NCBI GenBank assembly: GCA_007376265.1 | Contig: VMFW01000001.1 | Location: 2,455 to 66,454, forward strand | Direction of reading: 5' to 3' | Length of the DNA: 64,000 bases | From: Parcubacteria group bacterium Gr01-1014_20 | Lineage (GTDB): Bacteria > Patescibacteriota > Minisyncoccia > UBA6257 > 2-01-FULL-56-20 | In this document: piece by piece, positions 1 through 64,000 of the stretch | How the letters are laid out: each line of letters starts with the position of its first letter | Numbering within the stretch: position 1 is the first letter of the stretch | The notes under the pieces: generated by a model | The model's database searches: none | What the model was told of the DNA's origin: nothing | What the model saw: the letters and a program-made list of their open reading frames with translations, nothing else | Made by a program: the position numbers and the translations under genes

Positions 1-5
1 TGGCT

Positions 6-1724
6 TTGAAGTTGGGAGTTTTTATTTCGCTCTTCTCTTTGGTCATACCTAGAGTAACGCACGCTGGTTGGTTGTTCGATCTTGAGGATGCAGCCGCATG
101 GTTATTTGGTTGGATAATGTTCGTGGTGAGTTATTTAATATCGACTATTTTTGGCTTTTTTATCGCCATTCAGGCTTGGGCGATAGGGCTACTCCTCCAA
201 ATTCAATCGGCTCAAAAAATCGTAAACCTGCCGGTCGTGTCGATTGGTCACGAGATGATGCTCTCGCTTGCCAACCTAGGCTTTGTGGCGGCGATTATAT
301 TTATCGCTGTCGCCACCATCCTTAGGCTTCAGACCTACAACGTTAAGAAGACTTTATGGAAGTTAATTATTGCCGCGCTCCTTGTAAATTTCAGCCTGGT
401 TTTTACGGGCGCGATTATGAACTTGTCGGATCAGTTGAGTTTTACATTTTTACAGCAGTTCCCGGGACAATCCCCCGGATCAACGACTGGTTTTGCGAGC
501 GCCATCACAACGGCTTTTTCTCCGCAGAAGTACCTGAATCCTCAGGCTGACCCGGAAGCTAGGGCGGCAGCGGCGGCAAACCCCGCAGGGGTGACAGAAC
601 AATACGCTGGGGCGATATCACAAGTGGACGATGACCATCAGGAGGATATCGATGGAATTGGCCAGCTTCTAGCGCCGATTTTCTCGATGGTGATGACAGT
701 TTTAGGGTTGGGATCAATAGTGATGGTCTTGGGAGCTTTTCAAGTTTTACTGCTCATCAGATACATTGCTTTATCGATTCTTCTTGTGCTGATGCCAATG
801 GTGTGGCTTTTTTGGATCTTTCCGGGGCTTAGTGGGATGTGGACTTCCTGGTGGAAAAACTTTTTCCGGTGGACCTTTTTTGCGCCCATCGTTTTGTTTT
901 TTGTGTGGCTCGTAATTAAAACCGGGGAGGCGATGCAAGCTGGGTCTGCGGGAAGCCCGTTTAGCGGAGAAAACATGAACTTCTCGTCGAGTGATCCAAG
1001 CCCGTTGATAGCCTCTATCTCCAACTTCCTAGGCCAAACTTTCACACCGATTATCGGCACGACTCTGAATGGCTTCGTCTTAGTTGGATTGATGGTGGGG
1101 GGGCTTTTTGCGGCCAACAAGCTTTCGATCACGGGAGCGGGAGCGGCGGTGTCAGCTGTCAAGGGAGCTGGGAAGGGGGCGGCCAAGGGAGCGTGGGGAT
1201 ACACTAAGGGCAAGGCCACATCCACCCTCGGAAGACCGCCGGACCAGGACAAAGCTGGTTTTAAGGGATTGATGCAAAAAATGAATTTAGCCCAGGGCGT
1301 TCGCAAAAGAGTTCAGGATGCGGCCAAAATAGAGCAGAAGGTTGGTATTAAAGACGGCCCGGCCACAAAATTGGCGGCTAAAGGGAAGGAGGCAGCCGAG
1401 GAGTCAAAGAAGCGCGACGAGATGAAAAAGGAATATATTTCTAGGTATGGGGAAATTAAGGGGCGGGCGGCTTACGCGGTGGCTCCAGGGAAACCCAGCC
1501 CAACTCTGGTTCAATCTGTTTTCATTGAGGCCGCGAGGGGAAGCGGGCTTTTGGGAAAGAGCCAAAAGCTAACTAAGGAGCAAAAGAAGATGTTGGGGCT
1601 AGAGGAGAGAGAGGAGAAGGAGGAGAAACCAGAAGGAGAAAAGAAACCGGTTATCATCGCTGGAACCCAGGATGCTTACAACGAAGCAACGGGTGGGGGG
1701 CCGAAAATAATCCCTGGAGCTTAG
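6..1724 (+). CDS. VirB6/TrbL-like polytopic membrane protein with a Lys/Glu-rich C-terminal tail; possibly 5'-partial, since the frame is open to the window edge
   Basis: Possible signal peptide at the N-terminus, six or more hydrophobic helices and a long charged tail; lies in a cluster with a VirB4 ATPase. TTG start at 6. Confidence 0.45.
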   Translation: MKLGVFISLFSLVIPRVTHAGWLFDLEDAAAWLFGWIMFVVSYLISTIFGFFIAIQAWAIGLLLQIQSAQKIVNLPVVSIGHEMMLSLANLGFVAAIIFIAVATILRLQTYNVKKTLWKLIIAALLVNFSLVFTGAIMNLSDQLSFTFLQQFPGQSPGSTTGFASAITTAFSPQKYLNPQADPEARAAAAANPAGVTEQYAGAISQVDDDHQEDIDGIGQLLAPIFSMVMTVLGLGSIVMVLGAFQVLLLIRYIALSILLVLMPMVWLFWIFPGLSGMWTSWWKNFFRWTFFAPIVLFFVWLVIKTGEAMQAGSAGSPFSGENMNFSSSDPSPLIASISNFLGQTFTPIIGTTLNGFVLVGLMVGGLFAANKLSITGAGAAVSAVKGAGKGAAKGAWGYTKGKATSTLGRPPDQDKAGFKGLMQKMNLAQGVRKRVQDAAKIEQKVGIKDGPATKLAAKGKEAAEESKKRDEMKKEYISRYGEIKGRAAYAVAPGKPSPTLVQSVFIEAARGSGLLGKSQKLTKEQKKMLGLEEREEKEEKPEGEKKPVIIAGTQDAYNEATGGGPKIIPGA

Positions 1725-1734
1725 CGGTATCATC

Positions 1735-2757
1735 ATGAACTACTCATTATTTGAACCACAAATTTTAGTTGACCGTTTCGCGTCTTTGCCGGAGAACATC
1801 AAGAGTTCCTTGAATCACCCGAGCGACGCCGAGATTGTGGAACAAATTTGCCGGAATAATTTTTTGGAGGACGGCGACAAGATTTTAATGGTTCAACAGC
1901 TAACAACCTTGGTTTTGATGGGGTTTCTTTTGCCCGAGGAGCTAGGACGAGAAATTGCCAACAATCTTCACCTGAACCTAAAAGCAGGCCAAGCGATTGC
2001 CGAGGAGATTGATCGGAAAATTTTTACTTCGATTCATGCTGATCTAAAGAGAGTTTATTCGCCTCTCAAAGAAGCGGCGGCCGATGGTCCCGGACCAGTT
2101 ATCCTCGGGGTCACTTCGGCGGAGACGGGATCGGTCACAATGATTCCGGGGGGAATAGCGGCCGAGGCCGAGAAAAAATTAAAGGGAGCTTCGATTCAGG
2201 AAAAGATTGCGATTCTTCGAGAGGCCGCGACGGCAGGATTTGCAAGTCAGATTCCAAACATTGAGGAACACCTCAAGGAAAGCGAATTTAAGCTTTATGG
2301 AGAGCAAAAAACTTATCAGGACATCGCCGACCGAAGCGGACTAAGCCTAAAGACAATGGTGGCGGACAAAAAAACGACCGAGAGTCAAGCTGGGCCGGCG
2401 AGTGAAGTGGTTCAGAAAATTTCGGCCTACTTCAAACGCCTTCCCTCGCCCGGTGAGCTGGATTCTTTTTTTGGCGACTCATCTTTGACAAAACTCCTGC
2501 CCTTTGGACTAGACGCAACCGCACTCAAAGAAGTTCAGCTCGAGGTGGTGCGCGGAGTGACTTCGGGTTTTTCGCCGGAGGTGATGGCTAACTTTTTTGC
2601 TCAGCTTGTCAAAAGGGGGCGGCTTGAGAACTTTACTGCGGTGGCTCGCGGAGCAGGACTAAAGGAGTCCGACTTCGCGCCTGACAATTTACGATGGCTT
2701 ACAAACCAAGCGGCTGCGCCGCTTGGGATTGGTCGCCAAACTTTTGGTTTAGCTTAA
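1735..2757 (+). CDS. Hypothetical protein whose N-terminal ~100 aa are paralogous to the next ORF
   Basis: Shared motifs with ORF 2761: ...L(V/I)L(M/G)FL(L/R)PE(E/D)... and ...KIF(T/S)(S/P)(I/L)... then ...R(V/A)YxPL. Tightly packed in the same operon. Confidence 0.5.
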   Translation: MNYSLFEPQILVDRFASLPENIKSSLNHPSDAEIVEQICRNNFLEDGDKILMVQQLTTLVLMGFLLPEELGREIANNLHLNLKAGQAIAEEIDRKIFTSIHADLKRVYSPLKEAAADGPGPVILGVTSAETGSVTMIPGGIAAEAEKKLKGASIQEKIAILREAATAGFASQIPNIEEHLKESEFKLYGEQKTYQDIADRSGLSLKTMVADKKTTESQAGPASEVVQKISAYFKRLPSPGELDSFFGDSSLTKLLPFGLDATALKEVQLEVVRGVTSGFSPEVMANFFAQLVKRGRLENFTAVARGAGLKESDFAPDNLRWLTNQAAAPLGIGRQTFGLA

Positions 2758-2760
2758 CAA

Positions 2761-4146
2761 ATGACAATCACAAAAGAACAGGCTCAAACTCGATTTAAAA
2801 CCCTAACGCCTCTTTTGAAATCGGCACTTTTTTCGGTTCAAACCGCGGAGTCGATCGCAAGGGTGGCCGAACAAAACACCCTGCCAAAAGAAAAATCGAC
2901 CCAGATGGCGGAGGTGGCGGGGCTCGTAATACTAGGATTTCTACGACCGGAGGATGCGGCCCCAGAAATTCAATTGCGACTTGGTGTCCCCGCTCAATCG
3001 GCTAAGAGCATATCGGATTCACTGAGCAGTAAGATTTTTTCTCCTCTCAAGATTGAGATTGACCGAGCTTACCAACCGCTTGCCGGAGGCGACAAAAAAC
3101 CGACTTTTTCAACGGGTTCAACGTCAAAGCCAAGTATTGTGGAGGAGATAAAACAGCTTGAAAAATCTGGCGAAGAACTGGTGGGGGTTTTGAAAAGAAT
3201 GGAGAGTCCGGTTAAACCAGCTCAACCCCCGAGTTTTCCCGCAAGTTCGGGAATGGTGAAGACCCCGGCCGCACCCTTCATTCCGCCTCGGCCGTCAGCG
3301 GTCCCACTCCCTCCCTCTATTGAACTCAAAACAACTCCACCCCCACCCGTCCATGGACCAGTAATCCTCCACCGGGAATCGGAGGCTAACCCACTCGCAT
3401 CTGGCTTGGGTTTTAAGCTCGATATCCCCTCGGGAAAATTTTCGGATCGAGGCGTTACGCCCGAATCTACAGGGAAGATGGCGAGGTTAGAGGTTGGGGG
3501 AATGCAAAAATCGCCTGCCAATGCCACGGCTAGGACAGGCGTGGCGGGAGCGGGGAAAACCTTAAACTACGGCGGAAGTTTTGACCAAAATCCGAGACCA
3601 ACGGTGCCACCGCCACTCCCCATCAGGCCCACAGAGGAACCGTTTTCGAAGTCGGCTTTTGGGGGTTTGCCGCCCGTCATGCCTAAACCCTCTGTCTTGC
3701 CGCAAAGCCCTCAAGTGAACCTTCCGAACCCACCTCGACCCCAGCCACCTCGTCCCGAACAGGCGCCCCCCAACTTACCACCCCTGCCCGACAAAAAATA
3801 TCAAACTATGCCCAGGATAGAGAACAAACCCTCGCCCTTCGGCTGGATAAAATCTCTTTTTGGAAATAAGCAGCGACCCGTTCCTCCCGAAGTTAAGGTG
3901 GTGAACTTGAGCGCGGATAGTCGGCCAACCACCCCAAAAATAGAACTGCCCCAGCCCCAAAAACAAGGGCCGCCGCCAATACCCGCTTCTCCTCGTCCCC
4001 CGACCCCCCCCTTGCCCCCACCGCCAACCCCCGGCCCGAGGAGTAGCTCTCCGACAGTTGACATAAAACTTAAGGCGCCAGCTCCAACCCCGAACCAGAC
4101 CGAAGAAGTGATTGATTTGAGTTCGCTTACGAAGATAAGGAAGTAG
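2761..4146 (+). CDS. Hypothetical protein with a paralogous N-domain and a very proline-rich C-terminal ~250 aa (PPxP repeats)
   Basis: ATG start 4 nt after the previous stop. Long ORF whose proline codons create spurious antisense ORFs. Confidence 0.55.
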   Translation: MTITKEQAQTRFKTLTPLLKSALFSVQTAESIARVAEQNTLPKEKSTQMAEVAGLVILGFLRPEDAAPEIQLRLGVPAQSAKSISDSLSSKIFSPLKIEIDRAYQPLAGGDKKPTFSTGSTSKPSIVEEIKQLEKSGEELVGVLKRMESPVKPAQPPSFPASSGMVKTPAAPFIPPRPSAVPLPPSIELKTTPPPPVHGPVILHRESEANPLASGLGFKLDIPSGKFSDRGVTPESTGKMARLEVGGMQKSPANATARTGVAGAGKTLNYGGSFDQNPRPTVPPPLPIRPTEEPFSKSAFGGLPPVMPKPSVLPQSPQVNLPNPPRPQPPRPEQAPPNLPPLPDKKYQTMPRIENKPSPFGWIKSLFGNKQRPVPPEVKVVNLSADSRPTTPKIELPQPQKQGPPPIPASPRPPTPPLPPPPTPGPRSSSPTVDIKLKAPAPTPNQTEEVIDLSSLTKIRK

Positions 4147-4161
4147 TGGTATATTTTTTCT

Positions 4162-4671
4162 ATGCAGTTTCAGGTTCCTCAATTTATTGAAACGGAGGAT
4201 AAAATTGTTGGCCCGCTATCACTTCGGCAATTTATTTATATTGCGGTGGCGGGAGCGCTTTGCTTTATCTTGTTTTTCGCCCTTAAAACTTGGCTTTGGT
4301 TTATTTTTACAGTCTTGCTCGCGGCGATATCCTTTTCTTTAGCTTTTTTGAAGGTGAATGGACAACCCTTAGTAAGGGTGATTATGGCTGGAGCAAGATT
4401 TCTATGGAAGCCGCAAACTTTTGTTTGGCAGCCGGAACGGAAGACCCCTACGAGAGGGACTGACATGCAACCAGAAAAACCAGCTTTTTCGCTTCAAGAC
4501 ATCATGGCGGGGATGGCTCTTAGAAGCACGTGGCAGAAACTACAGACTGGCAGTCGGAAGTCACCAGCAGAAGAGGTGAAGCCGATTACTCAGAAAATAA
4601 AAGAAAGGTATCAAATTTTCGAGAAAATCACCGGCGAGCGCCAGGCAGCCAGGCGGGTAGATTACCGATAG
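4162..4671 (+). CDS. Small two-helix membrane protein, PrgI/VirB3-like candidate
   Basis: 169 aa with two adjacent TM helices near the N-terminus, positioned immediately upstream of VirB4 as in Gram-positive T4SS loci. Confidence 0.4.
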   Translation: MQFQVPQFIETEDKIVGPLSLRQFIYIAVAGALCFILFFALKTWLWFIFTVLLAAISFSLAFLKVNGQPLVRVIMAGARFLWKPQTFVWQPERKTPTRGTDMQPEKPAFSLQDIMAGMALRSTWQKLQTGSRKSPAEEVKPITQKIKERYQIFEKITGERQAARRVDYR

Positions 4672-4742
4672 CTGGGCATGGGTGAGTGTTTTTTTAAATA
4701 GAGAAACTTTGGGTTTCTCGATTTTGCTTTATAATAATTGGG

Positions 4743-5465
4743 ATGGCCTTAAACAAGCAATTATCAAATACGCAGGACCTGGTGGCGATTGAGGAGATTC
4801 ATGACAACACGGTTATCTTAAAAAGCGGGGCAATGCGACAAGTGCTTATGGTGGGCGGCATGAACACGGCTCTTAAATCGGAGGAGGAGCTGAATTTGAT
4901 TACGACGTCTTATCAGAATTTTCTGAACAGCCTCGATTTCTCGATTCAGATCATCGTTCACTCACGAAAGGTGAATATAGAAAAGTATCTTTCGGGCCTA
5001 GAGGAAAGGCGGCGGTTGGAACAGTCGGCTATTCTGCAAAGTCAGATTTCAGAGTACAAGGAGTTTATCGCTGGCTTTGTTCGAGAAAACGACATTATGG
5101 AGAAGACCTTTTTAGTGGTGGTGCCGTTTAGCCCGAGTGGCCTCGCCGGAGTAACGTCGGCTTCGGGAGTTGCGAAACTGTTTCCTTTCTTCGGTGCGAA
5201 AGGCGATGCGAAAGAGGTGAAGGTCAAAGAGGGGATGGAAAAGGAGGCGAGTTTCAAAGAGAGTTTGGGTCAGTTAAATCAAAGAGTTAACCAGATTGTC
5301 GAGGGCTTGCGAGCGATTGATCTAGACGCGGCAGTTCTAGGCGACGAGGAGCTGATTGAGCTTTTTTATAACTTCTACAATCCTGAAACAGTTGAGCGGG
5401 GAAACCTAAATGTCCCAGTCGAAAAAAACGAAGGCGTTGAAGGTGATGAGGTGGAGAACAAATAA
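4743..5465 (+). CDS. VirB4-family N-terminal domain encoded as a separate ORF
   Basis: Motif ...DNTVILKSGAMRQVLMVGGMNTALKSEEE... resembles the VirB4/TrbE N-terminus. TAA stop lies 2 nt before the ATG of the ATPase ORF, which is in a different frame. Confidence 0.6.
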   Translation: MALNKQLSNTQDLVAIEEIHDNTVILKSGAMRQVLMVGGMNTALKSEEELNLITTSYQNFLNSLDFSIQIIVHSRKVNIEKYLSGLEERRRLEQSAILQSQISEYKEFIAGFVRENDIMEKTFLVVVPFSPSGLAGVTSASGVAKLFPFFGAKGDAKEVKVKEGMEKEASFKESLGQLNQRVNQIVEGLRAIDLDAAVLGDEELIELFYNFYNPETVERGNLNVPVEKNEGVEGDEVENK

Positions 5466-5467
5466 TC

Positions 5468-7183
5468 ATGCCAGGAATCAATTTTAAAGAGACAAAAAAG
5501 ATAATCGCTCCAGCCGGAGTTCAGGTTGAGTCGAACTACCTGAAAATTGGAGATAAGTTTGTTAAAACTTTCTTTATATTTTCCTATCCGAGATATCTTT
5601 CGACAGGTTGGTTCGAGCCACTCATAAACTTGCCAAATATTTTTGATATTTCGATTTTTATTAACCCGGTAGACACCGGGATGGCACTCAAAAAACTCCG
5701 AAAGAAGGCTGCTCAAATCGAGTCGCAGATCAGCGACCAGCAGGAAAAGGGACTGGTGAGGGATCCCCTACTCGAGACGGCATTTCAGGATGTGGAGAGC
5801 TTAAGAGACGCTCTCCAACAAGCGCAAGAAAGGCTTTTTGAGATTGGGGTTTACGTTTCGATTTATGCCGACGATCTGGAGGCCTTGGCTAAACTTGAAA
5901 GTCGAATCGACTCTTTAATGGAAGCCAAACTTATATACATCAAGCCCGCGCTTTTCCAGCAGATTGAGGGGCTGTCTTCAATTTTGCCTCTCGCAAACGA
6001 TGAGGTGGATGTGACGACCCCGATGAACTCGGCGCCGATCTCTTCTTTTTTCCCGTTCGTTTCGGAGGACCTAAACTCCAGCCAGGGCATTATGTACGGC
6101 ATTAACCGTCATAACAACAACCTGATTATTTTTGATCGTTTCTCGCTCGAGAATGCAAATCAGGTGGTTTTTGCCAAATCTGGTTCTGGAAAATCCTATG
6201 CCACTAAGCTCGAGATAATTCGCTACTTGATGATGGGGGTGGATGTTCTCGTAATTGATCCGGAAAATGAATACAAAAAACTCTGTGAAGCGTTTGGGGG
6301 AAGTTTCTTCAATATATCTCTCTCGTCTCACGAACATATTAATCCTTTTGATGTGCCGGTTGTTCCAGAAGGAGAAACGCCAACGGATGTTCTCCGCTCT
6401 CACATAGTTAACCTAGCTGGGTTATTGAAGCTAATGCTTGGAAACATTAGCGTGGAGGAAGACGCGCTCTTGGATCGAGCAATCACTGAAACTTACGCCT
6501 CAAGAGAGATCGTGCCCGGAGAAGATTTCTCCGGAGCCCAACCACCGCTGCTTGAAGACTTGGAAACTGTGCTTCGGAACCTCGAAGGAGGGCGGGGAAT
6601 AGCCGAGCGGCTTTACAAATTTACGAAGGGAAGTTTCGCTGGGTTTGTGAATCAGCCCACCAATATTGATATTGGTAATCGCTTGATTGTTTTTTCTATC
6701 CGCGACCTTGAAGACGAACTTAGGCCGATTGCGATGTACATAATTCTTAACTTCATTTGGAATTTAACTCGGGCGCAACTTAAGAAGAGGTTGCTAATTA
6801 TAGATGAGGCTTGGTGGATGATGAAATATGAAGATAGCGCTACATTTCTTTTTGGGTTGGTGAAGCGGGCGAGAAAATATTACTTAGGGGTTTCCACGAT
6901 CACTCAAGACGTCGAGGATTTCTTAAGGTCCCCTTACGGGCGGCCAATTATTACTAACTCTTCCATTCAGCTACTACTCAAGCAGGCGCCGGCGACGATT
7001 GATATCGTGGCTAAGGCTTTTGGGCTTACTGAAGCCGAAAAAAATATGCTTCTTTCGGCGGAGGTGGGGACGGGGCTTTTCTTCGCGGGCCGGAAACACG
7101 TGGCTATCCAGATTATCGCTTCTTTCTTTGAAGACCAACTAGTGACAACCAACCCCCAGCAACTCCTAGAGGAAAAAGCTTGA
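5468..7183 (+). CDS. virB4: VirB4/TrbE/PrgJ-family conjugation-type ATPase (C-terminal ATPase portion)
   Basis: Walker A AKSGSGKSYATK, Walker B LLIIDEAWWMM, and a YPRYLSTGWFEPLINLPNIFDIS segment typical of Gram-positive VirB4. SD GAGGTGG lies upstream within the previous ORF. Confidence 0.85.
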   Translation: MPGINFKETKKIIAPAGVQVESNYLKIGDKFVKTFFIFSYPRYLSTGWFEPLINLPNIFDISIFINPVDTGMALKKLRKKAAQIESQISDQQEKGLVRDPLLETAFQDVESLRDALQQAQERLFEIGVYVSIYADDLEALAKLESRIDSLMEAKLIYIKPALFQQIEGLSSILPLANDEVDVTTPMNSAPISSFFPFVSEDLNSSQGIMYGINRHNNNLIIFDRFSLENANQVVFAKSGSGKSYATKLEIIRYLMMGVDVLVIDPENEYKKLCEAFGGSFFNISLSSHEHINPFDVPVVPEGETPTDVLRSHIVNLAGLLKLMLGNISVEEDALLDRAITETYASREIVPGEDFSGAQPPLLEDLETVLRNLEGGRGIAERLYKFTKGSFAGFVNQPTNIDIGNRLIVFSIRDLEDELRPIAMYIILNFIWNLTRAQLKKRLLIIDEAWWMMKYEDSATFLFGLVKRARKYYLGVSTITQDVEDFLRSPYGRPIITNSSIQLLLKQAPATIDIVAKAFGLTEAEKNMLLSAEVGTGLFFAGRKHVAIQIIASFFEDQLVTTNPQQLLEEKA

Positions 7184-7220
7184 GTGTGATCGGGAGCTTC
7201 AAGGTGGTAGAATAATATAT

Positions 7221-7784
7221 ATGGAAGACGAGCGTGATCATGAACCACTAATATCTCTGGTTGAGATTTTGATCATTGCCCCCTACATACTGGTAATCGA
7301 TATTATCGGAATACTTTTGGCGTTTTTGGCGTTGGATGATTTTTTCATTTTGGACATTTTGATGTTGCCGGTACTAGGATACCTCTGGTTTAAGGGGGTG
7401 CCGCTTACGAGATATGTTTCTTCGGCTATTGGGGAGGCGATACCGTGGATAGGAGATTTGCCGCTGTATTCGGTTGGTTTCATTTTAACGATTGTTGCGG
7501 ACAGAAACCCGAAGGTGGGGGCGGCCCTTGGAGCGGCCACGGGTTCAACGGCACTTGCCAAGGGGGCGGGAGGAGTCGCCAAGGGCGTGCAGGCGGAAAA
7601 AGGAGCGGTGGCTAAAGCTAAGGACTCGCTTCCAAAGAGGTCTCCGGCGACCCAACAGGCAACCGGACTGGAGGCCGATAGACCGCTTAGGGGACTAAAA
7701 GATACGATGGAGAAGGTTCCAGAATCAAATGTGGTTGATCTGCGCGGAGAGGAAGAGGACGATGAATACGGGATGGTGGCTTAG
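7221..7784 (+). CDS. Small membrane protein with a Gly/Ala/Lys-rich tail and acidic C-terminus
   Basis: Two or three TM helices. Its KGAGGVAKG-type motif resembles the one in the VirB6-like protein. Confidence 0.5.
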   Translation: MEDERDHEPLISLVEILIIAPYILVIDIIGILLAFLALDDFFILDILMLPVLGYLWFKGVPLTRYVSSAIGEAIPWIGDLPLYSVGFILTIVADRNPKVGAALGAATGSTALAKGAGGVAKGVQAEKGAVAKAKDSLPKRSPATQQATGLEADRPLRGLKDTMEKVPESNVVDLRGEEEDDEYGMVA

Positions 7785-7836
7785 GTTCTCGGTGGATCGC
7801 TGTTGATGAATATATGTGTGTTAGTTGTTATAATTG

Positions 7837-8520
7837 ATGGGAATGAATAAAAAAGGAGCTCTTTTTATAGTACTGTTTTTTTTCTTAGCAGCCTTCGCTT
7901 ACGTCGCTCGTGGCCAGACTTTTTCTCCTTCGGCAATTCTCACATGGCGGGCGGCGACTTTTTCACCGGCCAAATACCAAGGCAAAAACCTACCAACAGC
8001 CGGTGCTCAAATAAATTTGTCGGTCGAAGTGATTAATAAGGGGGTTTTGCTTAATTTAGCGAAGCAGAACATTCTGTGGTATTTGGGTGACGAACTGATC
8101 GCAAGTGGCGAGGGAGTGCGGGAGGCGATTTTTAGACCAACGAGAGACGGCCTTCAAGACGTGAGGGTGGAGGTTTGGTCACAATTCGGAAAGGTTTCGG
8201 CGGGAACAAAAATTCCGGTTGTGTGGCCGGAGGCAGTTGTCTCGGCGCCGTTTCCCGGGGGGAATTTTTCTAAGACAAACCTGACGGTTAGAGGATATCC
8301 GTATTTTTTTAATGTGGCTAATTTGGCTGATCTCAACTTTGTCTGGAAGGTAAATTCTAAAGAAGTCGGCGCGGCGGGTGACGTTGATGTCTTAAACCTA
8401 AACGTTGATCCGAAGGCGGCCCAGGGCTTTAGGTTGAATGTGGGTTTGAGTATCACAAAAAAGGCCGGGGACAAACAAGGATCGAGCAAGGAGGTGATTC
8501 TCACCTACAAAAAAATTTGA
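7837..8520 (+). CDS. Secreted protein with a signal peptide, function unknown
   Basis: N-terminus MGMNKKGALFIVLFFFLAAFAYVARG. An extended -10 element TGtTATAAT lies upstream at about 7815-7823. Confidence 0.5.
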   Translation: MGMNKKGALFIVLFFFLAAFAYVARGQTFSPSAILTWRAATFSPAKYQGKNLPTAGAQINLSVEVINKGVLLNLAKQNILWYLGDELIASGEGVREAIFRPTRDGLQDVRVEVWSQFGKVSAGTKIPVVWPEAVVSAPFPGGNFSKTNLTVRGYPYFFNVANLADLNFVWKVNSKEVGAAGDVDVLNLNVDPKAAQGFRLNVGLSITKKAGDKQGSSKEVILTYKKI

Positions 8521-9083
8521 TGGCGCGGCTAGTAGTTCATAAAACGATGGTTTTGATCTTTCTCTCCGTTGGTCTAGTGGTCTTAGGTTTGGGGTCAACC
8601 TTGGCGGCAGAGACAAACATCAGCGTGGGTATTCCGGGGCCTAACGATACGGTGGCCGAGGGGAGCGCCAACCCGGCTGGGGTGGTGGCGAATGCCTATC
8701 AGTTCGCGCTCATGATCGGGGGGTTAATGGCTTTTGTGATGATAGTTTACGGCGCCGTAAAATACACGGCGGCAGGCGGAAACAGTTCGGTTCAGAGCGA
8801 TGCCAAAGACCGGATCACGCAGGCGCTTTTGGGGTTAGCGCTTTTAGTTGGGGCGGCCATAATTCTTTCGACGATAAGCCCCCGCTTTAAATTAGAAAAT
8901 GGTGTTTTTACACTCCCGACGATTCCTTCTGGGCAGCAACTAGAAGAAGAAACGAACGCGCTTTTTAATCCTTTTCAAAATAACCCGCCGGGACAGTGTG
9001 GTCCGGTTGGTAGTCCCTGTACGTGCCCAGGCGGAACGAGTGGTAGTTGCGCCGCCGACGGAAGGTGTACGCCCTGTACATAA
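8520..9083 (+). CDS. VirB2/TrbC-like pilin candidate with a Cys-rich C-terminal extension
   Basis: Long signal peptide, then two hydrophobic helices (ANAYQFALMIGGLMAFVMIVYGAV and ALLGLALLVGAAIILSTI) separated by a charged loop. The tail has 6 Cys in CGPVGSPCTCPGGTSGSCAADGRCTPCT. Confidence 0.45.
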   Translation: MARLVVHKTMVLIFLSVGLVVLGLGSTLAAETNISVGIPGPNDTVAEGSANPAGVVANAYQFALMIGGLMAFVMIVYGAVKYTAAGGNSSVQSDAKDRITQALLGLALLVGAAIILSTISPRFKLENGVFTLPTIPSGQQLEEETNALFNPFQNNPPGQCGPVGSPCTCPGGTSGSCAADGRCTPCT

Positions 9084-9088
9084 ATAAT

Positions 9089-10309
9089 ATGAAAAAATAC
9101 ATATTTTTGTTGGTGGCAATAGCCGGAGTAGTACTTCTTTTTGTGGGGGGATATTTCTTGAGGCAGGGCTTAGACCGAAGTCCCGAGGCTCCGGGTGATA
9201 CTTCGGAGGGCGGAAGCTTGCCAGGAGCTGGAGACCAAAATCTCCCCCCAGGTGATCAAGGGGGGCAACCGGCTGGTCCTCTGACTAACCCTAAAGACTT
9301 GGTTCAGGTTTTGGCCGGACCGGTTTTGGATTATTTTGTTTCGTCTGGGGGGAACATAGTTTACATCCAACCAGACGGACAGATTTTTGAAAGTAAAGGC
9401 GGGCAGGCGGCAGTTTTGAGCGGCACTAAGATAGAAAACTTGGCTCGTGCCGGTTTTTCATATAACGGCGAGAAGTTATTGGTTGTTTTTGGTCAATTGG
9501 GGCAGCTTCAGGCAAGTGTGTTTGATTTGAAGACGAAGGCCTGGCAGCCACTCACCATTTCTCCGGAGACGGCTGCCTGGTCGCCGACTGACGAAAAGCT
9601 AGCGCTCCTTTCGAGGACAGCGGGGGTGGCGAGCGTTTCAACCCTTGATTTGGCTAACGCCAAATCGAAGCCGATTGAGCTTTTTAAGATCAGGGCTTGG
9701 GATGTCGATCTCGGGTGGCCAGTTAAGAACAAGCTGCTCCTTAAAGAAAGAACGGGTTCTCGATCTGGGGGTTCGGTCTGGATCTACGACTTGGATAGAA
9801 AGACGATTAGCTCACTTTTGGCTCACAAAACTGGACTGCGATCAACATGGAATAGCGCGCTTACACTAGGATTGGTTTTCGGAATCAATGAGGCAAGTGA
9901 GGGCTCACTATCACTCGTTGACGGAGCTGGTGTCACTACTCGGGGGTTGGGCTTCAAGACCAGACCAGACAAGTGCGCCTTTAGCGAAAGAACGGAAACG
10001 GTCACGAGCACGGTAGGAGCTACTGGAACTCCGGCGAAGAAAACGACAACAAGGATTGTTAACCTACTCACCTGCGGAGTACCCAGAAATTTTTCTTCGC
10101 TTACGGATCTGGGTTTTCTGGACGATTACGACAAAGAAGGCCTCTTCACAGTTGATAGTGTTTACCAGATAAACCTGGAGGGTGGCTCTTCACAGGCTCT
10201 TTTTGACGATCGATCGAAAAGTTTAGATGTGAGTCAGGTGAAAGTATTTTCCAAGAAGTTTTACTTCGTAGACAGATACAGCGGGGGTCTTTATTCGGTG
10301 GCGTTGTAG
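9089..10309 (+). CDS. Membrane-anchored or secreted protein, possibly a beta-propeller/TolB-like fold
   Basis: ATG at 9089 gives MKKYIFLLVAIAGVVLLFVGG as an N-terminal anchor. Last gene before a strong terminator. Confidence 0.45.
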   Translation: MKKYIFLLVAIAGVVLLFVGGYFLRQGLDRSPEAPGDTSEGGSLPGAGDQNLPPGDQGGQPAGPLTNPKDLVQVLAGPVLDYFVSSGGNIVYIQPDGQIFESKGGQAAVLSGTKIENLARAGFSYNGEKLLVVFGQLGQLQASVFDLKTKAWQPLTISPETAAWSPTDEKLALLSRTAGVASVSTLDLANAKSKPIELFKIRAWDVDLGWPVKNKLLLKERTGSRSGGSVWIYDLDRKTISSLLAHKTGLRSTWNSALTLGLVFGINEASEGSLSLVDGAGVTTRGLGFKTRPDKCAFSERTETVTSTVGATGTPAKKTTTRIVNLLTCGVPRNFSSLTDLGFLDDYDKEGLFTVDSVYQINLEGGSSQALFDDRSKSLDVSQVKVFSKKFYFVDRYSGGLYSVAL

Positions 10310-10317
10310 TTTTATTA

Positions 10318-10353
10318 AAATCCCCTTCGTCGTCTCGACGAAGGGGATTTTTG
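10318..10353. terminator. Bidirectional rho-independent terminator
   Basis: aaatccccttcgtcg tctc gacgaaggggattttt forms a perfect 13-bp stem flanked by T/A runs, between convergent genes. Confidence 0.65.
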
Positions 10354-10356
10354 TTC

Positions 10357-10791
10357 TTATCTGATTAATTTTATGATGACGTGTCTTTCTTTGCTTAAGC
10401 CCGCGCTTTCGGTAGTGACTTCGGGGTGAACAGCTAGCGCCATATGAATTAGGCGTCTCTCATAAGAGTTCATAACCGGAAGAGATATGTTCTCGCCGGT
10501 AGCTAAGACTTTTTTAGCGGCGGCCTTGGCGAGTTCAACAATAAGGTTTTCTCGCTCCTGGCGATAATTGTTCACGTCGAAGACCGGGGGTGTTTGCCCG
10601 CCTCTTTTCGCGGCCATCTGAATTACATAGTTCAGGCTCTCAACGATTTGCGCGAGGTTGTCCTTCACGAGGGTCGGACTGTCGTAAATAAAAACTAGCC
10701 CGCGGTTTCGTTCGTTGTCGATCTCGACCCTAAAGTCTTTAAAGCCGATTAACTCAATTGTTTTTTTCACGAATGTTTCCCAGTTCTCCAT
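10357..10791 (-). CDS. jag: Jag/KhpB-like RNA-binding protein (KH plus R3H domains)
   Basis: R3H-type motif YERRLIHMAL; synteny rnpA-yidC-jag. Confidence 0.7.
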   Translation of the reverse strand: MENWETFVKKTIELIGFKDFRVEIDNERNRGLVFIYDSPTLVKDNLAQIVESLNYVIQMAAKRGGQTPPVFDVNNYRQERENLIVELAKAAAKKVLATGENISLPVMNSYERRLIHMALAVHPEVTTESAGLSKERHVIIKLIR

Positions 10792-11506
10792 GTTCTCGGT
10801 TGATTTTTTTGCTGATAACTTTTTGTTGAATAATGGTTACGAGCGAGGTGGTTAACCAGTAGAGCGCCACGGTGGCCGGGAGACCGGCAAGGACGATAAT
10901 CGTAAACCCGGGGGTAATAAAGACCATCTGGCGACCAATTTTCTCGGCCTTAGTCGCTTCGTGCCCCGGTTTCTGGGGGGGGAGGGATAGCTTAGCTTGA
11001 AAGTACTGGGCGAGAGCAGCCAAAATCAGAACTATAAAGTTATTTCCCACGATACTACTTTCTTTTAGGTTTATCAAGCCCAGGAAAGAAGTGTTTAAAT
11101 CTACCGGCGCTTTCACAAAACTATAAAGCTCGGCGAACGTTTCGGGGGTGAAGCTCGATCGGGCGATTTGGAAAAGGGCGATGATGACCGGCATTTGAAC
11201 CAAGAGGATGAGAATGCCAGAGAAAGGTTTGACGTTATGTTCTTTGTAGAGCTCCATTGTGGCCTGGGCTTGTTTTTCGCGATTGCCTTTATGGACCTCT
11301 TGGGCTTTGCGAATTTTTGGCTGGAGCTTTTGCATTTCATTTTGATGACGGACATTTTTTTGAAAGAGCGGGTAAAGAATAATCCTAATGAAGATAGTGA
11401 GGAGAATAATGGCTAGACCAAAATTTTGGAATGCAACGGTGTTGTAAAAAAGGATTAGGATATTTAAAAGCGGCTCGTGGATTAAGTTGTTGTACAGTTC
11501 TATCAT
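10754..11506 (-). CDS. yidC: Membrane protein insertase YidC (short form)
   Basis: Polytopic, 250 aa, sits between rnpA and jag. Confidence 0.8.
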   Translation of the reverse strand: MIELYNNLIHEPLLNILILFYNTVAFQNFGLAIILLTIFIRIILYPLFQKNVRHQNEMQKLQPKIRKAQEVHKGNREKQAQATMELYKEHNVKPFSGILILLVQMPVIIALFQIARSSFTPETFAELYSFVKAPVDLNTSFLGLINLKESSIVGNNFIVLILAALAQYFQAKLSLPPQKPGHEATKAEKIGRQMVFITPGFTIIVLAGLPATVALYWLTTSLVTIIQQKVISKKINREHGELGNIREKNN

Positions 11507-11526
11507 TTTATTATTTTCCTCTCCGC

Positions 11527-11856
11527 TTACTTTGCTCTCTGGCTTTTCAATATCCCCCCTAAAAGTTCGGAGAGCTCGTCTTTGAGGGTAGGTTCGGGGT
11601 CGCTAGCTTTTTTGCTGTACACGAAAAGGATGTTTAGTCCGAGGTTGGGCCAACCCTTGAGGCCTTCGTAGATTTCTCGCTTCAAGGAGTGGCGTCTCAC
11701 CGCGCTTTTTTCAACCCGAGCGGCGATCGAAACTCCAAACCGGTTAAATTTTGATTGGTTTGGCCAAAATTTTAAAGTGAAATGCGTAGATCGAATAGAG
11801 TGGTGGCCACTGGATAAAAAATCTTCGGCTGAAAGCCGATATTTTTTAGCTAACAT
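11527..11856 (-). CDS. rnpA: RNase P protein component
   Basis: 109 aa basic protein (ARVEKSAVRRHSLKR) located downstream of rpmH. Confidence 0.85.
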   Translation of the reverse strand: MLAKKYRLSAEDFLSSGHHSIRSTHFTLKFWPNQSKFNRFGVSIAARVEKSAVRRHSLKREIYEGLKGWPNLGLNILFVYSKKASDPEPTLKDELSELLGGILKSQRAK

Positions 11857-11866
11857 GGGTCCGCCG

Positions 11867-12001
11867 CTAAACGGTCAGCTTTTTTCTTCCTTTTGCTCGA
11901 CGCCGACTAAGCACGCGTCTTCCCCCGGGCTTTCTTTGTCGCTTTAGAAAACCGTGGGTTCTGGCTCTTTTTCTTTTTTTAGGCTGATATGTTCGTGACA
12001 T
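11867..12001 (-). CDS. rpmH: 50S ribosomal protein L34
   Basis: Hand translation of the minus strand gives [44 protein letters not shown] (44 aa). Too short to appear in the ORF track. Confidence 0.85.
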
Positions 12002-12152
12002 TTTCTGTTTGATTGCTTTATTCTAGATAGTAGCATACTATTTGTGGGGTGTAAATCGTTAGTGGTTGTTTTCAAAAAGTTTTCAACAAGTAATCCCCAC
12101 TCGGTCGTTAAAATTTCTTTGACGGGGGCCAAATAGAAACTAAACTATCAGT

Positions 12153-13517
12153 ATGGATTTAAATCAACTTTGGCAGTTAGCTTTAGAAGAGATGCGGGTT
12201 CAGCTTTCTAGGGCTAGTTTTGCGACCTGGCTCAAAAGTAGCCGCTTAGTTGATAGGAAAGAGGGGGTTTTTTACATCAGCCTTCCAAATGACTTTACAA
12301 AGCAGTGGATAGAAGAAAAATATCAGAAAAATATACTGGGAATTATCAGAAACCTTGATAGCTCAGCGAGGAAGCTCGAGTTTATCGTGGCGGGACACGA
12401 GCCAAAGATCATATCCAAACGAGACTTAGAGATTGATCTTAATCGGTTTGACAATCAGATAGACTTGGACTTCAAGGTAGACCCAGAAACCAACCTTAAT
12501 CCTCGATACACACTGAAGTCTTTCATTGTGGGATCTTCGAATGAGCTCGCGTATGCGGCGGCCTCGGCCATTGCCCAAGAGGTGGGCAAAAAATACAATC
12601 CTTTCTTTATCTATGGAGGGGTGGGCTTAGGCAAGACTCATTTAATCCAGGCGCTCGGAAATGAGATTGTGGCTATTTATAAGGGCAAAGTTAGGCCGAA
12701 GTATGTTTCTTCTGAAAAATTCACCAGCGATGTGGTTTGGGCGATCCGGAACAAGCGGATGGAGGATATTAAGAAGAAGTACCGGGACGTGGACGTTTTA
12801 ATAATTGATGATATTCAGTTCATTGGAGGTAAAGAGAAGACAGAGGAGGAATTTTTCCACACCTTCAACGCCCTCTACGAGAACAACAAGCAGATAATCA
12901 TTTCTTCCGACCGGCCACCTCAATCCCTCCCCACCCTTCAGGAGAGGCTTCGATCTCGGTTTGAGGGGGGACTAACGGCGGATATTGGTTACCCGGAATA
13001 CGAAATGCGGGTGGCAATCATTAACAACCGCCTCCAGGCTGGCGGAAGACAATTAGATGAGAAGGTGATCGATCTCGTGGCCAACTCAATAAAGAGAAAC
13101 ATAAGGGAACTAGAGGGGGTTTTGAATAAGATTTTATTTTACCAGGACAGAAAGGGGGTTCCGATTAGTGAGAAGATGGCGATCGAGATAGTCGAGAAGT
13201 CTACCCAGAACTTCTCTAAGCGAATAAGTGACGAACACATACTAAAAACGGTTGCCTCATTTTATAACGTTCAACTTGCCGATTTAGTGGGTCGTTCCCG
13301 GAAGAAGGAGATGGTGGAACCGCGACAGGTGACGATGTATTTGCTTCGGGATATCCTCCGGATGTCCTATCCATACATTGGGGAGAAGTTGGGGCGAGAT
13401 CACACAACAGTGATACACTCTTTTGAGAAGATAAACCACGAGATAAATAAGAATTCTCCCTTTAACCAGAAGATATTATTAATAAAAGAGGCTTTGTATA
13501 ACGGAAATAAACAGTAA
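12153..13517 (+). CDS. dnaA: Chromosomal replication initiator DnaA
   Basis: AAA+ Walker A GGVGLGKTHL, box VII, and a C-terminal DNA-binding domain. Confidence 0.95.
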   Translation: MDLNQLWQLALEEMRVQLSRASFATWLKSSRLVDRKEGVFYISLPNDFTKQWIEEKYQKNILGIIRNLDSSARKLEFIVAGHEPKIISKRDLEIDLNRFDNQIDLDFKVDPETNLNPRYTLKSFIVGSSNELAYAAASAIAQEVGKKYNPFFIYGGVGLGKTHLIQALGNEIVAIYKGKVRPKYVSSEKFTSDVVWAIRNKRMEDIKKKYRDVDVLIIDDIQFIGGKEKTEEEFFHTFNALYENNKQIIISSDRPPQSLPTLQERLRSRFEGGLTADIGYPEYEMRVAIINNRLQAGGRQLDEKVIDLVANSIKRNIRELEGVLNKILFYQDRKGVPISEKMAIEIVEKSTQNFSKRISDEHILKTVASFYNVQLADLVGRSRKKEMVEPRQVTMYLLRDILRMSYPYIGEKLGRDHTTVIHSFEKINHEINKNSPFNQKILLIKEALYNGNKQ

Positions 13518-13663
13518 CCATTATTAAACAGGTTAATAACATGTTTTTTTACTTTTTGTTTTCAATTAAATAAAATTTCTCTTTGTTTGTGGGCGCCAAA
13601 AACCTTTTTATTTTTTTCTCCACAAGTTAACACCCTTAATAAAAATAATAATAATATTAATTT
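13518..13663. promoter_or_regulatory. Candidate oriC/DUE region in the dnaA-dnaN intergenic spacer
   Basis: Very AT-rich run aataaaaataataataatattaattta, plus a near-consensus DnaA box ttctccaca. Confidence 0.35.
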
Positions 13664-14776
13664 ATGGAAGTAGTAGTTATTAGAAATAATTTAAAGGATG
13701 GTTTGGGAATTATTCAGGGCGCGGTTGGAGATAATTTAAAGTTACCGGTTTTAAAGTACGCCCTTTTTGAGGCGGAGGCAGATCGGATTCGGTTTACAGC
13801 AACCAATCTTGAGATTGCAATGACAAGTATTGTTTCCGGAAAAGTAATTGAGAAAGGGAGGGTGGGTATTCCAGTTCTAACACTTCTAAGTCTAATAAAT
13901 AATATTCAAACCGAGAGAATAAGCCTTCAGGGTAAAGGGGGCCAAGTTAATTTAAAAACCGACAACTATGAGGCTATGATTCAAACAATTTCCCCCGAGG
14001 AGTTTCCCACCATACCAAAGCTCAAAGAAAAAAAGCGATTTTTTGAGATTGAGGGGGGGGTTCTCCGAGATGCGTTAACTCAAGTGGTGGTGGCGACGCA
14101 GTTTTCTGAATTAAGGCCGGAGCTTAATAGTGTCCTCTTTGATTTTTCCATCGATAGTTTGAGGTTGGCGGCTACAGACAGCTTTAGGTTGGCCGAGAAA
14201 ACTATCCCCAACAGCCAATTTAAGACAAACCAAGAGGATAGCGTGAGACTACTAATCCCCCTCCGAACCTGTCATGAACTCTTGAGAGTCATTAAAGAAG
14301 ACCCCGTGCGCATATATTTTGAGAGCAACCAGATCCTTTTTGAGGCACAGTCGTTTGAGTTCATATCGAGGTTGATTGAGGGAAACTTTCCCGACTATAC
14401 CCAGGTTTTGCCCAAAAAATTCGGATCGGAGCTTGTTTTAAACAAAGAAAAATTTATAAACGCCGTGAAGCTGGCCGGGGTGTTTGGGGGTCAGAATAAC
14501 GAGGTTAGATTGAAAGTTCTAGACGGGGGGAAGGCGGTGGAACTAAAGTCGTCAAACCAAGATGTGGGTGAGAATCGTTATGTGCTTCCGGCCAAAGCGT
14601 CTCGCGAGACCGGGGAGGTAGTTTTCAATGGCAAGTACCTCTTGGATGCTCTCCGGGTTTTGAGAACCGAAGAGGTTTTTTTGGGGGTTAATGAGGAAGA
14701 AAGAAGAGCCACCCTCCTCAAATCACCAAACGAGAGTTCTTATTTCTATATTTTAATGCCCATTCTTAAGGCCTAG
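13664..14776 (+). CDS. dnaN: DNA polymerase III beta sliding clamp
   Basis: 370 aa, directly after dnaA. Confidence 0.9.
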   Translation: MEVVVIRNNLKDGLGIIQGAVGDNLKLPVLKYALFEAEADRIRFTATNLEIAMTSIVSGKVIEKGRVGIPVLTLLSLINNIQTERISLQGKGGQVNLKTDNYEAMIQTISPEEFPTIPKLKEKKRFFEIEGGVLRDALTQVVVATQFSELRPELNSVLFDFSIDSLRLAATDSFRLAEKTIPNSQFKTNQEDSVRLLIPLRTCHELLRVIKEDPVRIYFESNQILFEAQSFEFISRLIEGNFPDYTQVLPKKFGSELVLNKEKFINAVKLAGVFGGQNNEVRLKVLDGGKAVELKSSNQDVGENRYVLPAKASRETGEVVFNGKYLLDALRVLRTEEVFLGVNEEERRATLLKSPNESSYFYILMPILKA

Positions 14777-14800
14777 GGCATTGGGGCGGTGCAGGGCAAT

Positions 14801-17206
14801 TTATCTATATATGATAACCCCCTCTTTGCTTCTGGCGGTTTTTTCATCAATAACTTCGATTTCGAGCAGGTTTTGGGCTTCTAGTTGCAGGGAGCTTAGC
14901 TGTAGGGAGAAGCTGTAGTTTTGTCCATAGGCTCCTGAGTTTTTGTAGACCAACTTACCATTTAAATAAACATTGATTTCTACTATGTTCGCTCCCGAGG
15001 TAAGGTTGGCTTGAAGGTTGATTTGGCTTGAGACGAATGACCCAACGCTTGGGCTGGTGATTTTGATTTGAGGAGCGTATGAAGCGCTAGGATTTGCTGT
15101 TGGTAAAATTCCTGGCTGGTTGTAGAGGGTGAAATCAGAAAGGTTTTTCTGGGCCCAATCAATGACTCCCGCCTCCCAGTTTTTAAATTGAGGATCTCTT
15201 CCTGGATCCTCGGGATATGGACCATCAGGGTTTTCCCGGTCAACGTAGTAGAGAATTGAGTGGATGACCTTGTTGTTTAGGTAGTCTCCTCGCAAGACCG
15301 GTTTTTGGGGAGTGGGGGTTTCGGGCTTGGTGAAGGTTTCAAGGGGCGAGTCTTTTAGGGCTTCACTCATAAACGCGTGCCAGATTGGTATGGCGGCTAA
15401 GATGCTTGAACCCCGCTTCTCCATCGGGGAGCTATCATTGTTTCCCGCCCAGACGCCCGTGACGAGGGTGGGGGTGTAGCCGAACGCCCAAGCGTCACGA
15501 TAGTCGTTCGAGGTTCCAGTTTTAAGAGCGACATCTTGGTTGAGGATGAGGGTGAGATAAAGGCTACTATGGTAGAGCCCAGCTCTTGCGTCTATGTCCG
15601 AGAGGATGTCGTTTACCATTCTTGGGTAGAGAGGGTCAACAACGACCTTGCTCTCTTCCCTAAACTGTTCAAGAACATTTCCTTTGTGATCACTAATTTC
15701 AAGAATGAATGTTTGGGGATGACTTTCGCCATCCTGGGAGAGGGTGGAGTAGGCGCCAACCATATCAATCAAGCGGACCTCTCCCCCACCCAAGACGAGC
15801 GACAAGCCATATCTTTTTGGGTCGGTGAGGGTAGAGATGTTAAAAGCGTTAGCGGTCGCGATGGCGTTTTTTAATCCCACTAGGTAGAGGGTTTTAACCG
15901 CTGGGATGTTAACAGATTGGGCGAGAGCATTTCTCAGACTTATCGGGCCACGGAAGGTTCCATCGAAATTTTCTGGGGTGTAAGCTTTTTCGGGGTTTTC
16001 CGAGGTGTCAAAATTGGTTGGAACATCGAACAAGACGGTGCTTGGGGTATAACCTTTTTCGAAAGCCGCTAAATAAACAAAAGGTTTCAGGGCGGAGCCA
16101 GGTTGTCTTAGGCCCTGGGTAGCCACATTGAAGTTTCCCTCGTTCGCGGTATCAAAGTAGTCCCTCGATCCAACAAGCGCCAGGATCTGCCCGGTTTTGG
16201 GGTCCTGGGTGGTCAAGGCGGCGTTTTTACCACTATAAAGCTCCTCATTCCTTTTTGCCCCCTCGAGAACCACCCGCTCAGCGATTTCTTGGAGTTCCCA
16301 GTCGAGAGTGGTGACCACCCTTAGTCCACCAGAGCGAACTAGATCCTCGCCGTATTTTTGAACAAGATAGTCTTGAACCGCAATTATAAAGTGAGGAGCC
16401 TTGATACCCTGGATTTGTTGGGGAGTGAAAACAATTTTCTCCTTTTTAGCGGCCTGAAGTTCTTTCTCGTCTATTTTTCCGAGCTCCCTCATTTTTTCTA
16501 ACACGAGGTCTTTTCTTCTTAGGAGTTCTTTCTGATGACTCCCCCAGGGCGAATAATAGCTTGGGGCTTTTGGTATGGCGGCAAGAATAGCGCTTTCGGG
16601 GAGAGTCAGGTCTTTTGCTGATTTGCTAAAATATGCCTGGCTAGCGGACTCTATGCCATAGAGGGTGGCGCCATAGGGAATTTCGTTGAGGTAGAGAGTT
16701 AAGATTTGGTCTTTGGGGAAGTGACGAGCTAGGCGAATAGCGAGGAAAAACTCTTTTATTTTTCGCGTGAAGGTTCGTTCGGTTGAAAGAAAGGCGTTCC
16801 GGGCAAGTTGTTGGGTGATCGTAGAGCCTCCCTGAAGGATTTTTCCTTTTGAGAGATTTACAAAGACCGCCCGGAGGATTCCGCGAACGCTAACACCCGG
16901 TTCGGTGTAGAAGTTTTCGTCTTCGATGGCGATCGTTGCATTTTTTAGGCTCTGAGGGATTTCTTCAAACAGGACGGAGGTTCTTTTTTGCCCATTAGAT
17001 ATTTCATAAAGGAGTACTTTTCCGGTTCGGTCAAAAATTTTGGTCGATTGAGGAATCTGCCGGTTAATAATTTGGTCGATTGAAGGGAGGGTTTTGTAGA
17101 GATAAATAAATGTTGCGGCAAGAATAAAAAGGCCACCGACGACAAAAGCGGAGAAGACCAAGATGAGGCGATGCCAATGTTTTTTGCGGGGTGTTTTTTT
17201 GCCCAT
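14801..17206 (-). CDS. mrcA: Class A penicillin-binding protein (transglycosylase/transpeptidase) with a C-terminal extension
   Basis: N-terminal TM anchor, GT51 motifs EDENFYTE and GGSTITQQL, transpeptidase motif SALKPF. The extra ~150 aa C-terminus looks like a beta-sandwich domain. Confidence 0.9.
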   Translation of the reverse strand: MGKKTPRKKHWHRLILVFSAFVVGGLFILAATFIYLYKTLPSIDQIINRQIPQSTKIFDRTGKVLLYEISNGQKRTSVLFEEIPQSLKNATIAIEDENFYTEPGVSVRGILRAVFVNLSKGKILQGGSTITQQLARNAFLSTERTFTRKIKEFFLAIRLARHFPKDQILTLYLNEIPYGATLYGIESASQAYFSKSAKDLTLPESAILAAIPKAPSYYSPWGSHQKELLRRKDLVLEKMRELGKIDEKELQAAKKEKIVFTPQQIQGIKAPHFIIAVQDYLVQKYGEDLVRSGGLRVVTTLDWELQEIAERVVLEGAKRNEELYSGKNAALTTQDPKTGQILALVGSRDYFDTANEGNFNVATQGLRQPGSALKPFVYLAAFEKGYTPSTVLFDVPTNFDTSENPEKAYTPENFDGTFRGPISLRNALAQSVNIPAVKTLYLVGLKNAIATANAFNISTLTDPKRYGLSLVLGGGEVRLIDMVGAYSTLSQDGESHPQTFILEISDHKGNVLEQFREESKVVVDPLYPRMVNDILSDIDARAGLYHSSLYLTLILNQDVALKTGTSNDYRDAWAFGYTPTLVTGVWAGNNDSSPMEKRGSSILAAIPIWHAFMSEALKDSPLETFTKPETPTPQKPVLRGDYLNNKVIHSILYYVDRENPDGPYPEDPGRDPQFKNWEAGVIDWAQKNLSDFTLYNQPGILPTANPSASYAPQIKITSPSVGSFVSSQINLQANLTSGANIVEINVYLNGKLVYKNSGAYGQNYSFSLQLSSLQLEAQNLLEIEVIDEKTARSKEGVIIYR

Positions 17207-17221
17207 ACGGTTAAAGTCTAT

Positions 17222-17256
17222 AAAAAAAACGAGCCCCGAACAACAATGCGCGGGGC
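17222..17256 (-). terminator. Rho-independent terminator on the minus strand
   Basis: gccccg N12 cggggc hairpin followed by an 8-nt U run on the minus strand. Confidence 0.5.
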
Positions 17257-17546
17257 GCGTTTCTTAGTAAATATTCTGTTTAAGGCGTTCCAGTTTCGTC
17301 TTCGAGGTCATCTTCGTCTAGCGAGGGGCTGTCGAGTGTTTCCAACTCTTCCTCCTCTCCAGTTTCGTCGCTTAAGAGATTTTCGTCCCAATCGCTCATG
17401 CGTAAGTCTTTAAGTTTACTATTCATAAAGGAACTCAATTTTCCGACCTTTGCTTAGCGTCGGGGCTGGAAGAGCTCGTTTCCGCCCGACGTAAGACTGA
17501 TTTTTCAGGATTTTGCTAATTTTGAGAAAAGTATATTTCTATTTGC

Positions 17547-18032
17547 TTATTTGTCAACCGGGGATAACCGCCGGGCCGAAGTAGCTAGGATCGCTAAGGC
17601 AAGAGCGTCCGTCACGTCGTCAATAACCCGTAACCCCGGCTCACCCAAGGTTAGCCTAACCATTTTGGCTACTGCTTTTTTATCAGCGAGGCCGTAGCCG
17701 GTAATGCCAAGCTTCATCTCATTAGGAGAGAACTCCCTCACTAATAAGTTGTTTTCGGCCGCACAGAGCAAAAGAACTCCCCTGCTTTCAGAGACCGCAA
17801 GGGCAGTTTTCTGGTTTTTTGAGAAATAAAGTTTCTCTATACCAAGAACTTCAGGCTCGAACTTTTTTATGATTGCTTCGAGTTCGTCTCTAATTTCCTT
17901 GTAGGCGATTGCTTTCGAGGAAGAGGTTATCTGAAGGAGGCCGGCTTTAATCATGGTCGTTTTCCCAAGGGACTGTTCGACCAAACCATACCCGACTCGT
18001 TTAAATCCCGGATCGATTCCTAGGGCAATCAT
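17547..18032 (-). CDS. ruvC: Holliday junction resolvase RuvC
   Basis: MIALGIDPGFKRVGYGLVE N-terminus with catalytic Asp. Confidence 0.9.
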   Translation of the reverse strand: MIALGIDPGFKRVGYGLVEQSLGKTTMIKAGLLQITSSSKAIAYKEIRDELEAIIKKFEPEVLGIEKLYFSKNQKTALAVSESRGVLLLCAAENNLLVREFSPNEMKLGITGYGLADKKAVAKMVRLTLGEPGLRVIDDVTDALALAILATSARRLSPVDK

Positions 18033-18583
18033 TTGGTGACGGTAAGATTTGGGTTTGAAAAGACCGATTGGATGTCGCTGTGTTTTTCGATGGCAGTGAC
18101 GAGTTTTTCAAGATCTAACCTGTCACCTTCTCTTAGTTCGTGATTGAACTTGGGACGCCACTCAGGGTCGTTTCCATCCTCGTTTTTATCAAAGGTCCAG
18201 AGCACGCTTCCTGGATTGGCCCACTTACCCTTGTTGTCACCGATGATTTTTTTAACTTCGGCAACAGTTCGGTTGCGGTTGTCGGTGATTGCTTCGATCA
18301 GGATAGGGGCGCCACCTGGCCCGTAGGCCTCGAGGAGGAGCTCTTCTAGATTTTGATTTTCTTCCGAGGCGCGCTTAATAGCTCGATCGATGTTTTCGTT
18401 CGGGACGCTAAAGTTTTTTGCTTTTTGAACGGCGGTTTTTAAGCGAGGATTAAAATTAGGATTTACGTCTGACTTGGCGGCGATAGAGATGGCGTTTAGG
18501 AGTTTCGAAAAAAGCTGTCCGCGTTTTTGATCAACAATATTTTTTCGATGTTTTATTTGTGTCCATTTATTGTGCCCGGCCAT
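18029..18583 (-). CDS. yebC: YebC/PmpR-family transcriptional regulator (short form)
   Basis: MAGHNKWTQIKHRK N-terminus; 4-nt overlap with ruvC. Confidence 0.85.
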   Translation of the reverse strand: MAGHNKWTQIKHRKNIVDQKRGQLFSKLLNAISIAAKSDVNPNFNPRLKTAVQKAKNFSVPNENIDRAIKRASEENQNLEELLLEAYGPGGAPILIEAITDNRNRTVAEVKKIIGDNKGKWANPGSVLWTFDKNEDGNDPEWRPKFNHELREGDRLDLEKLVTAIEKHSDIQSVFSNPNLTVTK

Positions 18584-18650
18584 ATCAAATGAATTATGCA
18601 GAACAGATTAGAAATTAGGAAGAGGGCGCCCGCGGTTCTGACCAGGTTTT

Positions 18651-19088
18651 TTAGTACCAAGCCGAAATATTCGGGTAGTGATTTATAACACAATTTTTAT
18701 CGATATTTGTCAATATTGGCTTTGGTTTCTTTTCACCGGTTAATTTTATAGCGATAAGATCAATCTGCCAACCGAGCGGTGAGTTGGTTAGGTGCTTGTG
18801 GCGGTTGAAAAAGTACTCACAAGTTTTTTCAAGTTTTTTGAGTTTAGAGCGACTCAGGTTGTCTTCTGGGCTAAGGTCGTTGCCTGATTCATTGCCGCTT
18901 GGTTCTTGCCGAATTGTTTTTACTTCAAAGAAGATCACTTTTCCCTCTTTTGATTTTGCAATAATATCAATTTCTCCCCACGGCCGACTAAAGTTTTTTG
19001 TGATTATTTTATACCCAAGCCTGGTTACAAATCTTTCAGCTAAAACTTCTCCGTCTTTGCCGATTTGTAGATGTTTAGCGCTAAACAT
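18651..19088 (-). CDS. yraN: YraN/UPF0102-family endonuclease-like protein
   Basis: GExDIIA...VIFFEVKT motif. Its start codon lies inside the first palindromic repeat. Confidence 0.7.
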   Translation of the reverse strand: MFSAKHLQIGKDGEVLAERFVTRLGYKIITKNFSRPWGEIDIIAKSKEGKVIFFEVKTIRQEPSGNESGNDLSPEDNLSRSKLKKLEKTCEYFFNRHKHLTNSPLGWQIDLIAIKLTGEKKPKPILTNIDKNCVINHYPNISAWY

Positions 19089-19339
19089 AGGTAACTCAAT
19101 ATTAGCAAAAAAATTAGCTTTTTTAAGCTTATCAGCTTAGGTCGGTTTTTCTCAGTGTTTAGCGCTAAACACTGTTTTTAGTGATTTTCGGCTTTTTCTA
19201 GGTTTTACAAGGCTACTGGGTTACTGGCGATATCTGAATGTTTAGCGCTAAACATTATTTTACGAGCAATTTAGTTTTATCTAGGTTTTACTTGACTATT
19301 GGGTTCTTCGGCCAGTATTAATGTTTAGCGCTAAACATT
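19071..19339. repeat. Four copies of a perfect palindrome (core TGTTTAGCGCTAAACA, 18-22 bp) spaced about 82 bp apart; copies 2-4 sit in about 82-bp tandem units
   Basis: Copies at 19071-19088, 19153-19174, 19237-19256 and 19320-19339, read directly from the sequence. They lie in the divergent region between the yraN-yebC-ruvC operon (minus) and ruvA (plus). Confidence 0.9.
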
Positions 19340-19379
19340 GTTTTTGCTCTATGGGTGCTTTTGGTTATAATTGCTAGAT

Positions 19380-19964
19380 ATGATTGAGTTTGTTCGTGGG
19401 AAGCTTGTTTCGAGGACAGACGATAGTCTTGTTGTGGATTTGGGTGGTTTTGGGATGAGAATATTTGTTTCGAAGTTTAGTCTAACGCACTTTTCTGCGG
19501 TTGTTCCCGGACAAGAAATAATGGTTTTTTGCCAACTTCGTCTTCGTGAGGATGGAGCCGATCTTTATGGGTTTTATAATCAGGACGAACTTCGAATTTT
19601 TAGACTTCTAAATACGATTTCTGGAGTTGGCCCAAAATCAGCTATTTCAATATTAAATATTGCAAGCCTTGAAGAATTAGTTTCAGCAATAAGTGAAAAA
19701 AGAGCTGATTTGCTAACTAGCGCGTCCGGGGTTGGTCGGAAAACCGCGGAGAGGATAATCCTCGAGTTGAGCGGTAGGGTTGTCGCGCCTAGGGCAGACG
19801 AGGTCGTGAAGAAGATGGAGATTGATCAAGACATAGTCGAAACCCTGGTTGGTCTAGGTTATCGAAAAGATGAGGCCCAAAGAGTTATAAGTAAGATCGA
19901 CGCAAGTGTTCAGGATATAAATTCTCGGCTGAAGTTGGCTCTCAAGATTTTAGCGAAAAGATAA
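19380..19964 (+). CDS. ruvA: Holliday junction DNA helicase subunit RuvA
   Basis: MIEFVRGKL N-terminus and HhH motifs. The ATG at 19380 is preferred over the TTG at 19371. Confidence 0.9.
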   Translation: MIEFVRGKLVSRTDDSLVVDLGGFGMRIFVSKFSLTHFSAVVPGQEIMVFCQLRLREDGADLYGFYNQDELRIFRLLNTISGVGPKSAISILNIASLEELVSAISEKRADLLTSASGVGRKTAERIILELSGRVVAPRADEVVKKMEIDQDIVETLVGLGYRKDEAQRVISKIDASVQDINSRLKLALKILAKR

Positions 19965-19971
19965 GACAAAG

Positions 19972-21237
19972 ATGCCCCCCCAAAAAAACTCTCCATTGGC
20001 AAGGTTTTTCTATCGGTTTGAATTTCTTAGATTGCTTTATCACTTTTGTCTATCTTTTTGGGCAGCCCTTTTTTACCACTTTCCCAGTAGAAAAACTTTT
20101 GTAATCGGAGTTACGGGAACCAAGGGGAAGACAACGGTTGTTGATTTGGTTAATCGTATTCTCGAAACAGCCGGGAAGAAAACCGCTGTCCTCTCCTCTC
20201 TCTATTTTAAGATTGGCGAAGATCGGGAGGAAAACTTAACCGAGAACACTATGCCTGGACGGTTTTTTGTCCAGGGCTTTTTAGATAGGGCGGTTAGGGC
20301 TGGGTGCGGTTACGCTGTCGTCGAGGTTACATCGGAGGGGATTCGATATTACAGGCATCGATTTATCAATTGGAATTTGGCGCTGATCACCAACTTAGCT
20401 CCAGAACACATTGAGTCCCACGGCTCCTTCGAAAAATATCGGGAAGCGAAACTTGATTTTTTAAAATATGCGGCCGCGAAAGGAGCAAAAATTTTTCTTA
20501 ACAACGACGACCAGGGCTCTAGTTTTTTTTTCAATCAACTCGGGAGAGAAAAAATTACTGCATATTCGATAGCCGACAGGCTAGTCGAGTCATTCCTAAC
20601 CTTAACCCCAAGTCAGGCCATTGACAAAAGCACTAATTTATTGTTTAAGAAATTCAACCTTTCGAACGTCGCGGCGGCGGTTGCGATTGCGAAATACTTA
20701 GGGGTTGGAGAAGTAGAGATAATTATGGCGCTTAAAGGCTTTAACGGTTTGCCGGGGCGCATGGACGTGATCCAGTGGGACCCGTTTCAATTCATTGTTG
20801 ATTATGCTCACACCCCCGAGAGTCTAGAAAAATTTTATCAAACAGTTAAGGAGGGACCACGGCAAAAAACAAAGTTAATTTGCATTCTTGGTTCGGCTGG
20901 CGGAGGAAGAGATAAATGGAAGCGGCCGGCGATGGGGAAAATCGCCGCTAATTATTGCGAGTCAATAATATTGACGAACGAAGACCCATACGACGAGGAC
21001 CCAAAAGAAATTCTGAAAGATATCAGGGTCGGGATTGGAGATGGAGTTTTGGTTTTAGAGGTTCTTGACCGCCGGGAAGCGATTTTAAAGGCCGTTGAGT
21101 TGGCGAACGCCGGTGACTCGGTGGTTATAACCGGGAAAGGAAGCGAGCCGTATATTCACGTTTCGGATGGCAGAAAAATCGCATGGAGTGATAAGGGAGT
21201 GGCCGAGGAGGTTTTGGAAATGAAAAAGCTCCGCTAG
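19972..21237 (+). CDS. Mur ligase family protein (MurE-like, lacking the usual N-terminal domain)
   Basis: GVTGTKGKTT P-loop, NLAPEHIESHGSFEKY, and DYAHTPESLEKFY close to the MurE motif DYAHTPDAL. Confidence 0.7.
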   Translation: MPPQKNSPLARFFYRFEFLRLLYHFCLSFWAALFYHFPSRKTFVIGVTGTKGKTTVVDLVNRILETAGKKTAVLSSLYFKIGEDREENLTENTMPGRFFVQGFLDRAVRAGCGYAVVEVTSEGIRYYRHRFINWNLALITNLAPEHIESHGSFEKYREAKLDFLKYAAAKGAKIFLNNDDQGSSFFFNQLGREKITAYSIADRLVESFLTLTPSQAIDKSTNLLFKKFNLSNVAAAVAIAKYLGVGEVEIIMALKGFNGLPGRMDVIQWDPFQFIVDYAHTPESLEKFYQTVKEGPRQKTKLICILGSAGGGRDKWKRPAMGKIAANYCESIILTNEDPYDEDPKEILKDIRVGIGDGVLVLEVLDRREAILKAVELANAGDSVVITGKGSEPYIHVSDGRKIAWSDKGVAEEVLEMKKLR

Positions 21238-21286
21238 TAATTTGCGGAGCTACTTCTTTATTTCAGCATCTCTCTTGAGGTACTTC

Positions 21287-21550
21287 TTAGAGTAGTAGGA
21301 GCTGGGTGATGGCGGAGCGATTTTTCTTCGCGTTTTTTCCATTGAGGGCGGCGTAGGCGTGTCGGCGAGCGGAAACCATGATGTGTTCAGGAACCCAAGT
21401 TCCCTCTGGGCCCATACGATTAGTCGACTCATCAGCCTTTGAGGTGAGAGTGATCCTCCCCCCGATCAGTGAGAAGCTCAAAAGGAACTCTTCGTTTTTG
21501 ATAGTGACTTTGCCGCTGGCTCTGTCTACGGAGACGATCTCGGGTGACAT
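21287..21550 (-). CDS. Hypothetical small protein
   Basis: 87 aa ORF with a GGGGG SD-like element 6 nt upstream; no recognisable family. Confidence 0.3.
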   Translation of the reverse strand: MSPEIVSVDRASGKVTIKNEEFLLSFSLIGGRITLTSKADESTNRMGPEGTWVPEHIMVSARRHAYAALNGKNAKKNRSAITQLLLL

Positions 21551-21746
21551 AATTTCCCCCTTGTGAGCGGTTTTAAGGAACTAGACTCGTAGTTTAATTC
21601 TAGCATGTATTTTCCTGTTTGTCAATATGAGGTCTTTCTTGTAAGTTCTGTTGGCTGTGATTTTTTATTGTTAACCCTCTAAGAGGACGGAGGTTTTTGC
21701 TCACGGTCCCTGAAAATGCTAGAATTCAGCTTACTTTGATTAGTTG

Positions 21747-23093
21747 ATGAAAATAATATTTTACGGGGGAGCGAACAGCGTAACTGGTTCGAATTACTAC
21801 CTAGAAAACGCGGAGACAAGAGTTCTGGTAGATTGCGGATTGCATCAAGGGAGTAATTTCGCCGAGCGGCGAAATTTTGAGCCGCTCCCATACGACGCGA
21901 AGAAAATCGACGCGGTTTTTATTACCCACTCTCACATTGATCACATCGGTCTTTTGCCTAAGCTTCTCCGGGATGGCTTTCGGGGCAAGATTTATTCCAC
22001 TAAACCCACGAAAGATTTTGCCGAACTGATGCTTCTCGACTCCGAGCATATTTTAGGCGAAGAGGCCAAGAAATGGAAAAAACCCGCGCTCTACGGAGCA
22101 GAGGACGTTTCAAAGGTGATGGCGGTTTGGGTGGGGGTTGAGTACCACGCTCCGGTTGAGGTGGGAGATCTTTCAGCCGAATTTTTTGACGCGGGACATA
22201 TTTTGGGTTCGGCATTTATCCGAATTTCCGGGAGCGGAAAGTCGGTGGTTTTCTCTGGTGACCTAGGAAATTATCCTGCGCCAATTATTAAATCAACAGA
22301 AAAGATTCCCGAGGCCGATTACTGTCTTATCGAATCAACCTACGGAGATCGAGTTCATGAGGGCGCCGAAAGCAGGTTGGAGCAACTCGAGGACGCGATT
22401 GAGGACATCAATCGGTCAAAAGGAGTTCTTTTAATACCGGCTTTTGCGATGGAGCGCACCCAGCAGTTGCTCTATGAGTTGAATGAGTTGGTTGAAAACG
22501 GCAGAGTCCCGAAAATCCCTGTTTATATTGATAGCCCCCTGGCGATTAAGCTCACGTCGGTTTACAAGAAGTATCGAAATTACTTCAACGAAGAAGCCGC
22601 CGGTCTCATCAGAGGCGGCGACGACATTTTGGACTTTAAAGGATTACATCTGACCCTAACCACCGATCAGTCGAAGGAAATTAATAATGTTCATCCACCA
22701 AAAGTGGTGGTAGCCGGATCCGGAATGTCCCACGGGGGGAGGATCTTGCATCACGAGAGGAGGTATTTGCCAGATCCAAACTCAATGGTTCTTTTTATTG
22801 GTTATCAAGGCAGTGGGTCTTTGGGAAGGATGATCCTTGATGGGGCGCGAGAGGTAAAGATTATGGGCGAAAGCATTCCGGTAAGGGCCAGAGTGAGAAG
22901 GATTAGCGCTTACTCTGCTCACGCGGATCAGCCGCGCTTGCTCGAGTGGCTTAAGCCAGCGAGGCAGGTTTTGAAAAATGTTTTTGTGGTTCAGGGCGAG
23001 AGTGGTTCGAGTGAAGCGTTAGCCCAGAAAATCAATGACGAGCTGGCGATTCAAACCACCATCCCAAGTCAGGGACAGGAATGTGAGTTATAA
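21747..23093 (+). CDS. MBL-fold metallo-hydrolase, beta-CASP RNA-metabolising family
   Basis: HSHIDHIG motif plus beta-CASP C-terminal region; ATG at 21747. Confidence 0.8.
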   Translation: MKIIFYGGANSVTGSNYYLENAETRVLVDCGLHQGSNFAERRNFEPLPYDAKKIDAVFITHSHIDHIGLLPKLLRDGFRGKIYSTKPTKDFAELMLLDSEHILGEEAKKWKKPALYGAEDVSKVMAVWVGVEYHAPVEVGDLSAEFFDAGHILGSAFIRISGSGKSVVFSGDLGNYPAPIIKSTEKIPEADYCLIESTYGDRVHEGAESRLEQLEDAIEDINRSKGVLLIPAFAMERTQQLLYELNELVENGRVPKIPVYIDSPLAIKLTSVYKKYRNYFNEEAAGLIRGGDDILDFKGLHLTLTTDQSKEINNVHPPKVVVAGSGMSHGGRILHHERRYLPDPNSMVLFIGYQGSGSLGRMILDGAREVKIMGESIPVRARVRRISAYSAHADQPRLLEWLKPARQVLKNVFVVQGESGSSEALAQKINDELAIQTTIPSQGQECEL

Positions 23094-23100
23094 TTAGAGA

Positions 23101-23718
23101 ATGGCTAGAACTGAAAAAAACGAAAAGAAGGTGCCTCTATCAAAGGTGTTGTATGAGCAGAAATACAAAATTGCTGTTTCGGGCGCGGCAGAGACCAGTC
23201 ACTGTCTTCCGGGGGCGAAAGAAAGAGCCGAAGAGATCGGACGACTGATTGCGAGAAGAGGGATGATTTTGATTACGGGGGCCACGACGGGGTTACCTTA
23301 TTGGGCGGCTAAGGGCGCCAAGGAAGAGGGCGGGGTGGTGATTGGTTTTTCGCCGGCGGCCTCGCGAATAGCTCATATCAATGTTTATCATTTACCGGTT
23401 GATTATCACGATGTTATCGTCTACACCGGGTTTGATTATTCTGGAAGGAACTTGATTTTGATTCGGGCGGCGGATGGAATAGTAACGGTTTGTGGCCGGA
23501 TGGGAACCCTGAATGAATTTACGATTGCGTTTGAGGATAAAAAACCTCAGGCGGTGTTTACGCCAAGTGGTGGCACCACCGATATGATTCAGGAGATAAT
23601 TAAGGTGGCGAAGCGGGGCCATGGGCAGGTGGTGTTTGAGAGCGACCCGAATCGCTTACTAGATCGACTAGTTGAGGTTATAAAGAAAGAACAAGGAGGG
23701 AAGGGGTCCTCGGGCTAA
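23101..23718 (+). CDS. LOG/TIGR00725-like Rossmann-fold protein
   Basis: ITGATTGLPYWAAKGAKEEGGVVIGFSP motif typical of the LOG/SLOG family. Confidence 0.55.
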   Translation: MARTEKNEKKVPLSKVLYEQKYKIAVSGAAETSHCLPGAKERAEEIGRLIARRGMILITGATTGLPYWAAKGAKEEGGVVIGFSPAASRIAHINVYHLPVDYHDVIVYTGFDYSGRNLILIRAADGIVTVCGRMGTLNEFTIAFEDKKPQAVFTPSGGTTDMIQEIIKVAKRGHGQVVFESDPNRLLDRLVEVIKKEQGGKGSSG

Positions 23719-23739
23719 AAAGCAGGTAAGCTTTGCGGT

Positions 23740-24840
23740 ATGTTTGATCGATTGAGTCAGTCGATAAGGGGTGGGGGTTTGGTGGCGGCAACGACGATTG
23801 GGGCCGGGATTTTTGTGCTCCCTTACGTTTTTTTACGAGGGGGCTGGCTCGTTGGTATTTTGTATTTTCTCATTCTGGGCTTTTTGGTGGTCTTCGCTCA
23901 CCATCTATTTTCGGAGGTTTTTTCAAAGGCGGGTGACAAGAGGGGGCTTTTGGGGTTAATTAGGGATAACTTCGGAGGAGGATTTTTTTACTTCGCGACT
24001 ATTGTGTTTAAAGGGGGACTTTTTTTAACGCTGGTTATTTATTTGCTCCTTGGGTCAAGCTTTATGACGATGGTTTTTCCCGGAGTAAATCACGGAGTGG
24101 CTTTGGCGTGGTTTTGGGTGATCGCTTCTTTCCCGATACTTTTAAGTTTGCGGCGATTCGTCGGGTTGGAGGTGGGAGCGACTCTGCTAATGGCCTTAAT
24201 TGTGGCTTTCGTTTTCGCGAAGGGTTTGCCGATTGATATTGAACGAGTCGGTCCGCCGGTCGGCGACTGGTTTTTTCCGTTTGGGCACGTGCTTTTTGCT
24301 CTGGCTGGATGGACGGCGGTCTACCCCTTATACGAAATTTCAAAAAAGAGAAAGAGCTTAATTTATCCGCTGATTTTCGGAACCGGAGTCTCGATCGCGA
24401 TTTACTTGTTTTTTGTTTTAGGGATAACGAGCGGGGCGCCAAACATCACTCCCGACGCTATTTCTGGTTTGACAGATTGGCCCAACTGGCAGATTGACCT
24501 TTTGGCGGTGCTTGGACTTTTCGCGATTTGGACTTCTTACGGGCCGATTGGTCTTGAGATCCGGAGTTCGTTTGAAAAAGACCTGAGGGTTTCTAGAATA
24601 GTAAGTTTCTTGGCGGTGCTTTTTGTCCCACTCATTCTGATTTGGTTAGGGTTTAATAACTTTTTAGAAATGGTGGGTTTGGTTGGCGGAGTTTTTCTGG
24701 CCTTCCAATATCTATTGATAGTTTTAGTTAGTAGAAAAGTGTTAGCTCTTAGGGGTTTTAGGAGAGTTGTTTCCGCTTTAGTGATTCTTATTTTTGCGCT
24801 GGCGGTTGTTTACGAAATTTACTATTTTGTAATAAAGTAG
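23740..24840 (+). CDS. Polytopic membrane protein, amino-acid permease-like
   Basis: About 10-11 TM helices; no soluble domain. Confidence 0.45.
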   Translation: MFDRLSQSIRGGGLVAATTIGAGIFVLPYVFLRGGWLVGILYFLILGFLVVFAHHLFSEVFSKAGDKRGLLGLIRDNFGGGFFYFATIVFKGGLFLTLVIYLLLGSSFMTMVFPGVNHGVALAWFWVIASFPILLSLRRFVGLEVGATLLMALIVAFVFAKGLPIDIERVGPPVGDWFFPFGHVLFALAGWTAVYPLYEISKKRKSLIYPLIFGTGVSIAIYLFFVLGITSGAPNITPDAISGLTDWPNWQIDLLAVLGLFAIWTSYGPIGLEIRSSFEKDLRVSRIVSFLAVLFVPLILIWLGFNNFLEMVGLVGGVFLAFQYLLIVLVSRKVLALRGFRRVVSALVILIFALAVVYEIYYFVIK

Positions 24841-24845
24841 AGCAG

Positions 24846-24917
24846 GCCCTCATAGTTGAATGGATACAATGTCTCCCTCCGAAGGAGGAGGTGCAGGTTC
24901 GATTCCTGCTGAGGGCA
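24846..24917 (+). tRNA. tRNA-Arg(CCG)
   Basis: Hand-folded cloverleaf: acceptor gccctca/tgagggc, anticodon loop ctCCGaa, T-loop ttcgatt, discriminator A. CCA is not encoded. Confidence 0.85.
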
Positions 24918-24936
24918 CACGAAGAGAGTAAAATTA

Positions 24937-24964
24937 AAGCCGCTTCTTTTTTGGGAAGCGGCTT
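24937..24964. terminator. Bidirectional terminator hairpin
   Basis: aagccgcttc ttttttgg gaagcggctt, a 10-bp stem lying between tRNA-Arg (plus) and the zinc-ribbon gene (minus). Confidence 0.6.
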
Positions 24965-24970
24965 TGGTTT

Positions 24971-25273
24971 CTAGCGCGCTCGAGGGGGGACTCTTTGATG
25001 GTTCGGGAGGCTCATAAGACCACCGGGCGGGTTCTGGTTTTCGGTCCGGAGGCTTTGCTCAGCAGCCTTTTGGAGTTTGTGGTTGTGGTGACAAGTCTTA
25101 CAACGCTTGGGGTCGTGGGCGTATCCCTTTTCTTCAAAGTACTCTCGGGCGCTTTTTGGGAAAGTGAACTCTTCGTGGCAGTCAACGCAGGTAAGAATAA
25201 CAGGTTTTCCTTCGGCGGATGGTCTTTCGCTTCTGGCGGTCGCCGAACTTCCGCCGGGAATACTCTCTGCCAT
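24971..25273 (-). CDS. Zinc-ribbon protein (C-x2-C ... C-x2-C), function unknown
   Basis: LTCVDCHEEFTF...KRCKTCHH motif. Confidence 0.4.
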   Translation of the reverse strand: MAESIPGGSSATARSERPSAEGKPVILTCVDCHEEFTFPKSAREYFEEKGYAHDPKRCKTCHHNHKLQKAAEQSLRTENQNPPGGLMSLPNHQRVPPRAR

Positions 25274-25439
25274 TTTTCCCCCAGAGAGGTTTGGTTGGGG
25301 TTTGTTTTTGTCTTGCCGAACGTGAGCGCTTTTTAGATACTTCTGTTCCTAAGTATAGTTTTTTATGCCGAGAAAGTAAACGCTGATATGAATCTTTAAG
25401 ACCTGTTTGGCTATTCTTTTTCTCCTGTATAATGTACGC

Positions 25440-26069
25440 ATGGATAAAGTCGGGCTTTTAAAAGAAGTTGAGCAAGAGATGATTCAAAATCGAGGCTTGC
25501 CTCTACGGGAGGCGAACTTAGTTTTTGGTGAAGGTGACGTTAACTGCAGTGTGATGTTTATCGGGGAAGCGCCGGGTTTTCATGAAAACGAGGCCAAACG
25601 GCCGTTTGTCGGACGGGGAGGACAGTTGTTGCGAAGGCTGATAAGGGAGCTCGGTTGGCTAGAGCAGGATGTCTATATCACAAATATCGTGAAGAGGCGG
25701 CCGCCGGAGAATCGGGACCCTAGCCCCGAGGAGATAGAGGCTTATCGACCCTACCTGGCGCGTCAGATTGAGATAATCAATCCCAAAATTGTTGTCCCTT
25801 TGGGCCGTTTTTCCATGAATTATTTTTTGCCGGAGGCGAAGATAACCCGTGACCAGGGAAGAGCTTTTAAGATTAACCATAGGCTTATTGTGCCGATGTT
25901 TCACCCGGCGGCGGCTCTTAGGTCAACTGGGGTTTTGGATCAGCTCCGGGCAAGTTTTTTGAGGTTGCCGCGTATAATCGGGGGAGAGGTTTTTGACGCG
26001 AACGTTTTAGTTTCATCACGAGAAGTAAAGCCGGCTACTCCCAAACAGGATCAAGTCAGCTTGTTTTAA
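25440..26069 (+). CDS. Uracil-DNA glycosylase, family 4
   Basis: GEAPGFHENEAKRPFVGRGGQLL and a C-terminal HPAA motif. The ATG at 25440 is preferred because the track start at 25407 is TTG. Confidence 0.85.
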   Translation: MDKVGLLKEVEQEMIQNRGLPLREANLVFGEGDVNCSVMFIGEAPGFHENEAKRPFVGRGGQLLRRLIRELGWLEQDVYITNIVKRRPPENRDPSPEEIEAYRPYLARQIEIINPKIVVPLGRFSMNYFLPEAKITRDQGRAFKINHRLIVPMFHPAAALRSTGVLDQLRASFLRLPRIIGGEVFDANVLVSSREVKPATPKQDQVSLF

Positions 26070-26091
26070 TTTTTTGGAATATAATTAAACC

Positions 26092-26442
26092 ATGGCCATC
26101 GTTTACCTTTTGAGTCGTCTTGGATATAGGACTTTGGATTTTTTTCATCACTGGTATTACCACGGATCAAGAGTTTTAACGAATTACTTTTTTGCATTCC
26201 TCGAGAAGCTGGATCGAGGGGTGGCCTTAAAAATAACACTGAAGTATTTTTTTCAGCCACTCTATAAAGACTACACGGTGATTGGCAGAATTCTGGGCGT
26301 GATTTTCAGAACTTTCAGAGTTGGCATTGGTTTCGTTGTCTATGGTTTTTTTGGATTTTTATTTACGGGCATTTACTTGGCTTGGGTTTTGCTTTTGCCA
26401 GCGATTCTTTTCTTTTTTGTGAGGAATTTATTTTTTCAATGA
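26092..26442 (+). CDS. Small membrane protein translationally coupled to the Clp-like ATPase
   Basis: Two C-terminal TM helices; its TGA stop overlaps the downstream ATG as ATGA. Confidence 0.5.
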   Translation: MAIVYLLSRLGYRTLDFFHHWYYHGSRVLTNYFFAFLEKLDRGVALKITLKYFFQPLYKDYTVIGRILGVIFRTFRVGIGFVVYGFFGFLFTGIYLAWVLLLPAILFFFVRNLFFQ

Positions 26443-28973
26443 GCATAAAGAAAGAAGAAGCAAGCGTCTATTTCGATGATCCGAGGCTCCGGATGGGCCT
26501 TTTCGGGCGGCTCACGGTCAGGGTGGCGGGGTACGTGGGGAATTTGGTTTTGGCGGTAGCTTGTTTTTCTTTGCTTTTTGCTTCGATTGGTTGGGCGCGT
26601 TATTTGGGACTTTTGTTTTTACTTTTCTTGATGGACAGATTTATTCATCGAGGAGAGGCGGACAAGCCTATTCCCGAGCGGCCAAAAGAGGGCCCGGTCA
26701 ACGTGGCGCTTTTTATGAGGCCGAGTGCTTTTTTGGCTCTCGAGAGGGCATACGATAAAAGTTTGATTTCAAAAACCAGCTTGTCCCTAGAGGCCCTAAG
26801 GGAGCTCTTGAACTTGCCGGAGATTCAAGAGGGTTTAGCAAGGATGGACGTCGAGCTTGGAGAGGTTAGGCAAAAGACCGAGGAGTTTTTACACCAAAGT
26901 GTTCAGATGATTCCGGGTGACCATAAACAAAAGAAAGAAGCGGCTCAAGAGATTGCCGTTAAGGCTTTTGAAATCGCCTCCCTTCATAACGATCAATTTG
27001 TTGAGCCCGCCAGCCTTTTTTCAGCCTTACCCCATACTTCGAAAGACGATTTTGTGAGTCGACTTTTTAATTTATTCGAGATTGAGAGCGACGACTTGGC
27101 CAAGGCGATGATGTTTGGGGTTTTAAAGAAACAGTTTTACTCAGTTGGGCGGATGCCGGGAAGTGTTGGGGAGTTTGTGAGGGGTCCGAAAAGAAGCTTG
27201 CGCCACCGGGTAATGAATCGAGCTTGGACGAGTCGGCCGACACCGACTTTGGATAGATATAGCTACGACTTAACCGATTTAGCGAGGCAAGAAAAAGTGG
27301 GTTTTCTAATTGGCCACAGGCTTGAGTTTGATAGATTGGTTGATGTGCTTTCTCGATCAGCGAATCCCAACGTGCTTTTGGTGGGTGAGGTAGGAGTGGG
27401 AAAGGAAACTTTGATTAGCCACCTGGCATTTCAGATCATTAAAGACAGGGTTCCGCCACCGCTTTTTGACAAACGATTAGTGTCCTTGAGTATCAGCAAC
27501 CTTGTGGCTGGAGCGGCGCCCGAGGAGCTTCAGGCCAGGTTGGATAGAATCATAAATGAGATCATTGCGGCTGGAAACATCATTCTCCACGTGCCGGATA
27601 TCCATAACTTAGTTAGAACTTCCGGGACGGCGTATCTCTCGGCCGCTGATGCCCTGATGCCGATATTTATGGATAATGCTTTTCCCATTATCGGGGCAAC
27701 TTTTCCCAAGGAGTATCGGGAAAACTTGGAGCCGAGGACTGATTTTAATGGGATTTTTGAAAGGATACAGGTTAGTGAAATAACTGAAGATGAGGCGGAA
27801 AGACTTTTGGTTTACGAGAGTTTGATTTTAGAGAGAGATTCGGGAGTGATGGTAACTTTCGGGGCGATTAAGAAAGCCGTGAAGCTGGCAAGAAAGTATT
27901 TTCGCAACAAGTTTTTACCGTCTTCTGCTGAAGAGCTCCTGAAGAACGCTTTGGCTGAAGCCAAAAGAAGAAAAGAGGTGGTGCTTGGACCAAACGAGAT
28001 TATTCGAACGGCCGAGGCTAAAGTTAATATTCCGATTCACGAGGCCTCGGAAGCGGAAGCTGCGGCGCTGGTTAACCTCGAAGAGATAATCCACGAGCGG
28101 CTAGTTGGTCAAGAGGAGGCGGTTCACGCAGTTGCAAACGTGCTTCGGGAGTATCGAAGCGGGCTTTCGAAGCCCGGAGGCCCAATTGCCAGCTTTCTTT
28201 TCGTTGGACCAACGGGAGTGGGCAAGACCGAGCTTTCCAAAATTTTGGCCAAGGTTCAGTTTGGCTCAATCGATCTCATGGTTCGCTTCGATATGTCCGA
28301 GTATCAGGACAAGCAGAGTTTTTATCGTTTCATCGGTTCGCCGGATGGGAAGATTTCCGGCGCCTTAACCGAAGCAATAACTCAAAAACCCTATAGCCTA
28401 ATTCTGCTCGATGAGTTCGAGAAAGCCTTTCCAGATATTTTGGATTTGTTTCTTCAGGTTTTTGACGATGGGAGGTTGACGGACAATTTGGGGCGGACGG
28501 TTGATTTCCAAAACACGATTATCATTGCGACCTCGAATGCTCAATCAGACATAATCAACGATGCTCTCCGACAAGGACAAACCATGAGTCAAATTGCGGA
28601 GTACTTAAAAAGTAAGCTAACTGATACTTTCAAACCGGAGCTTTTAAATCGTTTTTCGAAGATCGTGGTTTTCAATAATCTATCTCCTGGAGATCTCGAA
28701 AAAATAGCGCTGATTAATCTCAACGGTTTCTCAAAACTGGTGGCGGAGCAGGGGGTGGGATTGAAATTCAGTCTGGAGGCCGTTCGAGCGGTGGCGAAGC
28801 TCGGCTATGAGCCGGCTTTTGGAGCGCGACCGATTAATCGGGTGATTGAAGAGAGGCTCCGAGCTCCCTTGGCCGAGAAGATCCTAAAGCGGGAGGTTCA
28901 AAAAGGTAAAGAGTATCAGGTAACTTTCGAGGACGAGGCTTTCAAGTTTGTGCTTATGGAGAGAAATGGATAA
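26439..28973 (+). CDS. Membrane-anchored Clp/Hsp100-family AAA+ ATPase with a degenerate first nucleotide-binding domain
   Basis: Two N-terminal TM helices and Clp_N-like repeats. D1 reads GEVGVGKETL with no DE Walker B. D2 is canonical: GPTGVGKTELSK, LLDEFEKAFPDILDLFLQVFDDGRLTD, sensor-2. No IGF/IGL ClpP-docking loop seen. Confidence 0.8.
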   Translation: MSIKKEEASVYFDDPRLRMGLFGRLTVRVAGYVGNLVLAVACFSLLFASIGWARYLGLLFLLFLMDRFIHRGEADKPIPERPKEGPVNVALFMRPSAFLALERAYDKSLISKTSLSLEALRELLNLPEIQEGLARMDVELGEVRQKTEEFLHQSVQMIPGDHKQKKEAAQEIAVKAFEIASLHNDQFVEPASLFSALPHTSKDDFVSRLFNLFEIESDDLAKAMMFGVLKKQFYSVGRMPGSVGEFVRGPKRSLRHRVMNRAWTSRPTPTLDRYSYDLTDLARQEKVGFLIGHRLEFDRLVDVLSRSANPNVLLVGEVGVGKETLISHLAFQIIKDRVPPPLFDKRLVSLSISNLVAGAAPEELQARLDRIINEIIAAGNIILHVPDIHNLVRTSGTAYLSAADALMPIFMDNAFPIIGATFPKEYRENLEPRTDFNGIFERIQVSEITEDEAERLLVYESLILERDSGVMVTFGAIKKAVKLARKYFRNKFLPSSAEELLKNALAEAKRRKEVVLGPNEIIRTAEAKVNIPIHEASEAEAAALVNLEEIIHERLVGQEEAVHAVANVLREYRSGLSKPGGPIASFLFVGPTGVGKTELSKILAKVQFGSIDLMVRFDMSEYQDKQSFYRFIGSPDGKISGALTEAITQKPYSLILLDEFEKAFPDILDLFLQVFDDGRLTDNLGRTVDFQNTIIIATSNAQSDIINDALRQGQTMSQIAEYLKSKLTDTFKPELLNRFSKIVVFNNLSPGDLEKIALINLNGFSKLVAEQGVGLKFSLEAVRAVAKLGYEPAFGARPINRVIEERLRAPLAEKILKREVQKGKEYQVTFEDEAFKFVLMERNG

Positions 28974-28982
28974 AATAGGTGA

Positions 28983-29639
28983 GTGAGGATTAAAATAAAC
29001 GTTGATTTAAGGGTTGGGCGAGTCATTAAGTATTTTATTTTAGCGGACCTGGCGCTTTTAGCGGGTTGGGGCTTGGTGGGGCCGATCTTCTCTGTGTTTG
29101 TGATTGAGAGGGTGGCCGGGGCGACACTCGTGACCGTGGGGATTGCGGCCGGGATTTACTGGGTTTTAAAGTCCCTTCTTCAACTGCCGATAGCCACCTA
29201 CTTAGACAAAAAAGAGGGCGAAAGGGATGATTTTCTAGCTCTCATAATCGGGCTTTTTGTCTCCGCTTTCACGGCCATTGCTTACAACTTTATCACTCAA
29301 GTTTGGCATCTGTATTTAGTTGAGATTATCCATGCGATGGCTTTCGCTCTTTACGTTCCAGCCTGGTCGGCGATGTTTTCACGACACGTGGATAAAGATA
29401 GGGTTTCTTTCGACTGGTCGCTCGACAGCACGGTGGCGGGCTTGTCCGCGGGGGTGAGTGGTATTTTGGGAGGGGCGGTCGCAAGCGCGTGGGGTTTCCA
29501 TTGGGTTTTTATCCTAGCCGGCATATTTTCGGCCGTTTCAGCGTTTGTGCTTATTATGGCGCCGGATTTTATTTTTCCTCCACGGACAACCGAGAATCCA
29601 GTGATTAAGGATCATACGCCGGCGAATATCAGTCACTAA
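28983..29639 (+). CDS. Six-TM membrane protein resembling the C-terminal half of an MFS transporter
   Basis: GTG start, 218 aa, 6 TM helices. Confidence 0.4.
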   Translation: MRIKINVDLRVGRVIKYFILADLALLAGWGLVGPIFSVFVIERVAGATLVTVGIAAGIYWVLKSLLQLPIATYLDKKEGERDDFLALIIGLFVSAFTAIAYNFITQVWHLYLVEIIHAMAFALYVPAWSAMFSRHVDKDRVSFDWSLDSTVAGLSAGVSGILGGAVASAWGFHWVFILAGIFSAVSAFVLIMAPDFIFPPRTTENPVIKDHTPANISH

Positions 29640-29649
29640 AAAAGTAACA

Positions 29650-30174
29650 ATGGATCAAGAAATTTCAGCGGGAATAGTGGTTTACCGAAGGACTCAAGAA
29701 GGACCCAAGTTTTTGGTGCTTTACCACGGCCATAATTACTGGAACTTTGCTAAGGGTAAAATTGAGAGTGAGGAGAAAAGTTTTGCCGCCGCTCTCCGCG
29801 AAACGAGAGAGGAGACGGGGCTTGGGGAGAAAGACCTAAGGATCACGCGAAACTTTAAGGCTTACGAGCGATTTCACTTTAGGCGTTCTGGCAAGCAGGT
29901 TTTCAAGATCGTTATTTTTTATATGGCGGAGACCACGAAGCACGAGATAAAGATCTCTCACGAGCATCAAGGCTACGCCTGGTTTTTGTATAATGAAGCT
30001 AAGGGTATTTTAGGGAAGTATAAAGACAGCCAAAAAGTTTTAAGAAAAGCTTATGAACACCTTCGTCCAAAAAGTGATCGCAGTCGTCCGGCGAATCCCC
30101 AAAGGCCAAACCCGAACCTACCAGGAGGTGGCGCGCCGCGCCGGATCCCCCCGAGCGTACCGGGCAGTCGGTAA
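29650..30174 (+). CDS. NUDIX hydrolase
   Basis: Nudix box GKIESEEKSFAAALRETREETGL. The last ~40 codons overlap the next gene and read as low-complexity Pro/Arg sequence. Confidence 0.8.
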   Translation: MDQEISAGIVVYRRTQEGPKFLVLYHGHNYWNFAKGKIESEEKSFAAALRETREETGLGEKDLRITRNFKAYERFHFRRSGKQVFKIVIFYMAETTKHEIKISHEHQGYAWFLYNEAKGILGKYKDSQKVLRKAYEHLRPKSDRSRPANPQRPNPNLPGGGAPRRIPPSVPGSR

Positions 30175-30313
30175 TATTTTGAATCGCCACGGGGGGATGG
30201 AAAAAGGCATTCCGTGTCATCGAGTCATTAAGTCTGACGGGAGTGTGGGGGGTTATGCTTGGGGGTCAAAGAAGAAAGAAAAATTATTAAGGAAAGAAGG
30301 AGCCATTTTCTGA
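30053..30313 (+). CDS. Standalone MGMT/Ogt C-terminal domain protein (methylated-DNA-protein-cysteine methyltransferase family)
   Basis: PCHRV active-site motif and a TYQEVA helix. Confidence 0.8.
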   Translation: MNTFVQKVIAVVRRIPKGQTRTYQEVARRAGSPRAYRAVGNILNRHGGMEKGIPCHRVIKSDGSVGGYAWGSKKKEKLLRKEGAIF

Positions 30314-30331
30314 GGTGGCGGCTTTTCGGTG

Positions 30332-30360
30332 TTGACTTGTGTTGAGATGTTTTTTATCCT
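30332..30360 (+). promoter_or_regulatory. Sigma-70-type promoter for the HTH gene
   Basis: TTGACT, 17-nt spacer, TATCCT; strong SD AAGGAGG before the ATG at 30403. Confidence 0.5.
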
Positions 30361-30402
30361 GAACCAAGCCAAAATAAGGAGGGTGACGATGAGGAGGAAG
30401 AC

Positions 30403-30633
30403 ATGAAAAGATGCGGGGGAATGGTTGAACTTTCTAGCTTTCGGGAGCTGCTAGCGAGTTTGATTGACGCCAAGTTTAGCTCTCGAAACGCGTTTTGTGA
30501 TGTGATGAGGCTAGATCGAGGGCAGTTAAGCCGTGTTTTGGCTGGAACAAGCAGCTTTTCGGTCGAGGCCTTAGAGAGAGTTTTCAGCTCTTTGGGTTAC
30601 TCTGTGGTTTTGGTGCCGAAAAAGGAACCTTAG
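30403..30633 (+). CDS. Small XRE/Cro-type helix-turn-helix DNA-binding protein
   Basis: 76 aa with the HTH pattern SRNAFCDVMRLDRGQLSRVLAG. Confidence 0.6.
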   Translation: MKRCGGMVELSSFRELLASLIDAKFSSRNAFCDVMRLDRGQLSRVLAGTSSFSVEALERVFSSLGYSVVLVPKKEP

Positions 30634-30666
30634 GGTCGACTCAGCCACAAACAAAAAAGCCATCGT

Positions 30667-31014
30667 TTAAGAGATGGCTTTTTCTATGACTTTTTTGAAG
30701 ACGGCGGGTTCATGTTCGGCAAGGTCGGCCAGGATCTTTCGGTCGAGTTTGATGTTTTTCTTTTTTAACGCCGCGATTAGTTTACTATAGCTAAGATTTT
30801 CAGCTCTAGCGGCGGCGTTGATTTTCACGTTCCAGAGGGCGCGAGCGGTTCGCTTTTTTTCTTTGCGGCCGCGGAATTTTCTCGAGAGGGCGTGGAGCAG
30901 GGCTTCCTTAGCGGCGCGTTCTTTAGATTTGCGGCCCCAGCGAAAACCCTTGGTTTGCTTTAGGACTTTGGATCTCTTTCTCTTGGCGGTTGTGCCTCTT
31001 TTAACTCTGGGCAT
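30667..31014 (-). CDS. rplT: 50S ribosomal protein L20
   Basis: MPRVKRGTTAKRKRSKVLKQTKGF N-terminus. Confidence 0.95.
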   Translation of the reverse strand: MPRVKRGTTAKRKRSKVLKQTKGFRWGRKSKERAAKEALLHALSRKFRGRKEKKRTARALWNVKINAAARAENLSYSKLIAALKKKNIKLDRKILADLAEHEPAVFKKVIEKAIS

Positions 31015-31015
31015 T

Positions 31016-31195
31016 TTAGTAGTTTAGAATTTTTCTAGCGGGATAATTTAAGGAAGCCGGTCTCCTTTTTTGGCGTCGATTTTTTTTGGTCTTGGTGGTC
31101 TTAAAGTGGTCGATACCCATCGGTCGACGAATAAGTTTCCCTTGCCGAGTAATCCTTATTCTCTTGGTGACGCTTTTATTTGTTTTGTTAGCCAT
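31016..31195 (-). CDS. rpmI: 50S ribosomal protein L35
   Basis: Hand translation gives MANKTNKSVTKRIRITRQGKLIRRPMGIDHFKTTKTKKNRRQKRRPASLNYPARKILNY; sits between infC and rplT. Confidence 0.85.
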   Translation of the reverse strand: MANKTNKSVTKRIRITRQGKLIRRPMGIDHFKTTKTKKNRRQKRRPASLNYPARKILNY

Positions 31196-31268
31196 GGCTT
31201 AAATCGTACAACGTTAACACGTAGCGGATATGTTACTCTCTTTGACCTAGTTGGTCAAATCCAAAGAG

Positions 31269-31790
31269 TTATTTTTTGGCAATCTGGAGATTTAGTCCGT
31301 AACCGCCGAATTTGGGGGCGCCCAGAACTTTGTGTTCAATAGTGATCATCTTCAGGAATTCGGCGAGTTTTTGATTGGCCCACTCTCGGTTGTATTTTTC
31401 ACGACCCCGAAGGCGCAGGGCAATCTCGATGGGGTGGCCCTCGTTCATAAACTTTTCGAGCTGGTGGACTTTGATCAAGAGGTCGTTTTTTTGAGCTCGC
31501 GCGCTGATTTGAATTTGTTTTATTTCGGCCGTTTTTTGGGCAATGCGCTCTTTCTTCTCGGTTTTTTCCTTTTGATAGCGGTATTTGTCGTAACTCATCA
31601 CTTTTACGACCGGCGGAGTAGCAGTCGCAACCACCTCGATCAGGTCTAGGCCTTTTTGGTCGGCGATTTTTAGGGCACTCCCTAGCTTCATGACGCCTAG
31701 GGCCTCACCTTTTTCGTCTATAAGCCTTACCTCGGAGGCGGTAATTTCGTGGTTAAGGCGGGGTTTTTGAATTCTTGGGTTGATTCTCAC
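31269..31790 (-). CDS. infC: Translation initiation factor IF-3
   Basis: ASEVRLIDEKGEALGVMKL...LDLIEV motif; GTG start. Confidence 0.9.
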   Translation of the reverse strand: MRINPRIQKPRLNHEITASEVRLIDEKGEALGVMKLGSALKIADQKGLDLIEVVATATPPVVKVMSYDKYRYQKEKTEKKERIAQKTAEIKQIQISARAQKNDLLIKVHQLEKFMNEGHPIEIALRLRGREKYNREWANQKLAEFLKMITIEHKVLGAPKFGGYGLNLQIAKK

Positions 31791-31849
31791 TATATGGGTC
31801 TTTGGGGGTATTTTAAAGTATTAATGGCGACTAGTAAATATTGAAGGCA

Positions 31850-32096
31850 AAAAAATAATACCCCAGCCCTTATTGAAGAGCCGGGGTATTTTAAGCTACT
31901 CGCCATAAAACGGCTTGATTCCATGCCGGTTTTGGCGGCGAACAGGGAAACGACGGCCCCGGTGCTTGCCTTCCCGCCTGACCCTTTTTGGATTGGGGGT
32001 TAGAGGGTTGCGGAACAGATCTCGGGCTTCGGCAAAGCTCTTCACGAGCCACCTCCTACTGGTGAGGGTTTGGGGCCTTAAAACTTGGTGAGTACT
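31850..32096 (-). ncRNA. ffs: Candidate SRP RNA (4.5S/scRNA-like); boundaries approximate
   Basis: Minus-strand promoter TTGCCA-N17-TAAAAT at 32104-32132. Minus-strand terminator (7-bp stem plus U run) at about 31847-31893. Internal GUCAGGCGGGAAGGCAAGCACC resembles the SRP helix-8 consensus CAGG..GGAAGG.AGCAGCC. Confidence 0.45.
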
Positions 32097-32421
32097 AAAG
32101 ATTATTTTATTAGAAAGAATTTGTTTTGGCAACAGGAGCCAAGAGCGTAAAAGAAAAGGACCTCTAGGGGAGGTCCTTAATACTTATATAGTTCAGGATG
32201 ACATGTCATCCCAATGAGCGTGGTCTGGAGTAATTTTTTAAGGATCTGATTTAATCTTAGAGGAATGCGGCAAGTCGTCAAATGCCGGATTGGGGACAAC
32301 TTTTCGCTCACTTGGGCTAAAGGTTGCCTGCCTGCGAGAGCTTCCCGGAAAACAAATGCTCGCTTTGAGATAAAAAAATGAGCCGGGTCAACGTGAAGTT
32401 GTTCCGGCCCATAGGTTTTTT

Positions 32422-33078
32422 CTATCCTTCCTTATTGAGGAATGCTTGGACGACCTCAGCTGGGGTTCGCTTATCGGTTCCGGCGATCTTGGCGATGGTG
32501 GTCAAGGCGCTTAAGTAGCGACCTGCCAGCTTATTCTGTGCCGGAGTTGCCTGACCAGTAGACTCATCCCTGCAAAAGTCGTAGTGTTTCTTCGCCCACG
32601 CATTGTAGTAGGCGACTGACTGAATGTCGTCCAGGATGTCCCACCAGTCCCAGTCCGATGGGTAGAGTTCGCGGAGGCCAAGTTCCTCAACCCATTTCTC
32701 TACTATTGGTTGATCTGCCTCCGGATAGGTGTACTGGTGTGGAGCAACCGTTGCTTTGAGAAAAAGCGAAAAGTCGTAAAGCTGGCATGCCTCCCCATCT
32801 GTCAGCGACGCACCCGTCTTCAATTTGGCTAAGAGAACCACGCAATCATGAATGGTCATCTTCCGGAGGTCGTAGACATATTCCGCTTGAGCTCCTTCTT
32901 TAGCCCAGAGATCCACCTCTTCCGGATCCCCTCCAAAGTCAGCGATGTTCCTTTTTATATGCTCTACGAACAAAGCGACTGAATCGAAGGCAGGGGTTAC
33001 GAATTGATCCACTGTGCTGTTAAAGGCGACATATAGTGTGCCTTTGTCCGTCAACAACCTTCTAACGCTTGTGCCCAA
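32422..33078 (-). CDS. Hypothetical protein (about 50% GC, slightly above local background)
   Basis: 218 aa ORF with a terminator-like hairpin downstream; no recognisable motifs. Confidence 0.45.
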   Translation of the reverse strand: MGTSVRRLLTDKGTLYVAFNSTVDQFVTPAFDSVALFVEHIKRNIADFGGDPEEVDLWAKEGAQAEYVYDLRKMTIHDCVVLLAKLKTGASLTDGEACQLYDFSLFLKATVAPHQYTYPEADQPIVEKWVEELGLRELYPSDWDWWDILDDIQSVAYYNAWAKKHYDFCRDESTGQATPAQNKLAGRYLSALTTIAKIAGTDKRTPAEVVQAFLNKEG

Positions 33079-33379
33079 TGTTATCGCCGTCCTTTCTTCG
33101 GAAAACGAAATTTTAAAGGCGTGAATTTACTGGGAGTGATAGTATCACCTTGCTCTACTGTTTGTCAATGGGGGGTTAGTTGTTGGAGGTTCAGATCGGA
33201 GCATAATAACCCAGAGCACAAGACCCCGCCCTTGGGTGGATTTTTGTTAGCGGTGTTTTGGTGGAGATAGGGGAATTTCACTGCCTACCTTGAAGGAAGC
33301 TCCGACGTGATAGTCGGAGCACTCGTTTTGCAAACAAAAAAATACCGTGATCAATCGGTATTTTTTGTGCAAAACTGAG

Positions 33380-33695
33380 TGGAGATGGGCGGAATTGAAC
33401 CGCCGTGTAAGGGTATTGCCGCTAAATCATCTACGAGTGTATTTCCGCCGAAGCGAAAAAGGTTTGATTCATTGTCTCGTTCCTAAACCAGAATCATCGT
33501 TTAGAAACCAGTCTTCGGTATAACACCGCGATTAGCCAGAGAAGACTACCCAGCTAGGCGATGCCGAGTTTAAGCGTAAGCTAGGCTCGGAGCTGCAACT
33601 TTGTTGTTGGCAGTTATAAATTTTTTTGTCGGATTAACGAGACGACGCTCGACTCGCAATTCAGAACTTTACCCCTATCGAAGCCATTCATCCCC
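33380..33695 (-). ncRNA. ssrA: tmRNA (SsrA)
   Basis: 5' end GGGGATGAATGGCTTCGATAGGGG; 3' tRNA-like end GGCGGTTCAATTCCGCC-CATCTCC-A pairs with the 5' end including a G3-U wobble. Internal tag ORF GCC AAC AAC AAA GTT GCA GCT CCG AGC CTA GCT TAC GCT TAA gives ANNKVAAPSLAYA. Terminator hairpin downstream at about 33330-33365. Confidence 0.8.
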
Positions 33696-33703
33696 GAGCT
33701 CGC

Positions 33704-33732
33704 AGTTTACCACTTAATTTTATAAAAGTCAA
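33704..33732 (-). promoter_or_regulatory. Sigma-70-type promoter for ssrA
   Basis: Minus strand reads TTGACT-N17-TAAACT, with 8 nt to the tmRNA 5' G. Confidence 0.55.
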
Positions 33733-33744
33733 GATTAAAAAATC

Positions 33745-33778
33745 CCCAGAGCACGCGTTTGTGCTCTGGGGAATGGTT
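33745..33778 (-). terminator. Terminator for the GC-rich small gene
   Basis: ccccagagcac gcgttt gtgctctgggg 11-bp stem with a U run on the minus strand. Confidence 0.6.
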
Positions 33779-33799
33779 TGACTAGTCGTCTGTGGCAGA

Positions 33800-34078
33800 C
33801 TAGTTGGGCATCGGACGGACCGAGACGCCGGAGTTGGAACACTCGAGACGAATCTTATCGTAGAGTGTCGCCGGGTCGGTGTTGACCAGGATCAGGTTCC
33901 TGGCGGTCGGAACATCGATGAGCGGGGAGTGGCCGACCTTCAGGCCCTCCGGGAAGACCCGATACGCCGTGCCGTTCGTCTGGTCGACCCAGACGCCGGG
34001 CTGGTTGATATCGGAGAACTTCGCGGCGGTGATGCTGAAGGCCTGCGCGTTGCCCGGGGGCGTGGTGGTCTCGTTCAT
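33800..34078 (-). CDS. Small hypothetical protein (92 aa) encoded in a sharply GC-rich islet
   Basis: Perfect SD AAGGAG 7 nt upstream; own promoter TTGACA-N16-TACTAT (34167-34194); own terminator. About 60% GC against about 46% in the flanks. Confidence 0.6.
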   Translation of the reverse strand: MNETTTPPGNAQAFSITAAKFSDINQPGVWVDQTNGTAYRVFPEGLKVGHSPLIDVPTARNLILVNTDPATLYDKIRLECSNSGVSVRPMPN

Positions 34079-34233
34079 TGTGACACTCTCCTTAAGTTAC
34101 GAACGCCTCCCTTGGGGAGGCTGTTTTTGCTACCCATCGGCACCTTACCAATGGCAAGCGGGGTTCATAGTAGCAAGCCCGTTTATTTTGTCAACTCGTG
34201 GGTAAGATAGGCGTAGAATTGTCGCTTTTTTGA

Positions 34234-35424
34234 TCAAATGTCCGAAACTCGTTCGCCGAAGCGGATTTTGTATTTTTTTGAAGTGTAAATTTTGGTGATG
34301 AGGTAGTTAACCAGCCAGGTGGCTGCAACGATGATTAGAAAATAAAAGGCGCCGAGGCTCGTGATTTTTGGGAGTTCATTTCTTGAGAGGTAGCCGATGA
34401 TGCCAGAGATAACCCCGAGGCTTGTGATGAGCTGCAAGGATTGGATGCCGCGAGCAGTACTTTGGTTTTTGATTTCCACGATGTTCTGGATAGCAGAGGC
34501 GAGATAGTCCCCCGTCATCTTCCAAAGTTCTTTAATATAGTCGAGGGTGTCGGAGAGAACTTCAAATTTGAATTGGAAGAGTTTGGTTAGGTGTTCTTCA
34601 ATTTCCATGCCTTTGGCGATCGAGGAGCGAGTGCGGACATAGGTTCCCATTTGGTTGATGCGATTGCCAATGAGACTGATGGTTTTTTGATAGCTGTCGA
34701 GCTTGCCTCTTAGAATTTCAACTTCGTCCCCTTTCACGCTTTTGCGTTCTTTGATGTTTGATATTTCTTCCCAAAGTGTGCGGTGGATGTTTAAGTACTT
34801 TTCGAGCTGGTCTTTGAACTCTCTGAAAAAAACCTGCATCTCTACGATGTCGGCCACTTTGGTTTCCAAACCGGGTTTCGAGACCACGAAGATGTACGAG
34901 GGGGTTTTGTAGACGACAATGTTTTCGGACGAAATTTTTTGATAGACGGCGCCAAAGGTTTTTGAGTCGATGGAGTATTGGTCTGGGTTTTTGCTGGTTG
35001 AATTGATGACGGTTGGGTGAACGGTCTTGATGTTGGCCAGAATCTTGGGAGTGGGGGCGCCGAGCGAAAAGATGTAAGAGACGGCTGGGCTAAAGTGGTT
35101 TTCGAAGTAATCTTTAAGAAATTCCTGGCCCTGCTTAAGGTTCTTAGAGCTGGTTTCAAGGACGTAGAGGCCGTCTTCGTAGTAGCGGATTTCGATGCCA
35201 TCTTTGGTCAAGGCTTTCAAGAATTCGAGGTAACCGGCTTCTCTTGTCACCGAGGTTAGATTTAGGCCCTGCCGATACTTCTCAAGTGTTTCTTTGGAAA
35301 GATCGAGGTGAGATTTGCCGCTTTCGAAAAGGTTGTAGATTTCACTTAGATGGAGGGTGGTTCGTTGATACCAGCCCCCTAGGGTAATTTTAAAATTTTG
35401 ATTGCTGGCTTCATTTTTGCGCAT
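34234..35424 (-). CDS. Hypothetical protein with two C-terminal TM helices (CorA-like topology but no GMN motif)
   Basis: 396 aa with a large soluble N-domain. Confidence 0.5.
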   Translation of the reverse strand: MRKNEASNQNFKITLGGWYQRTTLHLSEIYNLFESGKSHLDLSKETLEKYRQGLNLTSVTREAGYLEFLKALTKDGIEIRYYEDGLYVLETSSKNLKQGQEFLKDYFENHFSPAVSYIFSLGAPTPKILANIKTVHPTVINSTSKNPDQYSIDSKTFGAVYQKISSENIVVYKTPSYIFVVSKPGLETKVADIVEMQVFFREFKDQLEKYLNIHRTLWEEISNIKERKSVKGDEVEILRGKLDSYQKTISLIGNRINQMGTYVRTRSSIAKGMEIEEHLTKLFQFKFEVLSDTLDYIKELWKMTGDYLASAIQNIVEIKNQSTARGIQSLQLITSLGVISGIIGYLSRNELPKITSLGAFYFLIIVAATWLVNYLITKIYTSKKYKIRFGERVSDI

Positions 35425-35501
35425 TCACTAATTATAGCAGGTAGCGATTGGGAACTGACGGATTATGCGCAGCGGGCGACTGTGTTAAAATTTCAAGGCG
35501 A

Positions 35502-36242
35502 ATGAAACCCAAAATTATCGCTCACCGAGGAGATTCGGAAAAATGTCCGGAGAACACGCTCTTGGCCTTCAAGAAGGCGATTGAGGTTGGGGCGGATAAA
35601 ATTGAGCTTGATGTTCATTTGTCGGCTGACAAAAAGCTCGTGGTGCACCATGACGCCTATCTTGGGCGGACGGACGACGGAGAGGGGTTACTTTTGAAAA
35701 AGGATTCGGTTTATTTAAAATCTCTAGACGCTGGCAAATGGAAGGGGGAGGGATTTAAGGGCTTACGAATGCCCTTTCTTCACGAGGTGTTTCAAGAGTT
35801 TGGGCGAGAGATTGAGTACGAGGTGGAGATGAAGGGGTTCGGGGAGGAGTTTTTGGACTTGCTTTTAGCGGAGGTGGACCGTTTTAATTTGATCGACAAA
35901 ATCGAGTTTACTTCTTTTCATCAATATCTGATTCGTGAGCTCAAGGTTAAGCGACCGGAGGTAATGACGGGGATGTTTGTTTTGGACTATCCAGGGTGGA
36001 TGGGGGCGGACTTAGGGAATATGATAACGGAGTCGGAGCTTGTTTTAGGGAAGATTGATGTGGCTCACTCTTCCCTCGGGATTTTGACTGAAGAGTTTAT
36101 GGAGAGGCTGAGGGCGAGAGGGATTTTAATTCATCCGAGGAACTGCAATTCAGAGATGGACATAAAGAGGGCGATTAATTTGAGGGTAGACCAGTTTTCG
36201 ACTAATGACCCAGAACTTGCTATAAAGATAAGAGGGAGATGA
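35502..36242 (+). CDS. Glycerophosphodiester phosphodiesterase
   Basis: IIAHRGDSEKCPENTLLAFKKAIEVGADKIELDVHLSADKKLVVHHD GDPD signature. ATG at 35502 chosen within the longer track ORF. Confidence 0.85.
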   Translation: MKPKIIAHRGDSEKCPENTLLAFKKAIEVGADKIELDVHLSADKKLVVHHDAYLGRTDDGEGLLLKKDSVYLKSLDAGKWKGEGFKGLRMPFLHEVFQEFGREIEYEVEMKGFGEEFLDLLLAEVDRFNLIDKIEFTSFHQYLIRELKVKRPEVMTGMFVLDYPGWMGADLGNMITESELVLGKIDVAHSSLGILTEEFMERLRARGILIHPRNCNSEMDIKRAINLRVDQFSTNDPELAIKIRGR

Positions 36243-36652
36243 AAGATTTTTCTAAGTATATTATCAAAAGTTATAAATACTGGGAGGTGACGATTCACGA
36301 AAACCAAGGCTACTTGGGCAGGTGTGTGATTTGGTGCAAACGGCCCGAGGCGGATGATTTGTCGGAGATAAGAAAGGGAGAGTATGACGAACTGCTTTTA
36401 ATCATTAACGAGTTAAAAGACGCAATTCATAAAGTTTTTAAGCCAGACTGGTTTAACTACGCTTTTTTGGGGAACGAGGTGAGACATTTGCATGCCCACG
36501 TGGTGCCGAGGTACGCCTCGGACCGATCTTACGAAGGCGGGATTTTCGCAGACAAACTTTACGGGCATAATTTTCAGACCGATCCAGGATTTAAGCTGGA
36601 CGAAGAGATGGTTTTGAAGATAAAAGAGGTGATTGCAAAAGAGCTCAATTGA
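36239..36652 (+). CDS. HIT-family hydrolase
   Basis: HLHAHVVPRY histidine triad; ATGA overlap with the upstream gene. Confidence 0.85.
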   Translation: MKDFSKYIIKSYKYWEVTIHENQGYLGRCVIWCKRPEADDLSEIRKGEYDELLLIINELKDAIHKVFKPDWFNYAFLGNEVRHLHAHVVPRYASDRSYEGGIFADKLYGHNFQTDPGFKLDEEMVLKIKEVIAKELN

Positions 36653-36666
36653 TTTAAAATTGAATC

Positions 36667-36984
36667 ATGACAAAACATAAAAACTCGACGCTGGCCGGCT
36701 TTACTTATTTGGTTTTCTTTTTGCCAATGATAACTGGTGAGAAGAACGATCCGTTTGTGAGGTACCATATGAAGCAGGCGATCGGGCTTTTGATTACCGT
36801 CCTAGCGGTTCAAGGAGCGATTAGGATTTTGGCGGCCTGGGGTTTGGGCTACGGAGGGTTGAACGCTTTGGCTTGGGGACTTAGGATCTACGCGCTCGTT
36901 TCGGTGGTCTTAGGTTTTTCAAGCGCGCAGAGAGGAGAGATGAAGCCGCTTTTTTGGATTGGGAATCACGCGGCGAAGATATAG
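36667..36984 (+). CDS. Small membrane protein, DUF4870-like
   Basis: KNDPFVRYHMKQA motif between TM helices. Confidence 0.45.
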   Translation: MTKHKNSTLAGFTYLVFFLPMITGEKNDPFVRYHMKQAIGLLITVLAVQGAIRILAAWGLGYGGLNALAWGLRIYALVSVVLGFSSAQRGEMKPLFWIGNHAAKI

Positions 36985-37032
36985 GTTGGTATCGCAGGTT
37001 GGTAAAAGAAAAAACCCCGGATGATCGAGGTT

Positions 37033-37875
37033 TTAGTTTTGTTTTTTTTGGCCTCTTTTGTAGAGGCTAGCCATTTCACCTTTTTCGTAACAGGTTTTTA
37101 TGACGTTGCCCTTGAGGACAAAGACCCAGCCGTGGATCCAGAGATATTCGGCTTCTTCAAATCCATGGCGAATAATTTGTGTAACGTTGTTTTCGCGTTT
37201 CACCAGAGTGGCTCTCTTGAACATGTCGTGAAAAGCTAGGAGGTAGGAGCTTTGGCTGCCTGGGTTTTTGTACCTGTTTTTGATCGTTCTAGATCTTCTT
37301 GCGTCTTTGATGAACTCTTCGAGTGCGTGGGGGCTTACCAGGTAAACGGTTCCCCTCACAGTAATTTCGGCAACGTGGGTAGCTTCTGGGTTTTTGGTTT
37401 TGTCGACAACTTTGATTGATGAGTTTCCCCGAAGTAGTGGATCTTGGGGGCTAATAGGGGTTAATAGCCTCACGTCGTAGATGAAGCCTTTAGCAACCTC
37501 GTACTTTTGGAGTAGAGGCTCGGCGTCTTTGTGCGTGAAAACATAACCGACAGTATTTATGCCCGATCCTTCGAAGCGCCAGATTTTTCTTCCGCAGAGA
37601 TCGAGGATGCCTTCTTTGGCAGTGGCGCGCTTATCGCTAGTTGCCCCAACTCCCAAAAGAAGAAGGCAGGCGTCGACAAGAAGATCGATGTGGCCATATT
37701 TGATAAAGAGGCCGCCCTTGATTCGGATTAGTCGCTGACTTCTTTGTTTGGCGCCCTTTCCCTTTCGAGATCGGAACTCCTCGATGGCCTTCACGAGTAA
37801 GTCTGGAGTTATGGTGACCTCGATTTCTTCTTGGTATAAGAGATTGAGACTTGAGGCCGATTTCCCTACGAGCAA
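37033..37875 (-). CDS. Hypothetical protein
   Basis: 280 aa ORF with no recognisable motifs. Confidence 0.45.
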   Translation of the reverse strand: MLVGKSASSLNLLYQEEIEVTITPDLLVKAIEEFRSRKGKGAKQRSQRLIRIKGGLFIKYGHIDLLVDACLLLLGVGATSDKRATAKEGILDLCGRKIWRFEGSGINTVGYVFTHKDAEPLLQKYEVAKGFIYDVRLLTPISPQDPLLRGNSSIKVVDKTKNPEATHVAEITVRGTVYLVSPHALEEFIKDARRSRTIKNRYKNPGSQSSYLLAFHDMFKRATLVKRENNVTQIIRHGFEEAEYLWIHGWVFVLKGNVIKTCYEKGEMASLYKRGQKKQN

Positions 37876-38013
37876 CTGACACCTCCTTTTTAAAGGTTGC
37901 TGTCGGAATATTTAACATAGCCGCAATTTTTTGTCGAATAGCGACTTGCTTTGCTTTGGTTTTTCGTGATAAACAGACTCTAGGACATTATCAACAAGAA
38001 GGAGGGTTTCTAG

Positions 38014-38784
38014 ATGAAGTGGCCAGTTGAGCTCGCTTTAATCCGGCACGGCGAGTCTGAATTTAACGCGCTCAAAGCTTCTAAACGAGCGAGCGAGCTT
38101 TACGCTGAGTTTTGCCAGCACTTTAAGCGAGAGTGGGATTCTCCAAGAACTCGCGAGTTAGCCCTGCGAGTTCAGAAAGAGTTCTCGTTGGATTTTGGAG
38201 ACTACGATACTCCGCTTACGACTAAGGGTGCGGAGCAGGCAGAGCGAACCGCTTCGGAACTCTCTCAAAAAGTCAGTTTGCCCGACGTGGTTTTCGTTTC
38301 ACCCTATCTGAGGACTTGTCAGACTTTTAGCGCTATGAAAGCGCGCTGGCCGGATCTTGGTCGAGCCAAGATTTTGTTCGATGACCGAATTCGAGAACAA
38401 GAACACGGACTGTCTCTTCTCTATAATGATTGGCGGGTGATGCACGTTCTTCATCCAGAACAACACCACCTATGGGAGCGACAGGGGCGATATTGGTACC
38501 AGTTTCCCCAGGGAGAGAGTGTTTCCCAAGTGAGGGACAGAACGCGATCATGGATGACGACCTTGATTCGGGAATTTGCCGGCAAGCGAGTTTTAGCCAT
38601 TACCCACCATCTGACGATTCTTTCGCTTCGAGCGAATCTGGAGCGCTTGAGTCCAGAGCAGTTTACCAGGCTCGATGAGGAAGAGACACCGATTAATTGC
38701 GGAGTAACTGTTTACCTTGGAAATCCCAACCTCGGTAACGATGGCAGGCTTCAGTTGTCACTCTACAACCAGAAACTTTACTAG
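38014..38784 (+). CDS. Histidine phosphatase (phosphoglycerate mutase-like) family protein
   Basis: LALIRHGESEFN RHG motif. Confidence 0.8.
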   Translation: MKWPVELALIRHGESEFNALKASKRASELYAEFCQHFKREWDSPRTRELALRVQKEFSLDFGDYDTPLTTKGAEQAERTASELSQKVSLPDVVFVSPYLRTCQTFSAMKARWPDLGRAKILFDDRIREQEHGLSLLYNDWRVMHVLHPEQHHLWERQGRYWYQFPQGESVSQVRDRTRSWMTTLIREFAGKRVLAITHHLTILSLRANLERLSPEQFTRLDEEETPINCGVTVYLGNPNLGNDGRLQLSLYNQKLY

Positions 38785-38838
38785 GAGTTAAAATATTAAT
38801 CCCGCCCCGGCGGGATTTTTTGTGTTATAATTCCACGG

Positions 38839-39837
38839 GTGATTAGGAAAGAATTCGCTCAATATATTACTGAAGCGGTCGGTCAGGGGACCAGCCAGGA
38901 GAAGGTTGAAGAAAAACTAAAGAGTTTGGGGTTATCGAGCGCGGAGCTTCAGGAGGCGCGTGTATTCTATAAGAAGGTGGCGGATGAGGGGAAGAAGATT
39001 GATCGGGCTTTTAACGCTTCTCCTCTAGCGAAAGGACCGGTTATGGATTTTCAAGCCTCGTTTTTCCGAATGAGGTTGGTGGACAGGGTTTTGATCTATA
39101 TAAGTGTATTTCTATTCCTCCTTGTAATCGGGACCTCTTTTTTCGGACTTTTTCAATATGAAGAGCGGGTTAATCTGAACAGGAAACTCTTGGCGTTCGA
39201 GAATGAAAAAGCTGCGCTCATTAAGCACGCGAGCTCTCGTTTTGATAGCTTAAGCTCGAAGGTAAAGGACTATTTTAGTATTTCCGGGGTTGATTGCGGT
39301 AAAGAAGTTGAACTTTGTTTGAATGATATTTTGGATCGGGTTAAGGTGGAAAGTTCTTTGATTAAAGCGACGCTTTCTTCTCCCTATCTGGTTTCGTGGA
39401 GTGAGGCTGGATCTACTTTTTCTCTTTCGGGGGTTTCACTTGGTCCAACCGTGGCTGGTCCGGACTTAAGCGACGGCCGAGGGGGGCTGTATCGAGAGGG
39501 AGTGACTTTAAACGCACTAGTTTTACATCTGAAGATTACTTCCGGAAAAACCGCCGAGTGTCTGTCGGTTGATTTTCGAAGGGTCCTAGACGAGGAGGGT
39601 AACTTGGCGCAACCCAACACGTTTAGGTATAAGTTTGTCGACCCAAGCATTCCTGGATCGTTTACGGGGTGTCCTATGTCTAGCACAACCTACAACGACC
39701 AGAGTGTTATTTTCGTTGTCGGAAAAGACGAGAAGGAGTTTTTGCTGAACACGGGAGGCCAGTCGAATTTGTTTTTCACCGTCAAAGTTGTTGAGGGCAA
39801 TAAGTTGAAAGTTGAAAAGCCAATTAAGAAGGGCTGA
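38839..39837 (+). CDS. Hypothetical single-pass membrane protein
   Basis: GTG start; TM helix around residue 90. Terminator at 38799-38822 and TGtgTTATAAT upstream. Confidence 0.45.
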   Translation: MIRKEFAQYITEAVGQGTSQEKVEEKLKSLGLSSAELQEARVFYKKVADEGKKIDRAFNASPLAKGPVMDFQASFFRMRLVDRVLIYISVFLFLLVIGTSFFGLFQYEERVNLNRKLLAFENEKAALIKHASSRFDSLSSKVKDYFSISGVDCGKEVELCLNDILDRVKVESSLIKATLSSPYLVSWSEAGSTFSLSGVSLGPTVAGPDLSDGRGGLYREGVTLNALVLHLKITSGKTAECLSVDFRRVLDEEGNLAQPNTFRYKFVDPSIPGSFTGCPMSSTTYNDQSVIFVVGKDEKEFLLNTGGQSNLFFTVKVVEGNKLKVEKPIKKG

Positions 39838-39844
39838 TTTTTTC

Positions 39845-40279
39845 CTAACGGCTCCGAGTTTCTCTTTCGATCGCTTTTTTCTTCAGGGCCTCGCGTTTGT
39901 CATGTTTTTTTCGGGAGCGGGCGAGTCCCAAATCAATTTTAATTAAATTTTTTTTGAGGTGGGCGTTTAAGGCGACGAGTGCCAATCCTTTTTCATTTAG
40001 CCGACCCATCAGGGATTTTATTTCGGGTGAACGCAGAAGGAGGCGCCGAGTGCGCTTAGAGTCGTAGTCAATGGGCGCGTTTTTGGGCTGGTAGGCGGGG
40101 ATTTCAGAATTTAGAAGCCAGACCTCACCTTTTTTTATGACCGCATAGCTCGCGCTTAAGTTAAGCTTGCCTGATTTGGCGCTTTTGACTTCTTGTCCAC
40201 TAAGCTCGATGCCGGCTTCGAAATTTTCGAGAACTTCATAGTCGAAGCGAGCGCGACGGTTCTCGGATATTACTTTCAT
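39845..40279 (-). CDS. smpB: SsrA-binding protein SmpB
   Basis: MKVISENRRARFDYEVLE N-terminus. Confidence 0.9.
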   Translation of the reverse strand: MKVISENRRARFDYEVLENFEAGIELSGQEVKSAKSGKLNLSASYAVIKKGEVWLLNSEIPAYQPKNAPIDYDSKRTRRLLLRSPEIKSLMGRLNEKGLALVALNAHLKKNLIKIDLGLARSRKKHDKREALKKKAIERETRSR

Positions 40280-40493
40280 GTTTTTAATGATGGCGGTTTT
40301 TGCCCCTTAATGCAATAAAAAGTCCCCGCGTTTAGCGCGGGGACGAGTGGTCGAGGCTCAGTCAAAAAATGGGGGAAAAACTTTAAGGTGAGGGTTACCT
40401 GGGAATGGTTTTTGACTCAAGCGGGGCGACCACCTCCGCTCGGGATTCTAGCATTTCTTGTTTAGGAGAGTAAATAGTTTTAAAGTTATGTTT

Positions 40494-42200
40494 ATGAAGG
40501 CCGAAATAACGAAGTTGGTTGAAAGAGTGGCTGGGACTGATCAGTTTGAGATTTTGGTTCCCGAACGAGATAGTTTTGGTCACTATTCGACTAACGTGGC
40601 GATGAGGATGGCTAAGCAGTCCGGTAGAAATCCGGTGGAGTTGGCGCGAGAGCTCATCGTGAGAATTTCGGCTGGGGCACCCAGGGGGGTGTTTCTAAAA
40701 ATCGAGGCGGCTGCTCCGGGGTTCATCAATTTTTGGCTTACAAAGGAGTTTTTGCAAAAGGAAGGATTTAGGGCCTTGGGGAACAAGAGCTTTGGCAAAA
40801 CAAATCTAGGGAGGGGTAAAAAAGTGATTTTTGAGTATTCGGATCCAAACATTGCAAAAAGAATGCACGTGGGACATTTAAGGGCGACGATTATCGGTGA
40901 CGCACTTGCGAATATTTATGAGTTTTTGGGGTACAAGGTGGTCCGATGGAATTACATCGGGGATTGGGGGACGCAGTTTGGGAAGATGATCGTGGCTTAC
41001 AAGCTTTGGGGAAACAAGGTAGCCGTTCAAAAAAATCCAATTGAAGAACTGCAGAGGCTGTATGTGAAGTTTCACGAAGAGATGGAGAGAAGTCCGGATT
41101 TGGAAGAACGGGGTCAGGAGGAATTTAAAAAGCTAGAAGAGGGAAATGGGGGAAACAAGAAACTTTGGGAATGGTTTAAGAGGGAATCGCTCCGGGAGTT
41201 TGATAGAATCTATCAGCTCTTAGGGGTGAAGTTCGACGTGACGATTGGTGAGGCCTTTTATGAAAAGGGCTTAAAAAAGCTCGTGGCTGATTTAAAAAGT
41301 AAGGGGGTGGCTAAAGAGAGTGAGGGGTCGCTCATCGTGACTCTAGAAAAATTTGGTTTGCCACCCGCCCTAGTTCAGAAGTCTGACGGGGCAAGTTTGT
41401 ATATGACCCGCGACATCGCAAACATCAAGTACCGCTTGGCGAAATATAAACCCGTAAAAATGTTTTATGTAGTCGGGAACGAACAGTCGTTGCATTTTGA
41501 GCAACTGTTTAAGGTGGCAGAAATTTTGAAGTTGAATAAAGCAGAGCTGAAGCACCTGAAGTTTGGTTTAGTTTTGGATGAAGATGGGCAAAAGTTTGCG
41601 ACGCGCGAGGGGCGGGTGGTTTTGTTGGACGACTTGATAAATAAGGCGATGGCCTTGGCGCTTGAGATAGTGGATAGGAAAAATCCTGGTTTATCAAAAA
41701 AAGATAAAGAGAAAGTTGCTCGCGCGGTGGGAATTGGAGCTTTGAAATATAACGACCTCAAAGAAAACCGGCATTCGGATGTGACGTTTAACTGGGGGCA
41801 GATGTTGAATATTTCGGGTAACAGCGGGCCGTACCTTCAGTATACGTACGCAAGGTTGGCAAGTATCTTGGGAAAAAACAAAAAACAAAAAACAAATAAC
41901 AAAAAGACCAAACCAGATTTTAAGTTGTTGGATAAAAAAGAAGAATTAGATTTGATCAGAAAAGTTTTACAGTTTCCGGATGCCATCTCAGAAGCCCACG
42001 ATTCGCTTTTGACCAGTAATTTTTCGAACTATCTTTACGAGCTGGCTAGCTTGGCGAATAGATTTTATGAGACGACCCCGGTTATAAAAGAGCCAGATGT
42101 TGCCCGGCGGGGGGCGAGGGTCGGCCTTATTCAGGTCACCAACCGAGTCATTAAAGCCGGTTTGGGACTACTTGGAATCAGGGCGCTTGGTAGTATTTAG
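40494..42200 (+). CDS. argS: Arginyl-tRNA synthetase
   Basis: HVGH class-I motif; N-terminus MKAEITKLVERV aligns with the ArgRS add-1 domain. The track start at 40458 is TTG. Confidence 0.9.
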   Translation: MKAEITKLVERVAGTDQFEILVPERDSFGHYSTNVAMRMAKQSGRNPVELARELIVRISAGAPRGVFLKIEAAAPGFINFWLTKEFLQKEGFRALGNKSFGKTNLGRGKKVIFEYSDPNIAKRMHVGHLRATIIGDALANIYEFLGYKVVRWNYIGDWGTQFGKMIVAYKLWGNKVAVQKNPIEELQRLYVKFHEEMERSPDLEERGQEEFKKLEEGNGGNKKLWEWFKRESLREFDRIYQLLGVKFDVTIGEAFYEKGLKKLVADLKSKGVAKESEGSLIVTLEKFGLPPALVQKSDGASLYMTRDIANIKYRLAKYKPVKMFYVVGNEQSLHFEQLFKVAEILKLNKAELKHLKFGLVLDEDGQKFATREGRVVLLDDLINKAMALALEIVDRKNPGLSKKDKEKVARAVGIGALKYNDLKENRHSDVTFNWGQMLNISGNSGPYLQYTYARLASILGKNKKQKTNNKKTKPDFKLLDKKEELDLIRKVLQFPDAISEAHDSLLTSNFSNYLYELASLANRFYETTPVIKEPDVARRGARVGLIQVTNRVIKAGLGLLGIRALGSI

Positions 42201-42275
42201 CCCGTTTGACCGAAGGAGTTGAATTTGATATCTAGAGAGTAGGAAAGTTTTACAATTTAAAACCAAGGGGGATCT

Positions 42276-42848
42276 ATGGGATTGTTAAGGCCGAGGAAGC
42301 CGAATTGGGCAGACAAGATGCGGGCTAAGAAAAAATTTAGGAGCGAGAGGAGGAGGGCGGCGGTCCACATTGACATGACGCCAATGGTGGACATTGGCTT
42401 CTTGCTTTTAATTTTCTACATGTCGACCACCCAGTTTAAGCCGCCGGAACAGAAAGACGTTACCTTACCTCGTTCGACTTCAGAGCGAAAGTTGCCCAAA
42501 GAGAACTTTATCACGGTTACAGTAACCAAAGAGGACTCAATTTACGTTGATTACGTGATCAAGGTGAGGGAATTTGACCCTGCAACGGGAGACTCAATTG
42601 ACGTGCCGTCTAGGGAGTACATCGCTACTTCGCCCGAAAGAGTGGGGAGGGAAGTAAAAAGGATGCAGGCTAACGCTTTTAATAAAGGCATCCGTGAGCT
42701 CTACTTGGCAATTAAGGGCGATCGGGACGCATCTTTTGGAGCTGTTGAGAAGGTGATGAAGTCTTTGCAGGAAGAGAACCTGAATAGCTTCCAGGTCGTT
42801 ACTGACCTTGATCGGTCTTTGAAGCGGACAACGGTTGGTGGTCCTTAG
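42276..42848 (+). CDS. ExbD/TolR-family protein
   Basis: MTPMVDIGFLLLIFYM TM segment typical of ExbD/TolR; no ExbB/TolQ/MotA partner in the window. Confidence 0.6.
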   Translation: MGLLRPRKPNWADKMRAKKKFRSERRRAAVHIDMTPMVDIGFLLLIFYMSTTQFKPPEQKDVTLPRSTSERKLPKENFITVTVTKEDSIYVDYVIKVREFDPATGDSIDVPSREYIATSPERVGREVKRMQANAFNKGIRELYLAIKGDRDASFGAVEKVMKSLQEENLNSFQVVTDLDRSLKRTTVGGP

Positions 42849-42996
42849 GTTTTTGGCGCCAGGCATTGATTAACCTCTGTAACTCACACAGGGGTTTTTT
42901 ATTCGAGTCGCTCCTGTACTTGATTTTTTTGGTCCCACTTTGTAAGCGGGGCTTTTTGTTGACCCGGGCGTGTTAGAATTAGTAGGATAAACCCTA

Positions 42997-45900
42997 ATGT
43001 TCGTTAAAGATTTAAAAGAATTTAATTTGCCCAAAACCGAGGAAAAGGTTTTGGAGTACTGGAAGAAAAACCAAATTTTCGAAAAAACACTCGCTTTAAG
43101 GAAACCCACCTCCGCTAAAGCTTCGAAGGGCAAAAAACACTTCGTGTTTTTTGAGGGGCCACCGACGGCGAACGGCCGGCCTGGGATCCACCACGTTTTG
43201 GCGCGAGCTTTTAAGGACGTCATTTTACGGTATAAAACCATGCGGGGTTTTAACGCGCCGCGGCGGGCGGGGTGGGACACGCACGGACTGCCAGTAGAGA
43301 TTCAGGTTGAAAAAGAGCTGGGCTTGAAGTCGAAAAAAGATATTGAAAAATTTGGGATCGCGGAGTTTAACAAAAAGTGCAAGGAATCGGTCTGGAAATT
43401 TAAGGATGAGTGGGAGAGGTTAACCGAGCGGATGGGTTTTTGGTTGGATATGAAAGACCCTTATGTCACTTACGAGAAAGATTATATTGAAACTTTGTGG
43501 TGGATCATCGCGCAGTTTTGGAAGAAGAAGCTTTTATACAAAGGAAACCGAATAGTGAATTGGTGCACCCGTTGCGGAACAGGACTTTCTTCACACGAGA
43601 TGGCGCAGGGGTACAAGGAAGTGACGGATAATTCGGTTTATGTAAAGTTTAAACTGAAGAAGGGCCAGAAGGTCGGAAAAGATTTTTCGACAAACGATAA
43701 AACCTATATTTTATCTTGGACAACCACGCCCTGGACGTTGCCCGGTAACGTAGCGCTCGCAGCTGGAGAGAAGATACGTTACGTCTTTATTGAAGCCGAT
43801 GGAGAAGTTTTGGTTTTAGCTAAAGAAAGGATGGAGGCGGTGGGAGTTCAGGGAAGAATTATTAAAGAAACGATGGGCAAAGATTTGGTAGGTTTGTCGT
43901 ACCAACCGCTTTTTGAGGTGGACCCACTCAAGAGCAAAAATTCTTACAAAGTTTATGCGGCGGATTTTGTGACGACGACGGATGGAACAGGTGTGGTGCA
44001 TACGGCGGTCATGTACGGAGAGGATGACTACAAGTTGGGCGTGAAGATGGGTTTGACCCAACACCACACCGTGGACGTGGCAGGGAAATTTACAAAAGAC
44101 GTAAAAGTTCTGGCGGGTATGTACGTCAAAGATAAAAAAACTGAAGAAAAAATTCTTAATTATCTAAAAGCTAGAAGTTATCACCTGAAAACTGAACCAC
44201 ACAAACATGACTATCCGCATTGCTGGCGATGTTCGACGCCTCTGCTTTATTATGCGAGGTCGTCTTGGTTTGTGGCGATGTCGAAGCTCAAAAAAGAACT
44301 TTTAGCTAGTAACAATAAGATCAATTGGACGCCAGAGCACGTTAAAAATGGAAGGTTTGGCGAGTGGCTTCGAGAGGTTAAAGATTGGAATTTTTCGCGG
44401 GAAAGATACTGGGGGACGCCCTTGCCGATTTGGGAGTGTAGCAAATGCGGGATTACGGAAGCAATTGAGAGTTTAGCTGATTTAGATGGAAAAACCGGAG
44501 GGGCGAGAAATCGGTATTGGGTGATGAGACACGGACAATCCGAGGCGATGATGGTGGGCGTGATTGACGCTGGTAAAGGAAAGTATCGTTTGACTGACCT
44601 GGGACGAAAACAAGCGGAAAAAACCGCCAAGAGGTTGGCCAAGGAAAAAATTGATTTAGTAATTAGCTCCGATGTTTTGAGGACTAAAGAGACGGCGCAA
44701 ATTGTGGCCAGGGTTTTGGAGGTGGGGAAGCCGGTTTTAGATGAGCGTCTTCGCGAGATAAATTTGGGGGTTTTGGCCGGAAAATCTGTTCGGGAGTATT
44801 CGGAGATTTTGCCTACGCTCGATTCCAGGATTTTAGGAAAACCAGAAGGTGGGGAGTCGATAACAGATGTGAGAACCAGGATGTGGAGTTTCGTTCAGGA
44901 GATTGAGAAGAAGTATAAAGGCAAAAATATTTTGCTAGTTAGTCACGAGTACCCGATATGGATTTTAAGTCAGGTGATGAATGGCTGGACGAATCAGGAA
45001 CTCATTCTAGAAAAAACTAAAGGGGGAAAAAACTATATTGAGGCTGGTGAGGTTTGGGGGGTGGCGCATAAGGTTTTGCCGAGAGATAATACCGGTCTGG
45101 TTGATTTGCACCGACCGTATATCGACGAGATTTTCCTAAAGTGTTCGAAGTGCGAAGGAAAAATGAAGAGGGTAAAAGAATTGGCGGACGTCTGGTTTGA
45201 TTCTGGGGCGATGCCGCTAGCACAGTCTCATTTTCCATTCGACCGTGCAAAAAGTTCCAAGTCACAAATAACAAATAACAAAGAACACGTTGATTATCCG
45301 GCGGACTATATTTGCGAGGCAGTGGATCAGACGCGGGGATGGTTTTATACGCTTTTAGCGATAGCCACGGCTCTCGGTAAGAACGCGCCTTACCGAAATG
45401 TAATTTCGCTCGGACATATCAACGACAAACACGGGCAAAAAATGTCCAAATCAAAAGGAAACATTGTTGATCCGTGGATGATGGCAGAAAAATATGGCAT
45501 GGATGCCGTGCGTTGGTACATGTATGCTGCGACACCGCCGGGAGAGCCAAAAAATTTTGACGAGCAAGAGCTTCTTAAAACCTACAGGCGGATGCATTTA
45601 ATTTTGTGGAACTCCCTTCTTTTCTATAAAACATACGCCGTTTCTGGGTCCAGTCGTAAGTTGGGGTTGCGGCCGAAGTCTAAGAATTTGCTTGATTTAT
45701 GGATGCTCTCTCGGCTTGATGAGGCGATAGTCAGAGCGACTAAAGCGATGGATCGATATGATATTCGGGGGGCTGCGCTCGAGATTGAAAAACTGGTGGA
45801 CGATCTTTCTAGATGGTACATTCGTCGCTCGCGACGAAGGTTGCAACGACCGGAGAGTAAAGCCGATTTTGAAGCTTGTGCGTCTACGCTTCAGCATGTC

Positions 45901-46563
45901 CTAGCCTCGATTTCTAAAATGATGGCGCCGTTTAATCCTTTCTTTTCGGAGGTTGTTTGGAATACTTTGGGAGGCGCGAGCTCTATTCACCTTGAAGATT
46001 GGCCGACAAGAAACATTAAGAGCCAAGCGCCAGGCAATAAGTTGGTGGAAGAGATGGGAGTGATACGCGGCTTAGCAACCCTGGGTTTGGCGAAAAGAGC
46101 CGAGGTGGGGGTGAAGGTGAGACAGCCCCTCTCGGTGATGAAAATAAAGCCCAAGGTTACCAACAAGCAGTCGCTTCAGATTTTGGCTGATGAGGTCAAT
46201 GTTAAAAAGACTATCGTTGATGCGAAGATAAAAGGTGAGATCGAACTCGATACAAGGATAACTGCGGAGTTGAAAGAAGAGGGGATTTTAAGGGAGCTCG
46301 TACGGGCGATTCAGGATTTGCGTCAGAGAGCGGGGCTGGAGCCTGGCGACGCGATTGTTGTGATGTTGGAGTTGCCGGATAACTTGCGAGAGATAGTTTT
46401 GTCCGCCGGAGGCCGATCCTCCTCGGGAGGAAAAAATGAAGCCTTTTTGAAGAATGAAACTGGAGCTAAAAGTATTGAATACAAAAGATCAGAAAAGTTT
46501 GAAGCGGAAGCGATCACGAAGTTTGAAGATTCAGAGGTTTGGTTGGCAGTTAGGAAGATATAA
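42997..46563 (+). CDS. ileS: Isoleucyl-tRNA synthetase carrying an inserted histidine-phosphatase-like domain
   Basis: HIGH motif PPTANGRPGIHHV, CP1 editing motifs (TTPWTLPGN, GTGVVHTA), KMSKS. About 190 aa (RYWVMRHGQSE ... LLVSHEYPIW) lie between PLPIWECSKCG and DLHRPYID. Confidence 0.95.
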   Translation: MFVKDLKEFNLPKTEEKVLEYWKKNQIFEKTLALRKPTSAKASKGKKHFVFFEGPPTANGRPGIHHVLARAFKDVILRYKTMRGFNAPRRAGWDTHGLPVEIQVEKELGLKSKKDIEKFGIAEFNKKCKESVWKFKDEWERLTERMGFWLDMKDPYVTYEKDYIETLWWIIAQFWKKKLLYKGNRIVNWCTRCGTGLSSHEMAQGYKEVTDNSVYVKFKLKKGQKVGKDFSTNDKTYILSWTTTPWTLPGNVALAAGEKIRYVFIEADGEVLVLAKERMEAVGVQGRIIKETMGKDLVGLSYQPLFEVDPLKSKNSYKVYAADFVTTTDGTGVVHTAVMYGEDDYKLGVKMGLTQHHTVDVAGKFTKDVKVLAGMYVKDKKTEEKILNYLKARSYHLKTEPHKHDYPHCWRCSTPLLYYARSSWFVAMSKLKKELLASNNKINWTPEHVKNGRFGEWLREVKDWNFSRERYWGTPLPIWECSKCGITEAIESLADLDGKTGGARNRYWVMRHGQSEAMMVGVIDAGKGKYRLTDLGRKQAEKTAKRLAKEKIDLVISSDVLRTKETAQIVARVLEVGKPVLDERLREINLGVLAGKSVREYSEILPTLDSRILGKPEGGESITDVRTRMWSFVQEIEKKYKGKNILLVSHEYPIWILSQVMNGWTNQELILEKTKGGKNYIEAGEVWGVAHKVLPRDNTGLVDLHRPYIDEIFLKCSKCEGKMKRVKELADVWFDSGAMPLAQSHFPFDRAKSSKSQITNNKEHVDYPADYICEAVDQTRGWFYTLLAIATALGKNAPYRNVISLGHINDKHGQKMSKSKGNIVDPWMMAEKYGMDAVRWYMYAATPPGEPKNFDEQELLKTYRRMHLILWNSLLFYKTYAVSGSSRKLGLRPKSKNLLDLWMLSRLDEAIVRATKAMDRYDIRGAALEIEKLVDDLSRWYIRRSRRRLQRPESKADFEACASTLQHVLASISKMMAPFNPFFSEVVWNTLGGASSIHLEDWPTRNIKSQAPGNKLVEEMGVIRGLATLGLAKRAEVGVKVRQPLSVMKIKPKVTNKQSLQILADEVNVKKTIVDAKIKGEIELDTRITAELKEEGILRELVRAIQDLRQRAGLEPGDAIVVMLELPDNLREIVLSAGGRSSSGGKNEAFLKNETGAKSIEYKRSEKFEAEAITKFEDSEVWLAVRKI

Positions 46564-46564
46564 A

Positions 46565-46600
46565 AAGCGCTCCGGTAGTTATCGGAGCGCTTGGGTTTTT
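46565..46600. terminator. Bidirectional terminator
   Basis: aagcgctccg gtagttat cggagcgctt 10-bp stem followed by a T run. Confidence 0.7.
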
Positions 46601-47023
46601 CTACTCGGCTAGTTCCGGGTAGTTGTCGATGACAAGACTGGGGCAATCAACAAAGTCCTTGTCTTCGTCGAAGAACGGCTGGCCGCCGAAGCAGACCATT
46701 TCCATTTCGGTCAGAGGATATAGGGTGTGAGCCTCGAGTCGATTGAAGCAGACGACCGAGTTTGGTTCGAACGGCACTTTTTGGGGAGGCGAAGTTATAT
46801 TCCCCTTGGGATCAACTTCGGCTACAAGAAAATACCCACTTCCGGAGAGGATGAGGAAATGTTCGCTTTTGAAGCGGTGAGCGTGTTTTCCAAGTGGAGC
46901 TTTCGTCTGGCGGATTTCGAATCTTTGATAAACAAAGCCGCCTGGAATTGAGTTCAATTCACGAATCGTGCGTCTCTCGTCGCTCATTCGGGGATCGGTG
47001 ACTGAGACTTGTCCTGTTATCAA
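46601..47023 (-). CDS. Cupin-fold protein
   Basis: Two-His cupin-like motifs (GKHAHRF ... EAHTLY). Confidence 0.45.
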   Translation of the reverse strand: MITGQVSVTDPRMSDERRTIRELNSIPGGFVYQRFEIRQTKAPLGKHAHRFKSEHFLILSGSGYFLVAEVDPKGNITSPPQKVPFEPNSVVCFNRLEAHTLYPLTEMEMVCFGGQPFFDEDKDFVDCPSLVIDNYPELAE

Positions 47024-47095
47024 GTTACCTCCTTTGGGTGGTGGTTTTTTATTAAAGAACTCAGATAAGTCAATTTAGAGCTTACAGATTGATTT

Positions 47096-47129
47096 GTCAA
47101 AGAAAAAGCGGCTCGTTTGACGAGCCGCT
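47096..47129. terminator. Bidirectional terminator
   Basis: aagcggctcg tttga cgagccgctt followed by ggggttttt. Confidence 0.65.
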
Positions 47130-47137
47130 TGGGGTTT

Positions 47138-47923
47138 TTACGGATGTTTTACAACCGAGTAGTGTTGCATATATTCGTCATAGGAGGTATAGCTTTCGTC
47201 CATGCGGGTGGCTTTGACATCGGGGATCAGCGGGAATCGATCGGTTTCCGGGAAGCCAAACCTTCTGAAGAAATCTCGGAGAATTCGATCCTGACTCCAT
47301 CCGGTTTCTAGACGCTTAGCAACAATCTCATCAAGCGAAGTTATGACGCTGATTGACTCGCTTGAGAGGTTGCCAAACTTCTCTTGAATCCTGACGAGCT
47401 TAGCCCAAACGTCGTCGTCCAATCCGGCCATCCAGACGGAGGCAAAACCTTGAACGTCGCCGGTTTTGTTTTCCGGGTCGGCTCGATCAAAAACGATTCT
47501 TGGGACAAACTCGATGTAATCACCGAGATGAAAGAGTGAGTCGATAATAGCCCTCTTGACGGCTTCGAGATCATCCAGATCTCCCTCGCTTGGATCAACA
47601 TTCTTCCGGTCGACAGTTCGAGTTGAGACTGCGTGGCCAAAGATTTGGGCGAGCTCGGCGTCGTCAACTGGGCCGAGCGGTCTTTTGACCGAGAGCTCTT
47701 CCTTGATTTCCCGAATGAGCGTGCCCTTGGGACTTCCGTCGTTAGCGGCAGCGGTTCCGAGCCAATTGCCTCCCATGCAGAGAAGCTTGAGTGCGAAAGC
47801 CTTCTTAGGATAAGTGGCGTCTTTCATATCGAGGAAGACGTCTCTCGGATTGCTTTTCCGATAGGTGATGCAAACCGCCGAAAGGGTTTGAACCTCCGGA
47901 CGGCCGTCGGCTGCGGTGATCAA
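47138..47923 (-). CDS. Nudix-like protein with a degenerate Nudix box; paralog of ORF 48823-49623
   Basis: GGNWLGTAAANDGSPKGTLIREIKEEL is a Nudix box with E replaced by D and a 1-aa insertion. Clear paralogy with ORF 48823 (ITSLDEIV, VFL-E-KD motifs). Confidence 0.5.
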   Translation of the reverse strand: MITAADGRPEVQTLSAVCITYRKSNPRDVFLDMKDATYPKKAFALKLLCMGGNWLGTAAANDGSPKGTLIREIKEELSVKRPLGPVDDAELAQIFGHAVSTRTVDRKNVDPSEGDLDDLEAVKRAIIDSLFHLGDYIEFVPRIVFDRADPENKTGDVQGFASVWMAGLDDDVWAKLVRIQEKFGNLSSESISVITSLDEIVAKRLETGWSQDRILRDFFRRFGFPETDRFPLIPDVKATRMDESYTSYDEYMQHYSVVKHP

Positions 47924-47947
47924 TCATGACCTCCTTTTTGAAGCGGG

Positions 47948-48775
47948 TTAGTCGTTCAGGATTGAGAGTAGTTGGTTGTGGATTTTGCCGTTGGTGGCCA
48001 AGGTGCGATTGGCGTAGCACTTCCAGTCGTTACCCCGAAAGTCTGTTACGCGACCCCCGGCTTTTTTCAGAATAAGTCCGGAGGCGGCGGTGTCGAAGGG
48101 ATCAGGTTGGCCGATAATGCCATCGATTTCACCGCTAACCATTTTCATGAAGTAGGCGGTTGAGGAGGTTGGGATTTGACCATGAATGCCGATTCGCCGC
48201 ATTTTTTCCATGATTTGCCAGAAAGGATTTTCGGGTGGGTTGGCGAGTCCAGGTTTTCCATAGTCGAAGGCGACGTTGCAGCGCGTGAGTTCAGTTTTTA
48301 CGCTGACTTTTGGGTGGACGATTTTGTCAGAACCATCCTCGGTCATTTCGGTGGGAGTGTCTATAGTAGCGCTGAAGAGTTGTCTTGCGATGGGTAGGTA
48401 GACTACTCCAGCCACAGAGACACCGTTTTCGATCAGGGCGATCGAAACGCCCCACTCTGGGTTACCTTTGTAATAGCTGATTGTGCCGTCTAGGGGATCG
48501 ATGACCCAGCGCAGCCCTTCCTGACTAAACTCGCCACCAGCCTCTTCGGAGTAGGCAGGAATTTCTGGGAATGCTTCACCAAGAATCTCGAGAATTTTGC
48601 TTTCTGATTTAAGGTCTTGCTGGGTGACGAAGTCTTTGTAGTTTTGGTCGATGGATTCAGCCTCGAGTTGCTCGTCGCGAAGCATTTTGCCAGCGGCGAG
48701 AGCGGCCTCTTTCATTGGGGAGATGTAGTCGTTTTTCACCTGTTTTTTGTCTCCTTTGGGTTTTTTCGATTTCAA
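47948..48775 (-). CDS. Inositol monophosphatase/CysQ/SuhB-family phosphatase
   Basis: WVIDPLDGT motif. Confidence 0.8.
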   Translation of the reverse strand: MKSKKPKGDKKQVKNDYISPMKEAALAAGKMLRDEQLEAESIDQNYKDFVTQQDLKSESKILEILGEAFPEIPAYSEEAGGEFSQEGLRWVIDPLDGTISYYKGNPEWGVSIALIENGVSVAGVVYLPIARQLFSATIDTPTEMTEDGSDKIVHPKVSVKTELTRCNVAFDYGKPGLANPPENPFWQIMEKMRRIGIHGQIPTSSTAYFMKMVSGEIDGIIGQPDPFDTAASGLILKKAGGRVTDFRGNDWKCYANRTLATNGKIHNQLLSILND

Positions 48776-48822
48776 TAAACTGGTCCAATATTGCGTTATC
48801 GTAAGATTTTTGTCAAGAAAAC

Positions 48823-49623
48823 TTAGCGAGGGGTCAACGGATTTTTTTGTACGTCGTATTTTTCCAAGTACTTTTGGTAGGAAGCCAATGGCGCTCCCAA
48901 AAACTTACTAGTAACACCTTGGTCGAGCTTAATACTCTTGGCTTTGTTTAGGCGGTGGCTTAAGAAAAATTTTTGGATAGCTCGGTCATGACCGAAGACG
49001 AATTTCGCCCCTTTCTTTACGATTTCATCTAGTGAGGTTATGAGAGTCCTTGATTCGTTCGAAAGGTTTTCGAATTTAGCTTGAAGGGTTACTAGAATTT
49101 GCCAGTCTTTTTCGTTGAGAGCGATAGACCAAGAAGAGCATAGAACGACAAAGTTCGTCTTTTTGTCTCGTTTGTTTCCCGTGAGTAGTGTTTTCGGGAG
49201 GGTGTGCATAAAGTCACCCAACGCCTTGGGCGATTTCGTTAAAACTTTCTTGAGTTCACGCAGGAGTCTTAAATCCTTTTCGCTGGGGGCAACTTTTTTT
49301 CTTGGCGTGACGTAAGATTTTTTATCTTTTGTAATATTGAGAAGTTTGAGTTCGAGGGTAGTTGCATTTTTTTTGATGAGAGATATTTCTTCTTCTATTT
49401 CTCGTTTTAAGGTTTGGGGAGTACCTAGGTCTTTCTTTGCGGCTACGCCGATCCAGTTTCCTCCTATGAGGCATAGCCGATTTCGAAAAAGTTTTACCGG
49501 GTGAGTTACGTCTTTTTCCTCGAGAAAAACTTCGGCTGGATTTGACTCACGATAAATAATGCCAACACTTGCGATGTTGTTAACTTTCGGTTTTGCGCTG
49601 GCGTTGTCGTTTCTCTCCAGCAT
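48823..49623 (-). CDS. Nudix-like protein (Lys-rich, AT-rich paralog of 47138-47923)
   Basis: GGNWIGVAAKKDLGTPQTLKREIEEEI. Confidence 0.5.
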   Translation of the reverse strand: MLERNDNASAKPKVNNIASVGIIYRESNPAEVFLEEKDVTHPVKLFRNRLCLIGGNWIGVAAKKDLGTPQTLKREIEEEISLIKKNATTLELKLLNITKDKKSYVTPRKKVAPSEKDLRLLRELKKVLTKSPKALGDFMHTLPKTLLTGNKRDKKTNFVVLCSSWSIALNEKDWQILVTLQAKFENLSNESRTLITSLDEIVKKGAKFVFGHDRAIQKFFLSHRLNKAKSIKLDQGVTSKFLGAPLASYQKYLEKYDVQKNPLTPR

Positions 49624-50747
49624 TAAAGAGTGAGACCAGTTCTTTTCTTAACCTCAAGTATCTTTTTGTCGGCAATTTTACCGGCTTTTTTGGATCCTTG
49701 AGTGAGGGTGGTCGAAAGAGTGCTCGGCTTTGCGAGCAAGGATTTTTTATTTTTGCGATAGTCAGCGAAGTAGGTTATGGCAAGTTTGGCGAGGGAAGAT
49801 TTGAGTTCAGAGTAGGTTTTTCCAGAGAATTCTTTTTCGAGTTTCTCGGTGTTTTTGTCGCTGAGGCTCGAGTAAATCTTTAAAAGATTCGAGATGGCTG
49901 GTTTGGTTTCGGGATTGAACTTAACTTCGTTGCCGGAGTCGGTTACCGCGCGTTTGATTTTGGATTCTATCACCTCGGGGGAGTCATCTAAGAAAAGGCA
50001 GGTTTCGGGTTTGGACTTAGACATTTTTTTAGAAGGGTCGCCCAGACTCATGACTCTCGGGATTTCGGTGTGAAGGCCTTGGGGTTCGGTGAAAACTTTC
50101 CCGAACTTGGAATTGAATTTTCGAACCAGGGCGCGGGTGAGCTCTAGGTGCTGGTCTTGATCGTCGCCTGTGGGGACAAACTTCGCGTCGTATAAAATGA
50201 TGTCGGCGGCCATCAAAATTGGATAAGTGAAGAGGCCTGCATTTGTATTTTCCCGCGCCTCTTTGGCCTTATCAAAATATTCTATAGACTCGTTGAGTTT
50301 TTTTATGAAATCGTCTGTTTTAACTGGGGTACCCGGTTTAAAGTCTAGTCGAGCGTTTTCTAGTATTTTTCGTGCTTCAGCATAGTTTTTTGACATGCCT
50401 GCTTTATCTTTAAATTGCGTCATCCTTTCAAGTTCACCCATTGGGGTAATGGTGTTTAAAATAAAAGCTAGTTCAGAGTGGGCAGGGATTTGGGACTGCT
50501 GGAAGATGACGGATTTTTTGGGATCCAAACCGGCGGCGAGATAGTCGGCGGTGAGTTCCAAAATCTGCTTGGCTTTTTCTTCGGGATTGAACTCTTCGGT
50601 TAAGGAGTGAAGATCGGCGATGAAAAAGTAGCACTCATACTTGTCGGAGTTTTGGAGGTCAACGAAATTTTTCAGGGCGCCGAGGTAATTTCCAAGATGG
50701 AGGCGACCCGAAGGTTGGATGCCAGATAGTAAGCGAGGCCTCGACAT
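49623..50747 (-). CDS. trpS: Tryptophanyl-tRNA synthetase
   Basis: GIQPSGRLHLGNYLG HIGH-like motif and KMSKS. Confidence 0.9.
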   Translation of the reverse strand: MSRPRLLSGIQPSGRLHLGNYLGALKNFVDLQNSDKYECYFFIADLHSLTEEFNPEEKAKQILELTADYLAAGLDPKKSVIFQQSQIPAHSELAFILNTITPMGELERMTQFKDKAGMSKNYAEARKILENARLDFKPGTPVKTDDFIKKLNESIEYFDKAKEARENTNAGLFTYPILMAADIILYDAKFVPTGDDQDQHLELTRALVRKFNSKFGKVFTEPQGLHTEIPRVMSLGDPSKKMSKSKPETCLFLDDSPEVIESKIKRAVTDSGNEVKFNPETKPAISNLLKIYSSLSDKNTEKLEKEFSGKTYSELKSSLAKLAITYFADYRKNKKSLLAKPSTLSTTLTQGSKKAGKIADKKILEVKKRTGLTL

Positions 50748-50764
50748 AAATTTAATTAAAAACT

Positions 50765-52495
50765 TTAAACTTCGATGATGACGGGCAAGATCATGGGCCG
50801 ACGTTTAGTTTTAGTATACAAAAGTTGGCCGACTTGGTCGCGGATCAGAGTTTTCAAATAATCGGCTTCGAGGGGCTGATAGTTTGGGAGGCGGGCGACA
50901 AGGTTTCTGATTTTTTTTCTTATTTCTTCTAGAATGTCCTGGTTCTCCTTGATGTAGATAAAACCGCGCGAGATAATGTCTGGACTTTTTAGGAGCTTGT
51001 TGTGTTTGCGATCGATGGTAGCAATGATCACGACCATCCCCTCCTGAGAGAGGGCCCGCCGATCTCGGAGAACTACCTCTTCGACATCTCCCACTCCAAG
51101 ACCGTCAACCATGACGTAAGAAGCAGGAACGGTTTCACGAGTGATAGAGAAGCTGTCTTTGGTGATCTCGGACACCTGGCCGTTATCGAGGAGGAAGATA
51201 TTTTTTCGGGGGATGCCGATTTCCACTCCGGATTGGGCGTTAATTGAGCGTTTGTAAAAGTAGCCGTGAATGGGCACCAAGAATTTGGGATTTAAAAGTT
51301 TCATGGCAAGTTTTAAATCTTCCTTCGGGGCGTGACCAGAGGCGTGGATGTCGATGATATCAGAGGTGTAAATGATTGCGCCCTGACGAGCGAGATTATC
51401 TTTTAGGCCTTGAACGCTGCGTTCGTTGCCGGGAATTACCGAGGCTGAAAACATGACGGTGTCGCCGGGTTTGATTTGAATGTGGCGGTGCTCGCCGTTG
51501 ATTATTTTCATAAGCGAGGCGTTTGATTCACCCTGCGCGCCAGTTGAGAGGATTAAAATCTTGTTGTCTTTGTATTTATGAATCTCCTCGACGGGAATGA
51601 TTGTGTCTGGGTCGGATTTAATGAAGCCGAGGCGTTTAGCGATCTCAATATTGGCTTTCATGGAGTATCCAGAGAGGGCGACTTTGCGGCCGAGTTTTTC
51701 AGAGATTTTAATGACCTCGGCGATGCGAGTAAGAACCGAAGCGAACATGGCAACGATGATCCGACCCTCGGCTCCCTTGATCAACTCCTCCAGGTTTTTT
51801 TCGACAGTGCGTTCGGACTCGGAGCGACCAGGGCGGTCGGCATTGGTACTTTCTATCGTGAAGACGTGGACACCTTGTTTGCCGATTCTTTCAAGATCTT
51901 GGGTTTCGGTCGGATTGCCCTTGGCGTCGTATTCAATTTTGAAGTCGCCGAGGTTAACAACGTTTCCCACTGGAGTTCGAAGATTGACGGCGGTTGACTC
52001 TGGGATGGTGTGGATGATACCGAAAAATTCTGCCTCGAAATGATTGGAAAGTTTTACAACGTCGCCGTTTTTGACGACGATGATGTTTAGTTTATCTCGA
52101 TTCGGGAAGTCCTCTTGTCTTTTTTCTATGAGAGCTTTAGTAAGCGAGGTGCAGTAGATTGGTGGGTTGCCGATTTTTCCCATGATGTAGGGAATGGCGC
52201 CGATGTGATCGTAGTGGCCGTGGGTGATAATGAGGGCGTGGACGTTAGCTTTTTTGGATTCTAAGTAAGAGACGTTTGGAATAATAAAATCGATACCGGG
52301 AGTTTCTTCTTCCGGGAACTGCAAACCAGCATCGATAGCGACGATTTCATTTTTATATTCGAAGAACATCATGTTCCGACCGATTTCTTCGAGGCCCCCA
52401 AGCGGAACAAAGCGAAGGTGGGGTTCGCTCTTGTTGGTAGATTTTTGATCAACCGGGGGTTTAATTCTCGGTCGAGGATAAGTTTTTCTGATCAT
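50765..52495 (-). CDS. rnj: Ribonuclease J
   Basis: ALIITHGHYDHIGAIPYI MBL motif, with beta-CASP and a C-terminal domain. Confidence 0.9.
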   Translation of the reverse strand: MIRKTYPRPRIKPPVDQKSTNKSEPHLRFVPLGGLEEIGRNMMFFEYKNEIVAIDAGLQFPEEETPGIDFIIPNVSYLESKKANVHALIITHGHYDHIGAIPYIMGKIGNPPIYCTSLTKALIEKRQEDFPNRDKLNIIVVKNGDVVKLSNHFEAEFFGIIHTIPESTAVNLRTPVGNVVNLGDFKIEYDAKGNPTETQDLERIGKQGVHVFTIESTNADRPGRSESERTVEKNLEELIKGAEGRIIVAMFASVLTRIAEVIKISEKLGRKVALSGYSMKANIEIAKRLGFIKSDPDTIIPVEEIHKYKDNKILILSTGAQGESNASLMKIINGEHRHIQIKPGDTVMFSASVIPGNERSVQGLKDNLARQGAIIYTSDIIDIHASGHAPKEDLKLAMKLLNPKFLVPIHGYFYKRSINAQSGVEIGIPRKNIFLLDNGQVSEITKDSFSITRETVPASYVMVDGLGVGDVEEVVLRDRRALSQEGMVVIIATIDRKHNKLLKSPDIISRGFIYIKENQDILEEIRKKIRNLVARLPNYQPLEADYLKTLIRDQVGQLLYTKTKRRPMILPVIIEV

Positions 52496-52576
52496 GTTTT
52501 GCTTTGTTGTCGCCCCGTCTGGGGCGGAGCATAAGAAAATCTAGAATTCGTTTTGCTAATTAAGATTTTCTATTTG

Positions 52577-52658
52577 TGCCGAGGGTGGGACTTGAACCCA
52601 CAAGCCTTGCGGCATACGGCCCTGAACCGTACGTGTCTGCCAATTTCACCACCTCGGC
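52577..52658 (-). tRNA. tRNA-Leu(CAG)
   Basis: Hand fold: acceptor gccgagg/cctcggc, anticodon loop ttCAGgg, long variable arm, T-loop ttcaagt. Confidence 0.85.
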
Positions 52659-52873
52659 AAAAGGGGGATTTTGTAGAATGTTTGTTTTATGAAGTTTTTC
52701 TCAAGTTCGAGTTACTTAAATTTTGACTAAGTGAGTAGTTGTGGCTAGGGTGATTTCGAGGGTTTGAATCAAAGAAGGGATAATTGAAGGTATTTTGATT
52801 CTAATTTCTGGTTTTGAATAAGTCAAATAAAGAATTCCCCCAGTCACACATTGCTGTATGACTGGGGGATGGA

Positions 52874-53698
52874 CTACTCTCGTATGTCTCTTGGACCCAA
52901 AACGAACTGGTAGGCGTGAACGCCCTTCCCTGGAATGCGGAACTGGCGTTCGGCGGTGCCCTGGATGTAGCCCTCGCTTGCAAAAGTGAACTGGAGGCTG
53001 GCCTGTTGCCCACGCTCCAGAACTTCTCGTCCGTGGAAGATGTAGATTTCACCGGGACGAAGAGTGTAGCGAAGCTGGCCGCCCACTCTGATACTTAGAT
53101 CAAAGTGAGTGTTGTTGGCTACTTGGACCACGGCCGTGGCGTTCCAATCTTCCCTGGGGTAATCAACCGTGTGCGTGCGCAGACTGGCTTTGGCGAGAGC
53201 GTAAACGGGTGTTTGGCCGCTTCGGAGTTGATTTCCGTCGGGGGTTTTTATGTCTCCCAGGCGGACGATCCAGGATTGCGATCGGGGATTCTGACTTTGA
53301 AAACTAAAGATCTTGGAGGCGAATCCGAGATGTTTTCCTTGCGAGAGGTCGTCGGCGTCGAGGTAGTACTTGATGAGAACCGACACCTGAGGATTCAGGG
53401 GTTCCCACTTTAGACCAAGGAGTTCTTGGCCGATGACGCCGTCGATGCTTTCACCCGGTGCGATGAGAGCCACTTCCTTGTCGTAGACGTAGACTCTTCC
53501 GTAGAAAGGAACAGCCGAGGTCACCGAGAGGTGATTGCCATTCAGGTCGAAGCCAAGCTTTTTCATAGCTGGGCTATCCACTTTCACAGCGGAAAGCGAG
53601 TTTTCGACCAGGCCCGCGATTTGCTTGATGATTCCGGCGTTTGCTGATTGGGTCAGGAGCGCGACGATCACGACGAGAAAAAGCGTCTTTTTTGCCAT
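52874..53698 (-). CDS. Secreted protein with a signal peptide, function unknown
   Basis: MAKKTLFLVVIVALLTQSANA signal peptide. Confidence 0.5.
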   Translation of the reverse strand: MAKKTLFLVVIVALLTQSANAGIIKQIAGLVENSLSAVKVDSPAMKKLGFDLNGNHLSVTSAVPFYGRVYVYDKEVALIAPGESIDGVIGQELLGLKWEPLNPQVSVLIKYYLDADDLSQGKHLGFASKIFSFQSQNPRSQSWIVRLGDIKTPDGNQLRSGQTPVYALAKASLRTHTVDYPREDWNATAVVQVANNTHFDLSIRVGGQLRYTLRPGEIYIFHGREVLERGQQASLQFTFASEGYIQGTAERQFRIPGKGVHAYQFVLGPRDIRE

Positions 53699-53864
53699 AT
53701 AGACATCCTCCGTTTTCGGGTTTAGAGAGTTAAGACTACTTTCTTTATTATATACTTTTATCTATTAAATGTCAAATGAGAAGAAGGTTTGACTACTTTC
53801 GGTTTTTAGGACAAGATGGAGGCGGATTTTTAACAATTTAGAGGAGAATAAGGAGGTGACCTGA

Positions 53865-54806
53865 ATGGCCAAAAATAAACCCACTTTTGCCCTTGGGCGA
53901 GCGGGTTATATTCCCAAGCGTCGTGAAGGGAAAACCAGCAATATGAATGGGCGGCCGAAGCGAGGACGAGAGGAGGGCGAAGCCCTTGATCTTTACCTGA
54001 ACGAGATTGGCCGTATTCCGCTTTTGACTGGAGAGCAAGAGAGGGCTCTCGCGACCCGAGTTCGAGAGGGTGATGAAGAGGCTTGTCAAAAACTCGTGCA
54101 GTCGAATCTGCGATTTGTGGTTTCAGTAGCGAAACAATACCAGAACCAGGGTATGACACTCGGTGACTTGATCAACGAGGGCAATGTTGGTTTGATGAAA
54201 GCCGCAAAGAGATTTGACCCAAGCCTGGGTTTCAAGTTTATTTCTTACGCGGTGTGGTGGATTCGCCAGGCGGTCTTGCAGGCACTTTCCGAGCAGTCGA
54301 GGATTGTTCGGCTTCCCCTCAATAAGGTTGGTGATCTTCAAAAGATCAACCGGACGAAAGAAATGCTCGAGAAAGACGGTGGGCAACCGGCGGATGCGGC
54401 AACAATTGCCGATGAGCTTGGAATGTCTAGCGAAGATGTGACCCGAGCTCTCCAGATCGCAGGGACTCATTTGTCGCTAGACGCTCCTTTCGCGGGCGCG
54501 GAGGACACTAGTCTCATGGATATCCTTGAAGATGAGGCGGTTGTTTCACCGGACGTGGCGGCTCTTGAGGGTTCTTTGAGGGACGCGATTGACGTTTGTC
54601 TTTCTCAGCTTTCGGCAAGAGAGGAGTTGGTGGTTAGACTTTATTCTGGGTTAAGTGCTGACGGTATGAAACTTACCCTCGAAGAGATTGGTGTCAGGCT
54701 TAACATAACCCGAGAGAGGGTGAGGCAAATCAAAGAAAAGGCTCTTAAGCGCCTTCGAATTGGCAATCGAGCTAGACTCCTGAGGTCGTTTTACGATTCT
54801 TTCTAA
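53865..54806 (+). CDS. RNA polymerase sigma-70 family factor (RpoD-like, short)
   Basis: Regions 1.2 (DLYLNEIGRIPLLT), 2.x (NLRFVVSVAKQY, DLINEGNVGLMKA, ISYAVWWIRQA), 3 and 4. Strong SD AAGGAGG upstream. Confidence 0.85.
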   Translation: MAKNKPTFALGRAGYIPKRREGKTSNMNGRPKRGREEGEALDLYLNEIGRIPLLTGEQERALATRVREGDEEACQKLVQSNLRFVVSVAKQYQNQGMTLGDLINEGNVGLMKAAKRFDPSLGFKFISYAVWWIRQAVLQALSEQSRIVRLPLNKVGDLQKINRTKEMLEKDGGQPADAATIADELGMSSEDVTRALQIAGTHLSLDAPFAGAEDTSLMDILEDEAVVSPDVAALEGSLRDAIDVCLSQLSAREELVVRLYSGLSADGMKLTLEEIGVRLNITRERVRQIKEKALKRLRIGNRARLLRSFYDSF

Positions 54807-54807
54807 G

Positions 54808-54838
54808 CCACCCGTATTTAAGGGTGGCTTTTTTATAC
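54808..54838 (+). terminator. Rho-independent terminator after the sigma factor gene
   Basis: agccaccc gtatttaa gggtggct ttttt. Confidence 0.7.
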
Positions 54839-54854
54839 CCATCCATCCCTTGTA

Positions 54855-54882
54855 TTGACAGGTAAATGCTCGCATGTATAAT
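54855..54882 (+). promoter_or_regulatory. Consensus sigma-70 promoter upstream of nusA
   Basis: TTGACA-N16-TATAAT, perfect hexamers. Confidence 0.6.
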
Positions 54883-55002
54883 TAAGACTAATTCAGATTC
54901 GATTGATTTTTGGTCCGCCTGCGAGCGGACTTTATTATTGAGAGCGGTCACGAATATAAGAATTTCGATGAATATACAAACGAGTAATTATTTAAAACTA
55001 AA

Positions 55003-56274
55003 ATGTTTGATGTAAAAAGTTTTTCGAAGTTAGTAACACAGGTGGCGGAGGAGAAGGGAATTCCGGCCGAAAAAGTAATCGAGGCGATTGAATCTGCAAT
55101 TGCGGCGGCCTACAAGAAAGAATATGGGGTAAGAGGTGAGATCGTGAAAGCAAAGTTTAACCTAAAAACCGGAGGGGTTGATTTTTGGCGAGTTAAGACG
55201 GTGGTGGATGAAACGACGGTAAGGGTTGTCGAGGAGGGAGAAGAGGAAAGTGAAGCTTCGACGTTCGCCCGAGGCGAGGTCGGAGTCCCGCCCGTTTCGC
55301 GTGTTGGGAAAGAGACTGAAGATGATGAGCAGAAACTTCCCCGTTACAATTCGGAGAGACACATTTTTATTAAAGAAGCGCGAGAGATAAAAGCTGACGC
55401 GGTTTTGGGAGAGGAGTTAACTTTTCCTCTCGAGATGAGGGAAGATTTTGGAAGGATTGCGGCTCAAGCGGCCAAGCAGGTGATTTTTCAAAAACTTAGA
55501 GGCTCGGAGCGGGATTCTATTTTGAGCGAGTGGCGAGGCAAAGAGGGGCAGGTTGTGAGCGGAGTAGTGCAGCGTTTTGAGAAGGGGCACATTTACATTG
55601 ATCTAGGAAGAACAGTGGGGGTGATGTTTTCAAATGAGTCAGTTCCAAGTGAGCACTATCGTTCTGGTGATCGGATGAAGTTTTTGGTCTTAGCGGTTCA
55701 GGAAGACACCCGCTTGCCGGGGGTGATTCTTTCCCGCTCACATCCGAAGTTTGTGGCTAAGCTTTTTGAGAGTGAGGTGCCGGAGCTGGCTGAGGGATTA
55801 GTGGAAATAAAAGCTATCACTCGAGAGCCAGGCAACCGAACGAAACTGGCGGTGGCTTCGAATGCTGATGGGGTGGATCCGGTAGGGGCTTTGGTTGGCC
55901 AGCGTGGAACGAGGGTGATGGTTGTAAACAATGAACTCGGAAATGAGAAGATTGATATTATCGAATGGTCGGATGACCCAGAGAAATTTATCGCGAACGC
56001 GCTTTCGCCAGCTAAAGTGATGGGAGTAGAGGCTTTGCAAAGGAGGGAGGCCAGGGTTTTTGTGCCGGAAGATCAGTTGAGTTTGGCGATTGGCCGAGGT
56101 GGCCAGAACGTCCGGTTGGCGGCTAGACTTACGGGTTGGAAGATTGATGTTCGGTCGCAAACGAGGCCGGAAGAAGTTCAAGCGGGAGGGGTGGCGGGGG
56201 GAGAGGTGTCGGGTAATTTTGAGGAAACGCCGGATGATAAAGACGAAGCCAAACCGGCCAAAGCTAAAAAATAA
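55003..56274 (+). CDS. nusA: Transcription termination/antitermination factor NusA
   Basis: N-terminal domain plus S1 and KH domains. Confidence 0.9.
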   Translation: MFDVKSFSKLVTQVAEEKGIPAEKVIEAIESAIAAAYKKEYGVRGEIVKAKFNLKTGGVDFWRVKTVVDETTVRVVEEGEEESEASTFARGEVGVPPVSRVGKETEDDEQKLPRYNSERHIFIKEAREIKADAVLGEELTFPLEMREDFGRIAAQAAKQVIFQKLRGSERDSILSEWRGKEGQVVSGVVQRFEKGHIYIDLGRTVGVMFSNESVPSEHYRSGDRMKFLVLAVQEDTRLPGVILSRSHPKFVAKLFESEVPELAEGLVEIKAITREPGNRTKLAVASNADGVDPVGALVGQRGTRVMVVNNELGNEKIDIIEWSDDPEKFIANALSPAKVMGVEALQRREARVFVPEDQLSLAIGRGGQNVRLAARLTGWKIDVRSQTRPEEVQAGGVAGGEVSGNFEETPDDKDEAKPAKAKK

Positions 56275-56294
56275 ACTATTAAATTAATTTAAAC

Positions 56295-58268
56295 ATGAAT
56301 AACATCCTACCCATTGCGCTCTCCTTGGTTTCGATAGCTTTTGGTTTGTTTTTGATTTTTCTTATTAAACGTTATCCGGCTGGAGACAGTAAGATTTTAG
56401 CGATCAGAGACGCGATTAAGGAGGGATCCAAAACTTACTTGAAACGACAGAACAAAACTGTTTTTTGGGTGGCATTGATAATCGCAGTTATTTTGTGGAA
56501 GGTTCTGAGTGGCGCGGCGGCCTTAGGATTTCTTTTGGGGGCTTTTGCTTCGGCTTTGGCGGGCTACTTAGGGATGATGACGGCGGTTGACACCAACTCG
56601 AGAACAACTGAAGCCGCCAAAAAAGGATTAGGCGAGGCTTTTCGGGTGGCTTTTTTGGGAGGATCGGTGACGGGATTTTTAGTCGTGGGTTTAGGACTTT
56701 TAATAGTCGGAGCTTTTTACATTTTTTTGCCGGCCGGGAATATTCAACCTTTGGTTGGTTTAGCGTTCGGGAGTTCGCTTATCTCTGTGTTTGCCCGCTT
56801 AGGGGGTGGAATTTTTACTAAGGCGGCTGATGTCGGAACGGATCTAGTGGGTAAGGTTGAGGCTGGAATTCCGGAGGACGACCCTCGAAATCCGGGAGTG
56901 ATTGCTGATAATGTTGGCGATAACGTCGGTGATTGCGCTGGGATGGCAGCTGACCTTTTTGAAACTTATGCGGTCACGCTTACGGCGGCCATTCTTCTTG
57001 GGACCGCCAGTCTTTCTATAGAACAGGTATCTTTTCCTCTGGCGCTTGGAGGAATGGCGATTGTAGCTTCTATTTTGGGAAGTTTCTTTGTGAGGGTCGG
57101 GAAAAGCGGCTCAATTATGGGCGCGCTTTATAAGGGACTAATAATTTCGCTCTCGGTGTCGGCGGTTTTGTTTTACTGGGCCGCTAAAATTTACTTTCCG
57201 GAAAATTATCTGAACATTTTCTTTGCGAGTTTAGTGGGTTTGGCGGTAACAGCGTTAATGGTTTGGGTGACCGACTACTATACTGCTAAAAAATACCGGC
57301 CAGTAAAAAGTATCGCCGAAGCCTCAAAGTTTGGACATGGAACGAATATTATCATGGGGCTTTCAGTCGGAATGGAATCAACTTTCCTCCCGATCTTGAT
57401 AATTGTTTTGGGAATTTTGTCAGCCCATGCTTTTGCCGGTCTTTATGGAATTGCGGTCGCCGCGACGGCGATGTTATCGGTGGCGGGAATTATTGTGGCG
57501 ATCGATTCTTTCGGGCCAATTACGGATAACGCCGGGGGGATAGCGGAGATGACGGGGGCGCCCGAGTCGGTTCGGGAGACAACCGATGCGCTCGATGCGG
57601 TTGGAAATACCACTAAGGCAATTACAAAGGGTTACGCTATCGCTTCGGCTGGGCTTGCGGCCATAGTTTTATTTTCTGGTTACATTGAGGAGCTTGTGGC
57701 TTCTGGGAAGACGGTGGTTTTTGAGCTTCAGGACCCTCAGGTTATTGTGGGGCTTTTTCTTGGAGCATCAATCCCGTTTCTTTTCGCCTCAATCGCCATG
57801 AAGGCGGTGGGTAAGGCGGCCGGATCTTTAGTGGCTGAGATTCGTCGACAGTTCAGAGAAATTAAGGGGTTAATGGAGGGGACGGCAAAACCGGAATATG
57901 GGAAGGCCGTTGATATTGTGACTCGGTCGGCTTTGAAAGAGATGATAGTTCCTGCGCTTTTGCCAATCGTTTCCGTGCTTGCGGTTGGTTTTTTTATGGG
58001 AGCGAAAGGGGTGGGAGGATTTTTAATCGGGAGTATTGTTTCCGGTCTTTTTGTGGCGATTTCAATGACTTCGGGCGGAGCGGCTTGGGATAACGCTAAA
58101 AAATTCATTGAAAGCGGGAACTTTGGCGGGAAGGGATCGGAGGCCCATAAGGCAGCCGTGACCGGAGACACTGTTGGTGACCCCTACAAAGATACAGCCG
58201 GACCAGCGATTAATCCTTTGATCAAAGTGATCAACATTGTGGCGTTGCTTCTAGTGCCATTTTTGTAA
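56295..58268 (+). CDS. hppA: Membrane-bound proton-translocating pyrophosphatase
   Basis: [19 protein letters not shown] and DNVGDNVGD signatures. Confidence 0.9.
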
Positions 58269-58356
58269 GATAACTTGGTAAATTGCAATTCGTGACAAAT
58301 TGGTTGGGTTTTTGTAAAATATGTTTGTCGCAGGTTGTCGGTAATAAATTAAGAAC

Positions 58357-58941
58357 ATGAATCTAATCCCAACCGTAATCGAAAAAAGTGGGCGAGGGGA
58401 GAGGGCTTATGACATTTACTCCCGTCTGCTCAAGGAGAGAATAATTTTTCTGGGCGGACCAATAGTGGATGCGGTAGCAAACTCGGTGATTGCTCAGCTT
58501 TTGTTCTTAGAGCACGAGGACAGCAAAAAGGATATTAAGCTTTACTTAAACACCCCAGGCGGGTCGGTGACGGCGGGGCTCGCAATTTATGACACGATGC
58601 AATATGTAAAGCCCGACGTGCAGACGATTTGCGTGGGAATGGCCGCTTCAATGGGCGCGGTTCTACTTGCCGCCGGGAAAAAAGGTAAGCGGTTTTCCTT
58701 GCCCAATGCAGAGGTTTTGCTTCACCAGGTGATGGGTGGAGTGGAGGGTCAGGCCATTGAAGTTGAAATCACCGCTCGGCACATTATTAAAATCAAGGAC
58801 AAAATTAACCAAATCCTAGCTAAGCACACAGGGAAACCAATTGGGAAGATAGAAAAAGACACGGATCGAGATTTTTACATGACTCCACTTGAGGCGAAGG
58901 AATATGGTTTGGTTGATGAGATTATAAAAAATAATCGGTAG
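58357..58941 (+). CDS. clpP: ATP-dependent Clp protease proteolytic subunit
   Basis: GMAASMGA active-site Ser and His motif. Confidence 0.9.
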
Positions 58942-58964
58942 GTTTTACTCGAAAAGGCCTTGAT

Positions 58965-58990
58965 AAAAACCGCCGATTGGGCGGTTTTTG
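58965..58990 (+). terminator. Rho-independent terminator after clpP
   Basis: aaccgcc gatt ggcggtt ttt. Confidence 0.6.
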
Positions 58991-59007
58991 TGATAGAATT
59001 TTAGAAT

Positions 59008-60204
59008 ATGGAATCTGACCGGGAAAAAAATATAAAACAGGTTTTAGAAAGAAACGTTCAGGATGTCATTGAGCGAGGACATCTTCGCCAGGCTTTGCTT
59101 AGCGGTAAAAAGCTAAGAATTAAGCACGGGATTGATCCGACGGGTGACAAAATTCACATTGGGCGCGCGGTAGTGCTTTGGAAACTCAAAGAGTTTCAAG
59201 AGTTGGGGCATAAGATTGTTTTAATTATCGGAGATTTTACGGCTCAGATTGGAGACCCATCGGATAAACTTTCAAAGCGACCGTTTCTCTCTAGCACCGA
59301 GATTAAAAAGAATTTGAAGAATTATCTTCCTCAGATTGGAAAAATTTTGAATTTGAAAAAGGTGGAGGTGAGATACAACAGTGAGTGGCTTTCGAAGCTT
59401 GACTTTCGAGAGGTTTCGGAACTCGCGGAAGTATTTTCGGTTCAGCAGATGGTGAAGCGGCGTAACTTTGCCGAGCGGTGGGAGAAGGAAGAGGAGATAA
59501 GCTTAAGGGAGTTTTTTTATCCATTGATGCAGGGGTACGATTCAGTGGCGGTTAAGGCGGATTTGGAGTTAGGTGGTACGGATCAACTCTTCAACCTAAT
59601 GGCCGGGAGAAAGATTCAGGAATATTACGGTCAGAAACCGCAGGACGTAATGACCGCCAAGATGCTTTTGGGGACAGACGGTCGGAAGATGAGCACGAGC
59701 TGGGGGAATGTAATCAACATTATTGACTCTCCGAGGGAGCAGTTCGGGAAAGTAATGTCAATGAAGGACGAGAGTATTCTCGAGTACTTTGCTTTGGCAA
59801 CCGATGCTTCCACAGACGAAATTAGAGAAGTCGAAGCAGAACTGAAAAAATCCAACCCTAAAATAGTTAAAGAGAAGTTGGCGACTAGAATTGTCGAAAG
59901 GTACCACGGAGGAGAGGCGGCCTTAAAAGCGAAGGCGGATTTTGAGAAGGTTTTTTCTAAGAGAGATTTTTCGGGCCCGTTGCCGGTTTTAGGAATTCCA
60001 AAGTCTGGTTTTCAGATTTTGGAGTTGGTGATGATTTCCGGGGTAGTAACAAGTCGAAGTGAAGCGAGAAGACTAATAGAGCAGGGCGGGGTGGATGTGG
60101 ACGATGAGAATGTATCCGACCCAAAAACTGAGAAAGTTTTTAAGGGAGGAGAAGTTTTGCGGGTGGGAAAGAAAAGTTTTTTTAAAGTTCAGATTGTGAA
60201 GTGA
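59008..60204 (+). CDS. tyrS: Tyrosyl-tRNA synthetase
   Basis: Class-I HIGH-like HIGR and KMSTS motifs, with a C-terminal S4-like domain. Confidence 0.9.
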   Translation: MESDREKNIKQVLERNVQDVIERGHLRQALLSGKKLRIKHGIDPTGDKIHIGRAVVLWKLKEFQELGHKIVLIIGDFTAQIGDPSDKLSKRPFLSSTEIKKNLKNYLPQIGKILNLKKVEVRYNSEWLSKLDFREVSELAEVFSVQQMVKRRNFAERWEKEEEISLREFFYPLMQGYDSVAVKADLELGGTDQLFNLMAGRKIQEYYGQKPQDVMTAKMLLGTDGRKMSTSWGNVINIIDSPREQFGKVMSMKDESILEYFALATDASTDEIREVEAELKKSNPKIVKEKLATRIVERYHGGEAALKAKADFEKVFSKRDFSGPLPVLGIPKSGFQILELVMISGVVTSRSEARRLIEQGGVDVDDENVSDPKTEKVFKGGEVLRVGKKSFFKVQIVK

Positions 60205-60281
60205 GGATTGCAGCCCCGTTCGACTCCATTTACCCGGAACTAAATTAATATGACAGTTAGTAATATTAATTTGGTTAGCAG

Positions 60282-60352
60282 AGCGGGTAAGGGGAGTCGA
60301 ACCCCTGTCATCAGCTTGGAAAGCTGAGGTAATGCCGTTATACGATACCCGC
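60282..60352 (-). tRNA. tRNA-Gly(UCC)
   Basis: Hand fold: acceptor gcgggta/tacccgc, anticodon loop ttTCCaa, T-loop ttcgact. Confidence 0.8.
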
Positions 60353-60442
60353 AGTTTGGTTTAATTTAGCAAGTTTTCTCTAAAACTCAAAATAATTGAC
60401 TGGTTACTTGTGTTAAATTAGAATGGTTCTGAGATAAATAGG

Positions 60443-61039
60443 ATGAAAAAATTACCCCATAAGGTAAAACTTTTCTTGGTTTTCGCCGCCGTTGTTTTCG
60501 GCGGTTATTTGGCTATAACGCTGGCGGGTTCTTTTGGCGGGGGGGTGCCAGCGGCTTTTTCGGATGCTAGAATGCAGGGAGCCCTGATTGCCCAAAACAT
60601 AGTCGATGTTTCGAACCAATCGGTGACTGACCTTGAAAAAATCAGCGCGCTTGATAAGTCCGGCAACTTTACGGAGGCGCTAAACGAAATAACCGCCATG
60701 GTTGGTAGGAGTCAAGAAATTAGAAATCATGCAGTTGAGTTATCGACGGAACTTGAAAAGATGACTCGGTCACTTTCAGAGGTAAAATCTTTCGAGGCTA
60801 GGCAGGCGGCACTAGAAGCAATTGGGAATCATTTGTCGATGATTAGCAGACTCATAAATTACAGCGCGTATTTAGGGGGGTTACTCGAGGTACTCCGAAA
60901 CAGATTTCTGGGCAATTTTTCAGATAACGTGCGAGTTGTGGACATCATTACCCAGATCAATATAGAGGTAAAATCAATAAACGATTTAAATATTCAGGCA
61001 AAGTCTGCTATTCAAAGATTTGACGAGTTGGTGCGTTGA
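60443..61039 (+). CDS. Hypothetical protein with an N-terminal membrane anchor
   Basis: 198 aa with a TM segment at residues 10-30. Confidence 0.45.
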   Translation: MKKLPHKVKLFLVFAAVVFGGYLAITLAGSFGGGVPAAFSDARMQGALIAQNIVDVSNQSVTDLEKISALDKSGNFTEALNEITAMVGRSQEIRNHAVELSTELEKMTRSLSEVKSFEARQAALEAIGNHLSMISRLINYSAYLGGLLEVLRNRFLGNFSDNVRVVDIITQINIEVKSINDLNIQAKSAIQRFDELVR

Positions 61040-61072
61040 TTGGAGGTAGTTTTGGTAAGCGATAAGTGTTTT

Positions 61073-61144
61073 CGGCCCGTAGCTCAGTGGCAGAGCAAGC
61101 GTCTTATAAGCGCTGGGTCGCAGGTTCGATCCCTGCCGGGCCGA
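61073..61144 (+). tRNA. tRNA-Ile(UAU), putative
   Basis: Hand fold: acceptor cggcccg/cgggccg, D-loop agtggcaga, anticodon loop ctTATaa, T-loop ttcgatc, discriminator A. Confidence 0.7.
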
Positions 61145-61149
61145 CAGAT

Positions 61150-63057
61150 TTAAACCGAGACCGGTTTTATCTTGAAGGGTTTGATGATGCTGTAGAAATC
61201 TTCTTGTTCCAGGGTTTCTCGCTCTATCAGGGCTTTCGCGACTGAGGCGAGAGCTTTTTTGTTGCTCACAATAATCTTTTTAGCGGTTTCGTAGCTTCGA
61301 GTGATAAAATTTTTTACTTCCTCGTCAATCTTTTCGGCCACTTTTTCCGAGTAGTTTTTTTCGGACGAGATTTCTCTCCCCAAGAAAATCAACTCATCCG
61401 TCTTACCAAAGGTGAGCGGCCCGAGAACTTCGCTCATGCCGTATTTGGTAATCATTTTCCTTGCGAGAGCAGAGGCTTCTTTAAGGTCGCTCGAGGCTCC
61501 AGTTGATATGTCGTTAAACTGAACTTTTTCAGCGATCATGCCAGCGAGCATAACGGCTAAGTCGTTTAGGAATTGAGTTTTAGTTCGTAGGTGCTGTTCT
61601 TCAAGGGGAAGTTTCATGGTGTAGCCGCCGGCAGTGCCGCGACTCACTATCGAAACTTTGTGGACGGGATCAGAATCCTTGAGAGAGGCGGCGACAAGCG
61701 CGTGACCCCCTTCATGGTAAGCGGTAATTTCTTTCTCTTTCACAGAGATGATCCGATTTTTTCTTTCGGGACCCAAAATCACTTTTTCAATAGAAGAGTA
61801 TAGATCTTCCTGTTCTATGATTTTTTGATTTTTCCTGGCGGCTAAGATGGCGGATTCGTTAGTGAGGTTGGCCAGGTCGGCGCCCGAAAAGCCCGGAGTG
61901 CGAACGGCGATTTTTTTTAAGTCAACTTTCGGCGATAAAGGTTTGCCCCGGACGTGAATTTTTAGGATTTCTTCTCGATCCTTGATGTCGGGCATATCAA
62001 TGACTACTCGTCGGTCAAATCGGCCTGGGCGAAGCAGGGCTGGGTCGAGAATGTCGGGTCGATTGGTAGCGGCAAGAACGATGATTTTTGTATCCCGGTC
62101 AAAGCCATCGAGCTCGACTAAGATTTGATTTAGAGTTTGCTCCCGCTCATCGTTGCCCCCACCCATACCGGCGCCTCTCTGGCGGCCAACGGCGTCGATT
62201 TCATCAACGAAAAGGATGGCTGGAGCAGCGCGTTTGGCGACGGCGAACGCGTCTCGAGTGCGCGAGGCGCCAACACCGACGAACATCTCAACGAATTCTG
62301 AGGCCGAAATGTTGAAAAAGGGAACGTTGGCTTCGCCGGCAACAGCTCGGGCGAGGAGGGTCTTGCCGGTACCGGGCATGCCCACCAATAGAACGCCTCG
62401 GGGGATTCTGGCTCCTAGCTCAAGAAATTTTTTAGGACTTTTAAGAAACTCGACGACCTCCATCAACTCTTCCTTGGCTTCTTTGCAACCCGCCACGTCG
62501 TTGAAGGTGATTTTTTCTTTCGCTAAGTTTGATAGACGAACACCGGAGCGGCCGAAGTTGAAAGCCTGATTGACGCCCGTTCGGGCCTGACGAAACATTA
62601 ACCAGAAGATAGCGCCGATAAAAATAACCGGTAGGAGAGTAGGGATTAAAATACCCGCCCAAAATTGCCAGCCTGACGGCTCCTCTATTTCAAGTTGAAC
62701 TTTTTGAAGGGCCGCCTGATCGACGGCTAAGTTTTTTAGGGTTTCGGTGAATCCAGATTCAGCTTCTTTTTTTGATTTGGCTTCGGTGCCATCGCTTAAA
62801 GTGACTTTAATGCTCTCGCCACTGATTACAATTGTTTTGACTTCTCCGGCGTTAATTTTCGCTACCAACTCGTTGATATTGATTTCTTTTGGTTTGGTTG
62901 TGCCACTTTCGATGAGGGATGAGAAAACTAACGAGATAACAATTAAAGTGACGAGGGACCAGATGATGTTTTTTGTGAAATTAGACATGATGTTTCTGAT
63001 TGTATGCCAAAATTTGAATTTTGAAAAGACGGGGGGCCTTCCCGTCTTTTCTTCCAT
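61150..63057 (-). CDS. ftsH: ATP-dependent zinc metalloprotease FtsH
   Basis: [33 protein letters not shown]. Confidence 0.95.
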
Positions 63058-63073
63058 CCGTTTTTAAGTTCAA

Positions 63074-63367
63074 TTACTTCTTTTTGGCGGCAGCTAGAAA
63101 GTCCTTCATTTCTCTCACTAACCCCTCCATTTCCTCATTTCTAACTTCGTCTAGATCGGAAACCTTGGCGCGTAGGAATTCGTCCACTTTGGCGGCGTTG
63201 CCAATCTCAACTAGTTTGTCGAACTCTTTTTGGTCTTCGGCTGTGAGTCGATCGTAGACTCTGATTACGAGGCGTTTCAAGAGCGAGTCGGTGATTTGGA
63301 TAAGAATTTTTGACTTATCTTCTTCGTTTAAGTTTTCCAGGTCGAGTTCTTTGGTGATGTCGTTCAT
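63074..63367 (-). CDS. Small acidic hypothetical protein
   Basis: 97 aa ORF. Confidence 0.4.
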   Translation of the reverse strand: MNDITKELDLENLNEEDKSKILIQITDSLLKRLVIRVYDRLTAEDQKEFDKLVEIGNAAKVDEFLRAKVSDLDEVRNEEMEGLVREMKDFLAAAKKK

Positions 63368-63404
63368 GATTTTATGTTATCAGATTTGTTGTTTTCGACC
63401 AAAA

Positions 63405-63923
63405 TTATCTGGAAAAGCTGGCCATTTTGAGAAGCTTTTCGATGGTTAAGTTTTTAACGGATCGGCCGGGGAATAAGTTTCTCAAGATTTGGGCTAAGCC
63501 GCGCCGATGGCTGATTTCTGCGGCATCAATATTTTTTTCATCTGGGAAGTATTCGAATAGGTCTCGGCCGTAGCGTTTTAGGTATTCTCCAACTTTAAGA
63601 TCTTTAATTTTGGTGTATTCGGTTTCGGTGAGACCTGAAGAACCCCAGGCCTCATTGTAGTTTTCGATGGCGTGTTCGTGGAGGGGGTGATTTTGTAGGA
63701 AAACCAGTAGTTTTTGGAGGTAGGGTTGGTCAGGGTTGCGTTTGAGGGCTTGGGCGGTTTTCTTGATCAACTCTTCTTGATCTAGAAGGCAGTAGTTTTC
63801 TAGGGTGGTTTCGGCCTCGTGGGCGATGTTTTCAGGGATGATTTCGGCATGAGTATGGACGTGGGCGTGAGTTTCCGCAGAACTTGCGTCTGGTTTGATA
63901 TCGCTTGAGGGTTCCCTGATCAC
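63405..63923 (-). CDS. Hypothetical protein (His-rich N-terminus)
   Basis: 172 aa ORF near the window end. Confidence 0.4.
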   Translation of the reverse strand: MIREPSSDIKPDASSAETHAHVHTHAEIIPENIAHEAETTLENYCLLDQEELIKKTAQALKRNPDQPYLQKLLVFLQNHPLHEHAIENYNEAWGSSGLTETEYTKIKDLKVGEYLKRYGRDLFEYFPDEKNIDAAEISHRRGLAQILRNLFPGRSVKNLTIEKLLKMASFSR

Positions 63924-64000
63924 CGAATCGGTTGAGTGGGGTGTTGCATTGGTATCAGGAGTGTCTGTGGTGATATCTGGGAGCGAGTGGTATTCAAAAC

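What the first reader, a model, noticed from the sequence alone, without database searches (positions are those of the whole stretch)
19071..19339. Four evenly spaced perfect palindromes (TGTTTAGCGCTAAACA core) between the divergent DNA-repair operons yraN-yebC-ruvC and ruvA
There are no-loop perfect palindromes of 18-22 bp at 19071, 19153, 19237 and 19320. Copies 2-4 are embedded in ~82-bp tandem units (ctaggttttac...ggcga/gccag tat..aATGTTTAGCGCTAAACATT). The first overlaps the yraN start codon. The fourth directly abuts a TTGACT-N18-TATTAA promoter 40 nt upstream of ruvA. Perfect dyad symmetry without a loop, plus ~8-helical-turn phasing, is typical of a cooperative dimeric repressor array, possibly an SOS-like operator set. 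It is not a hairpin terminator or CRISPR array. The sequence does not match known LexA box classes, so the regulator is unknown; candidates in the window are YebC/PmpR or the small XRE protein at 30403.
Basis: seen in the sequence. Interest (0 to 1): 0.7.

Follow-up and report, generated by a model that had tools for sequence, protein, structure and literature searches.

The report
Variant parS centromere array beside yraN
The four identical palindromes are most likely this tiny-genome bacterium's chromosome "centromere" (a parS array where the segregation protein ParB loads), in a lineage-specific spelling, sitting on the promoter of a recombination nuclease gene rather than being a DNA-damage (SOS) operator.

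Summary
TGTTTAGCGCTAAACA occurs exactly four times (19072, 19156, 19239, 19322; spacing 84/83/83) and nowhere else in the 64 kb.

The interpretation needs changing. Across at least 30 Patescibacteria (CPR) species, the same 16-mer in 1-7 copies always lies directly 5' of yraN (UPF0102). The gene on the other side varies: ruvA in some species, a dksA-like gene plus comM in others.

In 80 CPR yraN loci chosen without regard to the motif, the same intergenic position often holds arrays of the canonical centromere TGTTTCACGTGAAACA, with up to 10 copies. Other lineages carry other core variants (CGCGCG, GCCGGC, TACGTA). Some arrays mix AGC and CAC half-sites. The common frame is TGTTTnnCGnnAAACA.

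The window's array is therefore a core-variant parS cluster, about 5.6 kb from dnaA. It is probably bound by ParB, which would also sit on the yraN start and next to the ruvA promoter.

Several points remain unshown. No parB gene was found in the 78 kb I could read. ParB binding is untested. GC skew does not confirm that the origin is nearby. A dedicated non-ParB repressor is the main rival.

I found no published description. Verdict: new variant of a known kind, moderately high interest.

The parts
19072..19087 (.). parS-like site 1 (18-bp palindrome 19071-19088). It contains the yraN start codon (ATG at 19088-19086 on the minus strand), so YraN begins MFSAKH.
19156..19171 (.). parS-like site 2 (22-bp palindrome 19153-19174)
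19239..19254 (.). parS-like site 3 (20-bp palindrome 19237-19256)
19322..19337 (.). parS-like site 4 (20-bp palindrome 19320-19339). It ends 6 bp upstream of the conserved -35-like hexamer of ruvA.
19156..19345 (.). 83-bp tandem repeat that carries sites 2-4 (array expansion by tandem duplication). The spacers hold a second conserved motif, CTAGGTTTTAC...TGGGTT (19198-19222, 19281-19305).
18651..19088 (-). yraN (UPF0102, PD-(D/E)xK nuclease). This is the gene that the array accompanies in all related genomes.
17547..18583 (-). yebC (18029-18583) and ruvC (17547-18032), downstream of yraN in the same orientation
19380..19964 (+). ruvA, the divergent neighbour in this gene order only
19344..19371 (+). 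Likely ruvA promoter, TTGCTC-N16-TATAAT, with the ATG 8 nt after the -10 (near-leaderless). The block is conserved in L065.
   Evidence: inference from sequence
19099..19104 (-). Candidate yraN -10 (TAATAT on the minus strand), 10 nt before the ATG. Conserved in L065.
   Evidence: inference
12153..14776 (+). dnaA (12153-13517) and dnaN (13664-14776). The array lies about 5.6 kb from the end of dnaA.

Best explanation
The four palindromes are a lineage-specific variant of the bacterial chromosomal centromere parS, arranged as a tight tandem array.

Proposed mechanism:
1. Dimers of the HTH protein ParB (Spo0J family) recognise each 16-bp site.
2. They read the invariant arms TGTTT/AAACA and the central CG, and tolerate or prefer AG/CT at positions 6-7 and 10-11 instead of the canonical CA/TG.
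3. ParB loads there as a CTP-dependent clamp and builds the partition complex near dnaA.
4. Site 1 covers the yraN start codon and 5' end, and site 4 abuts the -35 of ruvA. The same complex would therefore damp transcription of the nicking nuclease gene yraN (with yebC-ruvC) and of ruvA.

What is shown:
- The sites, their uniqueness in the window, and their conservation.
- Their strict linkage to yraN across CPR.
- Their positional equivalence to canonical parS arrays in sister lineages.
- Hybrid half-sites within single arrays.

What is inferred:
- That ParB is the binder.
- That it loads and slides here.
- That it represses the flanking genes.
For: 1.. In 80 CPR yraN loci fetched with a YraN alignment, so blind to the motif, 18 have two or more TGTTTnnCGnnAAACA sites just upstream of yraN. 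In 10 of these 18 the dominant core is canonical CACGTG (tally): L112 x7, L120 x9-10, L133 x7, L134 and L140 x5-6, L148 x4. Others carry CGCGCG (L125 x8), GCCGnn (L096 x10, L121 x5), TACGTA (L105) or AGCGCT (L095 x4). Many of the remaining loci have single GTTTCACGTGAAAC or TGTTCCACGTGGAACA sites.

2.. These arrays occupy the same gene orders as the AGCGCT arrays: comM<dksA-like<array>yraN>nusA, or array>yraN>yebC>ruvC near dnaA.

3.. Single arrays mix half-sites. L072 has TGTTTCACGCTAAACA and TGTTTAGCGTGAAACA, and L060 has TGTTTAGCGTGAAACA. One binder must therefore accept both the AGC and the CAC half.

4.. The exact 16-mer is kept in genomes of 26-60% GC, in 1-7 copies, at one intergenic locus per genome.

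5.. The array is about 5.6 kb from dnaA in the window. It is also near dnaA/dnaN in L004, L049, L085, L134 and L140.

6.. No canonical parS (up to 2 mismatches) exists in the 64 kb.

7.. A ParB_N+HTH_ParB gene on archaeal mobile-element-like contigs (L040, and L178 at 65% aa identity) carries this very 16-mer inside a 22-bp perfect palindrome. That palindrome is identical between the two while the flanking codons differ. This is an independent link between the ParB family and this sequence.

8. Literature. Canonical parS is TGTTNCACGTGAAACA. Natural core variants exist: Deinococcus cgcGtg, and B. cenocepacia chrII gTTTATGCGCATAAAc. ParB bound at intergenic parS represses adjacent promoters in P. 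aeruginosa (PMC7022226; PMC5521831). In S. pneumoniae ParB spreading from parS modulates the competence operon (PMC4488948).
Against: - No parB or parA was found in the 78 kb readable around the array (window plus L175 and L177), nor within about 4 kb of any of roughly 120 CPR yraN loci. Whether these genomes encode ParB could not be tested.
- Four of 16 positions differ from canonical parS. From memory of Jalal et al. 2020, these are positions that ParB/Noc use for specificity.
- The absolute linkage to yraN is not a known property of parS and hints at a gene-specific regulatory role.
- GC skew stays positive over all 78 kb with no inversion, so origin proximity rests on dnaA synteny alone.
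- The same 16-mer lies beside marR-family genes in two other phyla, so the sequence is not exclusive to ParB-family proteins.
Confidence: 0.68

Rival explanations
1. The array is an operator for a dedicated non-ParB transcription factor (for example MarR, XRE or another dimeric HTH protein). This factor tightly represses the nicking nuclease gene yraN and the divergent recombination genes (ruvA here, comM elsewhere), forming a competence/recombination switch. The resemblance to parS would be convergent or historical.
For: - The array is always at the yraN 5' end. The proximal site overlaps the ATG or lies 15-60 nt upstream of it.
- The partners across the array are functionally related recombination genes. 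YraN works with ComM in transformation D-loop processing (bioRxiv 10.1101/2024.02.06.579203).
- The identical 16-mer occurs in pairs next to marR genes in Agrococcus and a Chloroflexota MAG. It is also conserved upstream of a cytochrome c gene in 8 Sphingomonas species.
- No parB was seen nearby.
Against: - In sister lineages the same position carries up to 10 copies of the exact canonical parS. A coincidental 16/16 identity with the universal ParB site is very unlikely.
- No transcription-factor gene is syntenic with the array in any gene order.
- Arrays of 7-11 sites are atypical for local repressors.
- No second target locus exists per genome for the exact site.
Confidence: 0.2
2. The array is an SOS-like (LexA-type) operator set controlling DNA-repair operons.
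For: It is a palindromic array between yraN-yebC-ruvC and ruvA.
Against: - No match to the E. coli, Gram-positive, alpha-proteobacterial, Verrucomicrobia or cyanobacterial LexA motifs.
- The motif is absent elsewhere in the 64 kb.
- In most relatives the array is not next to ruv genes at all.
- There is one locus per genome.
- The orthologous arrays are canonical parS.
Confidence: 0.03
3. The array is a non-protein-binding repeat: a cruciform or hairpin, a terminator, a MITE, a CRISPR- or TIGR-like array, or part of oriC.
For: - Copy 2 scores as a terminator-like hairpin followed by a T run.
- The tandem 83-bp units show that the region is recombinogenic.
Against: - The hairpins are weak, -3.4 to -5.4 kcal/mol, with only copy 2 reaching -9.4 to -9.8.
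- The 16-mer is invariant while the spacers diverge freely even between close relatives.
- There is no Rfam hit.
- Spacers within an array are similar to each other, and no cas or tas gene is present.
- There is no DnaA-box cluster and no GC-skew inversion.
- There is one locus per genome, which argues against a mobile repeat.
Confidence: 0.04

Closest known systems
Chromosomal parS / ParB (Spo0J) centromere, consensus TGTTNCACGTGAAACA
   Same: - A 16-bp perfect palindrome in the same register, with identical arms TGTTT/AAACA and central CG (12 of 16 positions).
- Multi-copy, one cluster per chromosome, close to dnaA.
- The orthologous position in sister CPR lineages carries the canonical sequence, and hybrid half-sites link the two.
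   Different: - The core is AGCGCT instead of CACGTG.
- The sites are packed as a tandem array (83-bp period here, 29-90 bp elsewhere) inside one divergent promoter region.
- The array is invariably fused to the 5' end of yraN.
- parB is not adjacent and was not found.
Variant parS of secondary replicons and other phyla (B. cenocepacia chrII gTTTATGCGCATAAAc; Deinococcus NGTTTcgcGtgaAACN; V. cholerae chrII NTTTACANTGTAAAN; PMC7022226 Table 1)
   Same: They show that ParB-family proteins have diverged to read GTTTA...GCGC...TAAAC-like palindromes and cores other than CACGTG.
   Different: In Burkholderia and Vibrio these variants serve additional replicons, each with its own ParB. Here the variant appears to replace the canonical site on a single small chromosome.
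KorB operators O_B of IncP plasmid RK2 (TTTAGCSGCTAAA, sequence quoted from memory) and other ParB-family silencers
   Same: The half-site TTTAGC is identical. KorB is a ParB-family CTPase that both partitions DNA and represses promoters.
   Different: O_B is a 13-bp site with an odd centre, dispersed on a plasmid. It is not a 16-bp even palindrome in a chromosomal tandem array.
Plasmid centromere arrays such as F sopC (12 tandem 43-bp repeats, each with a 16-bp inverted repeat bound by SopB; from memory)
   Same: Tandem repeat units, each carrying one ParB-family dyad site, with copy number varying between relatives.
   Different: sopC is plasmid-borne and lies next to its sopAB genes.
ParB-parS acting on neighbouring promoters (P. 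aeruginosa parS3/parS4, PMC5521831; S. pneumoniae comCDE, PMC4488948)
   Same: Intergenic parS sites next to promoters lead to repression. One documented target is a competence operon.
   Different: In those species the effect is modest and incidental. Here the linkage to one gene (yraN) is conserved across a superphylum.
LexA/SOS boxes
   Same: Palindromic operators upstream of ruv genes occur in some bacteria.
   Different: No sequence match and no regulon-like distribution.

Membership tests
parS (ParB-binding chromosomal centromere) | 16-bp palindrome matching TGTTNCACGTGAAACA | tested here: inconclusive
   12 of 16 positions match in register (arms and central CG). The core is AGCGCT rather than CACGTG. 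It fits the frame TGTTTnnCGnnAAACA that is shared with the canonical arrays in relatives.
parS (ParB-binding chromosomal centromere) | Positional and evolutionary continuity with bona fide parS sites | tested here: met
   The same intergenic slot (5' of yraN, same gene orders) holds arrays of exact canonical parS in other CPR lineages. Hybrid AGC/CAC sites occur within single arrays.
parS (ParB-binding chromosomal centromere) | Located in the origin-proximal domain | tested here: inconclusive
   The array is about 5.6 kb from dnaA-dnaN in the window and in five other loci. However, GC skew shows no inversion over 78 kb. For the comM/nusA gene order the distance to dnaA is unknown.
parS (ParB-binding chromosomal centromere) | A cognate ParB (PF02195 + PF17762) is encoded in the same genome | not testable with these tools
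   No ParB or ParA in the 78 kb readable.
parS (ParB-binding chromosomal centromere) | Specific ParB binding and CTP-dependent loading at the site | not testable with these tools
   This needs an experiment. The only indirect support is a ParB-family gene (L040/L178) that carries the identical palindrome internally.
LexA / SOS operator | Match to a known LexA-binding motif class | tested here: not met
   None of CTGT-N8-ACAG, GAAC-N4-GTTC, GTTC-N7-GTTC, TGTTC-N4-GAACA or the cyanobacterial motif occurs in 18900-19500. The published Patescibacteria LexA motif (Sanchez-Osuna 2017) could not be read.
LexA / SOS operator | Sites distributed upstream of several damage-inducible genes (recA, lexA, uvr) | tested here: not met
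   Only one locus in the window. Only the yraN locus per genome among at least 30 species.
Autoregulatory site bound by the adjacent gene product (YraN) | The adjacent protein is a sequence-specific dimeric DNA binder | tested here: not met
   The protein has a UPF0102 domain only, with an intact PD-(D/E)xK motif. L. pneumophila YraN is reported to be monomeric, with relaxed-specificity ssDNA nicking activity.
MarR-type operator | A marR-family gene adjacent to or syntenic with the sites | tested here: not met
   A marR gene is adjacent in Agrococcus and a Chloroflexota MAG but in none of the CPR loci. No MarR hit among the window ORFs scanned (not all ORFs were scanned).

The most novel reading that the evidence does not exclude
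In Patescibacteria the chromosome's centromere is a tandem parS array physically fused to the promoter or start codon of the transformation/recombination nuclease gene yraN, and often faces its helicase partner comM. ParB would then double as the switch that couples expression of a dangerous nicking nuclease to chromosome segregation state. Meanwhile the parS core drifts between lineages (CACGTG, AGCGCT, CGCGCG, GCCGGC, TACGTA), with all copies in a genome changing together. That would be a natural series of ParB-parS specificity changes on a primary chromosome.
Probability: 0.35. Interest if true: 0.78.

Novelty: new variant of a known kind. Interest (0 to 1): 0.62.

Why it matters
parS is regarded as one of the most conserved DNA motifs in bacteria, and primary-chromosome variants are rare. 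This case matters for three reasons.

1. A superphylum-wide series of core variants, each homogenised within its own array, would give a ready-made comparative data set for how ParB specificity evolves. It would extend the ParB/Noc work.
2. It would mark the centromere in thousands of uncultivated CPR genomes.
3. The invariant coupling of the array to yraN, recently shown to be the ComM-partnered D-loop nuclease of natural transformation, suggests an unrecognised link between segregation machinery and control of recombination. These organisms are naturally competent and have few transcription factors.

There is also a practical use. The array is a simple landmark for annotating CPR genomes and a candidate tool for plasmid or centromere engineering in Saccharibacteria.

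Tried and rejected
- **LexA, CIRCE and other known operator classes.** No match.
- **YraN as its own site-specific binder.** Rejected: it has a single nuclease domain, and it is reported as a monomeric, non-specific nickase.
- **YebC or the 76-aa ORF at 30403 as regulator.** YebC is not syntenic with the array in most genomes. The ORF has no HTH hit.
- **oriC.** No DnaA-box cluster and no skew inversion.
- **RNA element, terminator or cruciform.** Weak hairpins and no Rfam family.
- **CRISPR- or TIGR-like array.** The spacers are mutually similar and there are no cas or tas genes. The TIGR paper was read and is not relevant.
- **Co-variation of the YraN N-terminus with the site** (MFSAKH versus MFHVKH). 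Rejected: in L146 and L115 that reading frame hits a stop, and the real start is downstream.
- **Exact hits inside CPR coding regions.** These are FolD 'LFSAKH' codons, a coincidence.
- **Hunt for ParB.**
  - tblastn of Spo0J and Soj against all DNA held found only the archaeal L040.
  - Walking the source contig both ways found none.
  - A Spo0J homologue search returned only Bacillus.
  - Homologues of the L040 ParB were Firmicutes/Noc or Bacteroidota-like, not CPR.
- **Viral-contig scan for the 16-mer.** Four singletons, uninformative.
- **Literature searches.** Nothing on the motif sequence or on CPR parS/ParB.

Full report
**1. The observation**

The sequence is as described. TGTTTAGCGCTAAACA occurs exactly at 19072, 19156, 19239 and 19322. 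The perfect palindromes are 18, 22, 20 and 20 bp long, and start-to-start spacing is 84/83/83 bp. With up to three mismatches allowed, the only other match in 64 kb is a 3-mismatch hit at 59096. Chance expectation is 0.22, and no shuffle out of 100 reaches five matches.

Copies 2-4 lie in an 83-bp tandem repeat (TRF; alignment). The flanking genes are confirmed by Pfam:
- UPF0102/yraN (18651-19088, minus strand), followed by yebC and ruvC on the minus strand.
- ruvA, followed by a Mur-ligase gene, on the plus strand.
- Independent gene calls on an identical contig agree.

The yraN ATG lies inside copy 1.

**2. What the array travels with**

I scanned one genome from each of 185,579 species for the exact 16-mer and got 93 loci. 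A 16-bp palindrome is expected about 140 times by chance in 596 Gb. Most hits outside one group are indeed singletons in coding sequence.

Clusters of 2-7 copies are almost confined to Patescibacteria/CPR genomes of 26-60% GC. ORF clustering shows that in these genomes the sites always lie immediately 5' of a yraN homologue. There are 20 such multi-copy loci plus about 10 single-copy loci.

The other neighbour varies. Two gene orders recur:
- mur-ligase<ruvA<array>yraN>yebC>ruvC>PBP>dnaN>dnaA. This is the order in the window and in L004, L049, L065, L085, L081, L023, L030, L019 and L014.
- comM<dksA-like<array>yraN>nusA>H+-PPase>clpP (Pfam; BLAST).

So the array belongs to yraN, not to the ruv genes. 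Exact hits elsewhere in CPR genomes are FolD codons for LFSAKH. Site spacing in other genomes ranges from 29 to more than 400 bp, so the 8-turn phasing is local.

Between the window and its close relative L065 (PBP 90% identical), the spacers have diverged freely but every 16-mer is intact. That indicates selection on the sites themselves.

**3. What the sites are**

Relaxing positions 6-7 and 10-11 showed that the arrays are larger than the exact matches suggest. Half-sites vary: TGTTTAGC, TGTTTGTC, TGTTTCGC, TGTTTGCC and, notably, TGTTTCAC. L072 and L060 contain hybrids such as TGTTTAGCGTGAAACA. The common frame TGTTTnnCGnnAAACA includes the canonical centromere parS, TGTTTCACGTGAAACA (consensus TGTTNCACGTGAAACA; PMC7022226).

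To remove ascertainment bias, I fetched 80 CPR yraN loci from metagenomes with a YraN protein alignment and looked upstream.
- 18 loci have two or more sites. In 10 of these the dominant core is the exact canonical CACGTG, with up to ten copies (L112, L120, L133, L134, L140, L148, L110, L107, L101).
- Others are homogeneous for CGCGCG (L125, 8 copies), GCCGnn (L096, L121), TACGTA/TTCGTA (L105, L115), GTCGAC (L098) or AGCGCT (L095).
- Many of the remaining loci carry a single GTTTCACGTGAAAC, TGTTCCACGTGGAACA or CATATG-core site upstream of yraN.
- The gene orders are the same as for the AGCGCT arrays.

The window's array is therefore the local variant of a parS array that sits 5' of yraN across the superphylum.

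Three further facts fit this reading:
- The 64 kb contains no canonical parS, even with two mismatches.
- The array is about 5.6 kb from dnaA-dnaN. Arrays are also near dnaA in L004, L049, L085, L134 and L140.
- One of the non-CPR singletons lies inside a ParB_N+HTH_ParB gene on an archaeal mobile-element-like contig (L040). A 65%-identical homologue (L178) has the same 22-bp palindrome, CATTGTTTAGCGCTAAACAATG, at the same place, while neighbouring codons differ synonymously.

**4. How it most likely works**

ParB dimers would recognise each site, load as CTP-gated clamps and form the partition complex. This is established knowledge for canonical ParB/parS. That it happens here is inference.

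The geometry also makes transcriptional consequences likely.
- Site 1 covers +3 to +19 of a near-leaderless yraN. A TAATAT -10 lies 10 nt before the ATG and is conserved in L065.
- Site 4 ends 6 bp upstream of the conserved TTGCTC-N16-TATAAT block in front of ruvA.
- In other lineages the proximal site lies 15-60 nt upstream of the yraN start.

There are precedents. ParB at intergenic parS3/parS4 represses adjacent promoters in P. aeruginosa (PMC7022226, PMC5521831). ParB spreading from parS modulates comCDE in S. pneumoniae (PMC4488948).

YraN has recently been shown to be the nicking nuclease that works with the ComM helicase to resolve transformation D-loops (bioRxiv 10.1101/2024.02.06.579203). 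The array thus lies between the two partners in many genomes. That could be functional coupling, or it could be retained synteny.

**5. Weak points**

- I could not show that these genomes encode ParB. None lies in the 78 kb readable around the array or within about 4 kb of any yraN locus.
- Searches seeded with Spo0J or with the L040 ParB returned no CPR proteins.
- GC skew is positive over the whole 78 kb with no inversion. Origin proximity therefore rests on dnaA synteny alone.
- The four changed positions are ones that, from my memory of the ParB/Noc specificity work, matter for recognition.
- The same 16-mer is used elsewhere in other contexts. Pairs lie next to marR genes in Agrococcus and a Chloroflexota MAG. 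A copy is conserved upstream of a cytochrome c gene in eight Sphingomonas species. Several copies occur in one Planctomycetota MAG.

A dedicated non-ParB repressor of yraN therefore remains the main rival, at about 0.2. I rate it lower for two reasons. It would require a 16/16 coincidence with canonical parS in the sister lineages. And no transcription-factor gene is syntenic with the array.

**6. Other alternatives**

- No LexA class, CIRCE or DnaA-box cluster fits.
- Hairpins are weak, and there is no Rfam match at E<=0.7.
- YraN itself is an unlikely binder.
- An initially attractive idea was that YraN's N-terminus co-varies with the site core. It failed on inspection.

**7. Novelty**

Full-text searches found nothing on the motif sequence, on parS or ParB in Patescibacteria, CPR or Saccharibacteria, or on yraN-linked parS. 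The Patescibacteria LexA paper could not be read.

I classify the feature as a new variant of a known kind. It is a core-variant, tandemly arrayed chromosomal parS, invariably joined to yraN.

**8. Scores**

- Interest: 0.62.
- Confidence in the parS/ParB explanation: 0.68.

Noticed in passing
window 1-10309 (and L175 1-8117 to its left): A type IV secretion-like gene cluster lies directly left of jag-yidC-rnpA | dnaA-dnaN. It includes PrgI, TraC-like, DUF87/VirB4-like ATPase and T4SS_pilin (Pfam on an identical contig), plus several large ORFs with no Pfam hit.
   Followed up: partly
window 1-64000 plus flanks (L175, L177): GC skew is positive in nearly every 2-kb bin across 78 kb. There is no inversion at dnaA or anywhere else, so the replication origin is not marked by skew near dnaA in this genome.
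   Followed up: partly
window 19198-19222 and 19281-19305; also L065, L004, L081, L030, L085, L091: A second conserved motif sits in the spacers between palindromes, but only in the ruvA-type gene order: CTAGGTTTTAC-N2-G-N-CTA-N-TGGGTT, or TAGGTTTTAYCG..TTATCGG in relatives. Its function is unknown (second binding site or promoter remnant).
   Followed up: partly
L040 6746-6761 and L178 1267-1282: A ParB_N+HTH_ParB gene with a C-terminal zinc ribbon, on archaeal (Bathyarchaeia MAG) mobile-element-like contigs, contains the identical 16-mer within a 22-bp perfect palindrome. The palindrome lies in the HTH-coding region and is conserved between homologues of 65% identity while flanking codons differ.
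   Followed up: yes
L073 2326-2366; L064 4302-4398: Pairs of the same or near-same 16-mer lie next to marR-family genes in an Agrococcus MAG and a Chloroflexota MAG. These are probably MarR operators that happen to share the sequence.
   Followed up: partly
L006, L009, L010, L013, L046, L080, L084, L090: In eight Sphingomonas species (about 70% GC) the AT-rich 16-mer is conserved about 30 nt upstream of a cytochrome c gene. It lies beside a second palindrome, GGTGACGCAGCGTCACC. The regulator is unknown.
   Followed up: no
L063 4533-6866, L007 3424, L056 208: One Planctomycetota MAG (68% GC) carries at least 8 copies on three contigs, most embedded in near-copies of the 26-bp palindrome CATGCTGTTTAGCGCTAAACAGCATG. 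Four of them lie in 112-115-bp tandem repeats. This is unexplained.
   Followed up: no
L012 3455-3781; L017 4279-4614: Seven-site arrays with a strict period of about 52 bp occur in very AT-rich CPR contigs, with no yraN in the flank that was held. One contig ends at the array.
   Followed up: no
L004 1502, L023 5058, L049 6003: A single extra parS-like site lies at the ruvA/mur-ligase junction in three relatives. It is absent in the window, where the two genes are 7 nt apart.
   Followed up: no
L025 2362, L047 2587, L058 2541: The exact 16-mer occurs inside folD in three CPR genomes and encodes the peptide LFSAKH/Q. This is a coding coincidence that would mislead a naive motif scan.
   Followed up: yes
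L097, L099, L108, L116, L118, L123: In several CPR loci a LAGLIDADG-like homing-endonuclease ORF (by eye, not Pfam-checked) lies immediately upstream of yraN, in place of an array.
   Followed up: no

Follow-up and report, generated by a model that had tools for sequence, protein, structure and literature searches.

Hsp100 proteins are textbook threading motors, and FtsH is the usual membrane quality-control machine. In several type II AAA+ ATPases, one ring (D2 of NSF, D1 of PEX1/PEX6 and p97) is inactive and serves as a conserved, non-hydrolysing assembly scaffold, the other ring being the motor. Threading by ClpB requires the pore-loop tyrosines Y251 and Y653 (10.1101/428458). Torsin, a membrane-associated ATPase related to Clp proteins, has no aromatic residues in its pore loops, and threading by it has been judged unlikely (PMC5425593). 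A literature search for membrane-anchored Clp/Hsp100 proteins in CPR, Patescibacteria or Parcubacteria returned nothing relevant.

We analysed a 64,000-nt stretch (the window) of contig VMFW01000001.1 from Parcubacteria group bacterium Gr01-1014_20. It encodes a Clp/Hsp100-type ATPase with a predicted N-terminal membrane anchor, next to the gene of a small membrane protein (Table 1).

Table 1. Features of the ATPase locus, in window coordinates.
Feature	Position	Strand	Basis or remark
Small membrane protein gene, 116 aa	26092..26442	+	ORF; directly upstream of the Clp-like gene
ATGA start/stop overlap of both genes	26439..26442	+	TGA 26440-26442, ATG 26439-26441
Clp/Hsp100-derived ATPase gene, predicted membrane-anchored, 844 aa	26439..28973	+	ORF and homology; identical to TSC82849.1 (annotated ClpC)
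N-terminal hydrophobic hairpin, aa 21-69, two predicted TM helices, 3-4 residue loop between	26499..26645	+	Hydropathy, AlphaFold2
Divergent Clp N-domain, aa 95-236, eight helices, two repeats	26721..27146	+	Foldseek, weak profile matches
Family-specific linker motif RHRVMNRAWTSRPT, aa 255-268	27201..27242	+	Nearly invariant, predicted disordered
D1, aa 271-530, conserved AAA+ module, catalytically degenerate	27249..28028	+	Alignments, column counts
D1 Walker A GEVGVGKE	27384-27407	+	
D1 pore-loop remnant VAGAAPEELQARL	27504-27542	+	
D1 Walker B IILHVPD	27579-27599	+	
D2, aa 531-844, AAA_2 and ClpB_D2-small, ATPase motifs intact	28029..28970	+	Pfam, alignments, column counts
D2 Walker A GPTGVGKT	28206-28229	+	
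D2 pore loop GSPDGKISG, non-aromatic, shortened	28335-28361	+	
D2 Walker B LLDE	28398-28415	+	
D2 Arg-finger region	28629-28658	+	NR in FKPELLNRF
Half-size MFS_1 membrane protein, 218 aa	28983..29639	+	Pfam MFS_1; downstream neighbour

A conserved two-gene pair in Patescibacteria

The small-protein gene runs into the ATPase gene through an ATGA overlap, which suggests that the two are translationally coupled. A preliminary description of the locus had recorded both the upstream membrane protein and this overlap correctly; the length of 845 aa that it gave to the ATPase had counted the stop codon. It had also proposed that the ATPase is coupled to the small protein, and a search for the pair in other genomes agreed with this. 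The whole family has the pair: a small membrane gene immediately precedes the Clp-like gene in every locus that allowed the comparison (83 of 84, and all six of the distant loci), with overlaps of 4 to 26 nt in relatives. Since these small genomes generally keep their gene order, adjacency counts as weaker evidence here; yet the two genes stay together where their surroundings differ, the small-protein gene overlapping or abutting the ATPase start also at loci with different other flanking genes. From this gene order, the ATPase and the small protein most likely form a physical complex.

The locus occupies a fixed core-genome position, adjoining the UDG, NUDIX, L20 and IF3 genes. An MFS gene follows the ATPase gene in 48 of the 84 loci, which is frequent but not obligatory; we therefore rejected it as an obligatory third component, and the half-size MFS protein is probably outside the core module. 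No ClpP gene was found within the window, and no other Clp-type ATPase in ~1.1 Mb of flanking sequence. A canonical FtsH is also encoded within the window. Promoter and terminator counts between positions 24800 and 30700 were not above those in shuffles.

All members of the ATPase family come from genomes labelled as Patescibacteria; they number 286 species representatives, or 202 clusters at 50% identity, and hundreds of species have an intact ORF. The N-terminal region is exclusive to the family, with 202 matches among 1.84 billion representatives, and the full-length matches are all 782-851 aa long.

The small protein has an aromatic- and Arg-rich N-terminal part, predicted to be cytoplasmic, that carries DFFHHWY and PLYKDY motifs, followed by a C-terminal hydrophobic hairpin of ~40 aa; a C-terminal hydrophobic span was present in 120/120 homologues. 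All of its 999 homologues are named hypothetical. The single sequence had no match in Pfam, NCBIfam or PADLOC, and a 41-member alignment revealed no relative among PDB sequences or in Pfam.

Architecture of the ATPase

The ATPase is ordered like a class I (two-ring) Clp/Hsp100 protein: a domain with the Clp N-domain fold comes first, then two AAA+ modules, of which D2 consists of AAA_2 and a ClpB_D2-small lid. The full-length model resembled ClpC and ClpB protomers, with a target TM-score of ~0.8 over D1-D2, and sequence matches to ClpC and ClpB reached E ~1e-112.

Ahead of this core, the ATPase is predicted to have an N-terminal TM anchor. As the criterion for an anchor we took a Kyte-Doolittle value of at least 1.6 in a 19-aa window, in preference to a 15-aa window, which was too permissive and gave peaks in AAA cores. 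By this measure residues ~25-65 are hydrophobic, and AlphaFold2 placed helices at residues 21-46 and 51-69 with a pLDDT of ~90, in agreement with the two TM helices proposed in the preliminary description. An N-terminal hydrophobic span, with a median of 44 residues, was detected in 152 of the 154 full-length family members, and only nine of the 154 had a hydrophobic window anywhere beyond it.

Clp_N-like repeats had also been proposed. Pfam Clp_N did not match the query ATPase; the family profile nevertheless gave weak matches to the N-domains of ClpC and ClpA (E 0.008-0.02), and the predicted eight-helix domain resembled those of ClpA, ClpB, ClpC1 and PfHSP101 in Foldseek (E 3e-4 and weaker; target TM-score 0.65-0.79), so that the proposal is upheld at the level of fold. 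Between the N-domain and D1 lies a linker motif (RHRxMNRAWTSRPTP), which served as the family signature. With a mean entropy of 0.20 it varies as little as the catalytic motifs, and pLDDT was below 50 for residues 244-263.

The states of the catalytic motifs were read from alignments to ClpC (6em8) and ClpB (1qvr), together with column counts over 120 relatives. D1 begins with a ClpC-like TPTLD...DLT motif. Its degenerate Walker motifs, already noticed in the preliminary description, proved to be a property of the family: the Walker A Thr position is Glu in 113/120 relatives, the Walker B Asp is replaced by Pro in 116/120, and a Walker B Asp-Glu pair was found in none of the 154 members. The RR arginine fingers of ClpC correspond to Gly-Ile in the query, and the KYR of the pore loop is changed to A-P plus a deletion. 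Thus, in place of the GKT/S, hhhhDE and arginine fingers of a competent ATPase, D1 has GKE, hhhhPD and GI, family-wide, and is judged from these motifs to be catalytically dead across the family. Purifying selection is as strong on D1 as on D2 (dN/dS 0.037 vs 0.039; identity 64% vs 70%).

D2 had been described as canonical, which applies to its ATPase motifs and not to its pore loop. Pfam recognized AAA_2 (3.8e-49) and ClpB_D2-small (2.4e-19), and Walker A, Walker B, sensor-1 (TSN), the arginine finger (NR) and sensor-2 (GAR) are invariant in 120/120 relatives. In the pore loop, GYVG is changed to GKIS with a 4-residue deletion. The second pore-loop position partly keeps Ile, Val or Thr; across the family, no site of D2 varies more than the position of the tyrosine (99th percentile of entropy), and in one member the loop is deleted. 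An aromatic residue was absent from both pore loops, D1 and D2, in 154/154 members.

The preliminary description had noted no ClpP-docking loop, and we found no conserved [ILVM]G[FLIM] tripeptide in D2; recurrent sites of this pattern occur only at residues 287 (D1), 56 (TM2) and 437, and none in the D2 insert. This insert, between sensor-1 and the arginine finger, has one fixed length in 120/120 members and aligns without gaps to ClpB, whereas a 7-residue gap lies opposite the longer, GF-containing insert of ClpC. The M-domain is absent, the alignments skipping residues 413-456 of ClpC and 416-523 of Thermus thermophilus ClpB, and the AlphaFold2 model contains no coiled coil or long helix pair. 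Pfam detected no protease domain (M41) in the ATPase. The missing pore tyrosines of both rings, the variability of the D2 tip and the missing M-domain go beyond the preliminary description.

Proposed function and alternative readings

We prefer, with middling confidence, the hypothesis that the ATPase and the small protein constitute a lineage-specific membrane module of Paceibacteria/Parcubacteria, in which D1 is a scaffold and D2 the sole motor, and which remodels or switches at the membrane face rather than unfolding proteins. The architecture, motif states, family-wide conservation, gene pairing and purifying selection, all directly observed, support it, and from them we infer how the ATPase is oriented in the membrane, its oligomeric state, its physical association with the partner and the kind of work that it does. 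The hairpin would tether the Hsp100-derived ATPase to the cytoplasmic face of the membrane, beside the two-helix partner, with which its production may be coupled. D1 would be a pseudo-ATPase, which may bind nucleotide in many members and presumably cannot hydrolyse it; its most likely role, as for the inactive rings of NSF or PEX1/6, is to be a scaffold for assembly and coupling. Because D2 has kept its arginine finger, its motor would need ring assembly, and hydrolysis in D2 may drive conformational work on or with the small partner and other membrane-proximal clients, which the N-domain and the linker may hold. Since pore tyrosines, an M-domain, a ClpP loop and any constraint on the D2 tip are all missing, processive threading, protease feeding and cooperation with DnaK are most likely not among its activities, and a complex with the small partner would most likely act independently of ClpP and DnaK.

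The preliminary description had proposed an unfoldase for membrane protein extraction, quality control or secretion. A membrane-proximal role is indeed likely; these three functions, however, need substrate threading, a process that relies on the pore-loop tyrosines in Clp/Hsp100 proteins, and an unfoldase is thus unsupported as stated. The loss of aromatic pore-loop residues makes classical threading unlikely rather than impossible. A true extraction or quality-control unfoldase, resembling Msp1 or an FtsH minus its protease, would have to pull clients through the channel by means of non-aromatic loops. The anchor would bring the entry face formed by the N-domain and D1 up to the membrane and leave the D2 motor behind, Clp N-domains are known to bind substrates and adaptors, D2 is a complete ATPase with its arginine finger, and Ile, Val or Thr is partly kept at the second pore-loop position; but neither ring has an aromatic pore-loop residue in any member, no site of D2 is less constrained than its tip, which is deleted in one member, ClpB depends on its tyrosines for threading (10.1101/428458), and the window already encodes an FtsH. 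We consider this reading doubtful.

A further alternative is an ATP-gated conduit, in which 24 helices, from six hairpins of the ATPase and six of the small protein, would build a ring or pore; the D2 cycle would control its opening or assembly, and macromolecules, lipids or other cargo would be moved across or into the symbiont's membrane. The conserved helical hairpins of both proteins, the coupled genes with an apparent 1:1 stoichiometry, the frequent half-size MFS neighbour and the restriction of the family to an episymbiotic, transport-dependent lineage would suit such an assembly. It is purely architectural speculation, however: we saw no evidence for pore-lining polar residues, the periplasmic loop has only 3-4 residues, and comparison with PDB and Pfam brought out no homology of the small partner to any channel or secretion component. 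We consider it improbable. We attach a similarly low probability to a related idea, a novel bacterial membrane machine of ultra-small episymbionts, in which an Hsp100-derived ring with a dead D1 and D2 as its sole motor would be joined by its own hairpins to a ring of small-protein hairpins and would act at the cell membrane as a non-threading, ATP-driven gate or remodeller; it might move or insert proteins, lipids or nucleic acids, cargo that such host-dependent cells have to exchange.

Far less probable still is an ordinary ClpC that feeds ClpP or works with adaptors. Databases do name the family "ClpC" or "ATP-dependent Clp protease ATP-binding subunit", Staphylococcus aureus ClpC gives the best match among PDB sequences, and the TPTLD motif is ClpC-like. 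The scores against NCBIfam models, on the other hand, fall far below the equivalog cut-offs, both for ClpB, which scored best (TIGR03346 / NF008118, 471 vs 1232 and 392 vs 1417 bits), and for ClpA (TIGR02639, 428 vs 993 bits); there is neither a ClpP-docking loop nor an M-domain for MecA or McsB, D1 appears dead and the pore tyrosines are gone. The ATPase is a Clp/Hsp100-type protein, a new variant mis-annotated as ClpC; the dead D1 ring and the lack of gripping tyrosines make that name probably wrong.

Least credible of all is that the gene is a paralogue in decay, or that it encodes an ATPase for anti-phage defence akin to Dodola DolB: the degenerate D1 motifs and the match of the PADLOC profiles DolB and PDC-M37B to D2 may bring these to mind, but decay is contradicted by strong purifying selection (dN/dS 0.046 for the whole gene and 0.03-0.05 in each domain apart from the N-tail/TM region, where it is 0.19) on an ORF that is intact in so many species, and a defence system of the Dodola DolB / PDC-M37 kind by the core-genome position and by a match that covers only the generic AAA_2 part (aa 523-708, part of the profiles), the partner having no PADLOC match.

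Comparison with described ATPases

A membrane-embedded, widespread and conserved Hsp100 branch would show how the scaffold can be repurposed, by the silencing of one ring, the loss of the tyrosines and the acquisition of an obligatory small partner. The analysis also corrects a systematic mis-annotation in hundreds of Patescibacteria genomes, in which the capacity for ClpCP proteolysis implied by the names is unsupported by sequence, and it draws attention to two lineage-defining proteins, both uncharacterised, of organisms about whose membrane biology and dependence on a host little is known.

As compared with ClpC of Bacillus subtilis and S. aureus (6em8, 7abr, 9gi1), the family ATPase has the same N-domain-D1-D2 order and fold, 36-37% identity over ~580 aligned columns with a target TM-score of ~0.8, the TPTLD...DLT motif at the start of D1, and AAA_2 with D2-small in D2. 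It differs in its predicted membrane hairpin and dead D1, and in having no M-domain, ClpP-docking loop or pore-loop tyrosines. With ClpB/Hsp104 (1qvr, 6qs6) it shares the length of the D2 insert, the absence of a ClpP loop and all D2 catalytic residues. Unlike ClpB, it is predicted to be membrane-anchored, its D1 appears inactive and the equivalents of Y251 and Y653 are gone; in the absence of a coiled-coil M-domain, it also has no site for coupling to DnaK.

The N-terminal TM anchors of FtsH and Msp1/ATAD1 put the entry of the ring at the membrane, as is predicted for the family ATPase. Those proteins form one AAA ring only, in which the pore loops are aromatic, and FtsH also carries a protease domain; the family ATPase has two Hsp100-type modules and no aromatic pore loop. 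NSF, PEX1/PEX6 and p97, which provide the precedent for an inactive ring, belong to other AAA+ clades, have active rings with aromatic pore loops and lack membrane helices of their own.

Torsin with LAP1/LULL1, of the eukaryotic ER and nuclear envelope, likewise pairs a Clp/Hsp100-related, membrane-associated ATPase with a membrane-protein partner, an analogy that does not imply homology. Torsin has a single AAA+ domain and no arginine finger of its own, for which it relies on a cofactor with a degenerate AAA+ fold. In the family ATPase, by contrast, the D2 arginine finger is invariant (120/120), a second, apparently dead ring is present, and the 116-aa partner has no detectable fold relative. 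The family ATPase would thus be a bacterial counterpart to the poorly understood Torsin problem.

The gene pair, its setting and its distribution

The Clp-like ATPase gene always follows a gene for a small membrane protein from an uncharacterised family. The ATG of the ATPase gene at 26439 overlaps the TGA of the small ORF as ATGA, as noted in the preliminary description, but the product, at 844 aa, is one residue shorter than the 845 aa given there. Its sequence matches TSC82849.1 in GenBank (Parcubacteria group bacterium Gr01-1014_20) at every residue. The proposed coupling to the small membrane protein was borne out when the same two-gene pair was sought in other genomes by profile search. 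In 83 of 84 loci, a small-protein gene on the same strand ends at or overlaps the beginning of the Clp-like gene, the one miss being a contig cut at the gene start, and it is likewise placed in 6 of 6 loci of members with only 37-45% identity to the query; the overlaps reported by gene callers are 4-26 nt. The pair is kept where other neighbours change, as in three of these distant loci, with an HD-domain gene replacing UDG upstream (L087), UDG on the opposite strand (L088) or iPGM downstream (L089). The MFS_1 gene, which as a half transporter would have to dimerise, follows the ATPase gene in only 48 of 84 loci.

Features of the window, in order of position
Feature	Position	Strand	Remarks
TraG/VirD4-like P-loop ATPase	5468-7183	+	571 aa
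dnaA-dnaN	12153-14776		
UDG	25407-26069		
Small membrane-protein ORF	26092-26442	+	116 aa; TSC82848.1, "Uncharacterized protein"
Clp-like ATPase ORF	26439-28973	+	844 aa; TSC82849.1, "ATP-dependent Clp protease ATP-binding subunit ClpC"
Linker motif of the ATPase	27201-27242		aa 255-268
Half-size MFS_1 protein	28983-29639	+	218 aa; about six helices; begins 9 nt after the ATPase gene
NUDIX	29650-30174		
MGMT-type ORF	30053-30313		86 aa; PCHRV motif; shares about 120 nt with the low-complexity 3' end of the NUDIX ORF
Isoleucyl-tRNA synthetase-type ORF	42997-46563	+	1188 aa; His_Phos_1 (histidine-phosphatase) inserted at aa 508-668, inside the class I catalytic domain
Class Ib tRNA-synthetase ORF (tRNA-synt_1b, Tyr/Trp-type)	49623-50747	-	Profile matched in two stretches
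Membrane H+-translocating pyrophosphatase	56295-58268	+	Full-length
Class Ib tRNA-synthetase ORF (tRNA-synt_1b, Tyr/Trp-type)	59008-60204	+	
Canonical FtsH	61150-63057	-	FtsH_ext, AAA and Peptidase_M41 domains

All 999 homologues of the small protein are named hypothetical, and neither a Pfam domain nor a Pfam or PDB relative was found for it. Its N-terminal part, probably cytoplasmic, is conserved and rich in aromatic residues and Arg (DFFHHWY, PLYKDY, GR..G..FR), and at its C-terminal end lies a hydrophobic span of about 45 residues, seen in 120 of 120 homologues.

The surroundings are those of a core chromosome, with DnaA, DnaN, PBP1, a MurE-type ligase and RNase J-like proteins, together with UDG, NUDIX, IF3, L20, several aminoacyl-tRNA synthetases, NusA, H+-PPase and FtsH. 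DNA-repair genes are common in the row that holds the pair (UDG, NUDIX and the MGMT-type ORF), into which a PolX gene is inserted in relatives. The genes around the TraG/VirD4-like ATPase are housekeeping ones, and the genome is very small. The His_Phos_1 insertion in an IleRS-type protein also occurs in the distant Paceibacteria locus L088, from 10029 onward. GC skew is positive in almost all 2-kb bins of the window (1-64000), also on both sides of dnaA-dnaN, and is negative only in the 2001-4000 bin.

A search with the N-terminal 265 residues of the ATPase over 1.84 billion cluster representatives gave only 202 matches. Of these, 34 were full-length, all at 782-851 aa, and the shorter remainder look like fragments from contig ends; the N-region is thus exclusive to this architecture. 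One signature pattern was found in 286 species-representative genomes in GTDB, and the record titles of all 80 retained loci are Patescibacteria (Paceibacteria/Paceibacterota, Parcubacteria, Liptonbacteria, Wolfebacteria, Minisyncoccia and generically labelled MAGs). Many related MAG contigs (L010-L012, L018-L020 and others) are titled 'uncultured Candidatus Saccharibacteria'; these labels look generic or wrong, since the contigs share 59-66% identity and a Paceibacteria-type gene order with the window.

Domain anatomy and predicted membrane anchor

Pfam matches on the ATPase were AAA_2 (aa 582-741) and ClpB_D2-small (748-828), with nothing above sub-threshold generic P-loop matches in the first AAA+ module (D1) and no match to Clp_N. 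Its NCBIfam scores were far under every equivalog cut-off (ClpB, 471 vs 1232; ClpA, 428 vs 993), and those for ClpV, ClpK and ClpG were likewise low. The top PDB-sequence matches, S. aureus ClpC and T. thermophilus ClpB (both E ~1e-112), were each obtained in two pieces, D1 and D2, skipping ClpC 413-456 and ClpB 416-523, in each case the M-domain. An AlphaFold2 model built with 74 homologues (mean pLDDT 78.7) has two long helices (21-46 and 51-69), followed by a domain of eight helices (95-236), a disordered segment (244-263) and two AAA+ modules without a long coiled coil. As compared with ClpC and ClpB protomers, it gave a target TM-score of ~0.8 over D1-D2 at 36-37% identity. Modelled by itself (pLDDT 83.9), the N-region matched the N-domains of ClpA, ClpB, ClpC1, Hsp104 and PfHSP101 (E from 3e-4; target TM-score 0.65-0.79), and its sequence profile matched ClpC and ClpA N-domains weakly (E 0.008-0.02); the modelling therefore indicates a real, very divergent Clp N-domain.

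Residues ~25-65 exceeded the hydropathy criterion (Kyte-Doolittle, 19-residue window, ≥1.6). Such an N-terminal span is present in 152 of 154 full-length family members, its median length of 44 residues leaving room for two helices, and only 9 of the 154 have a qualifying window elsewhere. The predicted membrane-inserted hairpin has a loop of 3-4 residues and carries Arg and Lys at both ends, on the soluble-domain side, which fits an N-in, C-in topology. In the model, a short strand at aa 9-11, part of the conserved F.DPRL.MT..GR motif, pairs with one at aa 86-88, after the hairpin and the conserved EAD.PL.ELP..G.VN motif; this pairing would bring the N-domain close to the anchor.

The linker between the N-domain and D1 contains the motif RHR[IV]MNRAWTSRPTP, which is conserved like the catalytic motifs (mean entropy 0.20) and disordered in the AlphaFold2 monomer. 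Such a combination of conservation and predicted disorder is typical of an interaction motif, making it a candidate docking or regulatory element.

The two AAA+ modules

Reading the alignments to ClpC and ClpB residue by residue, we found that D1 has GEVGVGKE for GEPGVGKT in Walker A, IILHVPD for ILFIDE in Walker B, GI for the arginine-finger pair RR, and A-PEELQARL for the pore loop KYRGEFEERL, with the tyrosine deleted. Counts by alignment column in 120 relatives (57-85% identity) show that these changes are family traits: Glu takes the place of the Walker A Thr in 113 and Pro that of the Walker B Asp in 116, and none has the pore tyrosine. Among 34 remoter members (37-51% identity), the Walker A sequence varies (GKE, GKD, GKT, GKS, GR, GM, SEM), and none has either Asp-Glu in Walker B or the pore tyrosine. 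The catalytically degenerate D1 of the preliminary description is thus confirmed across the family. The dN/dS values against the closest species representative (L005) were 0.037 for D1, 0.039 for D2 and 0.046 overall, and mean identities to the query were 64% (D1), 70% (D2) and 39% (N-domain). Judged by its sequence, D1 is silent, not decaying.

D2 had been called canonical, which holds for its ATPase motifs: Walker A, Walker B, sensor-1, arginine finger and sensor-2 do not vary among the 120 relatives. It does not hold for the pore loop, a point missed earlier, where GAPPGYVGxxxGGQLTE is replaced by GSPDGKIS----GALTE, with a 4-residue deletion and no aromatic residue. In ClpB, Y251 and Y653 touch the substrate and are needed for translocation (10.1101/428458). 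The position equivalent to Y653, occupied across the family by Lys, Thr, Gln, Ser, Ala or Arg, varies more than any other site of the D2 large subdomain (entropy 99th percentile) and lies between invariant GSPDG and GALT; in distant members the loop is more varied still, and in one it is deleted. The reported lack of a ClpP-docking loop was also upheld, as no [ILVM]G[FLIM] tripeptide is conserved in D2 of 120 members, and the insert between sensor-1 and the arginine finger has a single fixed length in 120 of 120, ungapped against ClpB and with a 7-residue gap against ClpC.

Interpretation and comparison with known systems

Taken together, the ATPase is a Patescibacteria-specific derivative of the Clp/Hsp100 scaffold with its own predicted membrane hairpin. 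Its sequence describes a conserved pseudo-ATPase D1 and a complete D2 ATPase, without pore-loop tyrosines, M-domain or ClpP loop. No paper on a protein of such kind was found in the literature searched.

The main alternative is the membrane-protein extraction or quality-control machine suggested in the preliminary description. That idea fits the geometry, as the predicted anchor would set the N-domain and D1 face at the membrane; it fits poorly with pore-loop tips that are unconstrained and with an FtsH encoded in the same window, by which the genome already has a standard membrane quality-control AAA+ protease. The ClpC annotation is rejected, every tested defining feature beyond the common fold having failed.

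We prefer the hypothesis that the ATPase performs work other than classical processive threading, a function that we infer, with the topology and complex formation as predictions. Since the D2 arginine finger is retained, the protein would assemble into rings. Where other two-ring AAA+ proteins have a single silent ring, that ring is a scaffold, and by likeness D1 may serve as one here; the small partner would form a physical complex with the ATPase. The closest working analogy is Torsin, which is Clp-related and membrane-associated, has no aromatic pore loops and needs a membrane protein as cofactor, and for which threading is judged unlikely (PMC5425593). Unlike Torsin, the ATPase retains its own arginine finger.

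Follow-up and report, generated by a model that had tools for sequence, protein, structure and literature searches.

The sequence analysed here, hereafter the window, is a 64-kb stretch of the metagenome-assembled genome (MAG) 'Parcubacteria group bacterium Gr01-1014_20'. Its minus strand carries a gene for a 92-aa protein immediately upstream of the tmRNA gene (ssrA), on the promoter (5') side of the latter (Table 1). The gene is preceded by a sigma-70-type promoter with a TG-extended -10 box, a structured leader and a Shine-Dalgarno (SD) sequence, and is followed by an intrinsic terminator with a 12-bp stem containing eight G-C pairs and ending in TTTTTT, a T-run that leads directly into the ssrA promoter. 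As read from these signals, the 92-aa gene appears to form a monocistronic unit with its own promoter and terminator, and the cassette is probably strongly expressed. An earlier note on this DNA had proposed the same promoter, a 7-bp hairpin in the 5' UTR and a perfect SD, all of which were recovered, and had placed the terminator correctly with an 11-bp stem, scored here as 12 bp. Two opposite-strand ORFs (33879-34205 and 33929-34210) were rejected as by-products of the GC-rich reading frame.

Table 1. Features of the cassette and its surroundings, in window coordinates.
Feature	Position	Strand	Basis or remark
218-aa ORF	32422-33078	-	context; lineage-specific segment 3' of ssrA
tmRNA gene (ssrA)	33377-33695	-	ARAGORN; Rfam RF00023, 120 bits; tag ANNKVAAPSLAYA
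ssrA promoter, TTGACT-17-TAAACT	33704-33732	-	context, outside the cassette
Intrinsic terminator	33733-33772	-	stem 33772-33743 and U-run; abuts the ssrA promoter
92-aa protein gene	33800-34078	-	GC 0.634, GC3 0.892; uncurated family of ~90-100 aa
Structured 5' leader RNA	34079-34161	-	~83 nt; covariance model R1; without Rfam match
Shine-Dalgarno AAGGAG	34088-34093	-	9 nt upstream of the ATG at 34078; read from the sequence
Hairpin P2, GCCUCCC CAA GGGAGGC	34105-34121	-	the 7-bp hairpin of the earlier note
Hairpin P0/P1	34129-34159	-	3-bp outer helix, internal loop, 8-bp helix; loop ANGGN in most copies
Sigma-70-type promoter, TTGACA-N16-TACTAT	34167-34194	-	consensus scan; TG-extended -10
396-aa gene	34234-35424	-	context; lineage-specific, in the variable spot between cassette promoter and GDPD

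The GC content of 300-nt windows reaches 0.60-0.617 between positions 33750 and 34199, compared with 0.44-0.50 in the flanks, and that of the ORF itself is 63%. Equally GC-rich windows of 279 nt make up 0.04% of those across the 64 kb, and the richest single one begins at 33787. The enrichment resides mainly in third codon positions (GC1/GC2/GC3 of 0.548/0.462/0.892), which consist of 55% C, 34% G, 10% T and 1% A. Relative to the 58 other ORFs in the window that encode 100 aa or more, with a GC3 of 0.522 +/- 0.046 and a maximum of 0.629, the gene has a GC3 z-score of 6.7. The compositional break is thus real and confined to the 92-aa gene, which bears out both the sharp GC contrast and the third-position bias described earlier. 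The 218-aa ORF beyond ssrA, likewise claimed to be atypical, is ordinary in composition (GC3 0.58, z ~1). Neither this ORF nor the 396-aa gene upstream of the cassette has a family match in Pfam, NCBIfam, PADLOC or PHROG.

Since dN/dS ranges from 0.07 to 0.47 across homologue pairs and the differences are concentrated at third positions, the ORF is a genuine gene that is translated and under selection, and the possibility considered in the earlier note that it is non-coding does not apply. No usable match to the 92-aa protein was found in Pfam, NCBIfam, PADLOC, PHROG or the PDB sequences, the best match in the curated libraries being DUF6440 (E 0.15; 12 bits, where the cutoff is 26.5). Searching 5.8 billion proteins through a word index returned only five relatives, an exhaustive HMMER profile scan yielded 30 cluster representatives (E<=1e-3), and a 34-member profile extended these to 231 clusters of ~87-101 aa. 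The earlier statement that the protein has no recognisable family therefore holds for Pfam and NCBIfam but not beyond them, where it belongs to this sizeable uncurated family. Its members are called 'hypothetical protein' in every source that names one, and named hosts include Acidobacteriota (Terriglobia, Acidoferrales), Nitrospirota and Zixibacteria as well as MAGs labelled Ignavibacteria. The closest relatives, 54-66% identical, occur in Zixibacteria/Ignavibacteria-type MAGs. Matches extend over nearly the full length and share the motifs PG-[AV]-[YW]-V, Y-R, G-x-S-P and D-P, with G28, S51 and P52 invariant. A peptide-pattern scan of metagenomes recovered no further copies, no homologue was present in viral contigs, phage records or plasmids, and a literature search returned nothing relevant.

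An AF2 model based on a 34-sequence alignment (pLDDT 78) contains four strands and two helices, and a Foldseek search of this model against the PDB gave nothing below E=1. The product is a small, probably cytoplasmic alpha/beta protein. Two kinds of search results were set aside: a repeated 17-residue beta-hairpin match to 'Cake' designer propellers, of which no stretch passes alone, and two giant proteins from the profile search (P0017, P0024), whose short Pfam matches to unrelated families (TraO, P7_N_core, DUF2477, YaaA-type and PG_binding_4, none passing alone) were attributed to chance or repetitive sequence. In its length of ~90-100 aa, conserved motifs, 'hypothetical protein' annotation and monocistronic arrangement, the family resembles small proteins of the DUF type, but differs from these in being not yet represented in Pfam or NCBIfam and in having neither a PDB sequence nor a fold match.

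The gene is preceded by a structured leader RNA that is shared by the CPR-type and FCB-type copies only. A covariance model of its helices P0, P1 and P2 (R1) matches positions 34076-34161 with 82 bits and scores all 11 leaders of the sample, which represent ~8 independent lineages, at 46-83 bits. The leader also aligns with the sequences upstream of the FCB-type homologues; R1 gave no match at three distant family loci, and these distant members have no such leader. A leader-pattern scan of metagenomes returned five matches, none with a family ORF downstream, two of which were the only other loci matched by R1 (E=0.04 and 0.9). No Rfam family (4227 scanned, window and homologous loci) matched the leader at E<=1. 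By eye, a GGAAC-like box is visible upstream of the FCB-type copies, and a perfect TGGCAC-N5-TTGC stands upstream of one locus (L010), which raised the idea of a sigma-54 or ECF-type promoter common to the whole family.

Base-pair covariation is evident in this leader. The P1 helix was recovered independently by RNAalifold, and in a MAFFT alignment that had not been fitted to any structure (A6) 98.2% of its cells are paired, compared with 16-60% in slid controls, with compensatory changes in four of eight pairs. For P0 and P2, and for the leader as a whole, the statistics were calculated on an R1-fitted alignment, which inflates pairing: over 18 pairs, 84.5% of cells are paired (33-60% in slid controls), two-sided changes occur in 12 pairs (4-8 in slid controls) and the covariation score was reached by none of 500 shuffles. 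A hairpin at the position of P2 occurs in all 11 leaders with differing sequences (GCCUCCC/GGGAGGC, UUGCCGCC/GGUGGCAA, GUCUCC/GGAGAC, GGCUC/GAGCC and others), with two-sided changes in five of its seven pairs in the R1-fitted alignment; in the window it has a folding energy of -13.8 kcal/mol (z -4.7). The GGAG core of the SD is likewise kept in all 11 leaders. A hairpin enclosing the SD (P3), 84% paired, can be drawn but was set aside, as it shows no compensatory changes and performs no better than shuffles.

Among the three sister loci (window, L001 and L015), the sequence from the -35 box to codon 11 is nearly identical. Leader identity within the window clade is 92-95%, while synonymous sites of flanking genes are ~50% identical. 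One might suppose from this that a GC-rich structured or dual-function RNA is the functional product and the ORF incidental, the leader being far better conserved than the protein in the CPR-type lineages and the coding sequence folding slightly better than shuffles, by a modest z of -2.5. The likelihood of this is next to negligible: the GC content has a clear codon periodicity (0.55/0.46/0.89), the ORF is intact in 11 of 11 copies (89-101 aa) with its PG..V, YR and G-x-SP motifs kept, and dN/dS is far below 1 where pairs are less saturated.

Six Parcubacteria-type lineages, which are all the relatives yielded by the databases, carry the gene. In L001 (P0002, 89% identity; GDPD 85% identity) the gene and ssrA stand in tandem as in the window, and GDPD lies directly upstream of the cassette, the 396-aa gene being missing. 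The same tandem occurs in L015 and L016 from Hainich groundwater assemblies (P0008, 59% identity; GDPD 83% identity), where a different insertion, comprising a GDPD 5' fragment and NUDIX-GNAT/MBOAT genes, occupies the spot of the 396-aa gene; the segment bearing the 218-aa ORF is also non-homologous with L015. L030-32 (P0018; SmpB 62% identity) encode smpB, the gene and the 3' end of a convergent ssrA at the contig edge. In L027 (P0009) the gene is divergent from MamF (70% identity to that of the window), which resembles the layout of the gene and GDPD-HIT-MamF in the window, and L029 (P0010) is a short contig with no relatedness marker. L020, a more remote relative by GDPD, has other surroundings and says nothing about the presence of the cassette. 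No empty site was encountered among the window, L001, L015/L016, L027, L029 and L030-32. All six lineages share the leader, a strong terminator and a promoter block, CTTGACAAAAT-N-GGCTTGCTAtTAT, which includes the -35 box, the point at which sister-locus homology precisely begins. The sister loci retain the terminator stem, L015 through a compensatory C-G to U-A change and L001 through a wobble pair, and both also keep the ssrA promoter.

The repeated proximity to ssrA and smpB could indicate an accessory role in trans-translation, as the gene adjoins ssrA both in tandem (window clade) and convergently (L030), and in L030 lies directly downstream of smpB. We regard this as very unlikely. No ssrA is present near the L027 and L029 copies within the DNA at hand, neither ssrA nor smpB was detected at the scanned FCB-type loci (L003, L005, L006) or Acidobacteria-type loci, the gene has its own promoter and terminator, and conserved synteny in small genomes would explain the adjacency. 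It is not certain that a position next to ssrA is ancestral.

The GC3 excess is shared by all of these lineages. In the six CPR-type lineages, with a locus GC of 44-50%, gene GC3 is 0.75-0.89 and exceeds that of the host by 0.29 to 0.38; five of them have values of 0.83-0.89 and the sixth, which is the most AT-rich host, has 0.75. The excess is only 0.04 to 0.14 in FCB-type hosts (gene GC3 0.67-0.83) and ~0 in Acidobacteria-type hosts (0.64-0.68). As most homologues from hosts of higher GC content have a lower GC3 (0.64-0.83) than the CPR-type copies, the bias is not simply the signature of a donor. Neutral divergence over the same interval is extensive, with dS of 0.58-0.96 for GDPD, HIT, SmpB and MamF among the window, L001 and L015, and saturated synonymous sites between the window and L027 or L030. 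In a semi-quantitative, unfitted two-state relaxation of our own towards host equilibrium, even an all-G/C start would have decayed to ~0.7 or lower. Because the excess persists across saturated neutral divergence, we infer that a gene-specific force maintains G/C at third positions, at a GC3 ~0.3-0.38 above that of the host. Candidates for this force are selection on the mRNA, for stability or expression, and GC-biased gene conversion at a recombining locus.

Extreme translational codon selection on a very highly expressed gene might also generate such a bias, and the near-consensus promoter with its extended -10 box, the perfect SD and the strong terminator would suit it, as would the C-ending codons in two-fold boxes (AAC 8/8, TTC 3/3, ATC 4/5) and the lowered synonymous divergence between the window and L001 (0.25 compared with ~0.8). 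However, rplT, rpmI and infC in the same window have an ordinary GC3 of 0.43-0.56, and a codon bias linked to expression in general is not visible. Codons for Lys, Glu and Gln end in G in 9/9 cases despite a genomic preference for AAA (62%) and an even use of GAA/GAG and CAA/CAG, which has the appearance of overall G/C enrichment, not of a match to tRNAs, and allele exchange also explains the low dS between the window and L001. Codon selection of this kind is therefore unlikely.

The earlier note interpreted the gene as a recently acquired, un-ameliorated islet from a high-GC donor, integrated at a tmRNA hotspot. The GC3 z-score of the gene, the occurrence of the family otherwise in GC-richer phyla and the variation between lineages in the DNA flanking the cassette and ssrA on either side would all agree with this. 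Against it, every related lineage found carries the gene at the same place and with the same bias, although neutral divergence between them is near saturation, an outcome that the earlier note itself had named as refuting its reading; its GC3 in CPR-type hosts exceeds that of most known homologues; and its promoter is common to all six CPR-type copies, while a different box lies upstream of the FCB-type copies. The hotspot argument fails as well: integrases target the 3' end of ssrA, and the gene lies 5' of the ssrA promoter. The unit, with its single 92-aa ORF, contains no integrase or recombinase and neighbouring ORFs contain no such domain; with up to three mismatches allowed, a single copy of the 25-nt ssrA 3' end is present in the window; and the 92-aa gene is flanked by no repeats other than a weak 18-nt one of 78% at 33261-33278. 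The cassette resembles ssrA-targeted islands and prophages in adjoining ssrA, in a composition unlike that of the host and in the variable DNA around ssrA, but differs from them in its position upstream of the ssrA promoter, in the lack of an integrase or att duplication, in consisting of a single gene and in being present in all relatives found. Recent acquisition is thus largely refuted and highly improbable.

One part of the earlier interpretation stands. A foreign ultimate origin of the gene is likely, because outside these Parcubacteria the family occurs in diderm phyla of higher GC content and its closest relatives are of the Zixibacteria/Ignavibacteria type. Since the leader is common to CPR-type and FCB-type copies only, leader and gene crossed phyla as a unit, probably long ago. 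Transfer into an ancestor of these Parcubacteria is the likelier direction, given the wider family in GC-richer diderm phyla and the narrow CPR distribution of six lineages in the databases searched. In principle, recombination could also have spread a younger cassette among the lineages.

The locus is a recombination mosaic, in which the coding core was exchanged between lineages, as shown by incongruent informative sites and the low dS between the window and L001. Over 830 bp, we compared the three possible groupings of the window, L001 and L015. In the core of the coding sequence, 66 informative sites group the window with L001, 10 group it with L015 and seven group L001 with L015; the corresponding numbers are 3, 15 and 0 in the 5' third of the tmRNA gene, 3, 0 and 22 in its middle, and 1, 17 and 0 in its 3' third. 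The favoured grouping thus switches twice along the tmRNA. Correspondingly, dS between the window and L001 is 0.25 in the 92-aa gene and 0.79-0.88 in the flanks. Near-identical flanks bound the exchanged core: the leader precedes it, and the terminator and ssrA promoter follow it.

The protein evolves fast in the CPR-type lineages, in a star-like pattern, and slowly in FCB-type hosts: the window protein is 45% identical to that of L027, 34% to that of L029 and 31% to that of L030, and 54-61% identical to FCB-type proteins. Fast evolution and swapped alleles would suit a molecule of conflict or communication (a toxin, an immunity or anti-defence protein, or a factor in host interaction) under diversifying selection. 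CPR-type proteins are 31-59% identical, whereas SmpB, MamF and GDPD are 62-85% identical; deep CPR pairs have dN/dS near 0.5-1, a range made unreliable by saturation; and a divergent core lies between near-identical flanks, with incongruent ancestry along the locus. The unit is, however, monocistronic, no toxin-antitoxin or immunity partner gene is co-transcribed, neighbours vary between lineages, PADLOC and PHROG gave no match, inspection by eye reveals neither a signal peptide nor a membrane segment, and the FCB-type homologues are slow (dN/dS 0.07-0.17). We therefore see no evidence for the small toxin or immunity protein suggested earlier, and a conflict role in general is quite unlikely, somewhat more so than codon selection.

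The arrangement of the leader suggests an effect after transcription. With the transcript start placed from the consensus promoter, whose -10 box ends at 34167, P0/P1 begins at 34159 and lies at the 5' end of the predicted transcript. The 5' arm of P2 contains an anti-SD-like CCUCC, but its pairing with the SD, as read from the sequence, comprises only ~4 bp compared with 7 bp within P2, and the MFE fold leaves the SD open; no alternative switch structure or expression-platform pairing was found in the leader. As P2 is far more stable than the CCUCC-SD pairing and the SD is open, we favour a stabilising and/or protein-binding role for the leader over that of a demonstrated switch.

Several known systems offer parallels. 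Long-lived mRNAs can carry stabiliser stem-loops at their 5' terminus, as in the E. coli ompA and B. subtilis aprE leaders. Like these, the cassette combines a stable hairpin a few nucleotides from the predicted 5' end with a second hairpin before an accessible SD, a strong promoter and a strong terminator. It differs in having no sequence relationship to them, in that its transcript start is a prediction, and in an internal loop and a conserved ANGGN loop (in most copies) that suggest specific recognition beyond protection. CsrA/RsmA sites present GGA in hairpin loops, one of which overlaps the SD; the P1 loop likewise contains GG in most copies, and a weak hairpin can present the GGA of the SD in its loop. 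The P1 loop, however, reads ANGG[U/G/C/A] rather than ANGGA and is without GG in L030, and the SD hairpin is without covariation support. As a covarying 5' UTR structure linked to one gene family across phyla, the leader also resembles the 'Cis-reg; leader' entries and orphan riboswitch candidates of Rfam, but is set apart from them by matching none of its 4227 families and by the lack of an alternative expression-platform pairing.

Taken together, the most probable account is that of an old, self-contained cassette with leader-based control or stabilisation, G/C content kept by selection or biased conversion, and swapping of alleles; any specific function is much less probable. The GC-rich stretch is a single minus-strand unit that runs from its sigma-70-type promoter to the terminator abutting the ssrA promoter. 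Long ago, its leader and gene would have moved together between an ancestral member of the Parcubacteria clade and a bacterium of the FCB type, and the unit would then have stayed put in a neighbourhood of smpB ... MamF ... gene ... ssrA. Homologous recombination would have swapped the coding core between related lineages, and a gene-specific force, not a fading donor signature, would keep its codons G/C-ending. The 5' hairpin and P2 may stabilise the mRNA and/or bind a regulator, with the SD remaining accessible. More tentatively, as a possibility we put only a little above codon selection, the leader might be a new regulator-sensing RNA for a protein or small molecule that is shared by Parcubacteria and FCB and moved with its gene, and the G/C-ending codons in Parcubacteria might be actively selected, for example for a stable, abundant mRNA encoding a fast-evolving, strain-swapped protein.

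The locus provides a counter-example to the equation of a compositional island with recent transfer, as a single gene stands ~0.35 above host GC3 despite divergence great enough to saturate neutral sites. It also adds a candidate structured leader outside Rfam and a small-protein family outside Pfam that are linked across phyla, and reveals fine-scale recombination, even inside ssrA, among uncultivated Parcubacteria.

Members of the uncurated family to which the 92-aa protein belongs were also found in more distant genomes. The FCB-type locus L003, from an Ignavibacteria-type MAG, carries two tandem gene copies (551-826 and 1149-1424) that share 73% identity with each other, and a separate copy of the structured 5' leader RNA accompanies each of them. 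A TPP riboswitch (63 bits) was identified in the same locus at 4699-4799, upstream of a gene encoding a TonB-dependent receptor. In the Acidoferrales locus L010, the distant family member at 1758 is preceded by a perfect sigma-54 promoter consensus (TGGCAC-CTCCT-TTGC, ~1640-1660); none of the other inspected loci showed one. Directly upstream in L010 are a sigma-54 activator fragment and a gene encoding an RRM RNA-binding protein.

When the leader is read on the plus strand, its P2 hairpin and A-rich linker (34105-34131) resemble an intrinsic terminator (GCCTCCCTTGGGGAGGC TGTTTTTG). As no plus-strand ORF judged to be a gene was found in the more than 2 kb upstream, this resemblance is probably coincidental. 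Within the leader, the A-rich linker is a feature specific to the Parcubacteria-type lineages that carry the cassette, i.e. the 92-aa gene with its promoter, leader and terminator.

Upstream of infC, an apparently non-coding segment of ~520 nt (31790-32310, minus strand) shares ~93% identity with the sister locus L015, whereas the neighbouring genes show dS values of 0.6-0.96. The segment includes a possible 49-aa ORF, which differs from L015 by ~12 synonymous and ~6 non-synonymous changes (counted by eye on the alignment). Upstream of this ORF lie a promoter-like site and then a terminator hairpin (GGACCTCCCCTAGAGGTCC followed by a T-run), a sequence arrangement that could represent a small RNA. 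A search of the segment against Rfam returned only a sub-threshold match to NsiR1. Elsewhere in the window, a tRNA-Ile was identified whose anticodon provides an uncommon bacterial means of reading AUA.

Coordinates of individual features in the window
Feature	Position	Strand	Remarks
Possible very basic ORF, 49 aa	31896-32045	minus	GTG start behind AGGAGG
396-aa gene	34234-35424		no known family, hydrophobic C-terminus
tRNA-Ile	61073-61145		anticodon UAU

The tmRNA gene itself (33377-33695) is a recombination mosaic among the sister lineages represented by the window, L001 and L015: the favoured grouping of the three switches twice along the gene, with 15, 22 and 17 sites supporting different or alternating groupings. 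The L001 gene additionally contains a 30-nt insertion in its 5' third, and the encoded tag ends in ...APSLAYA in the window versus ...APAFAYA in the sisters. The interval between the cassette promoter and the flanking GDPD gene (34234-35424 in the window, 2350-5881 in L015) is likewise variable among lineages. It is occupied by the 396-aa gene in the window, lacks any insert in L001, and in L015/L016 contains a 43-aa 5' fragment of GDPD and, after it, NUDIX-GNAT, MBOAT and two small genes.

On the other side of ssrA, the segment at 32310-33377, which includes a 218-aa ORF, is missing from L015; its place there is taken by an unrelated stretch of ~700 nt with a 69-aa ORF. No integrase is present in this segment, and the sole att-like repeat is weak: an 18-nt stretch at 33261-33278 that matches the ssrA 3' end at 78%. 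The segment represents the classical variable side of ssrA, i.e. the 3' side.
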